Positions 1 through 64,000 of a stretch of 64,000 nt of DNA are shown here, in pieces. The position numbers and the translations under genes are program-made. Origin of the DNA: Mustelus asterias (taxonomy: Eukaryota). The notes under the pieces were generated by a model. That model was not told the DNA's origin, did not search any database, and was given only the letters and a program-made list of their open reading frames with translations. The stretch's first letter is position 1, and each line of letters starts with the position of its first letter. The stretch covers positions 2,480,001-2,544,000 of the forward strand of contig NW_027590121.1 of assembly GCF_964213995.1 (NCBI RefSeq). Reading direction: 5' to 3'.

Positions 1-530
1 TGTGTAACTGGTTAAAGCTCTTTCCACACTCAGTGCACTGGAACACTCTCACTCAGGTGTGTCTGTGTCTTGGTGTATTTCCAGTCACATTTATGTTATA
101 AAAAATTCTGACGCAGACAGAACATTAAAAGATTTCTCCTTCAAGATTGAAAGGCCAATGATATTCGGGTCCCAATCAATCAAATGTCTGTCAGATGTTG
201 ATGTGACGTTTGATTCGAGATTTCTGTCTGTAAATCCCCACCTTCTGATATCCTGCAAAAGGAGATTACAAAATTCATCAGTGTCAGTACAGGACAGAAA
301 TTCAGAACAGTCAATTCTAGTTTCTATGGAACATTCTTTCCTCTCTCATTCCCCAAACGCAGTAAATCTCCATCCCACACACTCTCCCTCAATTCTCACT
401 CTGCTGTATCTAATATTCACCCTCCCAATTCTCCTGAAGGTGCTGATTGAGGCTGATTGACAGATCCATGCTCACGGCTTCCTGTCCTGGACACAGGGAG
501 CTGAAAATCTCCATGCAGGCTGCCAGACAG
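1..530 (-). other. 5' module (upstream exon, intron, degenerate fingers) of a C2H2 ZNF gene whose finger array lies left of the window
   Basis: Homologous to the 5' modules at 12495-13030, 44030-44480, 47400-47900 and 49630-50200. Confidence 0.75.
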
Positions 531-809
531 ATGTCTATAATACTGGATAAAAGTGTAACATACAGGACATTACTTGAGTAGTGGTAGAGCAGGGATTTGA
601 GGAAGATTTATATTTAGGTAGGGAGAGCACATGATCTAGAACTCGCTGCCTATGAGGATGGTGGAACAGAAGATTCAATCATTTCAAAATGAAATTGGAT
701 GGGTACTTGAAGGAAATAAAACTTGCAGAGGAATGTTGATAGAGAGAAAGAACAGGATTCTACAGAGAATCAATCTGCAGTCCATAAGATGACATGGAGA
801 TGTCGGCGT

Positions 810-946
810 TGGACTGGGGTGGGCACACAACACCAGGTTCATCAGGTGAGTGGCCATTCACCTGATGAAGGAGCAGTGCTCCGAAAGCTCGTGCGATCAA
901 ATAAACCTGTTGGACTTTAACCTGGTATTGTGAGACTTCTTACTGT
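810..946. mobile_element. Penelope-like element terminal (pLTR) fragment
   Basis: Shares aataaacctgttggactttaacctgg with copies at ~45755 and ~58325; contains a CTGATGA...GAAA core. Confidence 0.7.
857..895 (+). ncRNA. Minimal type-I hammerhead ribozyme motif
   Basis: cac-CTGATGA-a-GGAGC-agt-GCTCC-GAAA-GCTC-gtg: intact core, 5-bp stem II, palindromic AGCT in place of stem III, cac/gtg stem I. Confidence 0.6.
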
Positions 947-1015
947 TTATAAGATGTACAGGTTAGGTTGATTGGCCATGCTCAATTGCCACTTAGTGTC
1001 CCAGGATGTGTGGGT

Positions 1016-1210
1016 TGGGGGGGCAATGCTCGGGGGGGGGGCAATGCTCGGGGGGGGGCAATGCCCGGGGGGGGCAAAGCCCGGGGGGGGCAAAGCCCGG
1101 GGGGGGGGGGCAAAGCCCGGGGGGGGGCAAAGCCCGGGGGGGGGGGCAAAGCCCGGGGGGGGGGGGGGGAAGCCCAGGGGGGGGGGCAAAGCCCAGGGGG
1201 GGGGGGGGGA
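1016..1210 (+). repeat. G-rich minisatellite (G7-12 CAAAGCCC / CAATGCTC units)
   Basis: About 10 visible units separated by long G runs. Confidence 0.9.
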
Positions 1211-1218
1211 GGGACAGA

Positions 1219-2308
1219 GAGATAGTAAAAGTTTTTACAAATATATAAAAAGGAAAAGAGTAGCTAAAGTAAATGTTGGACCCTTAGTAGATGAGAAGGG
1301 GGATTTAATAATGGGAAACGAGGAAATGGCTGAGGCCTTAAACAAGTTTTTTGTATCAGTCTTCACGGTAGAGGACACAAATAGCTTACCGAAAATTGAC
1401 GGTCATGGGACTGTAGGGGATGAGGTCCTTAAAATGATTACTATTACTAAAGAGGTAGTGCTTGGGAGGCTAATGGGACTAAAGGTAGACAAGTCCCCGG
1501 GCCCGGATGGAATGCATCCCAGGGGACTGAAAGAAATGGCAGAAGTAATAGAGGATGCGTTGGTTGTAATTTATCAAAATACGCTGGACTCTGGGGAAGT
1601 GCCGGCTGATTGGAAAACAGCTAATGTGACGCCACTGTTTAAAAAAGGAGGTAGACAAAAGGCGGGTAACTACAGGCCGGTTAGCTTAACGTCCGTAGTT
1701 GGGAAATTGCTGGAATTCATCATTAAGGAAGAAATAGCAGGACACCTGGAAAAAAATGGTTTGATCAAGCAGACGCAGCATGGATTCATGAAGGGAAAGT
1801 CGTGTTTGACAAATTTACTGGATTTTTATGTTGATGTAACGAGTGCGGTTGACAGAGGGGAACCAGTGGATGTGGTGTTTTTGGATTTCCAGAAGGCGTT
1901 CGATAAGGTGCCTCACAAAAGGTTGCTGCAGAAAATCAGGGTGCACGGAGTTAGGGGTAAAGTGTTAGCGTGGATTGGGGATTGGCTATCTAACAGGAAG
2001 CAGAGAGTTGGAATAAATGGGTGCTTTTCTGGTTGGCAGTTGGTGACTAGTGGCGTGCCACAGGGATTGGTGCTGGGGCCTCAAGTATTTACCATATGCA
2101 TAGACGATCTGGAGGAGGGGACCGAGTGTTGGGTAACAAAGTTTGCGGATGACACAAAGATGAGTGGGAAAGTGAATTGCGTGGAGGATGCGGTAAGTCT
2201 GCAGAGAGATTTGGATAGGCTAAGTGAGTGGGCGAGGATCTGGCAGATGGAGTATAGCGTTGGTAAGTGTGAGCTTATCCACTTTGGAAGGAATAATAGT
2301 AAAATGGA
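1219..2308 (+). mobile_element. CR1-clade LINE ORF2 fragment (reverse transcriptase), truncated at both ends
   Basis: KSPGPDG, NYRPVSLTS, QHGF..GKSCLTNL, LDFQKAFDKV, GVPQG and KFADDTK motifs. Confidence 0.95.
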
Positions 2309-2317
2309 AGCTGCAAT

Positions 2318-2332
2318 GCTGCCCCCTGTTGT
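2318..2332 (-). promoter_or_regulatory. CTCF-like site downstream of the V RSS
   Basis: ACAACAGGGGGCAGC versus consensus CCASYAGRKGGCRS (2 mismatches). Confidence 0.35.
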
Positions 2333-2507
2333 TCACTTCTCCCAGTCTCAGCATTGCAGAGTGTTTAAACAAGAATGGCACATTCAGCACCATGGAATGA
2401 GAACATTCGGACTAACTCTTCGTTATACAATTGTTCTGTTTGTATTAACAGTTCACAATCCAGGTCACAGATCTGATTCAGTGAGAGGAGGTGAGAGTGC
2501 CTTTGCA

Positions 2508-2546
2508 GGTTTTTGTACGGGCTCACTGCGCCTCTGTAGCAGTGTG
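2508..2546 (-). other. Recombination signal sequence, 23-bp spacer
   Basis: CACACTG + 23 nt (ctacagaggcgcagtgagcccgt) + perfect nonamer ACAAAAACC, directly after YHCALSP. Confidence 0.95.
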
Positions 2547-2853
2547 GGGCTCAGCGCACAGTGATACACGGCAGAGTCAGAGACATGGACCCCAGTGATA
2601 TTTAAAGGAACTGTTTTCTTGTCCTTGTCCAAATCAGCAGAAAACCGGTCAGGGAAATCTGGAGACTTTTCTCCGCCCCCCGTGCTATATTTCTGCAGTA
2701 AATATCTCGGAGCTTCCCCGGGATACTGGATGTACCAGAAGAGATTTGGAAAAGCATCCGTTGTTGTGTAATTACAATTCACTATTACGTTCAATCCTTC
2801 CTGAACCGTTAATTCAGCCGGGTCCTGGGAAACTGAATCTTGGCCATTGATTC
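2547..2853 (-). CDS. TRAV: T-cell receptor alpha/delta-type variable exon
   Basis: ttgcag acceptor; open frame QDSVSQ..VNCNY..LFWYIQYPGEAPRY..DRFSA..LNIT..DSAVYHCALSP with canonical Cys/Trp/Cys; followed by a 23-RSS. Confidence 0.9.
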
Positions 2854-2938
2854 CTGCAACAAAATGTAGAATGTGTGAGAAATCTGTGAACAAATATAAC
2901 CCATGAAACACACACTGAGGATCTGAGCTCAGACTCAC

Positions 2939-2984
2939 CGGGCAGCGTGGTCATTGTTATCAGTAAAGCACACAGGAGATACGT
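2939..2984 (-). CDS. TRAV: Leader exon of the TCR V gene (initiator position reads ACG)
   Basis: 46-nt phase-1 exon (T/M)YLLCALLITMTTLP-G ending at a GTGAGT donor; ggaaccACG at the expected ATG position. Confidence 0.8.
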
Positions 2985-3042
2985 GGTTCCTGATTGGACA
3001 GTAAGCAGCGACAATGTTTACAATAAGTTGCTGCCTCTAGTC

Positions 3043-3145
3043 TTATATCACAGAATGAACTCAGATCAGAGGCAGCTTCAAGTATTCAGAAACAGGGAGG
3101 CGTTTCTCAGTGCTGCGATTGGCTCATCTCCCTGAGCTGACGTCA
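3043..3145 (-). promoter_or_regulatory. V-gene promoter: TATA-like, CCAAT and CRE palindrome
   Basis: TATAAG ~3042-3047, CCAAT 3118-3122 (minus strand), TGACGTCA 3138-3145; CRE sites are typical of TCR V promoters. Confidence 0.6.
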
Positions 3146-3150
3146 GCTGC

Positions 3151-3474
3151 GAATCATAAAATCCCTGCAGTGCAGAAGGAGGCCATTCGCCCCATCGAGT
3201 CTATACCGGTCACAATACCACCCAGGCTCCACTCCCGCAACTCCATGTATTTACCCTGCGTATCCCCTGACGCTCGGGTCAATTTAGCATGGCCAATCAA
3301 CCTAACCTGCACATCTTTGGACTGTGGGAGGAAACAGGAGAACCCGAAGGGGACCCACGTAGACACTGGGAGAACATGCAAACTCAGACAGAAAGTGATC
3401 CGAAGCCGGAATTGAACCCGGGTCCCTGACACTGTGAGACAGCAGCGCTGACCATTGTGGCATCATGCCGCCCC
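3151..3474 (-). mobile_element. HE1-like tRNA-derived SINE
   Basis: A/B-box head, conserved body, CR1-like 3' tail. Confidence 0.85.
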
Positions 3475-3700
3475 GTAACCAGTGAACCAATCACTGTTAG
3501 TTAATGATTTAATATAGCTGGCACTTTCCAATCACATTCCTTCCCTGGCCGTAAACTTATTTCTAAAGTCTTTGCTCTCTCTCTGCTCTCTCCCACATCA
3601 TCACTTATTCTGTCTCATTAACTGGTTAACTCGCTTTCCTCAGAACTCAGTCCATCAATCTTTCTTAAGGCAGATCCTTTTTTCTAATTTAATCATTTAT

Positions 3701-4004
3701 GGGTGACACGGTGGCGCAGTGGTTCGCATTGTTGCCTCACAGCCCCAGGGACACGGGTTCGATTCCAGCCTCGGGTCACTGTCTCTGTGGAGTTTGCACT
3801 TTCTCACCGTGTCTGCGTGGGTTTCCTCAGGTGCTCCAGTTTCCCTCCACATTCCTAAACTGTGCAGGTTTGCTGGATTGGCCACGCAAAATTACCCTAA
3901 GTGTCAGGGGATAGCAGGGTAAATATGTGGGTTACGGGGATAGGGCCTGGGTGGGATTGTTGTCGGGACAGGCTCCATCCTGCATTGTCGGGATTCAATG
4001 ATTC
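3701..4004 (+). mobile_element. HE1-like SINE
   Basis: GGTGGCGCAGTGG A-box and GGTTCGATTCC B-box; body shared with other copies. Confidence 0.85.
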
Positions 4005-4124
4005 AGCAGCCTAACGTACAGGGATTAATGAGTAGCATCCAGGACTCAACATAATTAATAGTTAGTGCTGTAAGTATACCGGGGATAAGTAGTCACTCAA
4101 CTCTGCACCAGGAAATATTTCACG

Positions 4125-4580
4125 GACTCATAACATAGAAACTAGAAGCAGGAGCCTTCTCCGCCATTCATCGTAATCATAGCTGATCATGGAATTCAAT
4201 ATCCTGATCCTCCTTCCCCCTCGACCCCTTTAGCCCCAAGAGCTATATCAAATTTCTTCTTGAAATCAGACAACGTTTTGGCCTCAACTACATTCGGTGG
4301 TATTGAATTCCATACATTCAACACTCTCTGGATGAAGGAATTTCCCTTCACCTCAGTTTTTCCCTTATCTTCAAAAGATGACCCATGGTTCTGGATTCCA
4401 CCATTGGGAACAGTCTTCTGGATCTACCCTGTCGAACCCTGTTAGAATTTTATAAGTTTCTATGAGACCCCCTCTCACTATTCGAAACCGCAGTGAATAT
4501 AATCCTAACGGATTTAATCTCTCCTCATATGACAGAGCTGCCATCCCAGGAATCAGCATAGTAAATCTTCACTGTACCCC
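4125..4580 (-). mobile_element. Old CR1 3' end fragment
   Basis: LSYEERL..LGLYSL..RGGLIETYKIL motif. Confidence 0.8.
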
Positions 4581-4689
4581 TCTATTCCCCAAATAGAAAA
4601 GCTCTGATTTCAATCAGTTATTATTTCTGCTCCACGGACTTGAAAATGGAACAATTCTGAAGCTGCATTTGATAATAGATCACTTTTAA

Positions 4690-4918
4690 AATGTGTCGCC
4701 GGGCAGATAGGCACCGAATCCAGAATTTTTCTAAGTACAGATTAAGGAAGTTATTCACCCGGGGTAATCTGCAGATTTTGTGCGGATGGGATCGGAGAAT
4801 GGTTGGATTTGATCCGGGAATAATAGGATGGCAAATGTGACATTTCACAACACTGACAATGGCTGAGCTCAGTGGGGGAATATTATTCAGCTGGGGCTGT
4901 ATTGTGGCCTTCATTTCC
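4690..4918 (-). pseudogene. Possible decayed TCR V relic
   Basis: Patches resemble the intact V (AAATCTGCAGATTACCCC, KSADYP, versus KSPDFP; Y.PG..P; DS..YLC-like end), with frameshifts. Confidence 0.3.
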
Positions 4919-5658
4919 TGCGCATTTTCGTTGAGATCCGACTCTTTTTCTCTGACCCTGAAACGTCTGCGTCACTTTTTGTATGAGGCCCGCGGGAGCC
5001 TCATTCACTGTGGGTCTCAGTGGGAATCAAATTGTTGTCTAATTGTCCCAGCAGATAACAGGTTCCTTTGAACTCTCCAGCTGCTACTTTAATGCAGACT
5101 TTAACCAATTTATTTTGAGCTGGTTTCTGTTCAATAAACTGGCACTGACACACAAACACATTAAAATATTTTAGACTTTTCTGCATTTTCAGTCTGGAAA
5201 TCTAATCCTGCCATTTCACTCTCAGTCAGGAACAGATCCCAGTTTTGCACCAATCTCTGATTTAGCAGCATGCTTCCAGCATTCACTGTTGTTCTTCCTG
5301 ACTCTAAACACAGTTGTAAAGGAACTTCTGTTCCTGGTCTAGGAGCGCTGAAACATAGAAGGGAGTGACTGAGATTCTTGCACATCTCAGGATTAAACCA
5401 CACGGGTACTTTGCTGTCGTGAAGAGAGACGAGGAAGAGCAAAGTGCTGTTTGTCCCTCTGTGACCCTGAAGGACTGCGTCCTGTTTGCCATATGATCCA
5501 CCCCCGATTGTCTTTTCTGAGCTCCAGCCTGGTGATGTTAAACAGTCAGGTGGGAAAGACAAAAATCTACAACAATTTTAAAAAACAAAGCTGGTCTATT
5601 TCATATTTATTCAGAATATTAAACCTCAACGGATGAAGACTGTCAGAGTGAACACGAT

Positions 5659-6639
5659 TCAGTCCTGGATATGATTAACAGCATCATTAAGAGTAGAATC
5701 CAAACCTTGCAGTCGTTTGTGAACTCGCTGGTGTGTTAGCAGGTGGGATGACTGAATAAATCCCTTTCCACAGACATTACAGGTGAACGGCCTCTCCCCA
5801 GTGTGAACTCGCTGGTGTTTCAGAAGATAAGATAAATGAGAAAATCCCTTCCCACAGACAGAGCAGGTAAGTGGCCTCTCCGCACTGTGAACTTTCTGGT
5901 GTGTCAGCAGGTTGGATGACTGACTGAATCCCTTCCCACACACAGAGCAGGTGAACGGCCTCTCCCCAGTGTGAACTCGCTGGTGATTCAATAAGTTGGA
6001 TGAACGAGTGAATCCCTTCCCACAGTCTGAGCAGGTGAAGGGCCTCTCCCCAGTGTGAATTCTCTGGTGGTTCAATAGGGCAGATGGACGGCTGAATCCC
6101 TTCCCACACACACAGCAGGTGAATGGCCTCTCCCCAGTGTGAGCATATTGGTGCGTTAGCAGATCCTTTTTATTTTTAAAGCTCTTCGCACAGTGGGAAC
6201 AATTAAAAAGTTTGTTATCAGAGTGAACAAGTTGATGTGTCTGCAAGTGGGATGACTGAATGAATCCTTTCCCACACACAGAGCAGGTGAACGGTCTCTC
6301 CCCAGTGTGAATTCGTTGGTGTGTCAGCAGATCCTTTTTGCATTTAAAACTCTTCTCACAGTCAGAACATGTAAACATTCTCTCATCAGTGTGAACAAGT
6401 TGGTGTGTCACAATGTGGGATGAGCGAGTGAATCCCTTCCCACACACAGGGCAGGTGAACGGCCTCTCCCCAGTGTGAACCCGTTGGTGAGTCAGAAGGT
6501 TGTATGAATGGGTGAATCCCTTCCCACAGACGGAGCAGGTGAACGGTCTCTCCCCAGTGTGACTGCGCCGATGAACTTCCAGTTGTGATGGGAAACCGAA
6601 TCCCTTCCCACAATCCACACATTTCCACGGTTTCTCCAT
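5659..6639 (-). CDS. C2H2 zinc finger protein, 11 fingers, no KRAB
   Basis: gcaccATGG start; 11 CxxC-x12-HxxxH units, most with TGERPF-type linkers. Confidence 0.9.
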
Positions 6640-7449
6640 GGTGCGGGTGTCCTTGTGTTTCTCCAGGTTGGATGATCAGTTCAAGCCTCATCCACACACA
6701 CAACATACACGTAGTTTCACCCTGCTGTGAACTGTGATGTTTTTTCAGGCTGTGTAACTGGTTAAAGCTCTTTCCACATTCAGTTCACTGGAACACTCTC
6801 ACTCGGGTGTGTGTTTGTCTCGATGCTTTTCCAGTCACAGTGATGTTTAATTTCTTTGCCCACAGGCAGAACAGACAAATATTTCTCTTTCTATATTCAA
6901 AGACCAATGATATTCAGCTCCGAAGGAACTGAATGACTTTGTCAGATGTGATGTCCGGTTTGAATTTTCTGTCTGCCAATCTTTCACTTCCAATATCCTG
7001 TAAAAACAGTTTAGAAAAGTCATCACTGTCAGAACACGATACAAACTCTGAACAGACAATTCTAGTTCGTCTGGAACATTTTTTCCTCTCTTGTTCCCCC
7101 AAATCTGTAAATCTCCGTCCCACACACTCTCCCTCTTCCCTGGGCTGAAATCCAAACCCATCTCTACCATTTCTTTCCTCCACTCCCAGTTTTCTCCCTC
7201 CCTCTCCTCTGTCTGGGTTCAGTTCTCCAGCTCCTGTCTGCAGACTGACAATAAAACCAATGGGTCTTATTGGGGATGTTGGGGCCTCCAGCGGGTGTTT
7301 GTGAATCCTTCCCGCCCAACTCCCAGGGTTTCCTTCCTTCCCAGAGATCAGAGTCCTCATTGATTTGAGGCCAAAGTGTAACCTCTTATTTATTGTCCCC
7401 CTCCCCCATCCTCTGATGTGAACCATCCTCCAGTGGCTGAGCCAGGATG

Positions 7450-7887
7450 GGGCCGTTAACCTGGGCCTGTTCCCGGGAGGGAGGGAGGGAGAAGCCCCGC
7501 AGCTGCAAACCAGGGAGCTGACAATGATTCTGAAGGGTTTGCGGATCCACAAAGTGTTTCCAAATCCTCGCAGCCACCGCCTAACGCTGACTCCGCTTCT
7601 CCGGGACAAACAAGCGCCAAGGACAGCAATGACACTGCGCATGCTCCACATCACAATGCCCGGGAGCTGATTGATGCCAGCTCCGGACCAATAGGAAGAG
7701 GGGGCGGGGCTGGAGGACCGAGCGGGAGCGGCTGGTCCTCCAACCAATCGGAGTGAATGAGGGGCGGGACCTGAAGATGCGCAGTGCGGGTAATGGCGGC
7801 GGCGGATGGACGGTTTCAACTTGGAAGCGAGATCAATACAAGGTAGAGGGCGGCGCGCGGGGAATGATAAATGTGGCGGGTGGGTGG
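7450..7887 (-). promoter_or_regulatory. CpG-island promoter/first exon region of the ZNF at 5659-6639
   Basis: CpG-rich, GC boxes (ggggcgggg), CCAAT, TGCGCATG; inverted paralogue of 18161-18600. Confidence 0.65.
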
Positions 7888-8740
7888 CCTTCAAAAAGAA
7901 TACGGCCCGGCCGTCCATCTTAGAGGCCGCGACAATGGCTGAGGGGCCGACAACCCCAGCCATTGCCTTGACACAGGCCTCGATGGACATGTCGGGGTGG
8001 GCGTAGCACTTAACCCCGAGCTGCCGCGTGAGCAACGAAAAAGGTGGCAGGGCCTTGGGAGCGGCGGGGGCTCTGGTAGCTGCCACGCCCGCATAGGTGG
8101 GCCGAGAAGGCTCTGCCACGGCAGGGCGTGTAAGAGGAGGGAAAAATAAGGGAGGGTAGGGTAGGTGGATGGGGATCTAGGTGCTCTCTCCCCGGAGCGA
8201 GAGAGGAGGTCGGAGGAGCAGGAGGGAGGACGAGGGACAAGGCACGGAGGGGGGCCGGTGCCCCAGTCAGGGGGAAAGAGGGGAGGGGGTGCCGGTGTTG
8301 GGGGCGCCGGTGTTGGGGGCAGCAGCAGTGGGTGGGGGACTTTACTCCTCCAGCCCTTTTGGGCGCAAACAGTTCAAGTCCGGGGTGTCTTCACCCCCCC
8401 CCCCCCCAGATGGAAAAAACAGTCTGAATTTACTTCACCCCCCCATCCCTTTCAGGTACCGACCTTCTGATGATGAGGGCACCAGCCCAACCACTCAGTC
8501 CCTCGATGTTGAAACGTGCAGTCCTCCCTCCCATAGATGGAAAGAAAAAAGAAAGAAAGTCACTCCGTGTCCTCTCTCCCTCCAGGGAGAGAGCACCCTC
8601 CAGTGGGCGGACGGACGGAAGACAGGCAGGCAGGCCAGACGGCAGGCAGGCCAGACGACAGGCAGGCAGGCAGGCCGGACAGCAGGCAGGCAGGCAACAG
8701 CTCACCTTCCTCCCCCTTCCCACTTTGATGCTGGAATTAA
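7888..8740 (-). mobile_element. Tx1-clade non-LTR retrotransposon 5' fragment (5'UTR plus ORF1 N-terminus)
   Basis: LTRQLGVKC..SIEACVKAMAGVVGPSAIVAASKMDGRAVFF resembles Xenopus Tx1 ORF1; truncated at ~7888; (GGCA)n tract at 8606-8697. Confidence 0.75.
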
Positions 8741-8748
8741 CAAATTAA

Positions 8749-8821
8749 CATTCCTGCCCGGTTCTGACCCGGGGACCTTTCGCGTGTCAGGCAAACGTGA
8801 CAACCACTTCACTACAGAAAC
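8749..8821 (-). tRNA. tRNA-Val-derived pseudogene (anticodon reads GAC)
   Basis: GTTTCTGTAGTGAAGTGGTTGTCACGTTTGCCTGACACGCGAAAGGTCCCCGGGTCAGAACCGGGCAGGAA; mutated T-loop/B-box. Confidence 0.8.
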
Positions 8822-8909
8822 AACCTCTCTGATGTTGGAGACAGGAGGAAGTTTCAGTCTGTCTGAAGCTCAATCTTCATTCACGCAAAGCCCGCGCTCT
8901 GATCAGCTG

Positions 8910-9290
8910 GAGGACCAGAGTCCTTCCGGTCCTTCAACTCTTCCTATTAATCAACACCTCAGAAGGTCAGGGGGCAGGATCTGCCCTGCAATTCGCAGCT
9001 TCCCCCTCCCTTGGACATGCGCAGTCCCGGGCCGGGGGGAGGGGGAGATCACCGAGCAGCTTCTCGCTCTGGCCGGAGCCGCCAGCCGGTTGCCTGGAAA
9101 CCTTGGCTCGATGTGGTGTAGGGGGAGGGGAACTATGGGTGGGGGCGGGGCTCCCGGGTCCGCGCGCCCGGGCCTGAGCACTGGAACCCAGAGACGTCAC
9201 CGCGGAGCAGAGTGATTCCTATTGGCTGATTCAGGCAGGACTCCATTGTGACATCACAAAGGGGAAGTTGGCCAATGATGATGTAATTTA
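8910..9290 (+). promoter_or_regulatory. ZNF-type CpG promoter block, inverted copy of 48060-48480
   Basis: Direct homology; CRE-like and CCAAT motifs. Confidence 0.6.
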
Positions 9291-10571
9291 AACAATGCCT
9301 GAGATCACTTCACTTCTTGGTCAGACCCCCTTTTCAGTCCAGTGCTACTTGGAGTTTACCGTCAATTCAACAACTATTGGGTTACAAGTCCCTCACAGTT
9401 CTGATCACAACTTCATGATAAAATAATTTAAATAATGCATGAGAACGCTTCTTACCGGACTACCTACCACTGGTCAGACCCCCTTTTTACAGATTCGGGA
9501 ATCTCAGCCACTGAACACCAGCCGGTCCTGGAATAAGTTTCATTCTCACTCATTCTGAGTAAATATTCTCACCAGGTCCTCTGTCAGGACCCTGCTAAGC
9601 AGCTTTAATGGTTCATGATTGCAGAAACTGAGCAGTCACAGGAATGTGGTCAAGATAGTCCAGTCCCATAATGCCGCACATTTAATCTGCAGTCCTTCAG
9701 TTATAACAGAATATGTGGCTGTATGTAGCTGCCTCGGCCACGATCAGCGCCAACACTGCCTTCCTGAACTGCTATAATGCCGAAGGTGTAAGTACACCCA
9801 CAGTGCTGTTAGGGAGGGATTTCCAGCTACACATTCCACACTTCCTCTCGACTGTGGGTGGATACGCGATTGAGACATTTCATTCAACTGCACTCAAGCT
9901 GAGTTATTCAAATCCCTTTATTGTACGGGACAATATATTCATGATTTCTTTAAAACAGAAATTAAACATTCCCATTTGATTTCAGGTATTAACATATTCT
10001 GTTAGTTTGTTCTTTATTGTCAATGTCAGGCTAGGGTTGTTCCCCTTGGAGCAAGGAGGTTGAGGGTAGATTTGATAGAGGTGGACAAGATTCTGACAGG
10101 TTTAGATAAGATGGACAAAGAAAAGCTGTTCCCATTAGCTGACGAGAGAAGGACGAGGGGGACACAGATTTATGGTTTTGGGTCAGAGAGGAAGGGGGGA
10201 TGTGAGGAAGAATATTTTGATGCAGTGAATGGTAATGACCTGGAACTCGCTGCCTACGAGGGTGGAGGAAGTGGAGACAATAAACAATTACAAAGGAAAT
10301 TGGATGAGCATTTGGGAAGTTTCAAACAGAAATAGTAACTCTTAACTTCCTCACACCCTGTCACTCTGTGATCCGTGTGAAATCTGAAACCAGGTATTCG
10401 CAACAAGACTCAAAGAGCATCAGCCCACTGGAGGCAAAGTCATGAGACCGGCCAGTCCAGCAGAAAGAAACCCTCCGACCCTCCCCATTGACCAACTGTG
10501 AGAATGAACAAAATGCAGTCCTGGATGTAATTGAGAGCAGAAACAATAACAGCAGAATCCAACCCCTGGAA

Positions 10572-11918
10572 TCACTCATGAGCATTTTGGTGTCTCAGCA
10601 GGGCGGATGAAACTCTGAAACCCTTCCCACACTGAGAGCAGGTGAATGGTCTCTCCCCAGTGTGAACTCGCTGGTGTGTCCGCAGGGTGGATAATTGACT
10701 GAACCCCTTCCCACACTGAGAGCAGGTGAACGGTCTCTCCCCAGTGTGAACTCGCTGGTGAGTCCGCAGGGTGAATAAATCAGTGAATCCCTTCCCACAC
10801 TGAGAGCAGGTGAACGGTCTCTCCCCAGTGTGAACTCGCTGGTGAGTCCGCAGGGTGAATAAATCAGTGAATCCCTTCCCACACTGAGAGCAGGTGAACG
10901 GTCTCTCCCCAGTATGAAGGCGCTGGTGCGTCTGCAGGTTAGATAATTGACTGAACCCCTTCCCGCACTGAGAGCAGGTGAACGGTCTCTCCCCAGTGTG
11001 AACTCGCTGGTGCTTCTGCAGGTTGGATAATTGACTGAACCCCTTCTCACACTGAGAGCAGGTGAACGGCCTCTCCCCAGTGTGAACTCGCTGGTGAGTC
11101 CGCAGGGTGAATAAATCAGTGAATCCCTTCCCACACTGAGAGCAGGTGAACGGTCTCTCCCCAGTGTGAATTCGCTGGTGGGTCTCCAGCTTAGCTAATT
11201 GACTGAACCCCTTCCCACACATAGAGCAGGTGAAAGGCCACTCCCCAGTGTGAACTCGCTGGTGTCTCCGCAGAGTGGATAAATCAGTGAATCCCTTCCC
11301 ACAATGAGAGCAGGTGAACGATCTCTCCCCAGTGTGAATTCGCTGGTGCTTCTGCAGGTTAGATAATTGACTGAACCCCTTCTCACACTCAGAGCAGGTG
11401 AACGGCCACTCCCCAGTGTGAACTCGCTGGTGAGTCCGCAGGGTGGATAAATCAGTGAATCCCTTCCCACACTGAAAGCAGGTGAAAGGTCTCTCCCCTG
11501 TGTGAACTCGCTGGTGTCTCTGCAGGTTAGCTAAATGACTGAACCCTTTCTCACACTGAGAGCAGGTGAACGGCCTCTCCCCAGTGTGAACTCGCTGGTG
11601 TCTCTGCAGGTTAGCCAATTGACTGAACCCCTTCTCACACTGAGAGCAGGTGAACGGTCTCTCCCCAGTGTGAACTCGCTGGTGTGCCTGCAGGCTGGAT
11701 GACCGAGTGAATCCCTTCCCACACTGAGAGCAGGTGAAGGGCCTCTCCCCAGTGTGAGCTCGCTGGTGTCTCTGCAGCTGGGATACCCGAGTGAATCCCT
11801 CCCCACACTGAGAGCAAGTAAATGGTCTCTCCCCAGTGTGGCTGTGCCGATGATCTTCCAGCTCTGATGGGGCTCTGTATCTCTTCCCACAGTCCCCACA
11901 TTTCCATGGTTTCTCCAT
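10572..11918 (-). CDS. C2H2 zinc finger protein, 16 fingers
   Basis: ATG of MEKPWKC at 11918; 16 intact fingers. Confidence 0.9.
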
Positions 11919-13070
11919 GGTGCAGGTGTTCTTTCCTTTCTCTTCAGTTGAACACTCGTCCACACACAGAACAGTCCCCCCACCCCCGCTGTGAATGGTG
12001 TGATATTTATTGCTGTGTAACTGGTTAAAGCTCTTGAGTCAATGCACTAGAACACACTCACTCCAGTGTTGCAGCGTGTTGGCACTTTTCCAGTCACACT
12101 GATGTTTGAAATCTTTTCAAGTCACCAGACCGGACAACCATTTCTCCTTGATTTAAAGGCCGATGATATTCAGGTCCCGAGGAATATGACTCTGTCACAT
12201 CTAGACACAACGTCTGAGATTTCGGTCTGTGATTCCTCTTTCAATTTCCTGTAAAACAAGTTTGCAGAGGTCATCAGTGTCAGTGCAGGATAGAAATTCA
12301 GAACAGACAATTCTAATTTCTATGGAACATTCTTTCCTCCCTCCAGACTCGAAACATTGGCTCTATTCTCTCTCTATCTGGGGGATAGCGTGGGAAATGA
12401 TGCTGCGGTAGATCAGCCAATTCTCAATGAATGGTTGAGGCAGTTCGATGGGCTGAATGGCCAACCGCAGCTCCTGTTTCTTATGATTTGTGTGTGGTGG
12501 ACAGGAAGCAGTGAGCATGGATCTGTCAATCAGCCTCAATCAGTACCTTCAGGAGAATTGGGAGGGTGAATATTAGATACAGCAGAGTGAGAATGGAGGG
12601 AGAGTGTGTGGGATCGAGATTCACAGCTTTGGGGATGAGAGAGGAAAGAATGTTCATTGGAAATTAGAATTGTCTGTTCTGAATTTCTATCCTGTGCTGA
12701 CACTGATGATGTTTGTAAATTCCTTTTGCAGGATATCAGAAGGTGAAGATTTAAAGACGAATATTAAACCAAACCTCACATCAAAATCTAACATAGTCAC
12801 TCAGTTCATTGGGACCTGAATATCATCGAGCTTTGAATCTAGAATGGAAATGTTTCTCTGCTCTGTCTGCTTCAGGAGATTTTAAACATCAGTGTGACTG
12901 GAAAAGCACCGAGACACACACACTGAAACATGCACACACCTGAGTGACTGTGGAAAGAACTTTAACCAGTTAAACAGCCTGAAAATACATTGCAGCAGAG
13001 AGACCGCACCCATGTTTTGTTGTAACTGAACTGATTGTCAAGCTTGGAGAGTCACAAGGACACTCGCACC

Positions 13071-13895
13071 ATGGAGAAATTGTGTAAATGTGGGGACTGT
13101 GGGAAAGGATTCAGGTTCCCATCTGCACTGGAAACTCATCGGCGCAGTCACACTGGAGAGAGACCATTCACCTGCTGTGTGTGTGGGAAGAGATTCACTC
13201 AGTTATCCCATTTACAAACACACCAGGGAGTTCACACTGGGGAGAGGCCATTCACCTGCTCTGTGTGTGGGAAGAGATTCACTCAGTTATCCCATTTACA
13301 AACATACCAGGGAGTTCACACTGGAGAGAGACCGTTCACCTGCTGTGTGTGTGGGAAGAGATTCACTCAGTTATCCCATTTACAAACACACCAGGGAGTT
13401 CACACTGGGGAGAGGCCATTCACCTGCTCTGTGTGTGGGAAAGGATTCACTCGGTTAAACAATCTGCTGACCGACCAGCGCATTCACACCGGGGAGAGAC
13501 CGTTCACCTGCTGTGTGTGTGGGAAGGGATTCACTCAGTTGCCCAACCTGTTGAGCCACAAGGTCACTCACACCCAAGACAGACCCTTTAAATGCTCTGA
13601 CTGTGGGAGTGGCTTCAAAAGCTCTCAAGAACTGATGGTCCACCAACCCATTCACACTGACGAGAGACTGGTTAGCTGCTCTCACTGCACAAAGAGGTTT
13701 AGGAGGTCATCCACGTGGCAGAGACACCAGCGACTTCACACCGGGGACAGACCGTTCACCTGCTCCGTGTGTGGGAAATGGATTCAATCGGTCATCCAAC
13801 CTGCAGCGACACCAACAAGTTCACAAGTGATTGCAGGGGTTGGATTCTTTCTCTCTCAATCTTTCTCTCTCTCTCTCTCTCAGCAGATTCGATGA
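13071..13895 (+). pseudogene. Degenerating C2H2 ZNF (9 finger units)
   Basis: His->Tyr in finger 3, His->Asp in finger 5, frameshift in finger 9. Confidence 0.75.
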
Positions 13896-14210
13896 ATGAT
13901 TGAATCCCTTCCCACAAGTGGAGCATATGAACGGTCTCTCCCCGGTGTGACTGCGTCGATGAGATTCCACCCCAGATGGGGCTCTGAATCCCTTCCCACA
14001 GTCTCCACATTTCCATGGTTTCTCCATGGTGTCGGAGTCCTTGTGTCTCTCCACAATCAGTGCACTGGAACACTCTGATACGGGTGTGAGAATCTCAGTG
14101 CTTTTCCAGTCAAAACCTCTCCTTCCGATATCCACTGAAAGCAGTTTACAAAAATCATCACTGTCAGCACATGGTAGAAATTCAAAACAGACAATTGTAG
14201 TTTCTATGGA
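13881..14210 (-). pseudogene. Truncated ZNF (ATG at 14027, ~1.7 fingers) ending in (GA)n
   Basis: [49 protein letters not shown] followed by a microsatellite. Confidence 0.8.
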
Positions 14211-14309
14211 ACATTCTTTAAATCTCCACCCACGCCCCTCACACATACACTCTCTCTCTCTCATTCCATTTAGCATTCTGCGGCACGGTGGCACAGTGGT
14301 TAGCACCAT

Positions 14310-14585
14310 CAGCTCCAAGTTCCCCTCCAACTCACACACCATCCTGACTTGCCTGCCATCCAGGACTAAGAGAACAGAAATGTTTTCCATATAAATACTG
14401 GGAAGTCTGAACCCATTGTCTTCAGTCCCCACGACAAACTCCACTCCCTGTCGGAGCCGGAACCAGGCTGTTCACAACCATGGTGAAATATTTCACTCCA
14501 GGATGAGCTTCCAGCCACATCATCATCAAGACTGCCTATTTCCACCTCAGTGACATCGTCCGACGCCACCCCAGTCTCAACTCAT
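14310..14585 (+). mobile_element. Old L2-like LINE fragment
   Basis: Degenerate RT C-terminal region (KTAYFHL-like). Confidence 0.45.
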
Positions 14586-15810
14586 TAGACCATAAGACAC
14601 AGTAACAGAATTAGGCCACTCGGCCCATCGAGTCTGCTCCGCCATTCAATCATGGCTGATATTTTTCTCATCCCCATTCTCCTGCCTTTTCCCCATAACC
14701 CCTGATCCCCTCATTAATCAAGAACCTATCTATCTCTGTCTTAAAGACACTCAATGACCTGGCCTCCACAGTCTTCTGCAGCAAAGAGTTCCACAGATTC
14801 ACCACTCTCTGGCTGAAGAAATTCCTCCTCATCTCTGCTTTAAAGGATCGGCCCTTTAGTCTGAGGTTGTGCCCTCTATTTCTAGCTGTTCCTACTCGTG
14901 GAAACATTCTCTCCACGTCCACTCTATCCAGGCCTTGCAGTATCCTGTAAGTTTCAATAAGATCCCCCCTCATCCTTTTAGACTCCAATGAGTACAGACC
15001 CAGAGTCCTCAACTGTTCCTCATAGGACAAGCTCTTCATTCCAGGGATCATTCTTGTGAACCTCCTCTGGACCTTTTCCAAAGCCAGCACATCCTTCCTT
15101 AGATATGGGGACCAAAACTGCTCACAATAGTCCAAATGGGGACTGACCAGAGCCTTACGCAGCCTCAGAAATATATCCCTGCTCTTGTATTCCAGGCCTA
15201 TCGACATGAATGCTAACATTGCATTTGCCTTCCTAACTGCCAACTGAACCTGCACGTTAACTTGAAGAGAATCTTGAACAATGACTTCCAAGTCCCTTTG
15301 TGTTTCTGATTTCCTAAGCATTTCTCCATTTAGAAAATACTTGTTGTCTCCATTCCTCCTTCCAAAGTGCAAAACCTCACACATTTCCACATTATATTCC
15401 ATCTGCCACTTCTTTGCCCACTCTTCTAACCTGTCCAAGTCCTTCTGCAGCCCCCCTGCTTCCTCAATACTACCTGTCCCTCGACATATCTTTGTATCAT
15501 CTGCAAACTTAGCAACAGTACCTTCAGTTCCTTCCTCCAAATCGTTAATGTATATTGTGAAAAGTTGTGGTCCCAGCACTGACCCCTGAGACACACCACT
15601 GGTCACCGGCTGCCATCCTGAGAAAGACCCCTTTATCCCCACTCTCTGCCTTCTGCCAGCCAATCCTCTATCCATGCCAGGATCTTACCCTTAACACCAT
15701 GGGCACTTAACTTATTTAACAGTTTCCTCTGCAGCACCTTGTCAAAGGCCTTCTGGAAATCTAAATAAATCAGGTCCACTAGTTCTCCTTTATCTAACTT
15801 CTTTGTTACC
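14586..15810 (-). mobile_element. CR1 LINE 3' half
   Basis: ORFs 14668-15675 and 15633-15810 with KFADDTK and CR1 C-terminus; 3' tail. Confidence 0.95.
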
Positions 15811-17610
15811 AGATATGATCTAAGGAGATCCATCAAAGATGCCAAAAGACAATACCGGACCAAGCTAGAGTCCCAGGCGAGCCACACCAACCCCCGCTGA
15901 CTGTGGCAAGGTCTGCAAGACATAACAGGCGACAAAATGAAGGCATGTAAAATTGCTGGCTCCAACGCACCTCTCCCTGATGAGCTCAATGCATTCGTTT
16001 TGAGCAAGAGGTCAGCGAGAGCATGCCCTCCACCCTGGAAGCCCTGGATGAACCTGTATCTGGGGTCTCCATTGCAGATGTCAGAGCAGCTTTCTTCAAG
16101 GTCAACCCACAGAAAGCAACTGGCCCGGATGGGATACCCGGATGTGCATTCAGATCCTGTGCGGATTAGCTGGCAGAGGTATTCACAGACATCTTCAACC
16201 TCTCTTTACAACAATCTGAGGTCCCTATCTGCTTCAAGAAAGATGACCATCATCCTGGTACCTAAGAAAAACCAAGCAGCGTGTCTTAATGACTATCGGC
16301 CGGTGGCTCTGACATCCATCATGATGAAGTCCTTCAAAAGGTTTGTCACGGTACGAATCAATTCCAGCCTCCCGGACTATCTGGATCCACTACAGTTTGC
16401 CTGCCGCCGCAACAGGTCCACAGCAGACGCCATTTCCCTGGCCCTGTACTCAACCTTGGAACAGCTAGATAACAAGGACACCTATGTCAGACTCCTATTT
16501 GTTGACTACAGCTCAGCCTTCAACACTATTAGTCCCACGAAACTCATCTCCAAACTCTGTGGCCTGGGTCTCGGCACCTCCCTCTGCAACTGGATCCTGA
16601 ACTTCCTAACTCACAGACCACAATCAGTAAGGATAGGCAACAACACCTCCTCCACGATCATCCTCAACACCAGTGCCCCACGAGGCTGTGTTCTCAGCCC
16701 CCTAACATACTCCTTCTACACCTATGACTGTGCGGCTAAATTTCCCTCCAATTCGATTTTCAAGTTTGCTGACGACACCACAGCACTGGGTCGGATTTCA
16801 AACAATGATGAGACAGAGTACAGGAATGAGATAGAGAACCTGGTGAACTGGTGCGGCAACAATAATCCCTCCCTCAATGTCAACAAAACAAAGGAGATTG
16901 TCATCGACTTGAGGAAGCATAAAGAAGAACATGCCCATGTCGACATCAATGGGGACGAAGTAGAAAGGGTCGAGAGTTTCAGGTTTTTAGGTATCCAGAT
17001 CACCAAAAACATGTCCTGGTCTCCCCATGTCGACACTCTTGTTAAGAAAGCTCACCAACGCCTCTACTTTCTCAGAAGACTATGGAAATTTGGCATGTCA
17101 GCTACGACTCTCACCAACCTTTACAAATGCACCATAGAAAGCATTCTTTCTGGTTGTAGCACAGCTTGGTATGGCTCCTGCTCTGCCCAAGACTGCAAGG
17201 ATCTACAAAAGGTTGTGAATGTAGCCCAATCCATCATGCGAACCAGCCTCCCATCCATTGACTCTGTCTACACTTCCCGCTGCCTCGGCAAAGCAGCCAG
17301 CATAGTTAAGGACCCCAAGCACCCCGACATTCTCTCTTCCACCTTCTTCCCTCGGGATAAAGATACAAAAGTCTGAGGTCACGTACCACCGACTCAAGAA
17401 TAGCTCCTTCTCTGCTGCTGTCAGTCTTTTGAATGGACTTACCTTGCATTCAGTTGACCTTTCTCTACACTCTCACTCTGACTGTAACACTACATTCTGC
17501 ACTCTCTCATTTCCTTCTCTATGAATGGTATGTTTTCTCTGTATAGCGCACAAGAAACAACACTTTTCACTGTATGTTAATACATGTGACAATAATAAAT
17601 CAAATCAAAA
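15811..17610 (+). mobile_element. Rex1/Babar-type LINE nested inside CR1
   Basis: ACLNDYRPVALTS, LDPLQFA, DYSSAFNTI and FKFADDT motifs; (AATCA)n tail. Confidence 0.85.
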
Positions 17611-17765
17611 GCTCCTCAAAGAACTCTAACAGATTTGTCAGACATGACCTCCCCTTGACAAAGCCGTGCTGACTCAGTCCTACTTTATCCTGCACTTCCA
17701 AGTACTCTGCGATCTCAGCTTTAATAATGGACTCGAAAATCTTGGCAATGACCAAAGTCGGGCGA
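17611..17765 (-). mobile_element. Upstream continuation of the interrupted CR1
   Basis: QHGFVKGRSCLTNLLEFFEE joins VTKKLDKG at 15810. Confidence 0.85.
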
Positions 17766-17772
17766 ATTTGGA

Positions 17773-17991
17773 ACCCTCACCCATTCCATTGTGACCTCAC
17801 ACTCCGACCCATTCCATTGTGACGTCACACCCTCACCCATTCCATTGTGACGTCACACCCTCACACATTCCATTGTGACGTCACACCCTCACATTCCATT
17901 GTGACGTCACACCCTCACCCATTCCATTGTGACGTCACACCCTCAGCCACTCCATTGTGATGTCACACTCACCCATTCCATTGTGACGTCA
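17773..17991 (+). repeat. ~28-bp minisatellite, 8 units, carrying TGTGACGTCACA
   Basis: ccctcacccattccattgtgacgtcaca units; 6 have a perfect TGACGTCA. Confidence 0.95.
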
Positions 17992-17999
17992 GGGCTTCA

Positions 18000-18620
18000 C
18001 TCTCCGATCACAATCCCTGCCGGCCTCCCACATGCAGCCTCAATGGCGGCAGTCAGCCCGGGTCTAACACTACAAGCTGCCGCTCCATTTGGTACAAAGC
18101 GGGGGACCGGGAAGTTCATTTCCGGGGTTTGGGTTTGAACAACATGTTGAGAAAGTCTCTCCACCCACCCGCCACATTTATCATTCCCCGCGCGCCGCCC
18201 TCTACCTCGTATTGATCTCGCTTCCGAGTTAAAACCGTCGGTCTGTCCGTCGCCATTACCCGCACTGCGCATGCGTCACGACCCGCCCCTCATTCACTGC
18301 GATTGGTTGGAGGACCAGTCGCTCCAGCGCGATCCTCCGGCCCCGCCCCCTCTTCCTATTGGTTCAGAGCTGTCGTCAATCAGTCCCCGGGCATTGTGAT
18401 GTGGAGCATGCGCAGTGTCATTGCTGGCCTTGGCGCTTGTTTGTCCCGGAGAAGCGGAGTCAGCGTTAGGCGGTGGCTGGGAGGATTTGGAAACACTTTG
18501 TGGATCCGCAAACCCTTCAGAATCATTGTCAGCTCCCTGGTTTGCAGCTGCGGGGCTTCTCCCTCCCTCCCTCCCGGGAACAGGCCCAGGTTAACGGCCC
18601 CATCCTGGCTCAGCCACTGG
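18000..18620 (+). promoter_or_regulatory. CpG-island promoter of the ZNF at 19398
   Basis: TGCGCATGCG (NRF1-like), GC boxes, ATTGG boxes. Confidence 0.65.
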
Positions 18621-19397
18621 AGGATGGTTCACATCAGAGGATGGAGGAGGGGGGACAATAAATAAGAGGTTACACTTTGGCCTCAAATCAATGAGGACTC
18701 TGATCTCTGGGAAGGAAGGAAACCCTGGGAGGTGGGCGGGGAGGATTCACAAACACCCGCTGGAGGCCCCAACACCCCCAATAAGACCCATTGGTTTTAT
18801 TGTCAGTCTGCAGACAGGAGCTGGAGAACTGAACCCAGACAGAGGAGAGGGAGGGAGAAAACTGGGAGTGGAGGAAAGAAATGGTGAGATGGGTTTGGAT
18901 TTCAGCCCAGGGAGGAGGGAGAGTGTGTGGGACAGCGATTTACAGATTTTGGGGAACAAGAGAGGAAAGAATGTCCCAGAGAAACTAGAATTGTCTCTTC
19001 AGGATTTCTATTCCGGACTGACGCTGATGACTTTTCCAAATTTTTTTTTACAGGATATTGGAAGTGGAGGATTGGCAGACAGAAAACGAACTGGCAAAGT
19101 CATTTTGTTCATTAGGAGCTGAATATCATTGGTCTTTGAATATGGGAGGAGAAATGTTTGACTCTTCTGTCTGTCGGCAAAGATTTTAAACATCAGTGTG
19201 ACCGGAAAAGCATTGAAACAAACACACACCCGATTGAGAGTGTTCCAGTGAACTGACTGTGGAAAGAGCTTTAACTAGTCCACAGCCTGAAAAAACATCA
19301 CACAGTTCACAGCAGGGTGAAACTACATGTATGTTGTGTGTGTGGACGAGGTTTCAACTGATCATCCAACCTGGAGAAACACAAGGGCACCAGCACC

Positions 19398-20285
19398 ATG
19401 GAGAAACCGTGGAAATGTGTGGAGTGCGGGAAAGGATTCGGTTTCCCATCACAACTGGAAGTTCATTGGTGCAGTCACACTGGGGAGAGAGCGTTCCCCT
19501 CCTCCGTTTGTGGGAAGGGATTCACCCATTCATACAACCTTCTGACTCACCAACGGGTTCACACTGGGGAGAGGCTGTTCACCTGCCCTGTGTGTGGGAA
19601 GGGATTCACTCGCTCATCCCACATTGTGACACACCAACTTGTTCACACTGATGAGAGACTGTTTACATGTTCTGACTGTGAGAAGAGTTTTAAATGCAAA
19701 AAAGATCTGCTGACACACCAATGCATTCACACTGGGGAGAGACCGTTCACCTGCTCTGTGTGTGGGAAAGGATTCATTCAGTCATCCCACCTGCAGACAC
19801 ATCAACTTGTTCACTCTGACAAACATTTTAATTGTTCAGACTGTGAGAAGAGCTTTAAAAACAAAAAGGATCTGTTAATGCACCAATATACTCACACTGG
19901 GGAGAGGCCATTCACCTGCTGTGTGTGTGGGAAGGGATTCAGCCGTCCATCTGCCTTATTGAACCACCAGAGAATTCACACTGGGGAGAGGCCCTTCACC
20001 TGCTCCGACTGTGGGAAAGGATTCATTAATTCATCCAACCTTCTGATACACCAGCAGCTCCATACAGGGGATCGACCGTTCACCTGCTCTGAATGTGGGA
20101 AGGGATTCACTCGTTCATCCAACCTATTGAACCACCAGCGAGTTCACACTGGGGAGAGGCCGTTCACCTGTAATGTCTGTGGAAAGGGATTTATTCAGTC
20201 ATCCCACCTGCTAACACACCAGCGAGTTCACAAGGGACTGCAAGGTTTAGATTCTACACTTATTGATGCTGTTAATCATATCTAG
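19398..20285 (+). CDS. C2H2 zinc finger protein, 10 fingers (finger 2 lacks its first Cys); paralogue of 5659-6639
   Basis: gcaccATGG start, finger array, high similarity to the inverted copy. Confidence 0.85.
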
Positions 20286-21189
20286 GTCTGAATCATGTTC
20301 ACTCTGACTTTTTTCTTCTGTTGAGGTTTGATATTCTGAATAAATGTGAAATAGACATTTGATTGAATCATTGTTGTAGATTTTTGTCTTTTCCATTTGA
20401 GTGTTTAACGTCACCAGGCTGGAGCTCAGAAAGGGCAATCTGAGGGAGGATCATACAGTAGGAACAGAACTTCATTCTTGACCCAGTCCTTCAGGGTCAC
20501 GCTGAGAGGGACAAACAGCACTTTGGTCTTTTTCGTCACTTTTCACTGACAGCAAAGTCCCCGTGTGGGTGAATCCTGAGGTGTGTAAGAAATGTGTCCC
20601 AGTCGTTCTTTTCCATGGTTCCGAGACACGGAACAGAAGCTCCTTTACAACTGTGTTTAGAGTCAGGAAGAACAATGGTGAATGCTGGAAACGTGCTGTC
20701 AAAGATTGGTGTAAAACTGGGATCTATTCCTGACTGAGAGTGAAACGGCAGGTTTAGGTTTCCAGACTAAAAATGCAAAAAAGTCTAAAACATTTTAATG
20801 TGTGTGTGTGTCAGTCCTAGTTTATTGAACAGAAACTGGCTTAAAATAAATTGGTTGAAGTCGGCATCAAAGTAGCAGCTGGAGACGTTCAAAGGAGCCT
20901 GTTAACTGCTGGGACAAATAGACAACAATTTGATTCCCAGATAGAGAAGGAGCTGCAGTGTGTGTCCAAGAATTCTCAGTTTTGTTGTGTGCTTCCCATC
21001 CACTATCCTTCTAAATAAACCTCCCTCCTATCAGCCTTTAACCATTATAACAGAACAGAGAGAAGCTGAGCAGCAACAGAGTCCTGACTGATCATTTAAG
21101 AATGAGTGATGTGTTCAGCTGAAGTTTCCTGTTGGTAGTTTTCTGGGTGATCTCCTTATTTTGATCATTCTCAGTGACCCCTGGGTGTG

Positions 21190-21650
21190 AACCTGCTCTC
21201 CTCTCTTTCAGACATTCACTCACTTAACATCTCCTCTCTCTCAGAATCTCAATCATTCAACATCTCTCATCTCTCTAACACTCACTGAACGTTTCTCTCT
21301 CTCTCCAGGCATTCACTCACACTTACCTCACCTTCCAGCTCTCTTACACTCTAACCTCGCTCCTCTCTCACATTCACTTAACCTCTCTCCTCTCAGAAAC
21401 TGTCTTCATCACTTAATGTCTCTCTTTCTTTCAAACACTCACTCATTTAACCTTCCTATTTCAGATAATGCTTAAACTTATTCATTGTTTTCTCTCTCTC
21501 ATTACCTCTCTCTGAAAAAGCACAAACACACTTCATCTCTCTTCGCTGTCTGAGAAAACATCTAATTGATGGAGATTCAATCCTCTCTGTTTCTCTCTCC
21601 CACTTCCTCTGACAGGCCCTGACTCACTTTAAATCTCCTCTTTTCTAATA
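21190..21650 (+). repeat. CT-rich low-complexity tract
   Basis: Pyrimidine-skewed degenerate ctcact/ctctct repeats. Confidence 0.7.
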
Positions 21651-21800
21651 ACCCTCTTTGGGAAAACTCATTTGTTCTCTAATTCCTCCTCATTTCTCCC
21701 AGTGATGACCCTCAGTCCATCTCCCAATTCAGTGAATGTGTTAAAAATCCATAATAATCTCCTTTCTTTATTGTTTAAAATGGGAATGGAGGTGAATGTA

Positions 21801-22155
21801 ATGCTGAGACTGGCAGCAATCTGTGTGGTTGTTCTTGATGCTGTCAGAGTGAGTTCACCCTCACAGGCAGGAAGACTGTTCACGGTGATAACATCAAACT
21901 GACGCCGGCTGTTTCATTCTCAGGTATCACAACTTCCTGTTTCTCTGCTGCCGGTTCCAAACCTCACATCTCACTTCTGAGCAGAAAATAAATCCAGGGA
22001 CCACAATCTGGTGAGAACATCTGTCAATGTGACCTATATCTGTCCACAGAGTCAGGGCAGAGTCACACAGATCACATTGTGGTGACATTTACAAATGAGC
22101 CTGTTATTTCTGTTCAGAGTTTCCATTCGCAGATATAGCCAGCTGTGTCTGTGGA
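21801..22155 (+). pseudogene. Possible decayed IgH-like V gene
   Basis: Leader MLRLAAICVVVLDAV + GTGAGT; ~75-nt intron with branch point and ttctcag; patches SC..AG, Q..PG..W, QGRVT, LQMS, ADIASCVC. Confidence 0.35.
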
Positions 22156-23389
22156 TCAATTACTGAGTTCCCTCTGTTCCCCGTAGCTGGGAACTGATAG
22201 CCTGCTCCCTTATATTGTATATCATTCTCTCTGTATTGCTTGTTTCTTCTATTTCTCAGCTTTTATCTTTGACCTTCCTCATCTTACTGCTTTTTAAAAT
22301 CTTCCTCAATTTTTCTCTCAGTCTTTCCATCTCTCTCTTCCTCTGTAACTTTCTCAGGCTCTGTGTGTTCCTATTTAATCGACATGTTCAAAATCATGAA
22401 GAGTTTCTGATTGATTACAGAAGGAAAAACAGGGAGAGAAGCAGAAAAACCCAGCAGGTCCGGCGGCATCTGTTCAGAGAGTTAACATTTTGAGTCCATA
22501 TAATTCTTCAGGGCAGGAAAAACATCGGTTATCCATCTTAGTTTAGGGAATGTGATGGGGAGATTTAATAGAGGTGTTTCAAATGACAAATGATTTATGA
22601 TAGTTTCTCTCCATTGACACTATTTCCCAGGAGCAGGAAGTCTGTTGATGGAGAGAATCTATTTCCCAGGTGCAGGAGGGTCTGTAAGCAGAGGATACAG
22701 AGATTTAATATAATTGACAACAGAACTGGAGGGGGTGATAAGGAGAATTTTTAACACAATAACTGGATATGATCTGGAATGCACAAACTGACAGGTGCTA
22801 GAAGCAGGTTTAATAGTAACTTTCAAAGGGAATTGGATAAATACTTGCAGAAGGTAAATTGGCAGAGTGATGGTCAATAGGATTAATTGGACAGTTCACT
22901 CATCTTTGTGACATTCTGAATGTTTCTCTCCTGAGGTTTTAATATTTGATCTTTTCAGTCACAATGTGTCTCAAACAGAAAATTAAACCATTGGGTTTGA
23001 TGAGCTGTCAGATCTGTTTCCTGTGTGTAACTTGAGAACTGCAGATAACCATGAGAAGGAACTGATTATTTTCAATTCCTCGAACAGATACACCTCAGAT
23101 ATCAGAAATCCCTGGAGTTCCCCATGTCCTCATTATTCTCACCTCGAGTATAACAGCTCTCAGTCAGGCCGAGTCAGTCGCATGTGTCTCTGTCATGATG
23201 TTTCCACTTGTATTTTATCACTCACCTCCCAGTGACACTCACCATAACACAGACACCTTAAAATATCATTGTTCCCTTGCACTTTGTCCTCCTATTATAA
23301 TCAAATGTTTGTTGGGGCTCTTGTCTCCCTTAATGTCAGATTATCTGCAGTTAAAATGACCTCAGAGACACTGAAACCGACCTCAGTGA

Positions 23390-23600
23390 TTATTATACCA
23401 GACTCCAATCAGCCCCAGGAGCTGCAGTTGTAAAATACAGCAGAATTGGAATAACAGACAGGTTATTGTCTGATACTGACAGTGGCAGAGTAACACACAC
23501 TGGAATCTAAACACATTATATCAATGGACCATGACTCACTCACACTGTCAAATGAAACCTAAACTTTGGTTCTGGTGCACGAGATACTGACTGTATTACC
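23390..23600 (+). pseudogene. Possible decayed V-J-like Ig-superfamily exon
   Basis: GITDR..DSG patch followed by TTTGGTTCTGGTGCACGA..CTGACTGTATTACC (FGSGAR..LTVLP). Confidence 0.25.
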
Positions 23601-23799
23601 ATTACATTGGATCCAATGCTGTGTTCACTAACATACTGCAACGTGACTCTTATTATTTAAACAAACGTTGTATTTGTTACACTCAGAGTAAGTCAGTGCT
23701 TTGCTGTGTTGTCTCTGTGCTCCATCCCCACTCTGATTGTATTGGAGCCTGTGTGTGTCATTGTTACACTGAGACTCTGTCACTGATTATTGGACAAAC

Positions 23800-24260
23800 A
23801 GCAAGTCACCATCACAATGTCCGGCTGATTGACGGCAGCGCGAACCAATGGGAAGAGGAGGCAGTGCTGGAGGACCGATCTGGAGCGGTCGGTCCTCCAA
23901 CCAATCGGAGCGAACGAGGGGCGGGGCCTACTTTGACTCGAGCATGCGCAGTGTGAGTAATGGCGATGGAAAACGGCTTTTGTTTTGGACTCGGAAATCT
24001 GTTCGAGGTGATTGGCGGTACGGAGAGAGCAATGGATCGTCCAGGTGGGTGGAAGCGCTGCGTAACCATGTTGTGAGAGTCGCAAAATGCGGAAAAGAGC
24101 TTCCCGGACCCAGTTTGTACCGAGCAGGGCTGCAGTTCCTCATGTTCGTTTCGGGTTAACGTTCGCCATCTTTATTGGGGGCAATAGGCAGCAGTGCGCA
24201 TGTGCGGCCGCCATCTTTGTAGAGGGCAATGTTGTCAATCAGTGGGAGGCGCTTGTTCCC
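23800..24260. promoter_or_regulatory. CpG-island promoter-like block related to the ZNF promoters
   Basis: Homologous to 7640-7890; GCCGCCATCTT (YY1-like), GCATGCGCA, CCAAT. Confidence 0.6.
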
Positions 24261-25196
24261 CAGTGTTCAGAATGGAGACAACTTGTCCATCAAACTGCAT
24301 CAACCCTCTGAGTCCCAATGTCTTATTGATGAGGCAGAGCGGTGACAGAGAAGGAAAAAGGAAGGGAAAGTAAAACAGTAAATGCTGGAAAGTCTCAGCA
24401 GATCTGACATCATCTGTGGAGAGAGAATCGAACCAACGTTTCGAGACTGGATAACCCATAGTCAGAGCTTGTACACGTGTAAACAGAGCATGTAAACCTT
24501 GACACCTCCATGTACCCTTGTACACCTCTGTCAATCTACTTTGCTCCAAGGAGAACAACCCCAAGTTATCCAGCCTAACAAAGAACAGTACAGCACAGGA
24601 AACAGGCCGTTCAGCCCTCCAAGCCTGTGCCGCTCCTTGGTCCAACTAGACCAATCGTTTGTATCCCTCCATTCCATAACATTGAGGTGTATAAAATTCT
24701 GCGGGGCACAGATAGGGGGGAGAGGAAGGAACTTTTCTCTTTAGTAGAGAGGTCAATAACCAGGGGCCTGGATTTAAGTTCAGGGGCAGGAGGTTTATAG
24801 GAGATGAGAGGGAAAGCTTTTTCACTCAGACGGTGGTGGGAATCTGGAACTCACTGCCTGAAAGGGTGGTAGAGGTGGGAATCATCATAGCATTTAAGAA
24901 GAATTTAGATAAGCTCTTGAAATGCCATAATATGCAAGGTTACACATCACGTGTGGAAAATGAGATTATAATAGAACGGTGCTTGATGGCCGGCACAAAC
25001 ACGATGGGCCGAAGGGCCTCTTTCCATGCTGTAAAACTCTATGATCACCCACGTTGGCAGCAAGTTCAATATCATCATCATTTGATAGAGGTGGACAAGA
25101 TTCTGACAGGTTTAGATAAGGTGGACAAAGAAAATCTGTTCCTATTAGCTGATGGGACAAGGATGACAAGCAAAGTTAAAGTTTTGGGTGGGATCA

Positions 25197-25541
25197 CAGA
25201 ATCAGAGAAATCCTACAGTGCAGAAAGAGGCCATTCGGCCCATTGAGTCTGCACCAACCACAATCCCACCCAGGCCCTACCCCCATATCCCTTCATATTT
25301 ACCCGCTAATCCCTCTAACCTACGCATCTCAGGACTCTAAGGGGCAATTTTTAGCATGCCCAATCAACCTAACCCGCACATCTTTGGACTGTGGGAGGAA
25401 ACCAGAGCACCTGGAGGAAACCCACGCAAACACGAGGAGAATGTGCAAACTCCACACAGACTGTGACCCAAGCCGGGAATCGAACCGAGGTCCCTGGAGC
25501 TGTGAAGCAGCAGTACTAACCACTGTGCTACCGTGCTGCCC
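25197..25541 (-). mobile_element. HE1-like SINE (same insertion as 41811-42135, copied by duplication)
   Basis: Same flanks and orientation. Confidence 0.85.
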
Positions 25542-25889
25542 ATGTGAGGAAGAATATTTTGATGCAGCGAATGGTAATGACCTGGAACTCGCTGCCTACG
25601 AGGGTGGAGGAAGTGGAGACAATAAACAATTCCAAAGGAAATTGGATGGGCATTTGGGAGGTTTCAAACAGAAATGCTGACTAAATATCTCTGAACTTCC
25701 TCACACCCGGTCACTCTGTGATCCTTGTGAAATTTGAAACGAGGTATTCGCAACAAGACTCAAAGAGCATCAGCCCACTGGAGGCAAAGTTGTGAGACCG
25801 GCCAGTCCAGCAGAAAGAAACCCTCCGACCCTTCCCATTGACCAATATAATTGAGAGCAGAAACAATAACAGCAGAATCGACCCCTGGA

Positions 25890-26447
25890 ATAACTCGTGA
25901 ACTCGCTGGTGTACCAACAGCTGAGATGAAAGACTGAATCTCTTTTCACACACAGAGCAGCTGAACGGTCTCTCCCCAGTGTGAATTCCCTGGTGTGTCT
26001 GCAGGCAGAATAACCGAGAGAACCCCTTTCCATACACAGAGCAGGTGAACGGTTTCTCCCCAGTGTGAACTTGTTGGTGTTTCTGCTGGCTGGATGAATC
26101 ACTGAACCGCTTCCCACACAGAGTAGGTGAATGGCCTCTCCCCAGTGTGAACTCGCTGGTGCCTCCGCAGGTGGGATGACCGAGTGAATCCCTTTCCACA
26201 CTGAGAGCAGATGAACGGTCTCTCCCCAGTGTGAACTCGCTGGTGTGTCCGCAGGCTGGATGAAGCTCTGAATCCCTTCCCACACTGAGAGCAGGTGAAC
26301 GGCCTCTCCCCAGTATGAACCCGCTGGTGTGTCCGCATGTTCGATAACTGAGTGAATCCCTCCCCACACTGAGAGCAGGTGAATGGCCTCACCCCAGTGT
26401 GAACTCGCTGGTGCGTCCGCAGGCTGCACAATTGACTGAATCCCTTC
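25890..26447 (-). pseudogene. 5'-truncated, frameshifted ZNF
   Basis: 4 fingers, a 2-nt deletion, then 3 out-of-frame fingers; cut by a Rex1-type tail at 26448-26530. Confidence 0.85.
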
Positions 26448-26629
26448 CTTCACAGCACGCAAGAAACAATACTTTTCACTGTCTATGAATACATGTGACA
26501 ATAAATCAAATCAAATAAATCAAATCAAACCCTGCACATTCTTCCTTTTCCAATAACAGTCTAAGTCCCTCCTGAGTGCCTCAGTTGAACTTGCTTCCAC
26601 CCAATCTAGGCAGTGCATTCCAAACCCGA

Positions 26630-27330
26630 ACATTTGTGCTGGAAGGGATTTGCTCAGTCACCGTGTCTCATTGACCATTACCTTGTTCACACTGAAAGGA
26701 GTGTTTACATGTTCCCAATGTGTGAAAACCTTTAAAAGCAGACATGAAATGTGCATCACCAACTCATTCACATGAGGGAGATATCATTCACCTGATCCAT
26801 GGATGCAAAAGGACTTTCCCTTTCTTCCAACCTGTTGAGCCACCAATTAGTCCACAGAGGGGAGTAGTTTTTATCAGCTTTGGGTGTGGGAAAGGCTTCA
26901 TTCAGTCATCCAACCTGCGTGGCACGGTAGCACAGTGGTTAGCACTGCTGCTTCATAGCTCCAGGTACCTGGGTTCGATTCCCGGCTTGGGTCGCTGTCT
27001 GTGTGGAGTTTGCACATTCTCCTCGTGTTTGCGTGGGTTTCCTCCGGGTGCTCCGGTTTCCTCCCACAGTCCAAAGATGTGCGGGTTAGGTTGATGGGCC
27101 ATGCTAAAATTGCCCCTTAGTGTCTTGAGATAGGTAGGTTAGAGGGATTAGCGGGTAAATATGTAGGGATATGGGGGTAGGGCCTGGGTGGGATTGTGGT
27201 CGGTGTAGACTCGATGGGCCGAATGGCCTCTTTCTGTACTGTCGGATTTCTATGATTTCTATGAACCTGGTTAGACACCAGTGAGTTCACAAGTGACTGC
27301 AGAGGTTGGCTTCTGCTGTCATTACTGCTG
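26630..27330 (+). pseudogene. Highly decayed ZNF remnant split by a SINE
   Basis: [11 protein letters not shown] ... RHQ*VHK followed by the typical ZNF 3' flank. Confidence 0.6.
26918..27263 (+). mobile_element. Full-length HE1-like SINE with AACCTG target-site duplication
   Basis: aacctg at 26912-26917 and 27264-27269. Confidence 0.9.
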
Positions 27331-27339
27331 TTTTTAAAA

Positions 27340-27645
27340 AAAGTTTAAAGTTTATTTATTAGTGTCACAAGTAGCCTTACATTAACACTGCAATAAAGAT
27401 GCTGTGAAAATCCCCTAGTCACCACACTCTGGCGCTTGTTCGGGTACACTGAGGGAGAATTTAGTATAGCCAATGTACCTGACCAGCATGTCTTTTGGAC
27501 TGTGGGAGGAAACCAGAGCATCCAGAGGAAACCCACACAGACATGGGGAGAACGTGCAGACTCCACAAAGACAGTGACAAAAGCTGTGGATCAAACCCGA
27601 GTCCCTGACACTATGAGCCAGCAGTGTTAACCACTGTGCCACAGG
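27340..27645 (-). mobile_element. SINE, second family (different 3' tail)
   Basis: tRNA head plus gtggtgactaggggattttcacag...taataaataaac tail; also seen at 37080-37370 and 56905-57187. Confidence 0.75.
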
Positions 27646-27839
27646 GCCACTCAGTTGGACTGAACAATGTTCATTCTGCGAGACAGGTTTTGCTTCTGAC
27701 AATAATAACCATCCTATCTTGACTGGGCTTTACTTCTGGATAAATATGAAATTCCCCAACTTTTAAAAATATATATATTTTTCTGGATTTTTTCTTTTCC
27801 AAAGACTACAGAGCTTTTACATTATTTCTGCTGAGAACC

Positions 27840-29130
27840 ATTATCACTCTCCATCCATTTCTGGAAACCTCATCTGGTAAAGATCTGTTCCCACAGGATT
27901 TTAGCTGTAGTGTCTGCATCATTTTTACAAACAGGGAAAGCTTCAACCCACCAGCTAAATATACCTGTAATTAGCAGGATATACCAGTCTCCTCCTTTTA
28001 GTGTGGAGAGTGAGCCGGTATAATCAAGCTGCATTGTTTCCCAGGGAAGATCAATAATATGGGATGTGTTCATTAGGACAATGCATTTTGCAGGATCTGA
28101 TTTGTTTAGATACAGATGAGGCACAGCTTCAGGTGCTGATGGACATTCTGATGCATCCTCAGCTGCTGATAGTGTGATCATCTTGTATAATATTGAGGAG
28201 TCAAAAAACAAGAAATATGCCTTGCTTTGATCTTATACTACCTTTCTAAGGTGTGACTAAAGTCAAATTCAAACCATGCTTGTGATTTTTAAAAAACTCT
28301 ATGTCAGATGAGTGAGTCCTTACTTGCTGTGAGTGATGAGGGGAAGTTTTTTCTATGGTGCCCACCCTCTTTGCCCACAGTCACATTTGGGTCAGCATCC
28401 TGATAAGTTTTTAAAAGACATTTACCTGGCGTCTGTCGTACAAGTCCCAACGATTGTGTTTTGAGTGGATCCCATGGAATCTCCTCTAGAGCAGCTTTCC
28501 TGGTGATTCAGTTTGCCTGGTTATTACCATCCCTCCCTTCACTAACTCCTGCTGCTGATCTACCTTCACCTCACAAATAGCAATTTGTCCTGGACACTTA
28601 CCAGCAACATCCCCAATCTTTCAGTTTGGAGTGGTGAGGAGTGGTTTCCTTTCTGCTGTGGAGAAGCCGTGTCTTCTCCCCCAAAGGGGTAGGTTTTCTG
28701 TGAGGGAATTACAACCAAAGGAGCTTTCAGAATATTTGGTGATTGTATCAGTAACAGTTTGAAGGCTGTGATCACAATAAATTCAGATTTCTGGGCTAAC
28801 TGTTGTGGTTGTGGTGGATATTTAGTGAGGATATGACAACTGTTGTGGAGAATCAAAGACACAGCTCCAGTCTGATACGGACCTTGTTCATAAAACCAGA
28901 TCACATAAACCCCAGTGCAATCTAACAGTGATTTGTATTTAACAGGTCCATTGGACATGATCTCTTTGCCTGACTAATATGTGGGATTCTTTCATACTGA
29001 AACATCCCAGCCAAGTAATAATTCTGAAGATTCAGGACATGAATTCTTTTTCTTTGTAATTCCATCAATCAATCACTCTTAACACACTGGAATACTCCCT
29101 TGTCCCTTTAGGATAATATCACTACAGTAT
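27840..29130 (-). mobile_element. Degenerate endogenous retrovirus pol (RNase H and integrase)
   Basis: PWETMQLDY..FSWWVEAFP..ADTTAKIL..IFTR*GFP..SDNG; GNNQAN..RKAA; LAQKSEF. Confidence 0.7.
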
Positions 29131-29504
29131 ATGGGGGTCTGCAGAAATATATAATTAATCTCTGGCAGGCACTTTGTGTGCTTAATGGGCACTTTATATC
29201 TGCTCAATGAATTGGATAATCAATCTTTCCACAGGGGCAATTGTGTCTGAGAACTATCCGACTGGAAAACTTTTTCCATTAAGGTCTCAGATTACTGCAG
29301 CAGATATACATTGTTCTGACTCTGCCAGCAGGGCTGTGGAATTAATTGGATAGATCTTCCAGGGAGCCAACACAGACATAATGGGCCAAATGGTTTCTAT
29401 TTGTGTTGTATCATTATATAGAAGAGTGAATATTCAGTATCAGGGACAGAGAGAGGAACCAGTGACTGTGCGATTGAACCCAGCCAGAATCAGCACATCA
29501 ACAG

Positions 29505-30110
29505 AGGAGTTTGGATACAGGAGTTGGGGCGTCTTGTTGAAGTTGTACAAGACATTGGGAAGACCACACTTGGAATACTGTGTGCAATTCTAGTCACCCT
29601 ATTATAGAAAGGATATTATTAAACTAGAAAGAGTGCAGAAAAAATTTACTCGGATGCGACCGGGACTTGATGGATTGAGTTATAAGGAGAGGCTGGATAG
29701 ACTGGGACTTTTTTCTCTGGAGTGTAGGAGGCTGAGGGGTGATCTTATAGAGGTCTATAAAATAATCAAGGGCACAGATCAGCTCGATAATCAATATCTT
29801 TTCCCAAAGGTAGGGGAGTCTAAAACTAGAGAGCATAGGTTTAAGGTGAGAGGGGAGAGATACAAAAGTGTCCAGAGGGGCAATTTTTTCACACACAGGG
29901 TGGTGAGTGTCTGGAACAAGCTGGTAGTCGTAGAGGTGGGTACAATTTTGTCTTTTAAAAAGCATTTAGTTACATGGGTACGATGGGTATAGAGGGATCT
30001 GGGCCAAATGCGGGCAATTGGGATTAGTTTAGGGGTTTAAAAAAAGGGCGGCATGGATAAGTTGGGCCGAAGGGCCTGTTTCCATGCTGTAAACCTCTAT
30101 GACTCTATGA
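29505..30110 (+). mobile_element. CR1 3' end
   Basis: RPHLEYCVQF, LSYKERLDRLGLFSLE; (CTCTATGA) tail. Confidence 0.9.
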
Positions 30111-30279
30111 GTGAGAGGGGAAACGGTGTAAAAACGTTGATACCTCTGTGTGATCCACAGCAGATCTTCCAGAAATAGAGCACAGCAAATCACCAATTCA
30201 CAATATTTTGTTATCTCAAATGTTAACAATTTTATTTTGTATTAACTGTTTGAGAATTCAATGGTGCAGTTATCACCTA

Positions 30280-30600
30280 GCATTCGCTGCGGGTGTGAAA
30301 GTGCCCTATTCACGCCACAGGCGCCCAATGCGCAGGCGCAGTGTCACTTTACTCGGAGCCCTGCGAGTGCGGGAGACTGTTTTTCCAGCGGTGAGAGTCG
30401 ATGGGGCGGAGGGCGGTGCAGAACCGGGGTAGGGAGGGAGCGGAGGCTTCACAAACACCCGCTGGAGGCCGCAAGGTCGGAATCAGACCCTACGGGTCTC
30501 GGGTTTGCAGCTGCGGGGATTTTATCCGGGATCAGGCCCTGTGCCGCGGTCGCCATCTTTGTTCCGCGGGGAGCAGGGCGCATGCGCAGTCAGTGGGCGG
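30280..30600. promoter_or_regulatory. CpG-island promoter-like block
   Basis: GCGCATGCGCA, CGCCATCTT, GC boxes; partial homology to ZNF first exons. Confidence 0.55.
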
Positions 30601-30604
30601 AGCT

Positions 30605-31490
30605 AAACCAGACAATGTTGGAAAAGCTCAACAGGTCTGACAGCTTCTGTGGGGACAGAATCAGAATGGAGTCAATGTTTCCAGTCTGGATGACCCTTTG
30701 TCAGAGCTAAGGGTAAAGAGAATCAGAAAAGATTTATACTATGGGGTGGAATGGGACAAAGGGAATGTAATTAGGATAAAGATGGCACGGCTTCACCTGA
30801 AAGGGGTGTTTAGGATCTTGGATGGTGAGCAGAGAGGAGGTAAAGGGGCAGGTGTTGCACCTTCTAGCAGGACCCAGACCTTCCTGTCATTTGCCACTTC
30901 AACAGACCAGACTACGCTCTAGTCCACATGTCCATCCTTGCAATGTTCTGGTGAACCCCAATGCAAACTGGAGGAACGATTGGGCACTTTAAAGCCTTCT
31001 GGATTGAACATTGAGTTCAACAACTTCAGAGCATGAACACTCCCCTCCACCATCACCCCATTTCCATTTATTTTATTTAATCCTGTTTCTTCTTTTCATC
31101 TCATTCATCCATTTTTATCATCCTTCTTTCTCTCTTTCATTTTTCCACTTTTCCAATCCCACTCTCCTTGCCTCCCCCACCCCCACCCCACCGTTCAAGC
31201 CAACTGCCTGAACCATCTGTACCTCTATTCTGCCATTCACACATTATGATCCCTTAATGGACACTTTTAGCACTTCTCTCTGTCATCTTTACCCTAATTT
31301 ACATTCTTTTTGTCGTTTTACAGCTCCCCCTCCCCCACCCTCAATTTCTTTTTGATTTTCTTTGTCCTTAGCTCTGACGAAAGGACATCCAGACTCAAAA
31401 CGTTGGCTCTATTCTCTCCACAGATGCTGTCAGACCTGCTGAGATTTTCCAGCATTTTCTCTTTTTATTTCAGATTCTGGCATCTGCAAT
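30605..31490. mobile_element. Penelope remnant with inverted termini and decayed hammerhead motifs
   Basis: GIY-YIG-region fragments; agctCTGACGA..ctcAAAACGTT at ~31370-31405 and an inverted copy at ~30670-30708. Confidence 0.7.
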
Positions 31491-32626
31491 GGGTGGAGCT
31501 CCAGGGTCCTGGTGACCAGGAGAGAAGATGTTTGATTCGTTGACTAACAGGGCTGGGTTACTGTACACCCTCTTCAGAGGGGGTGGTTATGCAGGGTGAA
31601 TGTGTGGCCATCCGAATAACAGAAGAAAAGGATCATCAGAATTAGGAGCAGGAGCAGGCCATTGACACATTCAGTACACATTCAGTACACATTGACACAT
31701 TCAGCTCGACCATTCAGTAAACTCATGTCTCATCTGATCATTGTATTTTCCTCCAGCCCCAACCTCCCTAACCCATGAGTGGGAGTGAAAATGGTGTAGA
31801 AAGCAGTCTTGAATATACTCAATGAACCAGCCTTGACTGCTCACTGGGGGAGAGAATTCCACAGGCTATTGGTCCTCAGAGAAGAAATTTCTCCTCATCT
31901 CTGTCTTAGAGCCTTATTTTTAAATTGCCTGCAGTTCTAGATTTCCCGTTTTGGAGAAACATTCTTTCAGGACTTATCTTGTCAAGCACCAACATAATCT
32001 TACATGCTTCAGTAAGCTCATCTCTCATTTATCTAAAAGTTAATGAGTACAGATGCACCCTGCCCAAACTTTCTTCATAAAACAAACACATTTATGCCTG
32101 GAATCAGCTGAGTGAATCTTGTCTGAACTGCTCCCAATGTAAGCATATTGATCTTAAATAATTGTACACAAGGAAATAGGAGAGAATGTTACAAATTTCT
32201 ATCTTGGACTGACTGATGGATTTTGGAAACTCCTTTAGCAGGGAGTTGCAAGGGGAGGATTTACACAGCAATCTCAAACAAGGAAAATGTTTATCTCATA
32301 ATTTCTAACCACAGTTGACACATGACTCTTGTAACCTCCTTTTACAGGGAGTTAGAAGATTTGATGACTGCAATTTTTCCCTGACTCCAGTACTTCTGAT
32401 ATCTTTCCAGCTGCAGGCTCCAGGAGGAGGTTTTAAATTTGAAAAGAGTGAAATTGTTCCAGAGGTGAGTATTATTGAACATTCACCTACAATTCAGAGT
32501 TTTTAGTGCTATGCTCTGTTATCTGAGAGGTTCCTTGGCTCTGGGGCTGGTGTGATTCAGCAGCAAGTTCACACTGGGGAGAGGCTGTTCACCTGCATTG
32601 TGTGTGCAAAGGGATTCAGTCATCCA

Positions 32627-33535
32627 ATCATAGAATCGATGGAACGGAGACAGGCCCTTCGGCCCAAACTGGTCCATGCCGATCAAAATGCCCATCCAAG
32701 CTGACCCCATTTGCCTGCATTTGGCCCATATCCCTCTAAACGTTTCCTATCCATGTATCTGTCCAAATACCTTTTAAAAGTTGTCAATGTCCTTGCCTCA
32801 ACCACTTCCTGTGGCAGTCCATTCCACATATGTATCACCCTCTGTGTAAAAAAGATGCTCCTCAGGTTCCCATTAATTCTTCCCCTCTTAACTTAAACCT
32901 ATGCCCTCTCATTCTTGATTCCCCAACCCCGGGAAAAAGACTGAGTATGTTCACCCTATCCATGCCTCTCATGATCTTATACACCTCGATAAGATCACCC
33001 CTCAGTGTCCTACGCTCCAAAGAAAAAAGTCTAGTGTATCCAATCTTTCTCTATAACTCAGTCCCTTGAGTCCTGGCAACATCCTTGTAAATCTCTTCTG
33101 CACTCCTTCCACTTTAATAACATCTTTCCTATAGCAAGGCAACCAAAACCGAACACAATATTCCAGCTGCGGCCTCACCAACTTCCTGTACAACTGCAAC
33201 ATAACTTCCTAACTTCTATACCCAATGCCCCGACTGATGAAGGCCAGCATGCCAAAAACCTTTTTCACTACCCTACCTACCTGTGACTCTACTTTTAGAG
33301 AACCGTGCACTTGAACTCCAAGTTCCCTCTGTTCCTCGATACTCCCTCAGGTCCAGCCATTCACCGTGAAAGCCCAACCCTGATTTGACTTTCCAAAATG
33401 CAACACCTCACACTTATCTGTATTGAACTCCATTTGCCATTTCTCGGCCCACTTCCCCAGCTGATCAAGATCCTGCTGCAATTTTTGATAACCTTCCTCA
33501 CTGTCTGCAATACCACCTATTTTAGTGTCATCTGC
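32627..33535 (-). mobile_element. CR1 3' part inserted in a decayed ZNF (32550-32626 / 33535-33700)
   Basis: ADDTKIGG, RPQLEYCVRFW; finger sequence resumes on both sides. Confidence 0.85.
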
Positions 33536-34157
33536 TGTCACATCAGTGAATTCACACTGGGGAGAGGCCATTTACCTGTTATGTCTGTAGGAAGGGATTA
33601 ACTCAGTCATCCCACCTGCTCAGACACCAGCGAGTTCACAAGTGGTTACAGGGGTTGGATTCTGCTGTTATTGCTGCTGTTAATTACATCCAGGATTGAA
33701 CCATGTTCATTCATCTGAGTCATCAGTGCAGACTTGATGGGCTGAAGAGCCTCTTTCTGCACTGTAGAGATTATGAGTTCTTAAAATTCTGTATGAATTA
33801 AACATAATTTTACTATTTCTGATTTCTGTACATCTGGAGAGAAATTCCACTCCTTTGTGAGCATTTTGATTGATTTGCTGACTTGCAATAATGTTTTAAA
33901 TTCATTATTCACTTTAAGCCAGTGAGGAAAGAATGTTCCACAGCAACTAGGATTGTCTGTTCTCAGTTTCTGAGCTGTATTGACTGTGATGAGATTTTAA
34001 ACTCCTTTTACAGGATATTAAAAGGGGAGGATTTGGCAACAGAAATCTCAAAGCTTCACACCAAGCTCTGACAGAGTCACTCATTAGGACGGGGAAACCA
34101 TTGCCTGTTTCACCATCAGAGTGTCAGGAAATGCACCGAGACGCAGACACCCACACC

Positions 34158-35084
34158 ATGGGAAAACCGTGGAAATGTGGGGATTGTGGAAAGGGATTCA
34201 GATTCCCGTCTGTGCTGGAAACACATCAACGCAGTCACACTGGGGAGAGACCGTTCACCTGCTCCGTGTGTGGGAAAGGATTCAGTGATTTATCTACTCT
34301 GCTGAAACACCAGCGAGTTCACACTGGGGAGAGACTGTTCACCTGTTCCAATTGTGGGAAGGGATTCACTCAGTCATCCCATCTGCTGACACACCAGCGA
34401 GTTCACACTGGAGAGAAGCCATTCACCTGCTCTGTGTGTGGGAAAGGATTCGGAGATTCCTCCAGTCTGCTGAGACACCAGAGAGTTCACACTGGGGAGA
34501 AACCATTCACCTGCTCCAATTGTGGGAAGGGATTCACTCAGTCATCCCATCTGCTGAGACACCAGCAAGTTCACACTGGGGAAAGACCATTCACCTGCTC
34601 TCAGTGTGAGAAGGGATTCCGTGATTTATCAACCCTGCGGAGACACCAGCGAGTTCACACTGGGGAGAGGCCATTTACCTGCTCAGAATGTGAGAAGGGA
34701 TTCAGTGATTTATCTACCCTACAGACACACCAACGAGTTCACACTGGAGAGAGACGATTTACCTGCTCTGACTGTGGGGAGGGATTCACTCGGCCATCCA
34801 CGCTGCTGATACATCAGCGAGTTCACACTGGAGAGAGACCATTCAGTTGCTCTGACTGTGGTAAGGGATTCACTCAATCATCCAACCTGCAGACACATCA
34901 ACGAGTTCACACTGGAGAGAGACCATTCAGCTGCTCTGACTGTGGGGAGGGATTCACTCAATCATCCAACCTGCTGAGACACCAGCGAGTTCACACTGGG
35001 GAGAGACCGTTCCTCTGCTCTCAGTGTGGGGAGGGGTTCACTCGGCCATCCCACCTGCTGAGACACCGGCAAGTTCACGAGTGA
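34158..35084 (+). CDS. C2H2 zinc finger protein, 11 fingers
   Basis: cacaccATGG start (MGKPWKC); 11 intact fingers. Confidence 0.9.
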   Translation: MGKPWKCGDCGKGFRFPSVLETHQRSHTGERPFTCSVCGKGFSDLSTLLKHQRVHTGERLFTCSNCGKGFTQSSHLLTHQRVHTGEKPFTCSVCGKGFGDSSSLLRHQRVHTGEKPFTCSNCGKGFTQSSHLLRHQQVHTGERPFTCSQCEKGFRDLSTLRRHQRVHTGERPFTCSECEKGFSDLSTLQTHQRVHTGERRFTCSDCGEGFTRPSTLLIHQRVHTGERPFSCSDCGKGFTQSSNLQTHQRVHTGERPFSCSDCGEGFTQSSNLLRHQRVHTGERPFLCSQCGEGFTRPSHLLRHRQVHE

Positions 35085-35569
35085 TTACAGGGATTGGATT
35101 CTGCTGTTATTGCTGCTGTAAATCACATCCAGGACTGAAACATGTTCATTCTGACAGTTGGTGAAGTGGGAGGGTCAGAGGGTTTCTTGCTGTTGGACTG
35201 ACCGGTCTCTCAATTTTCATTCCAGTGGCTGGTTCCCTTTGAGCGAGGGCACATTTCCACTGAAATGATCCACAAAAGCAGGTGTCAGATGAGACTGAGA
35301 TGAGGAAAAAATTCTTCAAAGGGTAGTGAACTTGTGGAATTCTCCACCACAGAAGGCTGTGGAATCCCAGTCACTGAATATATTCAAGGAAGAGATAGAT
35401 TTTTTTTAGATTTTAATGGCTTCAGGTGGTATGGGGAGAATATGGCATTGAGATCGAGGATCAGCCATGATCATGTTGAATGGTGGAGCAGACTTGAATG
35501 GCCTGCTCCTAGTTTCTATCGAGTACATTAATTTTACCCTGGATAGTAAATAGTCTTTTTCCTCCCACT

Positions 35570-36370
35570 ACAGGTGTCTTGTCTTTTATCCGTCCTCGTT
35601 CTGAGGGTTGGCCGCGCTCTGGACAATCTTTCTCCACTGCCTGTCCCATCGAGAGGCCGGTCCACATTCTGATATTATCCACCCGTCTCGGGCCTTCCTT
35701 GCACACATTTTCCAGGTGTTTGTCTTGCATTACCTCTTTTTCCAAACACTCCCTCCCTTTTCACAACACGTGTCCAAAATAGGTGAGCTTCCGGGATGTC
35801 AGAGCCTCAAACAGGTTCCGGTGAACACCAGCTTTCTCCAGCACCCACTCATTCACCCACTTTGCCGTCCATGACACAAGGAATATCCGTCTGAGTCCTT
35901 TCATTTCAAACACTTTTATTGGAACCTCGTCACTCTTAGAAGTCCTACAGCACAGAAAGAGGCCATTCGGCCCATCGAGTCTGTACCGACCACAATCCCA
36001 CCCAGGCCCTACCCCCATATCCCCCCGCTAATCCCTCTAACCTACGCATCCCAGGACACTAAGGGCAATTTTTAGCATGCCCAATCAACCTAACCCGCAC
36101 ATCTTTGGACTGTGGGAGGAAACCGGAGCACCCGGAGGAAACCCACGCAGACACGAGGAGAATGTGCAAACGCCACACAGAGTGACCCAAGCCGGGATTC
36201 GAACCCAAGTCCCTGGAGCTGTGAAGCAGCAGTGATAACCACTGTGCCGCTCGTCTCGATGGTCCAGCTTTCACAGACGCACATTGTCACTGGCCACACA
36301 AGGACTTTCAGGAGATGAGTATTCATTGTAACCGAGATGCTGGGGCTGCTCCATACTGTTTTCACTGAGA
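35570..36370 (-). mobile_element. RTE-clade LINE C-terminal fragment, interrupted by an HE1-like SINE (35935-36250)
   Basis: CESWTI, FEMKGLRRI..VSWTA..NEWVL, KLTYFGHV, LEKEVM. Confidence 0.75.
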
Positions 36371-38344
36371 TTACAACACCATGAACCTTAAGCCTGGCCT
36401 GAATTTATTGATAGATTCTGTATCTATCACTACAGGTAGTTCTCAGATAAATACATTAGTCTCTGTTCCATTGAGTCTCCAGCACAGGGCCGGGCCAGTC
36501 AGCTCTTTTGGTCTGTCAATAATTTGGTCCACATCAGCCTCCACCTACCCCACTGCATCTCCTCCCTATCAGCATATCCTTCTATTACTTTTTCCCTCAT
36601 GTGTGGATCTAACTTTCCTTTCAATGTATTCATGCTATTCACCTCAACCACTCACCATGGACCAAGTTCCATATTCTCTGTTATTTGGGGTCAATAATGA
36701 ATTGCCCTTCTTTTTAACATCAGAATTTGGATCAAATTATCAAATTAAACAATCAAATTAAATGAATGGCGGGGGGGTTCGGGGGGGGAGTCCTTTAAAG
36801 GGACAAAAACTAAACCGTGAATGAAAAGTTAAAAACTTAAAACTATGATGTGGTTCTGGGGAGAAATGAAGAACTCCAGCCCCCGCAGTGCCCACGGAAG
36901 ATCTTGTGTTGGTAGTCACCACATGCTCCCTCTCTAGGGACACCCAGTCACAAACATGGGCTGGCACAGTGGTTAGCACTGCTGTCTCACAGCTCCAGGG
37001 ACCCGGGTTCAATTGCAGCCTTGGGTGATTGTGTGGAGTTTGCACATTCTCCCCATGTCTGCATGGGTTTCCTCTGGGTAGTGTCACAGTAGGTTTACAT
37101 GAGCACTGTAATGAAGACACTGTGAAACTCTCCTAGTCGCCACACTCTGGTGCCTGTTCGGGTACACTGAGGGAGAATTTAGCACTGGACCCAGTTAGGT
37201 TAGGTGCCAATGCACCGAACCAGCACGTCTTTCAGACTGTGGGAGGTAACCGGAGCACCCGGAGGAAACCCACACAGACACGGGGAGAACCTAGACTGTG
37301 ACCCAAACTGGGAATCAAACCCAGGTCCCTGGCACTGTGAGGCAGCTAACCACTGTACCGCCGTGCCACCAATGATCCACGTGAATGTTAAATAAGAGAC
37401 AGACCAGAATTATAATCCCTAAACTATTATAATGGTTTATTCAAAAAGAGTAAATAATACAAGAGAAATTAAAACAATGAGTCTCACTGCCTTCTGCCTG
37501 TCGGGGACCCTTCTGACGACAGCTGGTCTGGAGCTCGAGAGGTCCCGGCAACATTCGTGATCCCGGTCCAAGGTGAAGTCCAACGTACCCGGGTCGAAGC
37601 CCCGCCCCCCGTGTTTTACAGTGTGGCACAAACAACCTGACAGGAGATTTGGTAAATTCCCAGACTTGGGAAACAATATACAAATACAGCACTGGAAGGT
37701 CAGCTTGTTTCTGTAGCGCAGCTGCTTGTTTAGGTTCTCACAGCATGAATAAATGCTGAGTTGACTGGTGAATATCTTAACTCTTTACTTTCTATACATT
37801 CCACCCTGAGATTCAGCAGCCAACGCAGCAATCCCATCTGTACCTGTATAAGTTCCTTCACAGCAATGACCTGTGTGAACAATGCACGCACTCTGTGCCA
37901 CAAGACAAGTAAAATGAACAACAAAAGGGTACAAAGTAGCAGTATGACAACAGGATGTAACATTAAAGTAAAAACAGCGGATGCTTTGGGTGACCATACA
38001 TTAAAAACATCCCACCAAAGGTGAAAACTGAGGCAATTAAGTTCACCCGATGTTTGGTGAAGTTTGCCTTAAGCACAGGTCATTTCCACACTCTGCCTAA
38101 GAAGATGTTGCCTGTCTTAACGTAGGTGTGCAGAAACTTGTGTATTTTGTTCAATAAACCTGCATAATTTATCAAGTTCAATTGAAGGCAGATGCACAAT
38201 ACCGTGGGTGTGTCTATATCAAATAATATGTTCTATTAGTATGTACATCAAATATGTCCCATGCATCTTTCCAACATTGGTTTACAGGGGGTTCAAGCTA
38301 TCTGGCATTCAGATGTACATTGAGAGTGCTGGTAATGCAGACAT

Positions 38345-38610
38345 AGTTTTTTTAAATTATTCGTGGAATCACATGTGGGCCAGACCAGTTAAGGATGGCA
38401 GATTTCCTTCCCGAAAGGACATTGTGAATCAGATGTTTTTTTTTCTGACAATCGACAATGGTTTCATGGTCATCAGGAGATTCTTATTTCCAGATCTTTT
38501 TCATTAAATTTCACCATCTGCTGTGGTGGGATTTGAACCTGGGTCCCCAGAACATTAGCTGAGTTCTGAATTAGTAATCTAGCGATAATATCACGAGGCC
38601 ATCGCCTCCC
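38345..38610 (-). mobile_element. tRNA-headed SINE, third family
   Basis: ggggacccaggttcaaatcccacc B-box head. Confidence 0.6.
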
Positions 38611-39068
38611 CACCAAACCTGTCCAATTTCATGCATAATAGTATCATTAACTGGCGATAATTCCTATTGACATTGGCCATGACTCAGCTGTAAGGTACAA
38701 GCTTCATGTATGAGGAGTTATGTAGAGGACATACCACCACAAAAGGCCATTGGCTACAATCCGCCACACTGAGCACGGATGCCTGGACAGTGACGTTATA
38801 CAAATAATATTTCTGTCCTTCTCCACAAGTACATTTGTTTTGAGTGCATATTTTACTGGATGCCTTCCATCCCCCATGCATCGGGAGTGAACGCAGCTTA
38901 GGAGGTACAAGCCAAGCATGTCCAGCAGCAATTATTTCCCCTTTTCTGTGGGGTTTGGTTTGAGATATGTACCCACACCTTGCCACTCTTACATACAGGT
39001 GTGTCATATTCCCTGTCTGGAGGAAGAATTGAAGGGACAGGTTGTTTTATCATCTGACTCACGGGGTT

Positions 39069-39385
39069 TCATAGAATCCCTACAGTGCAGAAGGAGGCCA
39101 TTCGGCCCATCGAATCTGCACCGACCACAATCCCACCCAGGCCCTACCCCCATAACCATACTTATTTACCCTATAACACCCTGACACTAAAGGGCAATTT
39201 ATCATGGCCAATCAACCAAACTCGCATCTTTGGAGTGTGGAAGGAAACCGGTGCACTTGGATGAAACCCACGCAGACACAGGGAGAATGTGCAAACTCCA
39301 CACAGACGGTGACACAAGCCAGGAGTCAAACCCAGGTCCTTGGTGCTGTGAGGCTGCAGTGCTAACCACTGTGTCACCGTGATAC
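39069..39385 (-). mobile_element. HE1-like SINE
   Basis: Homology to other copies. Confidence 0.85.
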
Positions 39386-40029
39386 CCCTCCTTTTTATGG
39401 CCTATTCAAATTATGTAAGGCCTGTGCCACTCTTGAGTGTGTGATCACTGGTCAAAAGCTTGATTTGTTGTTTCAATAGCCCATTCATGTGTTCAATCAG
39501 GCCAGGCTAGGGGATGTGCAATACCCAATGTATTCCATTCATTGACTCCTATGTGATACAAATGTCATCCCAACTTGATTTTTACACGGTGAGATCTTAT
39601 TCCTTCGCACCTTATCACATTATTATTCTTGATCACTCGAGCTCTTATTTTTCACTGGCCATGCTAGGGTAGGATTATAACCATTCATTAGAATCTACTC
39701 TCGCTTTTCAGTCCAGTGCTACTTGGAGTATACCGTCACTTCAGTGACTACCGGGTCATAGTCCCTCACAGTTCTCATCAGAAATTTATGATCAAGTAAT
39801 TGAAACAATGCATGAGAACGCTTCTTAACTTCTTAATCAACTACCTACCACTGTTTGTTGATTGGTCGGACCCCCTTTTCACAGATTCGGGTGTCTCAGC
39901 CACTGAACACCAGCCAGTCCTGGAATAAGTTTAATTCTAACTCAATGAGGAAATATTCCCACCAGGTCCTCTGTCAGGGCACTGCTAAGCAGCTTTAATG
40001 GTCCATGATTGCAGAAACTGAGCTGTGGT

Positions 40030-41280
40030 CAAATTTGATTGAGTTTTTTGAAGGGGTAACCAAGAAGATAGATGAGGGCAGTGCAGTTGATGTTGTCGAC
40101 ATGAACTTTAGCAAGATCTCTGACAAAGTACCGAATGGTAGGTTGTTGCATAAGGTTAAAATCTCATGGGATCCAGGGTGAGGTATCTAAATGGATACAA
40201 AATTGGCTTCTTCACAGAAGCCAGAGAGTGGTTGTAGAGGGTTGTTTTTCAAACTGGAGGCCTGTGACCAGCAGTGTGCCTCAGGGATCAGTACTGGGTC
40301 CACTGTTATTTGTCATTTATATGAATGATTTGGATGAGAATATAGGAGGCATGGTTAGAAAGTTTGCAGATGACACCAAGATTGGTGGCATAGTGGACAG
40401 TGAAGAAAGTTATCTCCGATTGCAACGGGATCTTGATCAATTGTGCCAGTGGACTGACGAATGGCAGATGGAGTTTAATTTAGACAAATGCGAGGTGATG
40501 CATTTTGGTAGATTGAGCCAGGGCAGGACTTACTCAGTTAATGGTAGGGCGTTGGGGAGTTACATAACAAAGAGATCGAGGGGTACACATTCATAGCTCC
40601 TTGAAAGTGGAGTCACAGGTGGACAGAATGATGAAGAAGGCATTCGGCATGCTTGGTTTCATCGGTCAGAACATTGAATACAGGAGTTGGGATGTCTTGT
40701 TGGAGTTGTACAAGACATTGGTAAGGCCACACTTGGAATACTGCGTGCAGTTCTGGTCATCCTATTATAGAAAGGGTATTATTAAACTAGAAATAGTGCA
40801 GAAAAGATTTACTAGGATGCTACTGGGACTGGATGGTTTGAGTTATAAGGAGAGGCTGGATAGACTGGGACTTTTTTCTCTGGAGCGCAGGAGGCTGAGG
40901 GGTGACCTTATAGAGGTCTATAAAATAATGAGGGGCATAGATAAGGTAGATAGTCAATATCTTTTCCCAAAAGTAGGGGAGTCTAAAACTAGAGGGCATA
41001 GGTTTAAGGTGAGAGGGGAGAGATACAAAAGTGTTGAAAGGGGCAATTTTTTCACACAGAGGGTGGTGAGTGTCTGGAACAAGCTGCCAGAGATAGTAGT
41101 AGAGGCGGGTACAATTTTGTCTTTTAAAAAGCTTTTAGATAGTTACATGGATAAGATGGGTATAGAGGGATATGGGCCAAATGCAGGTAATTGGGATTAG
41201 CTAAGGGGTTTAAAAAAAAAGGCAGCATGGACAAGTTGGGCTGATGGGCCTGTTTCCATGCTGTAAACCTCTATGACTCC
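40030..41280 (+). mobile_element. 5'-truncated CR1 LINE
   Basis: RT motifs; absent from the paralogous site at ~9650. Confidence 0.95.
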
Positions 41281-42692
41281 ATAGTCCAGTCCCATAATGC
41301 CTCACATTCAAACTACAGTCCATCAATTATAACAGAATATGTGGCTGTATGTAGCTGCCTCGGCCATGGTCAACCCCAACACTGCCTTCCTGAACTGCTA
41401 CAATGCCTGAGGTATAGGTGACCCAAAGTGCTGTTCGGGAGGGATTTCCAGCGGCACATTCCAGACTTTCACTAGACTGTAAGTGGGTTCCAGATTGATA
41501 TATTCCATTCAACCACACCCAAGGTGAGTTATTCCAATTCCTTTATTGTCCAGGACAATATATTCACAGTATCTTTAAAACAGAAATTGAACATTCCCAT
41601 TTGATTTCAGAAGGTAACATATTCTGTTGGATTGATCTTTATTGTCAATGTCAGGCTGGGGTTGTTCCCCTGGGAGCAAAGGAGGTTGAGGGGAGATTTG
41701 ATAGAGGTGGACAAGATTCTGACAGGTTTAGATAAGGTGGACAAAGAAAATCTGTTCCTATTAGCTGATGGGACAAGGATGACAAGCAAATTTAAAGTTT
41801 TGGGTGGGATCATAGAATCAGAGGCCATTTGGCCCATCGAGTCTGCACCGACCACAATCCCACCCAGGCCCTACCCCCATATCCCTACACATTTACCCGC
41901 TAATCCCTCTAACCTACGCATCTCAGGACTCTAAGGGGCAATTTTTAGCATGCCCAATCAGCCTAACCCACACATCTTTGGACTGTGGGAGGAAACCAGA
42001 GCACCCGGAGGAAACCCACGCAGACACGAGGAGAATGTGCAAACTCCACACAGACAGTGACCCAAGCCAGGAATCGAACCCAGGTCCCTGGAGCTGTGAA
42101 GCAGTAGTGCTAACCACTGTGCTACCGTGCTGCCCATGTGAGGAAGAATATTTTGATGCAGCGAATGGTAATGACCTGGAACTCGCTGCCTACTAGGGTG
42201 GAGGAAGTGGAGACAATAAACAATTACAAAGGAAATTGGATGGGCATTTGGGGGGTTTCAAACAGAAATGCTGACTAAATATCTCTGAACTTCCGAGCAC
42301 CCTGTCACTCTGTGATCCTTGTGAAATCTGAAACCTGGTATTCACAACAAAACTCAAAGAGCATCAACCCAATGGAGGCAAAGTTGTGAGACCGGCCAGT
42401 CCAGCAGAAAGAAACCCTCCGACCCTCCCCATTGACCAATATAATTGAAAGCAGAAACAATAACAGCAAAATCGACCACTGGAACCACTCGTGAACTCGC
42501 TGGTGTACCAACAGCTGAGATGAAAGACTGAATCTCTTTTCACACACAGAGAAGCTGAACGGTCTCTCCCCAGTGTGAACTCCCTGGTGTGTCTGCAGGC
42601 AGAATAACCGAGAGAATCCCTTCCCACACACAGTGCAGATGAACGGTTTCTCCCCAGTGTGAACTTGTTGGTGTTTCTGCTGGCTGGATGAA

Positions 42693-43913
42693 TCACTGAA
42701 CCGCTTCCCACACAGAGTAGGTGAATGGCCTCTCCCCAGTGTGAACTCGCTGGTGCCTCCGCAGGTGGGATGAAGTTATGAATTCCTTCCCACACTGAGA
42801 GCAGGTGAACGGCCTCTCCCCAGTGTGAACTCGTTGGTGTGTCCGCAGGTTGGATGAAGTTATGAATTCCTTCCCACACTGAGAGCAGGTGAACGGCCTC
42901 TCCCCAGTGTGAACTTGCTGGTGTGTCCACAGGCTGGATGACCGAGTGAATCCCTTCCCACACTGAGAGCAGGTGAACGGTCTCTCCCCAGTGTGAACTC
43001 GTTGGTGTGTCCGCAGGTTGGATGAAGTTATGAATTCCTTCCCACACTGAGAGCAGGTGAACGGCCTCTCCCCAGTGTGAACTCGCTGGTGTGTCCGCAG
43101 GCTGGATGACCGAGTGAATCCCTTCCCACACTGAGAGCAGGTGAACGGTCTCTCCCAAGTGTGAACTTGCTGGTGTGTCCGCAGGCTGGATGAAGCTCTG
43201 AATCCCTCCCCACACTGAGAGCAGGTGAAGGGCCTCTCCCCAGTGTGAACTCGCTGGTGTATCAGCAGGCTGGATGAAGCTCTGAATCCCTCCCCACACT
43301 GACAGCAGGTGAATGGTCTCTCCCCGGTGTGAACTCGCTGGTGTGTCCGCAGGCTGGAAAACTGACTGAATCCCTTCCCACACTGAGAGCAGGTGAATGG
43401 CCTCTCCCCAGTGTGAACTCGCTGGTGTGTCTGCAGATTGGATAACCGAGTGAACTTGTTCCCACACTGAGAGCAGGTGAACGGTCTCTCTCCAGTGTGA
43501 ACTCGCTGGTGTTTCTGCAACGTGGATAACAGAGCGAATCCTTCCCCACACTGAGAGCAGGTGAATGGTCTCTCCCCGGTGTGAACTCGCTGGTGTGTCC
43601 GCAGGCTGGAAAACTGACTGAATCCCTTCCCACACTGAGAGCAGGTGAATGGCCTCTCCCCAGTGTGAACTCGCTGGTGTGTCTGCAGATTGGATAACCG
43701 AGTGAACTTGTTCCCACACTGAGAGCAGATGAACGGTCTCTCTCCAGTGTGAACTCGCTGGTGTTTCTGCAACGTGGATAACAGAGCAAATCCCTCCCCA
43801 CACTGAGAGCAGATGAACGGCCTCTCCCCAGTGTGACTGCGCCGATGAGCTTCCAGCAGAGATGGGTATCTGTATCTCTTCCCACAGTCCCCACATTTCC
43901 ATGGTTTCTCCAT
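42693..43913 (-). CDS. C2H2 zinc finger protein, 14 in-frame fingers, then a frameshift (3 further fingers out of frame to ~42480)
   Basis: ATG at 43913; finger array; 2-nt deletion near 42715. Confidence 0.85.
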
Positions 43914-44719
43914 GGTGCAGGTGTCCTTGCCGCTCTCTTCGGTGGACAATCAGTTGAAGCCTCGTCTAGGCACAACACCAGTACGGTCTGTATTCACTGT
44001 GAATGGTGTGATATTTATTCAGGCTGTGTAACTGGTTAAAGCTCTTTAGTCAGTTCATTGGAATACTCTCACTCAAATGTGACAGTGTGTTGGTGCTTTT
44101 CCAGTCACACTGATGCTTGAATTTTTTTTCAAATCGACAGACTGGACAAACATTTCCCCTTCAAGATTCAAAGGCCGATGATATTTCACTCCCAAGGAAT
44201 ATGACTGTCAGATCTAGACGTGACATTTGAGATTTCAGCCTGTAATTCCTCTTTCAATATCCTGTAAAATGAGTTAGAAATAGAAATAGAAATTCAGAAC
44301 AGACAATTCTAGTTTCTATGGAACATTCTTTCCTCTCTCATTGTGCAAAAGCTGTAAATCTCCATCCCACACACTCTCCCTCCATTCTCACTCTGCTGTA
44401 TCTAATATTCACCCTCCCAATTCTCCTGAAGATGCTGATTGAGGCTGATTGACAGATCCATGCTCACTGCTTCCTGTCCAGCACAGAAATCATAACAAAT
44501 TGGAGCTGTAGTTGGCCATTCAGCCCATCGAACTGCTTCAACCATTGATTGAGAATTGGCTGATCTACCTCACACTATTTCCACAGGGCCACTATTTCCC
44601 AAACTATCCCTCAGGTTGCTCAATGCCTCAAAAGTTACCAATCTCTCTCTTGAAAATATTTGATGACTGAGGCTCCACAGTCCTCTGGAGCGCAGAATTC
44701 AAACACTTTACTCACAGAC

Positions 44720-45110
44720 AATGGACCAAGCTCCGCGCAGCCATTGACACAGGGCCCGGATTCTGATTGGCTGGAGGACCAGCGCCCATCCGGTCCTCCA
44801 CGCGTTGCCATTGGTTAATCTCCCGCATGTGGACAATGAGGGGGCGGAACCCGAGCCCACATGAGGGTGGGCGGGTCTTTGACCACCAGCCGCGCTGAGC
44901 TGGTGTCCAATCCGCAGTGTGCTGCTTCTGTAACCAGTGATATTGCTGCCAATGGGACACTGTGTGCTGGGAACGCCCCTCTGAGTCATTGTGACGGCAC
45001 AATGAGCCCTGCCTCAATCAGCCAATAGCAATCACTCTGCTCCGCGGTGACGTCTCCGGGTTCAGGCGCGCGGACCCGGGAGCCCCGCCCCCACCCATTG
45101 TTCCCCCCCA
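44720..45110 (-). promoter_or_regulatory. CpG promoter block of the ZNF at 43913
   Basis: CCAAT, GC boxes, TGACGTC; homologous to 48060-48220. Confidence 0.55.
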
Positions 45111-45240
45111 GTCTGTACATTCCACACATTGTTAGTCCAGTCAGATAGACATATATCTGTCTGGGCGCCTGCATGGAGATTTCCAGCTGTGTCCAGGACA
45201 CAGAGAGCTGAAAGTGTCCAATACACATCTCTTTCGAAAC

Positions 45241-45567
45241 TTACAAACCCTACAGTGCAGAAAGAGGCCATCTGGCCCATCGAGTCTGCACCGACCACAA
45301 TCCCACCCAGACCCTACCCCCATATCCCTACATATTTACCCGCTGATCCCTCTAACCTACGCATCTCAGGACACTAAGGGGCAATTTTAGCATAGCCAAT
45401 CAACCTAACCCTCACATCTTTGGACTGTGGGAGGAAACCGGAGGAAACCCACGCAGACACGAGGAGAATGTGCAAACTCAACACAGGCAGTGACCCAAGC
45501 CGGGAATCGAACCCAGGTCCCTGGAGCTGTGAAGCAGCAGTGCTAACCACTGTGCTACCGTGCCGCC
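45241..45567 (-). mobile_element. HE1-like SINE
   Basis: Homology to other copies. Confidence 0.85.
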
Positions 45568-45569
45568 TG

Positions 45570-45835
45570 TCTTGATGCTCTCTCCACTCACATTGTTTGT
45601 ATCTTAAAGCCTTGATTAGTTGTAAGTAGTCGCATTCCAAGCATTATTCTGTAAATTGAGTTTGTGTCTTTATATGCCCTGTTTGTGAACAGAATTCCCA
45701 CTCACCTGAAGAAGGGGCTTAAGGGTCCGAAAGTTTGTGTGGCTTTTGCTACCAAATAAACCTGTTGGACTTTAACCTGGTGTTGTTAAACTTCTTACTG
45801 TGTTTACCCCAGTCCAACGCCGGCATCTCCACATT
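45570..45835 (+). mobile_element. Penelope terminal fragment with hammerhead-like core
   Basis: cacCTGAAGAaggggcttaagggtccGAAA; pLTR sequence shared with 810-946. Confidence 0.65.
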
Positions 45836-46720
45836 GTGTAAGTACATCCACAGTGATATTAGGGAAAGATTTCCAGCTACACATTCCAGACTTTCCCTAG
45901 ACTGTAGGTCGATACCAGATTGATATATTCCATTCAACCACACCCAAGGTGAGTTATTCCAATTCCTTTATTGTCCAGGACAATATATTCACAATATCTT
46001 TAAAACAGAATTTAAACATTCCCATTTGATTTCAGGTACGAACATATTCTGTTAGTTTGTTCTTTATTGTCAATGTCAGGCTGGGGTTGTTCTCCTTGCA
46101 GCAAAGGACAAGATTCTGACAGATTTAGATAAGGTGGACAAAGAAAAACTGTTCCCATTAGCTGATGGGAGAAGGAGAGGGGGTCACAGAGTTAAAGTTT
46201 TGGGTCAGAGATGTAGGGGGGATGTGAGGAAGAATATTTTAATGCAGCGAATGGTAATGACCTGGAACTCGCTGCCTACGAGGGTGGAGGAAACGGAGAC
46301 AATAAACAATTACAAAGGAAATTGGATGAGCATTGGGGGGTTTCAGACAGAAATGCTGACTAAATATCTCTGAACTTCCTCACACTCTGTCACTCTGTGA
46401 TCCTTGAGAAATTTGAAACCATGTATTCGCAACAAGACACAAAGAGCATCAGCTCTTTGAGGCACAACAAGCATCAGCTCTTTGAGGCACAACAAGAGGC
46501 AAAGTTGTGAGACCGGCCAGTCCAGCAGAAAGAAACCCTCCGACCTTCCCCATTGACTAACTGTGAGAATGAACAAAATGCAGTCCTGGATGTAATTGAG
46601 AGCGGAAACAATAACAGCAGAATCCAACCCTGTGAACTTGTTGGTGTCTCAGCAGCTGGGATGAAATTCTGAACCCTTTTTATACACTCAGCAGGTGAAC
46701 GGTTTCTCCCCAGTGTAACC

Positions 46721-47299
46721 TCACTGATGTCTCAGCAGGTGGGATAACTGAGTGAATTCCTTCCCACACTGAGAGCACGTAAACGGCCTCTCCCCGCTGT
46801 GAATGCGCTGATGTGTCCGCAGGACGGATGACCGAGTGAATCCCTTCCCACACTGAGAGCAGGTGAACGGCCTCTCCCCAGTGTGAACTCGCTGGTGTCT
46901 CTGCAGGTCGGATGACCAAGTGAATCTCTTCCCACACTGAGAGCAGGTGAATGGCCTCTCCCCAGTGTGAACTCGCTGGTGTCTCTGCAAGGCGGATGAC
47001 ACAGTGAATCCCTTTCCACACTGAGAGCAGGTGAATGGCCTCTCCCCAGTGTGAACGCGCTGATGTGTCTGCAGGTCAGATGACCGAGTGAATCCCTTCC
47101 CACACTGAGAGCAGATGAATGGCCTCTCCCCAGTGTGAATTCGCTGGTGTGTCCATAGATTGGATAGCTGGTTGAATCCCTTCCCACACTGAGGGCAGAT
47201 GAATGGCCTCTCCCCAGTGTGGCTGTGCCGATGAGCATCAAGCAGAGAGGGGGCTCTGTATCTCTTCCCACAGTCCGCACATTTCCATGGTTTCTCCAT
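46721..47299 (-). CDS. C2H2 ZNF, 6 full fingers plus a 7th truncated by premature TGA (possible pseudogene)
   Basis: ATG at 47299; ends HQ* with a decayed 8th finger beyond the stop. Confidence 0.75.
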
Positions 47300-48059
47300 G
47301 ATGCAGGTGTCCTTGCCTCTACCTTGGGTGGACAATCAGCTGAAGCCTCATCCACACACACAACACGTGTACAGTGTCTCCCCGCTGTGAATGGTGTGAT
47401 ATTTATTCAGGCTGTGTAACTGGTTAAAGCTCTTCAGTCAGTGCACTGTAACACACTCACTTGAATGTGGAAGTGTGTTGGTGCTTTTTCAGTCAGATTG
47501 ATGTTTGAAATCTTTTCAAATCTTCCAGATTCAATGGCCGATGATATTCAGGTCCCAAGGAATATGACTCTGCCAGATCTCGACGTGACATTCGAGATTT
47601 TAGCCTGTGATTCCTCTTTCAATATCCTGTAAAACAAGTTGACACAAGTCATCACTGTCAGTACAGGATCGAAATTCAGAACAGACAATTCCAGTTTCTA
47701 TGGAACATTCTTTCTCTCTCATTCCCCAAAAGCTGTAAATCTCCATCCCACACACTCTCCCTCCATTCTCACTCTGCTATATCTAATATTCACCCTCCCA
47801 ATTCTTCTGAAGGTGCTGATTGAGGCTGATTGACAGATCCATGCTCACTGCTTCCTGTCCTGGACACAGAGAGCTGGAAATCTCCATGCAGGCGGCCAGA
47901 CAGATATATGCCCATATGACTGGACTAAAAATGTGTGGAATATACAGACTGGATTCACGACCTTACCCTTCAGTTGCTGCAAGTCCCCAATTTCCCCCAG
48001 AATGAGAAAAGAAATGGAAAGGGGGAAACATTGATTTCCTCCCAGATGTTGCAGAGGCG

Positions 48060-48480
48060 GAAGGTTTAATCTGAAGCTCATTGGCCAACTTCCGCATTGT
48101 GGCGTCACAATAGAGCCCTGCCTGAATCAGCCAATAGGAATCTCGCTGCTCTCCGGTGACGTCACTGCGGTTCCAATGCGCAGGCCCGGCCGTCCCCACC
48201 CGCTGTTCCCCCTCCCCCTCCTCCAGCCAAGGTTTCCAGGCAACCGGCTGACAGCTCCGGCCAGAGCGAGAAGCCGCTCGGTGATCTCCTCCCGCCGGCC
48301 CGGACTGCGCATGTTCAAGGGAGAGGGAAGCTGCACATGTGCGGGGGAGGTGCCCACCCGCTGACGAAGATACTGAGGTTTTGACCAATGGGAAGAGTTG
48401 GAGGACCGCAAGGAGTCTGGTCATCCAGCCAATCAGAGCTCCCCATTGTCTGAATGCGGAAGTTGGTTGGCCAATGAGCT
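48060..48480. promoter_or_regulatory. CpG-island promoter between divergent ZNF genes
   Basis: TGACGTCA, multiple CCAAT, TGCGCATG. Confidence 0.6.
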
Positions 48481-48570
48481 TCAGACCAAACCTCCTCCTC
48501 TGTTCTGTCAGTTTATTTTTTTTTAGATCATTTTACTATTTATTGTCAATTTATGTACATCTGTGCTTTA

Positions 48571-48703
<133 letters not shown>

Positions 48704-48784
48704 TGACATGCTGTGCTTGGTTGAAGTCATTTGGTTACATTTTAGCTTCAATTGAAGCAGTTTTTAAAAGCGGCATCTCGGAAT

Positions 48785-49505
48785 GCACAATGAATAGTCA
48801 GATCCTCGGAGGTACAGAGGATCAGAGGGACCTTGGTGCGTATGTTCATAGATCTCTGAAGACAGTAGGACAGCGACATAAGGTGGTTCAGAAGGCACAT
48901 GGGACACTTGCCTTCATTAACCGAGGCATTGAATATAAGAGCAGGGAGGTTATAATGGAGCTATACAAAACGCTGGTTGGCCACACTATGGTGGAGTACT
49001 GTGTGCAGTTCTGGTTGCCACACTATAGGAAGGATGTAATTGCACTGTAGAAGGTGCAGAGGAAATTCCCCAGGGTGTTGCTTGGGCTGGAGTGTTTCAG
49101 CTATCAAGAGAAACTGGATAGGCTGGCGTTGTTTTTCTTGGAGCAGAGAAGGGTGAGAGGGACCTTATTGAGGTGTATAAAATTCTGAGGGGCACAGATG
49201 GAGGGGGACAGGAAGGAACTTTTCTCTTTAGTAGAGGGGGCAATAACCAAAGGCATGGATTTAAGTTCAGGGGCAGTAGGTTTATAGGAGATGTGAGGAA
49301 AAACCTTTTCACTCAGACGGTGGTGGGAATCTGGAACTCACTGCATGAAACATTTAAGAAGTATTTAGATGAGCTCTTGAAATGCCATAGCATACAAGGT
49401 TACGCACCAAGAGTGGAAAATGGGATTAGAATAGAAAGGTGTTTGATGGTCGGCGCAAACACGATAGGCTGAAGGGCCTCTTTCCATGCTGTCAAACTCT
49501 ATGAC
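48785..49505 (+). mobile_element. Older CR1 3' fragment
   Basis: QRDLG..VH, EYCVQFW, CR1 C-terminus. Confidence 0.85.
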
Positions 49506-50208
49506 CACCCTCACAGGCAGCAAGTTCAAGACTATCATCAATCACAACCCCCTGTATCTTCACTAACTGAAACAATACATTTAAAACATTCTTAGTCGAG
49601 GAATATCATCATATTTCAGTTCGGCCGGAAGCCTGCATGGAGATTTTCAGCTCTCTGTGTCCAGGACAGGAAGCAGTGGGCATGGATCTATCAATCAGCC
49701 TCAATCAGCACCTTCAGGAGAATTGGGAGGGCGAATATTAGATACAGCAGAGTGAGAATGGAGGGAGAGTGTGTGGGATGGAGATTTACAGCTTTTGGGG
49801 AATGAGAGAGGAAAGAATGTTCTATAGAAACTGGAATTGTCTGTTCTGAATTTCGATCCTGTACTGACTGTGATGACTTTTTCAAACTCGTTTTACAGGA
49901 TATCAGAAGGTGAGGATTTACAGACAAAAACTCAAAACAAACATCACGTCAGCATTCAATTTATCGGGACCTGAATATCATTGACCTTTGATTCTAGAAG
50001 GGGAAATGTTTCTCTGTTCTTTCTGCTTCAGAAGATTCTCAACATCAGTGTGACTGGAAAAGCACCGAGACACACACACACATCCGAGTGAGAGTGTTCC
50101 AGTGCACTGAGTGTGGAAAGAGCTTTAACCAGTTACACAGCCTGAAAATACATCGCAGCATTCACAGCGGGAGAGACTCTACCCGTGTTCTGCGTGAGAT
50201 TTAACTGA

Positions 50209-51003
50209 TTGTTTAACCTGGAGAGTCACAAGGACACCCGCATCAGGGGAAAACCGTGGAAATGTGGGGACTGTGGAAAGGGATTCAATGTCCCATCAGA
50301 GCTGGAAATTCATCGACGCAGTCACACTGGAGAGAGACCGTTCAGCTGCTCTGATTGTGGGAAGGGATTCACTCAGTCATCCAGCCTGCAGAGACACCAG
50401 CGAGTTCACACCGGGGAGAGACCGTTCACCTGCTCTCAGTGTGGGAACCGATTCACTCGCATTTCCCACCTGCTGAGTCACAAAGTCACTCACACCAATG
50501 AGAGACCCTTTAAATGTACTGACTGTGGGAGTGGATTTAAAAGTTCTCGAGAACTCATGTCCCACCAACGCACTCACACTGTGGAGAGACCATTCTCCTG
50601 CTCTGACTGCACAAAGAAGTTTAGAACGTCATTCCACCTGCGGGAACACCAGCGAGTTCATACTGGGGAGAGGCCATTCACCTGCTCTGTGTGTGGGAAC
50701 GGGTTCACTCAGCTATCCATCCTGCTGAGACACAATCTCATTCACACCAATGAGAGACCCTTTAAATGTTCTGACTGTGGGAGCAGATTCAAAAGCTCAC
50801 GGGATCTGGTGTCCCACCAGCGCATTCACACTGAGGAGCGACCATTCAGTTGCACTCACTGCACAATGAGATTTAAATGGTCATCTGCACTGCAGACACA
50901 CCAGCGAGTTCACACTGGGGAGAGACCGTTCGCCTGCTCTGTGTGTGGGAAGGGATTCACTCGGTCATCCAACCTGCAGAGACACCAACGGATTCACCAA
51001 TGA
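50209..51003 (+). CDS. C2H2 ZNF, 9 intact fingers, family start codon lost (ATG->AGG)
   Basis: ...RIRGKPWKC; in-frame TGA at 50206-50208; upstream donor reads GC. Confidence 0.7.
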   Translation: MFNLESHKDTRIRGKPWKCGDCGKGFNVPSELEIHRRSHTGERPFSCSDCGKGFTQSSSLQRHQRVHTGERPFTCSQCGNRFTRISHLLSHKVTHTNERPFKCTDCGSGFKSSRELMSHQRTHTVERPFSCSDCTKKFRTSFHLREHQRVHTGERPFTCSVCGNGFTQLSILLRHNLIHTNERPFKCSDCGSRFKSSRDLVSHQRIHTEERPFSCTHCTMRFKWSSALQTHQRVHTGERPFACSVCGKGFTRSSNLQRHQRIHQ

Positions 51004-51194
51004 TTATCGAGTTGGTTTCTGCTGTTATTGCTGCTGTTAATCACATCCAGGACTGAAACACGTTCATTCTGACAGTTGGTGAAGTGGAACGTTGAAGGGT
51101 TTTCTTTCTGCTGGACTGGCCGGTTTCACCCCTCTGCTTCCAATGAGCTGATGCTCTTTGAGCCTGGGAGAGCACATTTCCAATGAAATAAGAA

Positions 51195-51605
51195 CAAAGA
51201 AAATTACAGCACAAGAACAGGCCCTCCAAGCCTGCACTGATCATGCTGCCTGACTGAACCACAACCCCCTACCCTTCCGGGGACCATATCCCTCTATTCC
51301 CATCCTATTCATGTATTTGTCCAGATGCCCCTTAAAAGTCACGATCGTATCCGCTTCCACTACCACCCCCGGCAGCGAGTTCCAGGCACCCACCACCCTC
51401 TGTGTAAAAAATCTGCCTTATACATCTCCTTTAAACCTTGCCCCTCGCACCTTAAAGCTGTGACTCTTCCACTCTGGGAAAAAGCGTTTGACTATCCATT
51501 CTGTCCATGCCCCTCATAATATTGGAGACTTCTATCAGGTCGCTCCTCAACCTCTGTTGTTCCAGTGAGAACAAACCAAGTTTCTCCAACCTCTCCTCAT
51601 AGCTA
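51195..51605 (-). mobile_element. CR1 3' end
   Basis: Tail and C-terminal homology. Confidence 0.75.
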
Positions 51606-53499
51606 AACAAACAAATAAAATGATCCACAAAAACTGATGAAAGACATTTATTTTATCCTGGATAGTAAATAGTGTTTTTCCTCCACTGCAGGTAGATCTA
51701 AAATAAATACAGAAAGAACTGGAAAAACACAGGTCTGGCAGGCATCTGTGGGGAGGGAAACTGAGTTAATGTTTCACGTCCAATGTAACTCTACTTCAGA
51801 ACTAGAGGGAGAAATGTGATGGGTTTGATACTGATGAGAAAGGGGGAGGGTCAGGTCGAACAAAAGGGAAAGTCAGGGATTGGTTAGTGGGCGACGAGAT
51901 TAAATGTCAAAAATGTCCTGGAACAAAAGGCAAAGGGAGAGGTAATGGTTGTAGTGAAGAAAGAAAGCAGTTTTGTCACGAGATTAATTGTATCCCCAAT
52001 TACTTGCCCCATTTTCTGTCATTATCAGGAATACAATAGAATAATTTCACACCATCCCTTTATCTGATTCTATACAATCCCTGTACAAATGTTGAGGCTA
52101 ATCAGAGCTGGAAGGTCTCTCTCGCCAGTACATTTATCTTCACTGCACATTCTTTACATACACAGCAATTAAGCTTTTACATTTGACTGCAAATAAAACT
52201 CAATCTTTCATTATAACTACTGATTCATTATTGATTCATTAACTTTAACTCAATTATGGCTCACTACTTATTCAACCATCTGTTACTGACTGGTCGCTAA
52301 TTGTTAGAGTAATCTTTAATTAATATATTTGGTTAACACAAGATACAATGGTTCAAAAATATACTTTGTGAAAGACACAAAGCTTTCTTACTAATCTTGA
52401 TCAGGTTGAACAATCAGCCTCATTCTTGAGCCAGACTTTAGCAGAATATAATGTCCTCTAACTTATCAAAATGATTGAAGAATTCCTTAATTGCTTGCTC
52501 AGCCGTGTCTGGAGGCTTTTAGCTTTATGATATAAAGATCTCATCACATGTTAGAGTTTAACATGGCTTCCTTGACCTAGTTATATTTAACTGTTAATAC
52601 AGATGGAAGTGATCATTTTCATTTCTGAGGCACCCCTACAGTTTCCCACATCACAACAGTGACCACACTTCAAAATAACTTGACCGTAAAACACTTTCCA
52701 AGATCTTGTGGTCATGCAAGAAGCTGCAGAAATGTAATTTCCTTTTTAGAAATAGTCCCCAACTTGGATACATCACACTCAGTCCGCTCATTGAGATCAT
52801 TAATAAAGACTGAGTCTTAATTTTGAGTAACAACCATGTCTTTCACTCCGTTTCCAAATCCCCTGTGAAAATCCAAACACAATATATCGTGAAATTATTT
52901 GGTTTAAAACAGAATGAGTTGTTGTGATTTGGAATTCACTGTCAGAAAATGGTGCAGGAAGCAAATTAAACTGGATCTTTCAAAAGGGAACTGGACAGAT
53001 TCAAAATGAAATATGGGATTAATGGAAGATCTTGTTCAAAGGGATTTCATGGGTACAATGGCTGGAATGGCCTCCTTCTCTGCTCTCAGATTCATTTGCA
53101 TCTGATGAAAGTGATAAATATCTGGAACCCACTTCCGGCAAGGGGGAGAAGCAGAGATGATGGAATCTTTCCAAAAGGAAATTGGATGGGCAATTGAGGG
53201 AAATAAACCTACAGGGGTCTGGGGATCGACGGGGCAATGGTTTGATTCACAGGGAACGAGCATGGACTTAATGGGGCAGGTGGCCGCATTCGTGACCCTA
53301 ATTCCTGACTGATCTAAAGAGAGTACAACCTGATGTGTAACCATAAAGCAAATGAAGACAGCAGCAAAGGCTGATGGTTAGAAGAGCTAACTCTGTATCA
53401 GGCTGAGTACTGTGGGAGGATCAGGCTGAAGGAGTTCTGCACTGAGGAATGGACAAAGGAGCTCATTGATTGGGGGCAGTCGCTCTGGCAGGAACTTTC

Positions 53500-55628
53500 A
53501 AAAGTTAATTGAAGGAGTCTGTGGGAAGGCAAAGGGACCTCTGGCAAGTGGCAAGCTTCAAAAGTGTGTTAACCAGGGTTCAGGGTAAGCACAGTCCTCT
53601 CAGAGTGAAGAGCAAGGCTGGTAGACGTAGGGAACGCTGGATGACTCGGGATATTGAGGCCCTGGTCAAGAAGAAGAAAGGGGCACATGACATGCATAGG
53701 CACTGGGATCAAGTGAATCCCTTGAAGAGTATAGTGGGTGTAGGAGTAGAGTTAAGAGAGAAATCAGGAGAGCAAAAAAGGGACACGAGATTGTTTTGGC
53801 AGAGAAGGCAAAGGAGAATCCAAAGAACTTCTGCAAATACATAAAGGGCAAAGGAGTAACAAGGGAGAGAGTAGGGCTTCTTAAGAATCAACAAGGTAAT
53901 CTATGTGCCGATCCACAGGGATGGGTGAGATCCTAAATGAATATTTCTCATCAGTATTTAGTGTTGAGAAAAGCATGGATGTTAGTGAACTTGGGGAAAT
54001 AAATAGTGATGTTTTGAGGAGCGTACATATTACAGAGAAAGAGATGCTGGAAGTTTTAAAGAGCATCAAGAAGTGTATCCCAGGACATTGTGGGAGGCTA
54101 GGGAGGAAATTGCAGATCCCCTAGCAGAGATATTTGAATCATCGATAGTCACGGGTGAGGTGCCTGAAGATTGGAGAGTGGCAAATGTTGTGCCTTCGTT
54201 TAAAAAGGGCTTCAGGGAAAAGCCTGGGAACTACAGGCCAGTGAGCCTCACATCTGTGGTGCGTAGTTGTTGGAAGGTATTTTGAGAGACAGGACCAACA
54301 GGCATTAAGAGACGCAAGGACTGATTAGGGACACTCAGCATGGCTTTGTGAGTGGAAAATCATGTCTCACAAATTTGATTGAGTTTTTTGAAGGGGTAAC
54401 CAGGAAGGTGGATGAGGGCAGTGCAGTTGATGTTGTCTACATGGACTTTAGCAAGGCCTTTGACAAGGTACCGCATGGTTGGTTGTTGCATGAGGTTAAA
54501 TCTCACGGGATCCAGGGTGAGATATCTAAATTGATACAAAAGTGGCTTCTGGACAGAAGCCAGAGTGTGGTTGTAGAGGGTTGTCTTTAAAACTGGAGGC
54601 CTGTGGCCAGCGGTATGCCTCGGGGATCAGTACTGGGTCCACTGTTATTTGTCATGTATATTAATGATTTGGATGATAATATAGGTAGCATGGTTTGCAG
54701 ATTACACCAAGATTGGTGGCATAGTGCACAGCGAAGAAAGTTATCTTCGATTGCAACGGGATCTTGATCAATTGGGCCAGTGAGCTGACGAATGGCAGAT
54801 GGAGTTTAAGTTAGACAAATGCGAGGTGATGCATTTTGGTAGATTGAACCAGGGCAGGACTTACACAGTTAATGGGAGGACGTTGGGGAGAGTTACAGAA
54901 CAAAGAGATCTAAGGGTACATGTTCAGAGCTCCTTGAAAGTGGAGTCACAGGTGGACAGAGTGGTGAAAAAGGCATCGGCATGCTTGGATTCATTGGTCA
55001 GAACATTGAATACAGGAGTTGGGATGTCTTGTTGAAGTTGGACAAGACATTGGTGAGGCCACACTTGAAATACTGCGTACAGTTCTGGTCACCCTATTGT
55101 AGAAAGGATATTATTAAACTGGAAAGAGTGCAGAAAAGATTTACTAGGATGCTACCGGGACTTGATGGACTGAGTTATAAGGAGAGGCTGGATAGACTGG
55201 GACTTTTTTCTCTGGAGCGTAGGAGGCTGAGGGGCGATCTTATAGAGGTCTATAAAATAATGAGGGGCACAGATCAGCTGGACAGTCAATATATTTTCCC
55301 AAAGATAGGGAAGTCTAAAACCAGAGGGCATAAGTTCAATGAGAGGGGAGAGATACAAAAGTTCCAGAGGGGCATTTTTTTCGCACAGCAGGTGGTGAGT
55401 ATCTGGAACAAGCTGCCAGAGGCAGCAGCAGTGGTGGGTACAATCTTGTCTTTTAAAAAGCATTTAGACAGTTACATGGGTAAGATGGGTATAGAGGGAT
55501 ATGGGCCAAATGCGGGCAATTGGGATTAGTTTAGTGGTTTAAACAAAAAGGGCATCATGGACAAGTTGGGCCGAAGGGCCAGTTTCTATGCTGCAAACCA
55601 CTGTGACTCTGTGACTCTATGACTCTAT
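53500..55628 (+). mobile_element. Degenerate CR1 LINE ORF2 plus 3' tail
   Basis: Frameshifted RT ORFs 54073-55529. Confidence 0.95.
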
Positions 55629-55729
55629 CTCTGAAAATAAACAGCGAACACAAAGCGGATTAGGAGGAACAACAACGGAATAATTGCCTCGAGATGGAAA
55701 TGGGGAATTAATTTGGTGATTGATGGATT

Positions 55730-56045
55730 TCACCCAAAGGTTCAAAATGACCGAGCTGTGATCAGGACAATAACCAGAGTCAGACAGAATTTCACCCCAT
55801 GGTTCCAGTTAGAGCTTCAGAAACAGAGGCAGTGATCACTGACTGTGCCAGAACTGTAATTGGAGAAGTTGAAACAGTCAGTGGAATGGTATGAGGTCGA
55901 ACGTGACTCCCTGTCTCCGCCCATTTTTACATCTTCAAACAGGTGCTTCCTCTCGAAGGGAATGGGTGACCTTGCATAAGTGATCAGAGAGCGCCCTCCC
56001 CTGGCAGCACTGCCGCATATTGGAAACAGACACACACACGGCCAC
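55730..56045 (-). pseudogene. Possible decayed antigen-receptor V exon with RSS remnant
   Basis: tttgcag acceptor; ~285 nt with VLPGE, CKVT, W.RQ and SDSG-YC patches; then CACAGCT and a weak nonamer. Confidence 0.4.
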
Positions 56046-57299
56046 CTGCAAAGACTGACACATTTCGAGATATTAGAATCATAGAATCCGTACAGTACAG
56101 AAGAATGCCATTCGGCCCAGCGAATATGTACTGGCCACAACGCCACCCAGGCCCTATTCCCGTAACCCCATATATTTACCCCGCTAATCCCCCTGACACT
56201 AGGGTCAATTTAGCATGGCTAATCAACCGAACCTGCACATCTTTGGATTGTGGGAGGAAACCGGAGCACTGAGGAAACCCAGCAGACACGGGGAGAGCAG
56301 ATACATACACGGCCACGTGCAAAGGCTAACACATGTAAGGATATATAACCATATAGATATATGCCCAGGCACTGACATCAACGTCCCTCGCTATAAATAC
56401 AGAATTATTCTGTAGATTTGTGATATATATTAGTCTCAGCTGTTAACCATGATAATACATGAATAACGCCACCTCCGTGTTCACCAGAAGCGTCGTATAC
56501 CACACAGAATCAACAAAGTATACACAGTGATCGATTCTCAAACCGATCGACTCAAACATAGACACACAGTCAATGAGGAAGATAAACAATCAGATTAACA
56601 CAGCCATAGACACACTAAAGAGAAGTGCGCCCATTGACAATGCCAAAAACGTACTAGTTCCAGAGTAAACTCCCTGAACTGGAATTCCCTGGGGTCGTGT
56701 CAGTGCGGCAATATCCCGTTAGATATTCATCGCGATGGAACTGTCCATTTTAACAACAGGAACAGCCAGAAATCTATTTCTTACCAACGGTGATCATTAA
56801 TTGATGACTATAAGCAATTGACGACTATTAGAGAATAAGCAACAATGCTTATTTATTTTTATTTTTTTACAGTCAACCATATTCTGGATGTGTCCGTGTC
56901 ATGTTTAAAGTTTGTTTATTAGTGTCACAAGTGGGATTACATTCATACTGCAATTAAGTTACTGTAAAAATCCACTGGTCGCCACACTCCGGATACACTA
57001 AGGGAGAACTTTAGCATGGTAATGCACCGAACCAGTGCATCTTTTGGACTGTGGGAGAAAACCAGAGCACACAGAGGAAACCCACGCAGACACAGGAAGA
57101 ACATGCAAACTGCACTCAGATCCAAGCCAGGAATCGGACCCGGGTCCCTGGCGTGGTGAGGCAGCTATGTGCCACTGTGCCACCCCGTGTGAGATCAGTG
57201 TATGCAAGACAGATTTCCCACCCATTCTCAATGTTATCGGATCAAATGTTCGGGACACAGGAGGACAACACAAGGAGACTGCTTTGGGTGCAGGTGATT

Positions 57300-57610
57300 C
57301 ATTCTCTTCTGTTATATTCCACATTCTGTGGAAAGTTGTGGAGTTAATTAGTTATATTATATATAATTCAGAAATAATGAGGAGATGCTTCATCCGATTA
57401 AACTCGTTTTGTAAATTCAATATGAAATCAATTGCATAAATAAATATATGTCTACATTGAAAGCTAAATTGGGAAGCTATATCCAATACTTCATGCCATT
57501 GGATCAAGGAAACGTTGTTACTTAAAGCAAACTGTATGGACACGGATTCCACAGAAACTCCTTCTTCAACTGGGGATTGGACAATGACTTGAAAGGGAGA
57601 AAAATCAGCT
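57300..57610 (-). pseudogene. Possible decayed V exon (TCR/IgL-like)
   Basis: QVIVQSPVEEGVSVESVSIQF..IQW..LLIISEL spacing fits a V-set domain, but both Cys are absent. Confidence 0.3.
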
Positions 57611-57857
57611 TCATGGAATGAGAGGAGGAAATTGAAATGAGAACAAAGAACAGTGCAGCACAGGAACAGGCCCTTCGGCCCACCAAGCCCACACCGATAC
57701 ATCAGTTGGGTAGCTCGTAATCAAATAATTGGCATAGGCATTGTGGGTCAAAGGGCCTCTTATTGTTGCCTGCCATTGTCAACCATTTTCAATCATTCTT
57801 GGATCAATATGTCTACAGCATTCACAATGAGTGTTGCAACATTTCAAGAGAGTCCCA

Positions 57858-57930
57858 TTGGGTGCTTGCAAGTGGTGATTGCATTCACCTCACACACGAA
57901 AGCTCCCCAGTTCAAAGCCATGCCGGAATG
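57858..57930 (+). tRNA. Highly decayed tRNA-Val(CAC) pseudogene
   Basis: gtggtgattgcattcacctCACacacgaaagctccccagttcaaagcc aligns with tRNA-Val. Confidence 0.55.
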
Positions 57931-58267
57931 TTATTAGTATTTGTTCTTTAAGGATGAGGGAAGTTTACATGATTTAAATTTGTTGCTGAGCATTATCCGA
58001 AACTCGATATTAAAGCCATATTATCTTTGCTCTGACCTCGGCCTCAAAATCTTACAGCAAAATCTGAAATCTTGTATTTTTATGACGCAATGAAAGGAAA
58101 TAGAGGTCCCTTTTTGACACCGTGTTCATATCAGCAACTCGTTCAGTCCACAACAGAATTTAATGGCTTTATTGATGCAGACGAACAAAGTTAATCACCA
58201 TCTGAAACATATCTAAAAGTATAAATGATGTGGAGATGCCGGCGTTGGGCTGGGGAAAACACAGTAA

Positions 58268-58367
58268 GGAATTTAACAACACCAGGTTAAAGTCCAACAG
58301 GTTTATTTGGTAGCTAGTTTGCTACCAAATAAACCTATTGGACTTTAACCTGGTGTTGTTAGATTCC
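58268..58367. repeat. ~47-bp-arm inverted repeat (collapsed Penelope termini)
   Basis: aacaccaggttaaagtccaacaggtttatttggtagc / gctaccaaataaacctattggactttaacctggtgtt. Confidence 0.9.
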
Positions 58368-59090
58368 GAACAGTATAAAGACAGGCATACGTGAAACTGT
58401 AACTGAACTAGAGGAAATAGCGCACATTGCACACCATCTTTTTAACATCGTTGTTCAGAGTGAAGAATTAGGGAAAGCCTCTCAGACAGATGAGAAAATC
58501 GAGAATCAGTGTGGATCTGCTGGGCTTCCTGCAGATGAACGAGATTTAGGCGCCAGAATGTTTCACTCACAGAGTAAAGAGGGGTCAAGTATAACTAACA
58601 GATCATTCTTAAATCTCTTCCCTTTAAAGATATCTGATTTTGTTTAAAAGCTGACTGTCTCAAATAAGCACCATGGGATGTGTATTACCCAGTGACTCGA
58701 TTTCTTTTGTTGGTCAGTCATGCTTGCAATTCAATGTTGTATATTTCAGAGATATTCAGTTCAGAATGAGGTGATATGTAATTAATAAAAATATATTAAT
58801 ATTAAACATTGAAAAGCAAACAAGCACTGGGTGGAGCTGGTTAAAATTATTCGAAGGAAGATGAGAATGATGCATTAATGATTGAGCAGAAATCATTGCT
58901 CCTTAGATATTTGCTGGACGACCGCTTATAAATGTTGAAGTTGAAGATAAGTTGAGAAATCAAGTTGAAAGAAATGTTTTTTGTCTTGATTTAATTGACA
59001 TGGGCTCTCAGTGTAACCATTAGAACCTGCAGCAACACAGTGGAGGTGAACATTGTGGTCAGGCCAATTGGTGGCGCTATGCTGTCAGTT

Positions 59091-59152
59091 GTTTCTGTAG
59101 TGTAGTGGTTATCACGTTCGCCTAACACGCGAAAGGGCCCCGGACAGAAACA
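59091..59152 (+). tRNA. tRNA-Val(AAC) pseudogene lacking the T-loop
   Basis: GTTTCTGTAGTGTAGTGGTTATCACGTTCGCCTAACACGCGAAAGGGCCCCGG-ACAGAAAC; TTCGAAACCGG is missing. Confidence 0.9.
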
Positions 59153-59904
59153 TTAATTTACTCATTTATTGTGAGGGTAGTTTTGCATGGTTTCAGTTTT
59201 TGCTGTACATATTCCGAATCTCGATGTTGCAGCCATATTATCTTTGCTCTAAACTCGGCCACAAATGCTCTCAGCAAAATCAGGAATGCTGTAGTTTGAG
59301 ACGCAATGAGGAAATAAATGTGTGTATTTGGACACCGTGCGCAGATCAGCAACTTGTTCAAACCACAACAGAACTTAATGGTTTTATAAATGCAGACTAA
59401 CATAGTTAATCACCATCTGAAACATGTCAAATAGTATTGTGTGCTCATAAAGACAGACACAAGTGAAACTGTAAATGAACTAGAGGAAATGGCAGACATT
59501 GCGCAGAAGCATCTTTTTAAAATTGTTCTTCATAATAAAGAAATAGGAAAAAGCACTCAGGCAGATGAAGAAATCGAGACTCAGTGTAGATCTGCTGGAC
59601 TTTCCTACAGATGAACGGGATTTAAGCACCAGAATATTTCACACGCAAAATAAAGAGGGATCAAGTATAACTAACAGATCATTCTTAAATCTCTTCCCTT
59701 TAAAGATATCTGATATTGTTTAAAAGCTGACTGTCTCAAATAAGTACCATGGGATGTGTATCACCCAGTGACTCAATTTCTTTTATTGGTCAGTCATGTT
59801 TGCAATTCAATGTTGCATATTCCCGAGATATTCAATTCAGAATGAAGACGTATGTATTAAATACATGTATTAATATTTAATATCGAATAACGAAACAAAT
59901 ATTG

Positions 59905-61085
59905 AGTAACCAGCCAACGATTCAAGTCTGGATGACCCTTCATCAGAGCTAAGAGCAAAGAAAAGCAGAAAAGATTTAAATTATGGGTGGAAGGGTGGAA
60001 GGGGGGTGCTGTAATTGGACAAAGGGAATGCAAATGAGGATAAAGATGGCTGAGAGAGATGCTAAAAATGTCCATTAAGCGATCAGAATAGCAGAGCAGA
60101 GGTAAAGGTGGTTAAGGCAGTTGCCCTGAAAGAGGAGTGGCGTGGGGGGGGGGGGGTGGGGGGGGGGGGGGGGGGGGGGGTGGGGGGGGGGGGGGGGGGG
60201 GCGGCGGCGGCGGGGGGGGGGGGGGGAGAGGCAAAAAGGAGAGCAGGAATGAAGAAATGGAAAAAGAAGTATGATAAAAGTGGGTAAATGAGATGAAATG
60301 AAGAAACAGTATGAAATAAAATAAATGGAAAGGGGATAAAGGTGGCGGGGAGAGTTCATGCTCTGAAGTTATTGAACTCAATGTTTATTCCAGAAGGCTG
60401 TAAAGTGTCCAATTGGAAGATGAGGTACTGTTCCTCCAGTTTGCGTTGGGGTTCATTCAAACATTGCAAAAGGCCAAGGACGGACATGTGGACAGGAGAG
60501 CAGGGTGCTGTGTTGAAGTGGCAAGAACTGGAAGTTCTGGGTCCTGCTTGCAGACGGACTGAAGGTGTTCAGCAAAGCGATCACCCAGTTTGTATTTGGT
60601 CTCTCCAATGTAGGAGAGTACACTTCATGGGGAGGAGCGAATGCAATAGACTAGACTGAAGGAGACGCATTTGAATCGCTGCTTCACCTGAAAGGGGTGT
60701 TTAGGACCTGGGATGGTGAGCAGGGAGGAGGTAAAGGGGCAGGTGTTGCACCGTCTACCATTGCATGGGAAGATGCTGTGGGTAGGGGATGGGATGTTGG
60801 GTGGGATGGAGGCGTGGACCAGGGTGCCCCAGAGAGAACTTTCCTTGTGGAATGCTGATGGGTGTGAGGGGTGAGGTGAAGATGTGTTGAGGTGAAGATG
60901 TGTTGAGGAGTGGCTTCATGCTGGAGTTGGCAGCAATGGCGGAGGATGATACTTTGAACACGGAGGCTGGTTTCTGGTCTGGTAAAAAGTGAGGACAAGG
61001 GGAGCCCTGTCCTCTTTCTGGGAGCGAGTGCGAGCAGTGGCCTGGGGCATGAGTTGGACACAGTCAGGAGCCCTGTCAACCACAG
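59905..61085 (-). mobile_element. Penelope element fragment (GIY-YIG region, hammerhead-like terminus, poly-G tract 60143-60225)
   Basis: DRAPLVLTF, SIILRH..QLQ; agctCTGATGAagggtcatccagacttGAATCGTT. Confidence 0.75.
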
Positions 61086-61479
61086 TGGGTGGACTCCACA
61101 CAGTCACCCAAGGCAAGAATCGAACCCAGGTCCCAAGCACTGGAAGGCAGCAATGCTAACCACTGTTCCACCCGGAAGGATCAGCCTGGTGGTAGCTTTA
61201 CTCATGATATCCAGTTGCACTGGAGGTAGAGTGGGAAGGAAAAAAAAAGTAAAATACTGCGGATGTTGGAATTGGGAAACTTAAACTGAAAATACTGGAT
61301 AAACTCAGCAGACCTGGCGGCATCTGTGGAGAAACCTATTAACAATGGATTCTTATGATTTTGGTTGCTGAATGAGGAGACAAGGTCCTTTCGGTTTTAT
61401 TGACGCTTTATGCGGCGTTACGGTTGAAGCGATAAAAGCAATATTTTAAATATCTCTGATATTAAGTGATGTCCATCTT

Positions 61480-62110
61480 TGTGTGGGGCAGACGTCCTCC
61501 GTTTGGACGGAAGATGAAGAACCAATGTGCCCTTAACAAAGATGGCGGCGATGTGGGTGAGCGGGGCAATGGGCGGTGTACGCAGAACGCTGAGGAGGTT
61601 GGGATCGCACATGCGCATTGCAGCGGGAGTGTTTTGATGGAAGCGCGCGGGTTCTTCTCCGGATCGGAATCAGATTTGAAAGGGGGGGACGGTTAACGGT
61701 GGCAGGCGTTGCCATGGCGGCAGGGGCGGGGCTCGCCAACAGCGCGCGCTGGCAGAATTGGACCCTCGAGCTCAACCTGAGTTACAGCAGCAGCAGGTGC
61801 GGAGGCCGCGCGGGGAGCCGGGGGCTCGAGTACGCGGCAAGCCGGGTCAGTCCGCCTCTCCAGCGGAGGCGACCTGGGGATGTGACACCAACTTCGGGTT
61901 TTTTACGTCTCTTTTACCCCGCACCCAGCTCCTCAGCACAAAGCAGCCCTTCAAATCCCCCAGAAATCACTCAGACCCCACTTGGCATCTTTTCCCCAGG
62001 TCATGACCCTGAGATGCCATCTTGGTTTCAGCCCCTCCACCTGATCAGGTGCCAACTGCGGTGGTGGTTGGGGGAACGATTGCTCGTTTCCAGGGCCGGG
62101 TGCTGAACTG
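61480..62110 (+). promoter_or_regulatory. CpG island with possible first coding exon (61714-61796)
   Basis: AAGATGGCGGC (YY1-like), CACATGCGCA; gccATGG MAAGAGLANSARWQNWTLELNLSYSSS followed by cag|gtgcgg. Confidence 0.45.
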
Positions 62111-62236
62111 GATCTCTCTCAATAACCCTCAGTTTGTTTTCAAGATACAATTTGGTACATCTGGTGATTTGTCGCTTTGTCCCTAAATGGAGGGCAAGCG
62201 GATTGGCACCCTGATTATCAATTGACACTAATCCAC

Positions 62237-64000
62237 TTCTAGAACATAGAACATAGAACATTACAGCGCAGAACAGGCCCTTCGGCCCACGATGTTGCAC
62301 CGACCAGTTAAAAAAAAACTGTGACCCTCCAACCTAAACCAATTTCTTTTCGTCCATGAACCTATCTACGGATCTCTTAAACGCCCCCAAACTAGGCGCA
62401 TTTACTACTGATGCTGGCAGGGCATTCCAATCCCTCACCACCCTCTGGGTAAAGAACCTACCCCTGACATCGGTTCTATAACTACCCCCCCTCAATTTAA
62501 AGCCATGCCCCCTCGTGCTGGATTTCTCCATCAGAGGAAAAAGGCTATCACTATCCACCCTATCTAAACCTCTAATCATCTTATATGTTTCAATAAGATC
62601 CCCTCTTAGCCGCCGCCTTTCCAGCGAAAACAATCCCAAATCCCTCAGCCTCTCCTCATAGGATCTCCCCTCCATACCAGGCAACATCCTGGTAAACCTC
62701 CTCTGCACCCTCTCCAAAGCCTCCACATCCTTCCTGTAATGTGGGGACCAGAACTGCACACAGTACTCCAAGTGCGGCCGCACCAGAGTTGTGTACAGTT
62801 GCAACATAACGCTACGACTCCTAAATTCAATCCCCCTACCAATAAACGCCAAGACACCATATGCCTTCTTAACAACCTTATCTACTTGATTCCCAACTTT
62901 CAGGGATCTATGCACACATACACCTAGATCCCTCTGCTCCTCCACACTATTCAAAGTCCTCCCGTTAGCCCTATACTCAACACATCTGTTATTCCTACCA
63001 AAGTGAATTACCTCACACTTCTCCGCATTAAACTCCATCCGCCACCTCTCGGCCCAACTTTGCAACCTGTCTAAGTCTTCCTGCAAACTACGACACCCTT
63101 CCTCACTGTCTACCACACCACCGACTTTGGTGTCATCAGCAAATTTGCTAATCCACCCAACTATACCCTCATCCAGATCATTAATAAATATTACAAACAG
63201 CAGTGGCCCCAAAACAGATCCCTGAGGTACACCACTTGTAACCGCACTCCATGATGAATATTTACTATCAACCACCACCCTCTGTTTCCTATCCGCTAGC
63301 CAATTCCTGATCCAATTTCCTAGATCACCCCCAATCCCATACATCTGCATTTTCTGCAGAAGCCTACCATGGTGAACCTTATCAAACGCCTTACTAAAAT
63401 CCATATATACCACGTCCACTGCCTTGCCCCCATCCACCTCCTTGGTCACTTTCTCAAAAAACTCAATAAGGTTAGTAAGGCACGACCTACCTGCCACAAA
63501 ACCATGCTGACTATCACCTATCAATTCATTACTCTCCAAATAACTATAAATCCTATCCCTTATAATTTTTTCCAACATCTTGCCGACAACAGAAGTGAGA
63601 CTCACCGGTCTATAATTCCCGGGGAAGTCTCTGTTCCCCTTCTTAAACAATGGGACAACATTCGCTAACCTCCAATCTTCTGGTACTATACCAGAGGCCA
63701 ACGACGACCTGAAGATCAGAGCCAGAGGCTCTGCAATCACTTCTCTTGCCTCCCAGAGAATCCTTGGATAAATCCCATCCGGACCAGGGGATTTATCTAT
63801 TTTCAGACCCTCCAGAATATCCTGCACATCCTCCTTATCAACTGTAATACTGTCTATTCTACTCCCTTGCAACCCAGTGTCCTCCTCAGCTATATTCATG
63901 TCCCCTTGCGTGAACACCGAAGAGAAATATTGGTTCAATGCTTCACCAATCTCCTCCGGTTCCACACATAACTTCCCTCTGCCATCTATAACTGGCCCTA
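62237..64000 (-). mobile_element. Young CR1/HER1-type LINE with uninterrupted ORF2 running to the window edge
   Basis: 543+ codons without stop or frameshift, full RT motif set, (TTCTATG)n tail. Confidence 0.95.

What the first reader, a model, noticed from the sequence alone, without database searches (positions are those of the whole stretch)
2508..3145. Recombination-competent TCR V gene inside a zinc-finger cluster
A complete promoter-leader-V-23RSS unit sits among ZNF genes, with no intact J or C segment in 64 kb. Either the TCR alpha/delta V array is interleaved with ZNF genes, so V(D)J recombination would delete or invert ZNF genes in T cells, or this V is an orphon moved by the same segmental duplications.
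Basis: partly seen in the sequence, partly recalled or inferred. Interest (0 to 1): 0.7.

Follow-up and report, generated by a model that had tools for sequence, protein, structure and literature searches.

The report
Shark T-cell genes interleaved with zinc-fingers
This is a real shark T-cell-receptor gene segment that has lost its start codon, one of 13 near-identical copies in a repeatedly duplicated zinc-finger block, in a genome where zinc-finger genes sit directly in front of both alpha-chain joining arrays, so T cells would likely delete or flip zinc-finger genes whenever they build an alpha chain.

Summary
The V gene is real: CRE promoter, leader exon, intron, open TCR alpha/delta V exon and a good 23-RSS, among nine zinc-finger ORFs, with no J or C nearby. 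It is not complete: the leader start codon reads ACG, where 12 twins and 19 array paralogues read ATG. It lies in a 3.8-kb piece of the V array fused to zinc-finger DNA and then copied to 13 places that differ by 0-11 of 3,071 bases. The breakpoint is not a RAG signal end. Its scaffold carries an IgM cluster and other V pieces but no TCR C. Elsewhere the assembly holds two J-alpha/C-alpha cassettes, each preceded by zinc-finger genes rather than by C-delta; on one scaffold ten V genes, four zinc-finger ORFs, 140 J and C-alpha follow in order. An ATG-intact twin lies 3.2 Mb upstream of the second cassette. Use of these copies is untested. Scattered V genes among IgM clusters are published for sharks, and zinc-finger loss by rearrangement is known from human IGL. 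The scan had already noted the 19 C-delta copies, and V genes among zinc fingers, on other DNA.

The parts
2508..2546 (-). 23-spacer recombination signal: heptamer 2546-2540 (one mismatch, the norm for this V family), spacer 23, consensus nonamer 2516-2508
2547..2853 (-). TCR alpha/delta V exon, open frame, conserved Cys-Trp-Cys core
2854..2938 (-). 85-nt leader intron, GT..AG, phase 1
2939..2984 (-). Leader exon whose first codon is ACG instead of ATG (base 2983); the next in-frame ATG (2954-2952) lies after the hydrophobic core
3043..3145 (-). Promoter: CRE palindrome 3145-3138 (present in all 13 copies), CCAAT 3122-3118, TATA-like 3047-3043
4974..5022 (-). Orphan 23-RSS (heptamer 5012-5006) with the last 8-10 coding bases of the neighbouring array V; right-hand junction with 2-nt microhomology to a zinc-finger 3' flank
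1221..2309 (+). Truncated LINE reverse-transcriptase piece shared with array paralogues; left-hand junction of the insert at about 1221 cuts it
1221..5022 (.). Whole 3.8-kb fragment derived from the TCR alpha/delta V array (93-95% identical to array copies)
5659..6675 (-). Nearest C2H2 zinc-finger ORF (11 fingers), co-oriented, part of the duplicated block
10572..51003 (.). Eight further C2H2 zinc-finger ORFs (3-16 fingers) on both strands

Best explanation
This is a shark TCR alpha/delta V gene with an intact recombination signal but an ACG in place of its start codon, sitting in a 3.8-kb piece of the V array that is joined to zinc-finger DNA and present in 13 near-identical copies, and it likely belongs to a dispersed V pool whose joining to J-alpha or D-delta segments would delete or invert zinc-finger genes. 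Shown: the anatomy, both junctions, the 13 copies, the ACG, and zinc-finger ORFs directly 5' of both J-alpha arrays. Inferred: (1) the fragment arrived by an ordinary break-and-join event (2-nt microhomology, no target duplication), once, and was then amplified very recently inside a block of at least 35 kb; (2) scaffold C89 is an unplaced part of the antigen-receptor complex represented by C71; (3) RAG could still cut this copy, but a join would likely give a chain without a signal peptide or a poorly translated one, so this copy is a pseudogene or near-pseudogene, while the 12 ATG twins would give normal chains; (4) loss of intervening zinc-finger genes is likely tolerated as in human IGL, because the other allele and very many paralogues remain.
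For: Anatomy and ACG. Junctions. 13 of 150 scored matches are 100% identical in protein, share the 151-bp junction exactly (13 of 40 listed matches), differ by 0-11 of 3,071 bases, form one clade 3.3% from the nearest of 19 array paralogues; block 99.3% identical to C71 over at least 35 kb. C89 carries a V-D-D-J-C IgM cluster at 1.50-1.51 Mb, other TCR V pieces, and begins with 26.7 kb that is 98.8% collinear with the flank 5.6 kb behind a C-delta gene on C71. C546: 10 open V exons (6 with a scanned 23-RSS), 4 zinc-finger ORFs of 10-16 fingers, 140 J-like segments, C-alpha. C71: 10 zinc-finger ORFs, 33 J-like segments, second C-alpha, no N in 290 kb and no V match in 18.21-18.44 Mb. ATG twin on C71 at 15.165 Mb, same strand as that cassette, 3.2 Mb upstream. 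Published context: PMC12227049, PMC9282919.
Against: No rearranged transcript or junction was seen. C89 has no C-alpha, C-delta or delta D-J match, and its place on the C71 chromosome is inferred only from shared blocks. Many other dispersed V copies examined are broken by stops or frameshifts, as expected of debris. The 13 copies are too young to show selection (one synonymous and no replacement difference among their V exons). C546 has a 200-N gap at 129,550-129,749 between the zinc-finger genes and the first J, although both sides are collinear with the gap-free C71 cassette. The 3.2 Mb between twin and cassette on C71 was not read and may contain gaps (one gap seen at C71 9.055 Mb). Contigs of 4 of 4 public runs read ATG at 2983, which fits a 1-in-13 variant but also a consensus error. 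Leaders of the C546 V genes and expression of the zinc-finger ORFs were not checked.
Confidence: 0.55

Rival explanations
1. Inert orphons. The 13 copies are passengers of zinc-finger segmental duplications, too far from D/J segments or in closed chromatin, and never rearrange; only V genes in the dense arrays are used.
For: No TCR C or delta D-J on C89; start codon lost here; many dispersed V copies broken; no sign of selection; five leader and four promoter-region substitutions are private to the clade among the copies compared.
Against: 12 of 13 copies keep ATG, promoter and RSS; twins share scaffolds with C genes on C71 and C154; both J-alpha arrays already have zinc-finger genes upstream, so alpha joining has to cross them.
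Confidence: 0.3
2. Assembly inflation. Unpurged haplotypes and mis-joins multiply the copies and the C genes, and the ACG is a consensus error.
For: Most copies are on unplaced scaffolds; some pairs differ by 0 bases; contigs of 4 of 4 runs read ATG; gap inside C546.
Against: Two haplotypes can at most double a count; copies differ by up to 11 bases and have different block ends; the two C-alpha exons differ at many residues and the C-delta copies differ among themselves; the zinc-finger/J-alpha/C-alpha run on C71 has no gap in 290 kb; public runs of two samples hold pieces of the insert with 0-2 differences.
Confidence: 0.12
3. Germline RAG transposition moved the fragment, using the orphan RSS at its right end as a signal end.
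For: The right breakpoint falls only 8-10 bases from a heptamer, with the nonamer pointing inwards.
Against: RAG cuts exactly at the heptamer (established), yet coding bases remain; the left end lies inside a LINE with no 12-RSS; the empty-site flank does not resume, so there is no target duplication; in 15 other loci tracked, no other array/zinc-finger boundary was seen at a heptamer, at coarse resolution.
Confidence: 0.03

Closest known systems
Elasmobranch antigen-receptor complex, AgRC (Flajnik et al. 2025, PMC12227049; seen: abstract, sections 6 and 15, table S1 in full, term searches)
   Same: IgM clusters linked to TCR alpha/delta; V exons of alpha/delta type lie between IgH clusters; table S1 lists such V genes from 8.2 to 17.1 Mb of one great white shark chromosome.
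   Different: No mention of zinc-finger genes (0 hits in text and supplements). Table S1 shows C-delta next to C-alpha in stingray and catshark; here there are two C-alpha cassettes with zinc-finger genes in front and 19 C-delta matches.
Human IGL locus with ZNF280A, ZNF280B, PRAME and GGTLC2 between V genes (PMC9282919, whole letter read)
   Same: Non-immune genes, including zinc-finger genes, lie between V and J-C and are lost by normal V-J joining.
   Different: There only distal V use removes them; here zinc-finger ORFs stand between every V found and both J-alpha arrays, and V genes are co-amplified with them.
Canonical TRA/TRD locus, 5'-trdc-(traj)n-trac-3' (PMC10322711, passages seen)
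   Same: V with 23-RSS, large J-alpha arrays with 12-RSS, and the T8G9 V-end signature described there is present in this V.
   Different: Neither J-alpha array has C-delta in front of it within the 137 kb (C546) or 160 kb (C71) read.
Separated TRA and TRD with two TRDC-J-V clusters in the newt Pleurodeles waltl (PMC12698447, title and passages seen)
   Same: TRD is not nested in TRA and C-delta is duplicated.
   Different: Two copies there against 19 matches here; no zinc-finger interleaving mentioned (0 hits).
Human TR/IG orphons such as TRBV/OR9-2 (recalled, no call)
   Same: V segments moved by duplication, often with an intact RSS and small defects.
   Different: Those lie on other chromosomes with no D/J/C; these copies share scaffolds or duplicated blocks with IgM clusters and TCR C genes.

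Membership tests
TCR alpha/delta V gene segment | V-set domain closest to TCR alpha V, with Cys-Trp-Cys core | tested here: met
TCR alpha/delta V gene segment | Split leader with phase-1 intron and 3' 23-RSS | tested here: met
TCR alpha/delta V gene segment | Close paralogues in dense V arrays linked to delta D-J-C | tested here: met
   93-95% paralogues on C420 and C436; C436 continues into D, J and C-delta
Functional V gene (IMGT sense, recalled) | Initiation codon on the leader exon | tested here: not met
   ACG at 2984-2982; ATG in 12 of 13 copies and 19 of 19 paralogues
Functional V gene (IMGT sense, recalled) | Found rearranged and expressed | not testable with these tools
   no RNA holder listed
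Orphon (V outside its locus, unlinked to D/J/C) | No D/J/C of its own locus on the same chromosome | tested here: inconclusive
   none on scaffold C89, but C89 is unplaced, shares blocks with C71, and twins on C71 and C154 share scaffolds with C genes
RAG-transposed fragment | Ends exactly at heptamers of a 12/23 pair, with target-site duplication | tested here: not met
Elasmobranch AgRC | IgH clusters and TCR alpha/delta segments on the same scaffold | tested here: met
   IgM cluster on C89; IgM C exons on C420; C1-set matches, V, C-delta and C-alpha on C71
Elasmobranch AgRC | Linkage to PSMB5, UrIg2, IgW and IgNAR | not tested
   not searched
Canonical nested TRA/TRD locus | C-delta directly 5' of the J-alpha array | tested here: not met
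   zinc-finger ORFs, not C-delta, precede both arrays

The most novel reading that the evidence does not exclude
In this shark the TCR alpha/delta locus has dissolved into a multi-megabase mosaic: two independent J-alpha/C-alpha cassettes, about 19 delta D-J-C miniclusters and IgM clusters, all bathed in zinc-finger genes, with V genes spread and multiplied by zinc-finger duplications and actually used. Every alpha rearrangement removes or inverts a V-dependent set of zinc-finger genes, so each T-cell clone carries its own somatic zinc-finger gene dose, and copy number of one V (13 twins) can bias the repertoire.
Probability: 0.3. Interest if true: 0.75.

Novelty: new variant of a known kind. 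Interest (0 to 1): 0.5.

Why it matters
The flagged V alone is a start-codon mutant in a young duplication and is ordinary. The layout it leads to is not: TCR alpha is described as one array with C-delta in front of J-alpha across jawed vertebrates, whereas this assembly shows two alpha cassettes preceded by zinc-finger genes and many delta cassettes. If real, it blurs the line between the cluster layout of shark antibodies and the single-array layout of TCR genes, shows how far V(D)J joining can reach through unrelated genes, and gives a direct test, because the 13-copy family has private bases that can be looked for in a repertoire.

Tried and rejected
Expression: no RNA holder listed; the four runs laid are contigs of unknown kind and say nothing on expression. 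Copy number by read depth was not calibrated and stays open. Pfam DUF1968 found no C-alpha (5 matches, none over cut-off). A transmembrane DNA pattern gave chance-level counts (51 against 42 control) and was mis-phased; C genes were found instead with parts of two shark proteins. A longer-protein search gave 5 hits, none with a C region. RAG transposition and clean insertion with target duplication were rejected. A single C2H2 pattern between the last J and C-alpha on C71 spans a stop and was dropped. A supposed relic of the C-delta 3' flank before J-alpha on C546 is a common repeat. The V-like match at C71 17.38 Mb showed no V motif or RSS in my scan. The C24 copy (87% protein) lacks the leader start and RSS and was left out of the 19 paralogues; one 92% paralogue (C591 197.8 kb) was not fetched. 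Nine paper searches returned no listing that describes zinc-finger genes inside a shark TCR locus; the library lacks most subscription papers, and older reports of several TCR constant genes in horned shark are recalled only, not checked. A by-sequence look-up of earlier findings was blank.

Full report
Observation. On the minus strand the window holds a CRE palindrome (3145-3138), CCAAT and TATA-like boxes, a leader exon (2984-2939), an 85-nt GT..AG intron, an open V exon (2853-2547) and a 23-spacer RSS (2546-2508). The protein is a V-set domain (E 1.4e-17) whose best solved relatives are TCR alpha chains. An RSS this good occurs once in the window and 0 times in 200 shuffles. Nine ORFs with three or more C2H2 fingers surround it. 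No J motif was found on either strand, and no other V in the window or in 60 kb of flank. The nearest named relatives are shark proteins, and the linked IgM cluster is of the shark V-D-D-J-C type.

The defect. The first leader codon is ACG. All 12 other near-identical copies and all 19 array paralogues examined have ATG at this place. The next in-frame ATG lies ten codons on, after the hydrophobic core, so a joined gene would likely give a chain without a signal peptide, or a little normal chain from a near-cognate start (established knowledge, not tested). Contigs of 4 of 4 public runs read ATG there; contigs drop rare variants, so this neither confirms nor refutes the ACG.

How it got there. 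Window 1221-5022 matches the dense V arrays at 93-95%. It holds part of a LINE shared with six array copies, the V, the spacer, and the RSS of the next V with only 8-10 coding bases left. At 5021/5022 it joins the 3' flank of a zinc-finger gene through a 2-base microhomology; at about 1221 it ends inside the LINE. Four unfilled copies of the zinc-finger flank were read, and their continuation does not reappear on the left, so this is a rearrangement junction and not an insertion with target duplication. The break is near but not at the heptamer, the other end has no RSS, and other boundaries tracked in 15 loci did not fall at heptamers, so RAG transposition is unlikely.

Amplification. 13 of the 150 scored matches are identical in protein, on 13 scaffolds, and the same 13 share the 151-bp junction exactly. 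They differ by 0-11 of 3,071 bases, form one clade and lie 3.3% from the nearest paralogue. The shared block with C71 is 99.3% identical over at least 35 kb and includes several zinc-finger genes; C87, C105 and C154 share at least 10 kb on the left side at 99.6-99.8%. The V therefore travels with zinc-finger genes. Some pairs may be alleles.

The scaffold. The window is C89:2,480,001-2,544,000 of a 2.83-Mb unplaced scaffold. C89 has no C-alpha, C-delta or delta D-J match. It does carry an IgM cluster about 1 Mb away, TCR V pieces at 22-196 kb, 1.07-1.09 Mb and 2.02 Mb, and its first 26.7 kb is 98.8% collinear with DNA that begins 5.6 kb behind a C-delta gene on C71. A delta cassette may thus lie just off its left end, with this V downstream and inverted; that is inference.

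The locus. Two C-alpha genes were found, on C546 and on the 20.4-Mb C71, with clearly different exons. C546 reads: 10 open V exons at 32-63 kb (7 plus, 3 minus; 6 with a scanned 23-RSS; leaders not checked), four zinc-finger ORFs of 16, 11, 10 and 10 fingers at 68-94 kb, 140 J-like segments at 138-237 kb, C-alpha at 240 kb (the J test is loose, up to 4 nonamer mismatches). A 200-N gap at 129.6 kb separates the zinc-finger genes from the first J, but both sides are collinear with the C71 cassette. C71 reads, without a gap in 290 kb: ten zinc-finger ORFs at 18.22-18.36 Mb, 33 J-like segments, C-alpha, with no V match in 18.21-18.44 Mb. The ATG-intact twin of our V lies at C71 15.165 Mb on the same strand, 3.2 Mb upstream. 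C-delta gave 19 matches, three on C71; 18 of the 19 have a delta D-J probe match 12-22 kb upstream, and three cassettes read show D, J and C. None stands in front of a J-alpha array in the stretches read.

Mechanism. If the assembly is right, a V-to-J-alpha join must cross zinc-finger genes: plus-strand V genes would delete them on a circle, minus-strand ones would invert them (follows from the 12/23 rule). For the 13-copy family itself use is plausible but unshown; I give 0.55 to a usable dispersed pool, 0.30 to inert passengers, 0.12 to assembly inflation and 0.03 to RAG transposition.

Comparison. Linkage of IgH clusters with TCR alpha/delta, and V exons scattered among them over megabases, is published (PMC12227049: abstract, sections 6 and 15, table S1); that paper does not mention zinc-finger genes. 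Loss of zinc-finger genes by normal V-J joining is known in human IGL (PMC9282919, whole letter). The usual order C-delta, J-alpha, C-alpha was used as the rule in a 302-species survey (PMC10322711, passages); a newt separates TRA from TRD (PMC12698447, passages). Groups of identical germline V genes were also seen in nurse shark (PMC5931798, passages). bioRxiv supplements were not visible and none was needed. Earlier scan notes on this genome had already reported the 19 C-delta copies and V genes among zinc-finger genes; I found the count independently before seeing them. In the excerpts shown I saw no note of two alpha cassettes each preceded by zinc-finger genes or of the start loss.

Verdict. 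The flagged segment is a start-codon mutant in a very young duplication. The architecture around it is a new variant of a known kind, awaiting read-level and repertoire confirmation. Interest 0.5.

Noticed in passing
G000:C546:32,000-242,100 and G000:C71:18,210,001-18,432,000: Two distinct J-alpha/C-alpha cassettes (140 and 33 J-like segments), both preceded by zinc-finger ORFs instead of C-delta; their 5' flanks are homologous at about 80%.
   Followed up: yes
19 places, e.g. G000:C436:226,387, C71:7,138,105, C154:717,876: Nineteen C-delta matches, 18 with a delta D-J probe match upstream; C436 also has a V resembling the NAR-TCR supporting V.
   Followed up: partly
G000:C420:65,000-68,100 (L077): IgM constant exons lie on a scaffold of dense TCR V genes, 11 kb from a V.
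   Followed up: no
G000:C24:38,776,876-38,777,145 (L029): A truncated copy of this V family without leader start or RSS on a 63-Mb scaffold, a true dead orphon.
   Followed up: partly
G000:C546:120,814-121,302: Three 12-spacer RSS upstream of the first canonical J, without an FGXG motif behind them; possibly decayed or atypical 5' J segments.
   Followed up: no
G000:C71:15.82 Mb, C89:1.086 Mb, C140, C270, C466, C888, C106: A second dispersed V family in seven near-identical copies; the two read appear frameshifted at the 5' end.
   Followed up: partly
window 8748-8822 (minus): A tRNA-Val(GAC) call between zinc-finger genes.
   Followed up: no
window 1017-1210: G-rich variable tandem repeat beside the left junction; it accounts for most length differences among the 13 copies.
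   Followed up: no
window 5802-7887 and 18161-20232: Two zinc-finger genes of the window are an inverted pair 91% identical over 2.1 kb.
   Followed up: no
G000:C232:311,000-311,900: A zinc-finger piece sits inside an otherwise dense V array.
   Followed up: no
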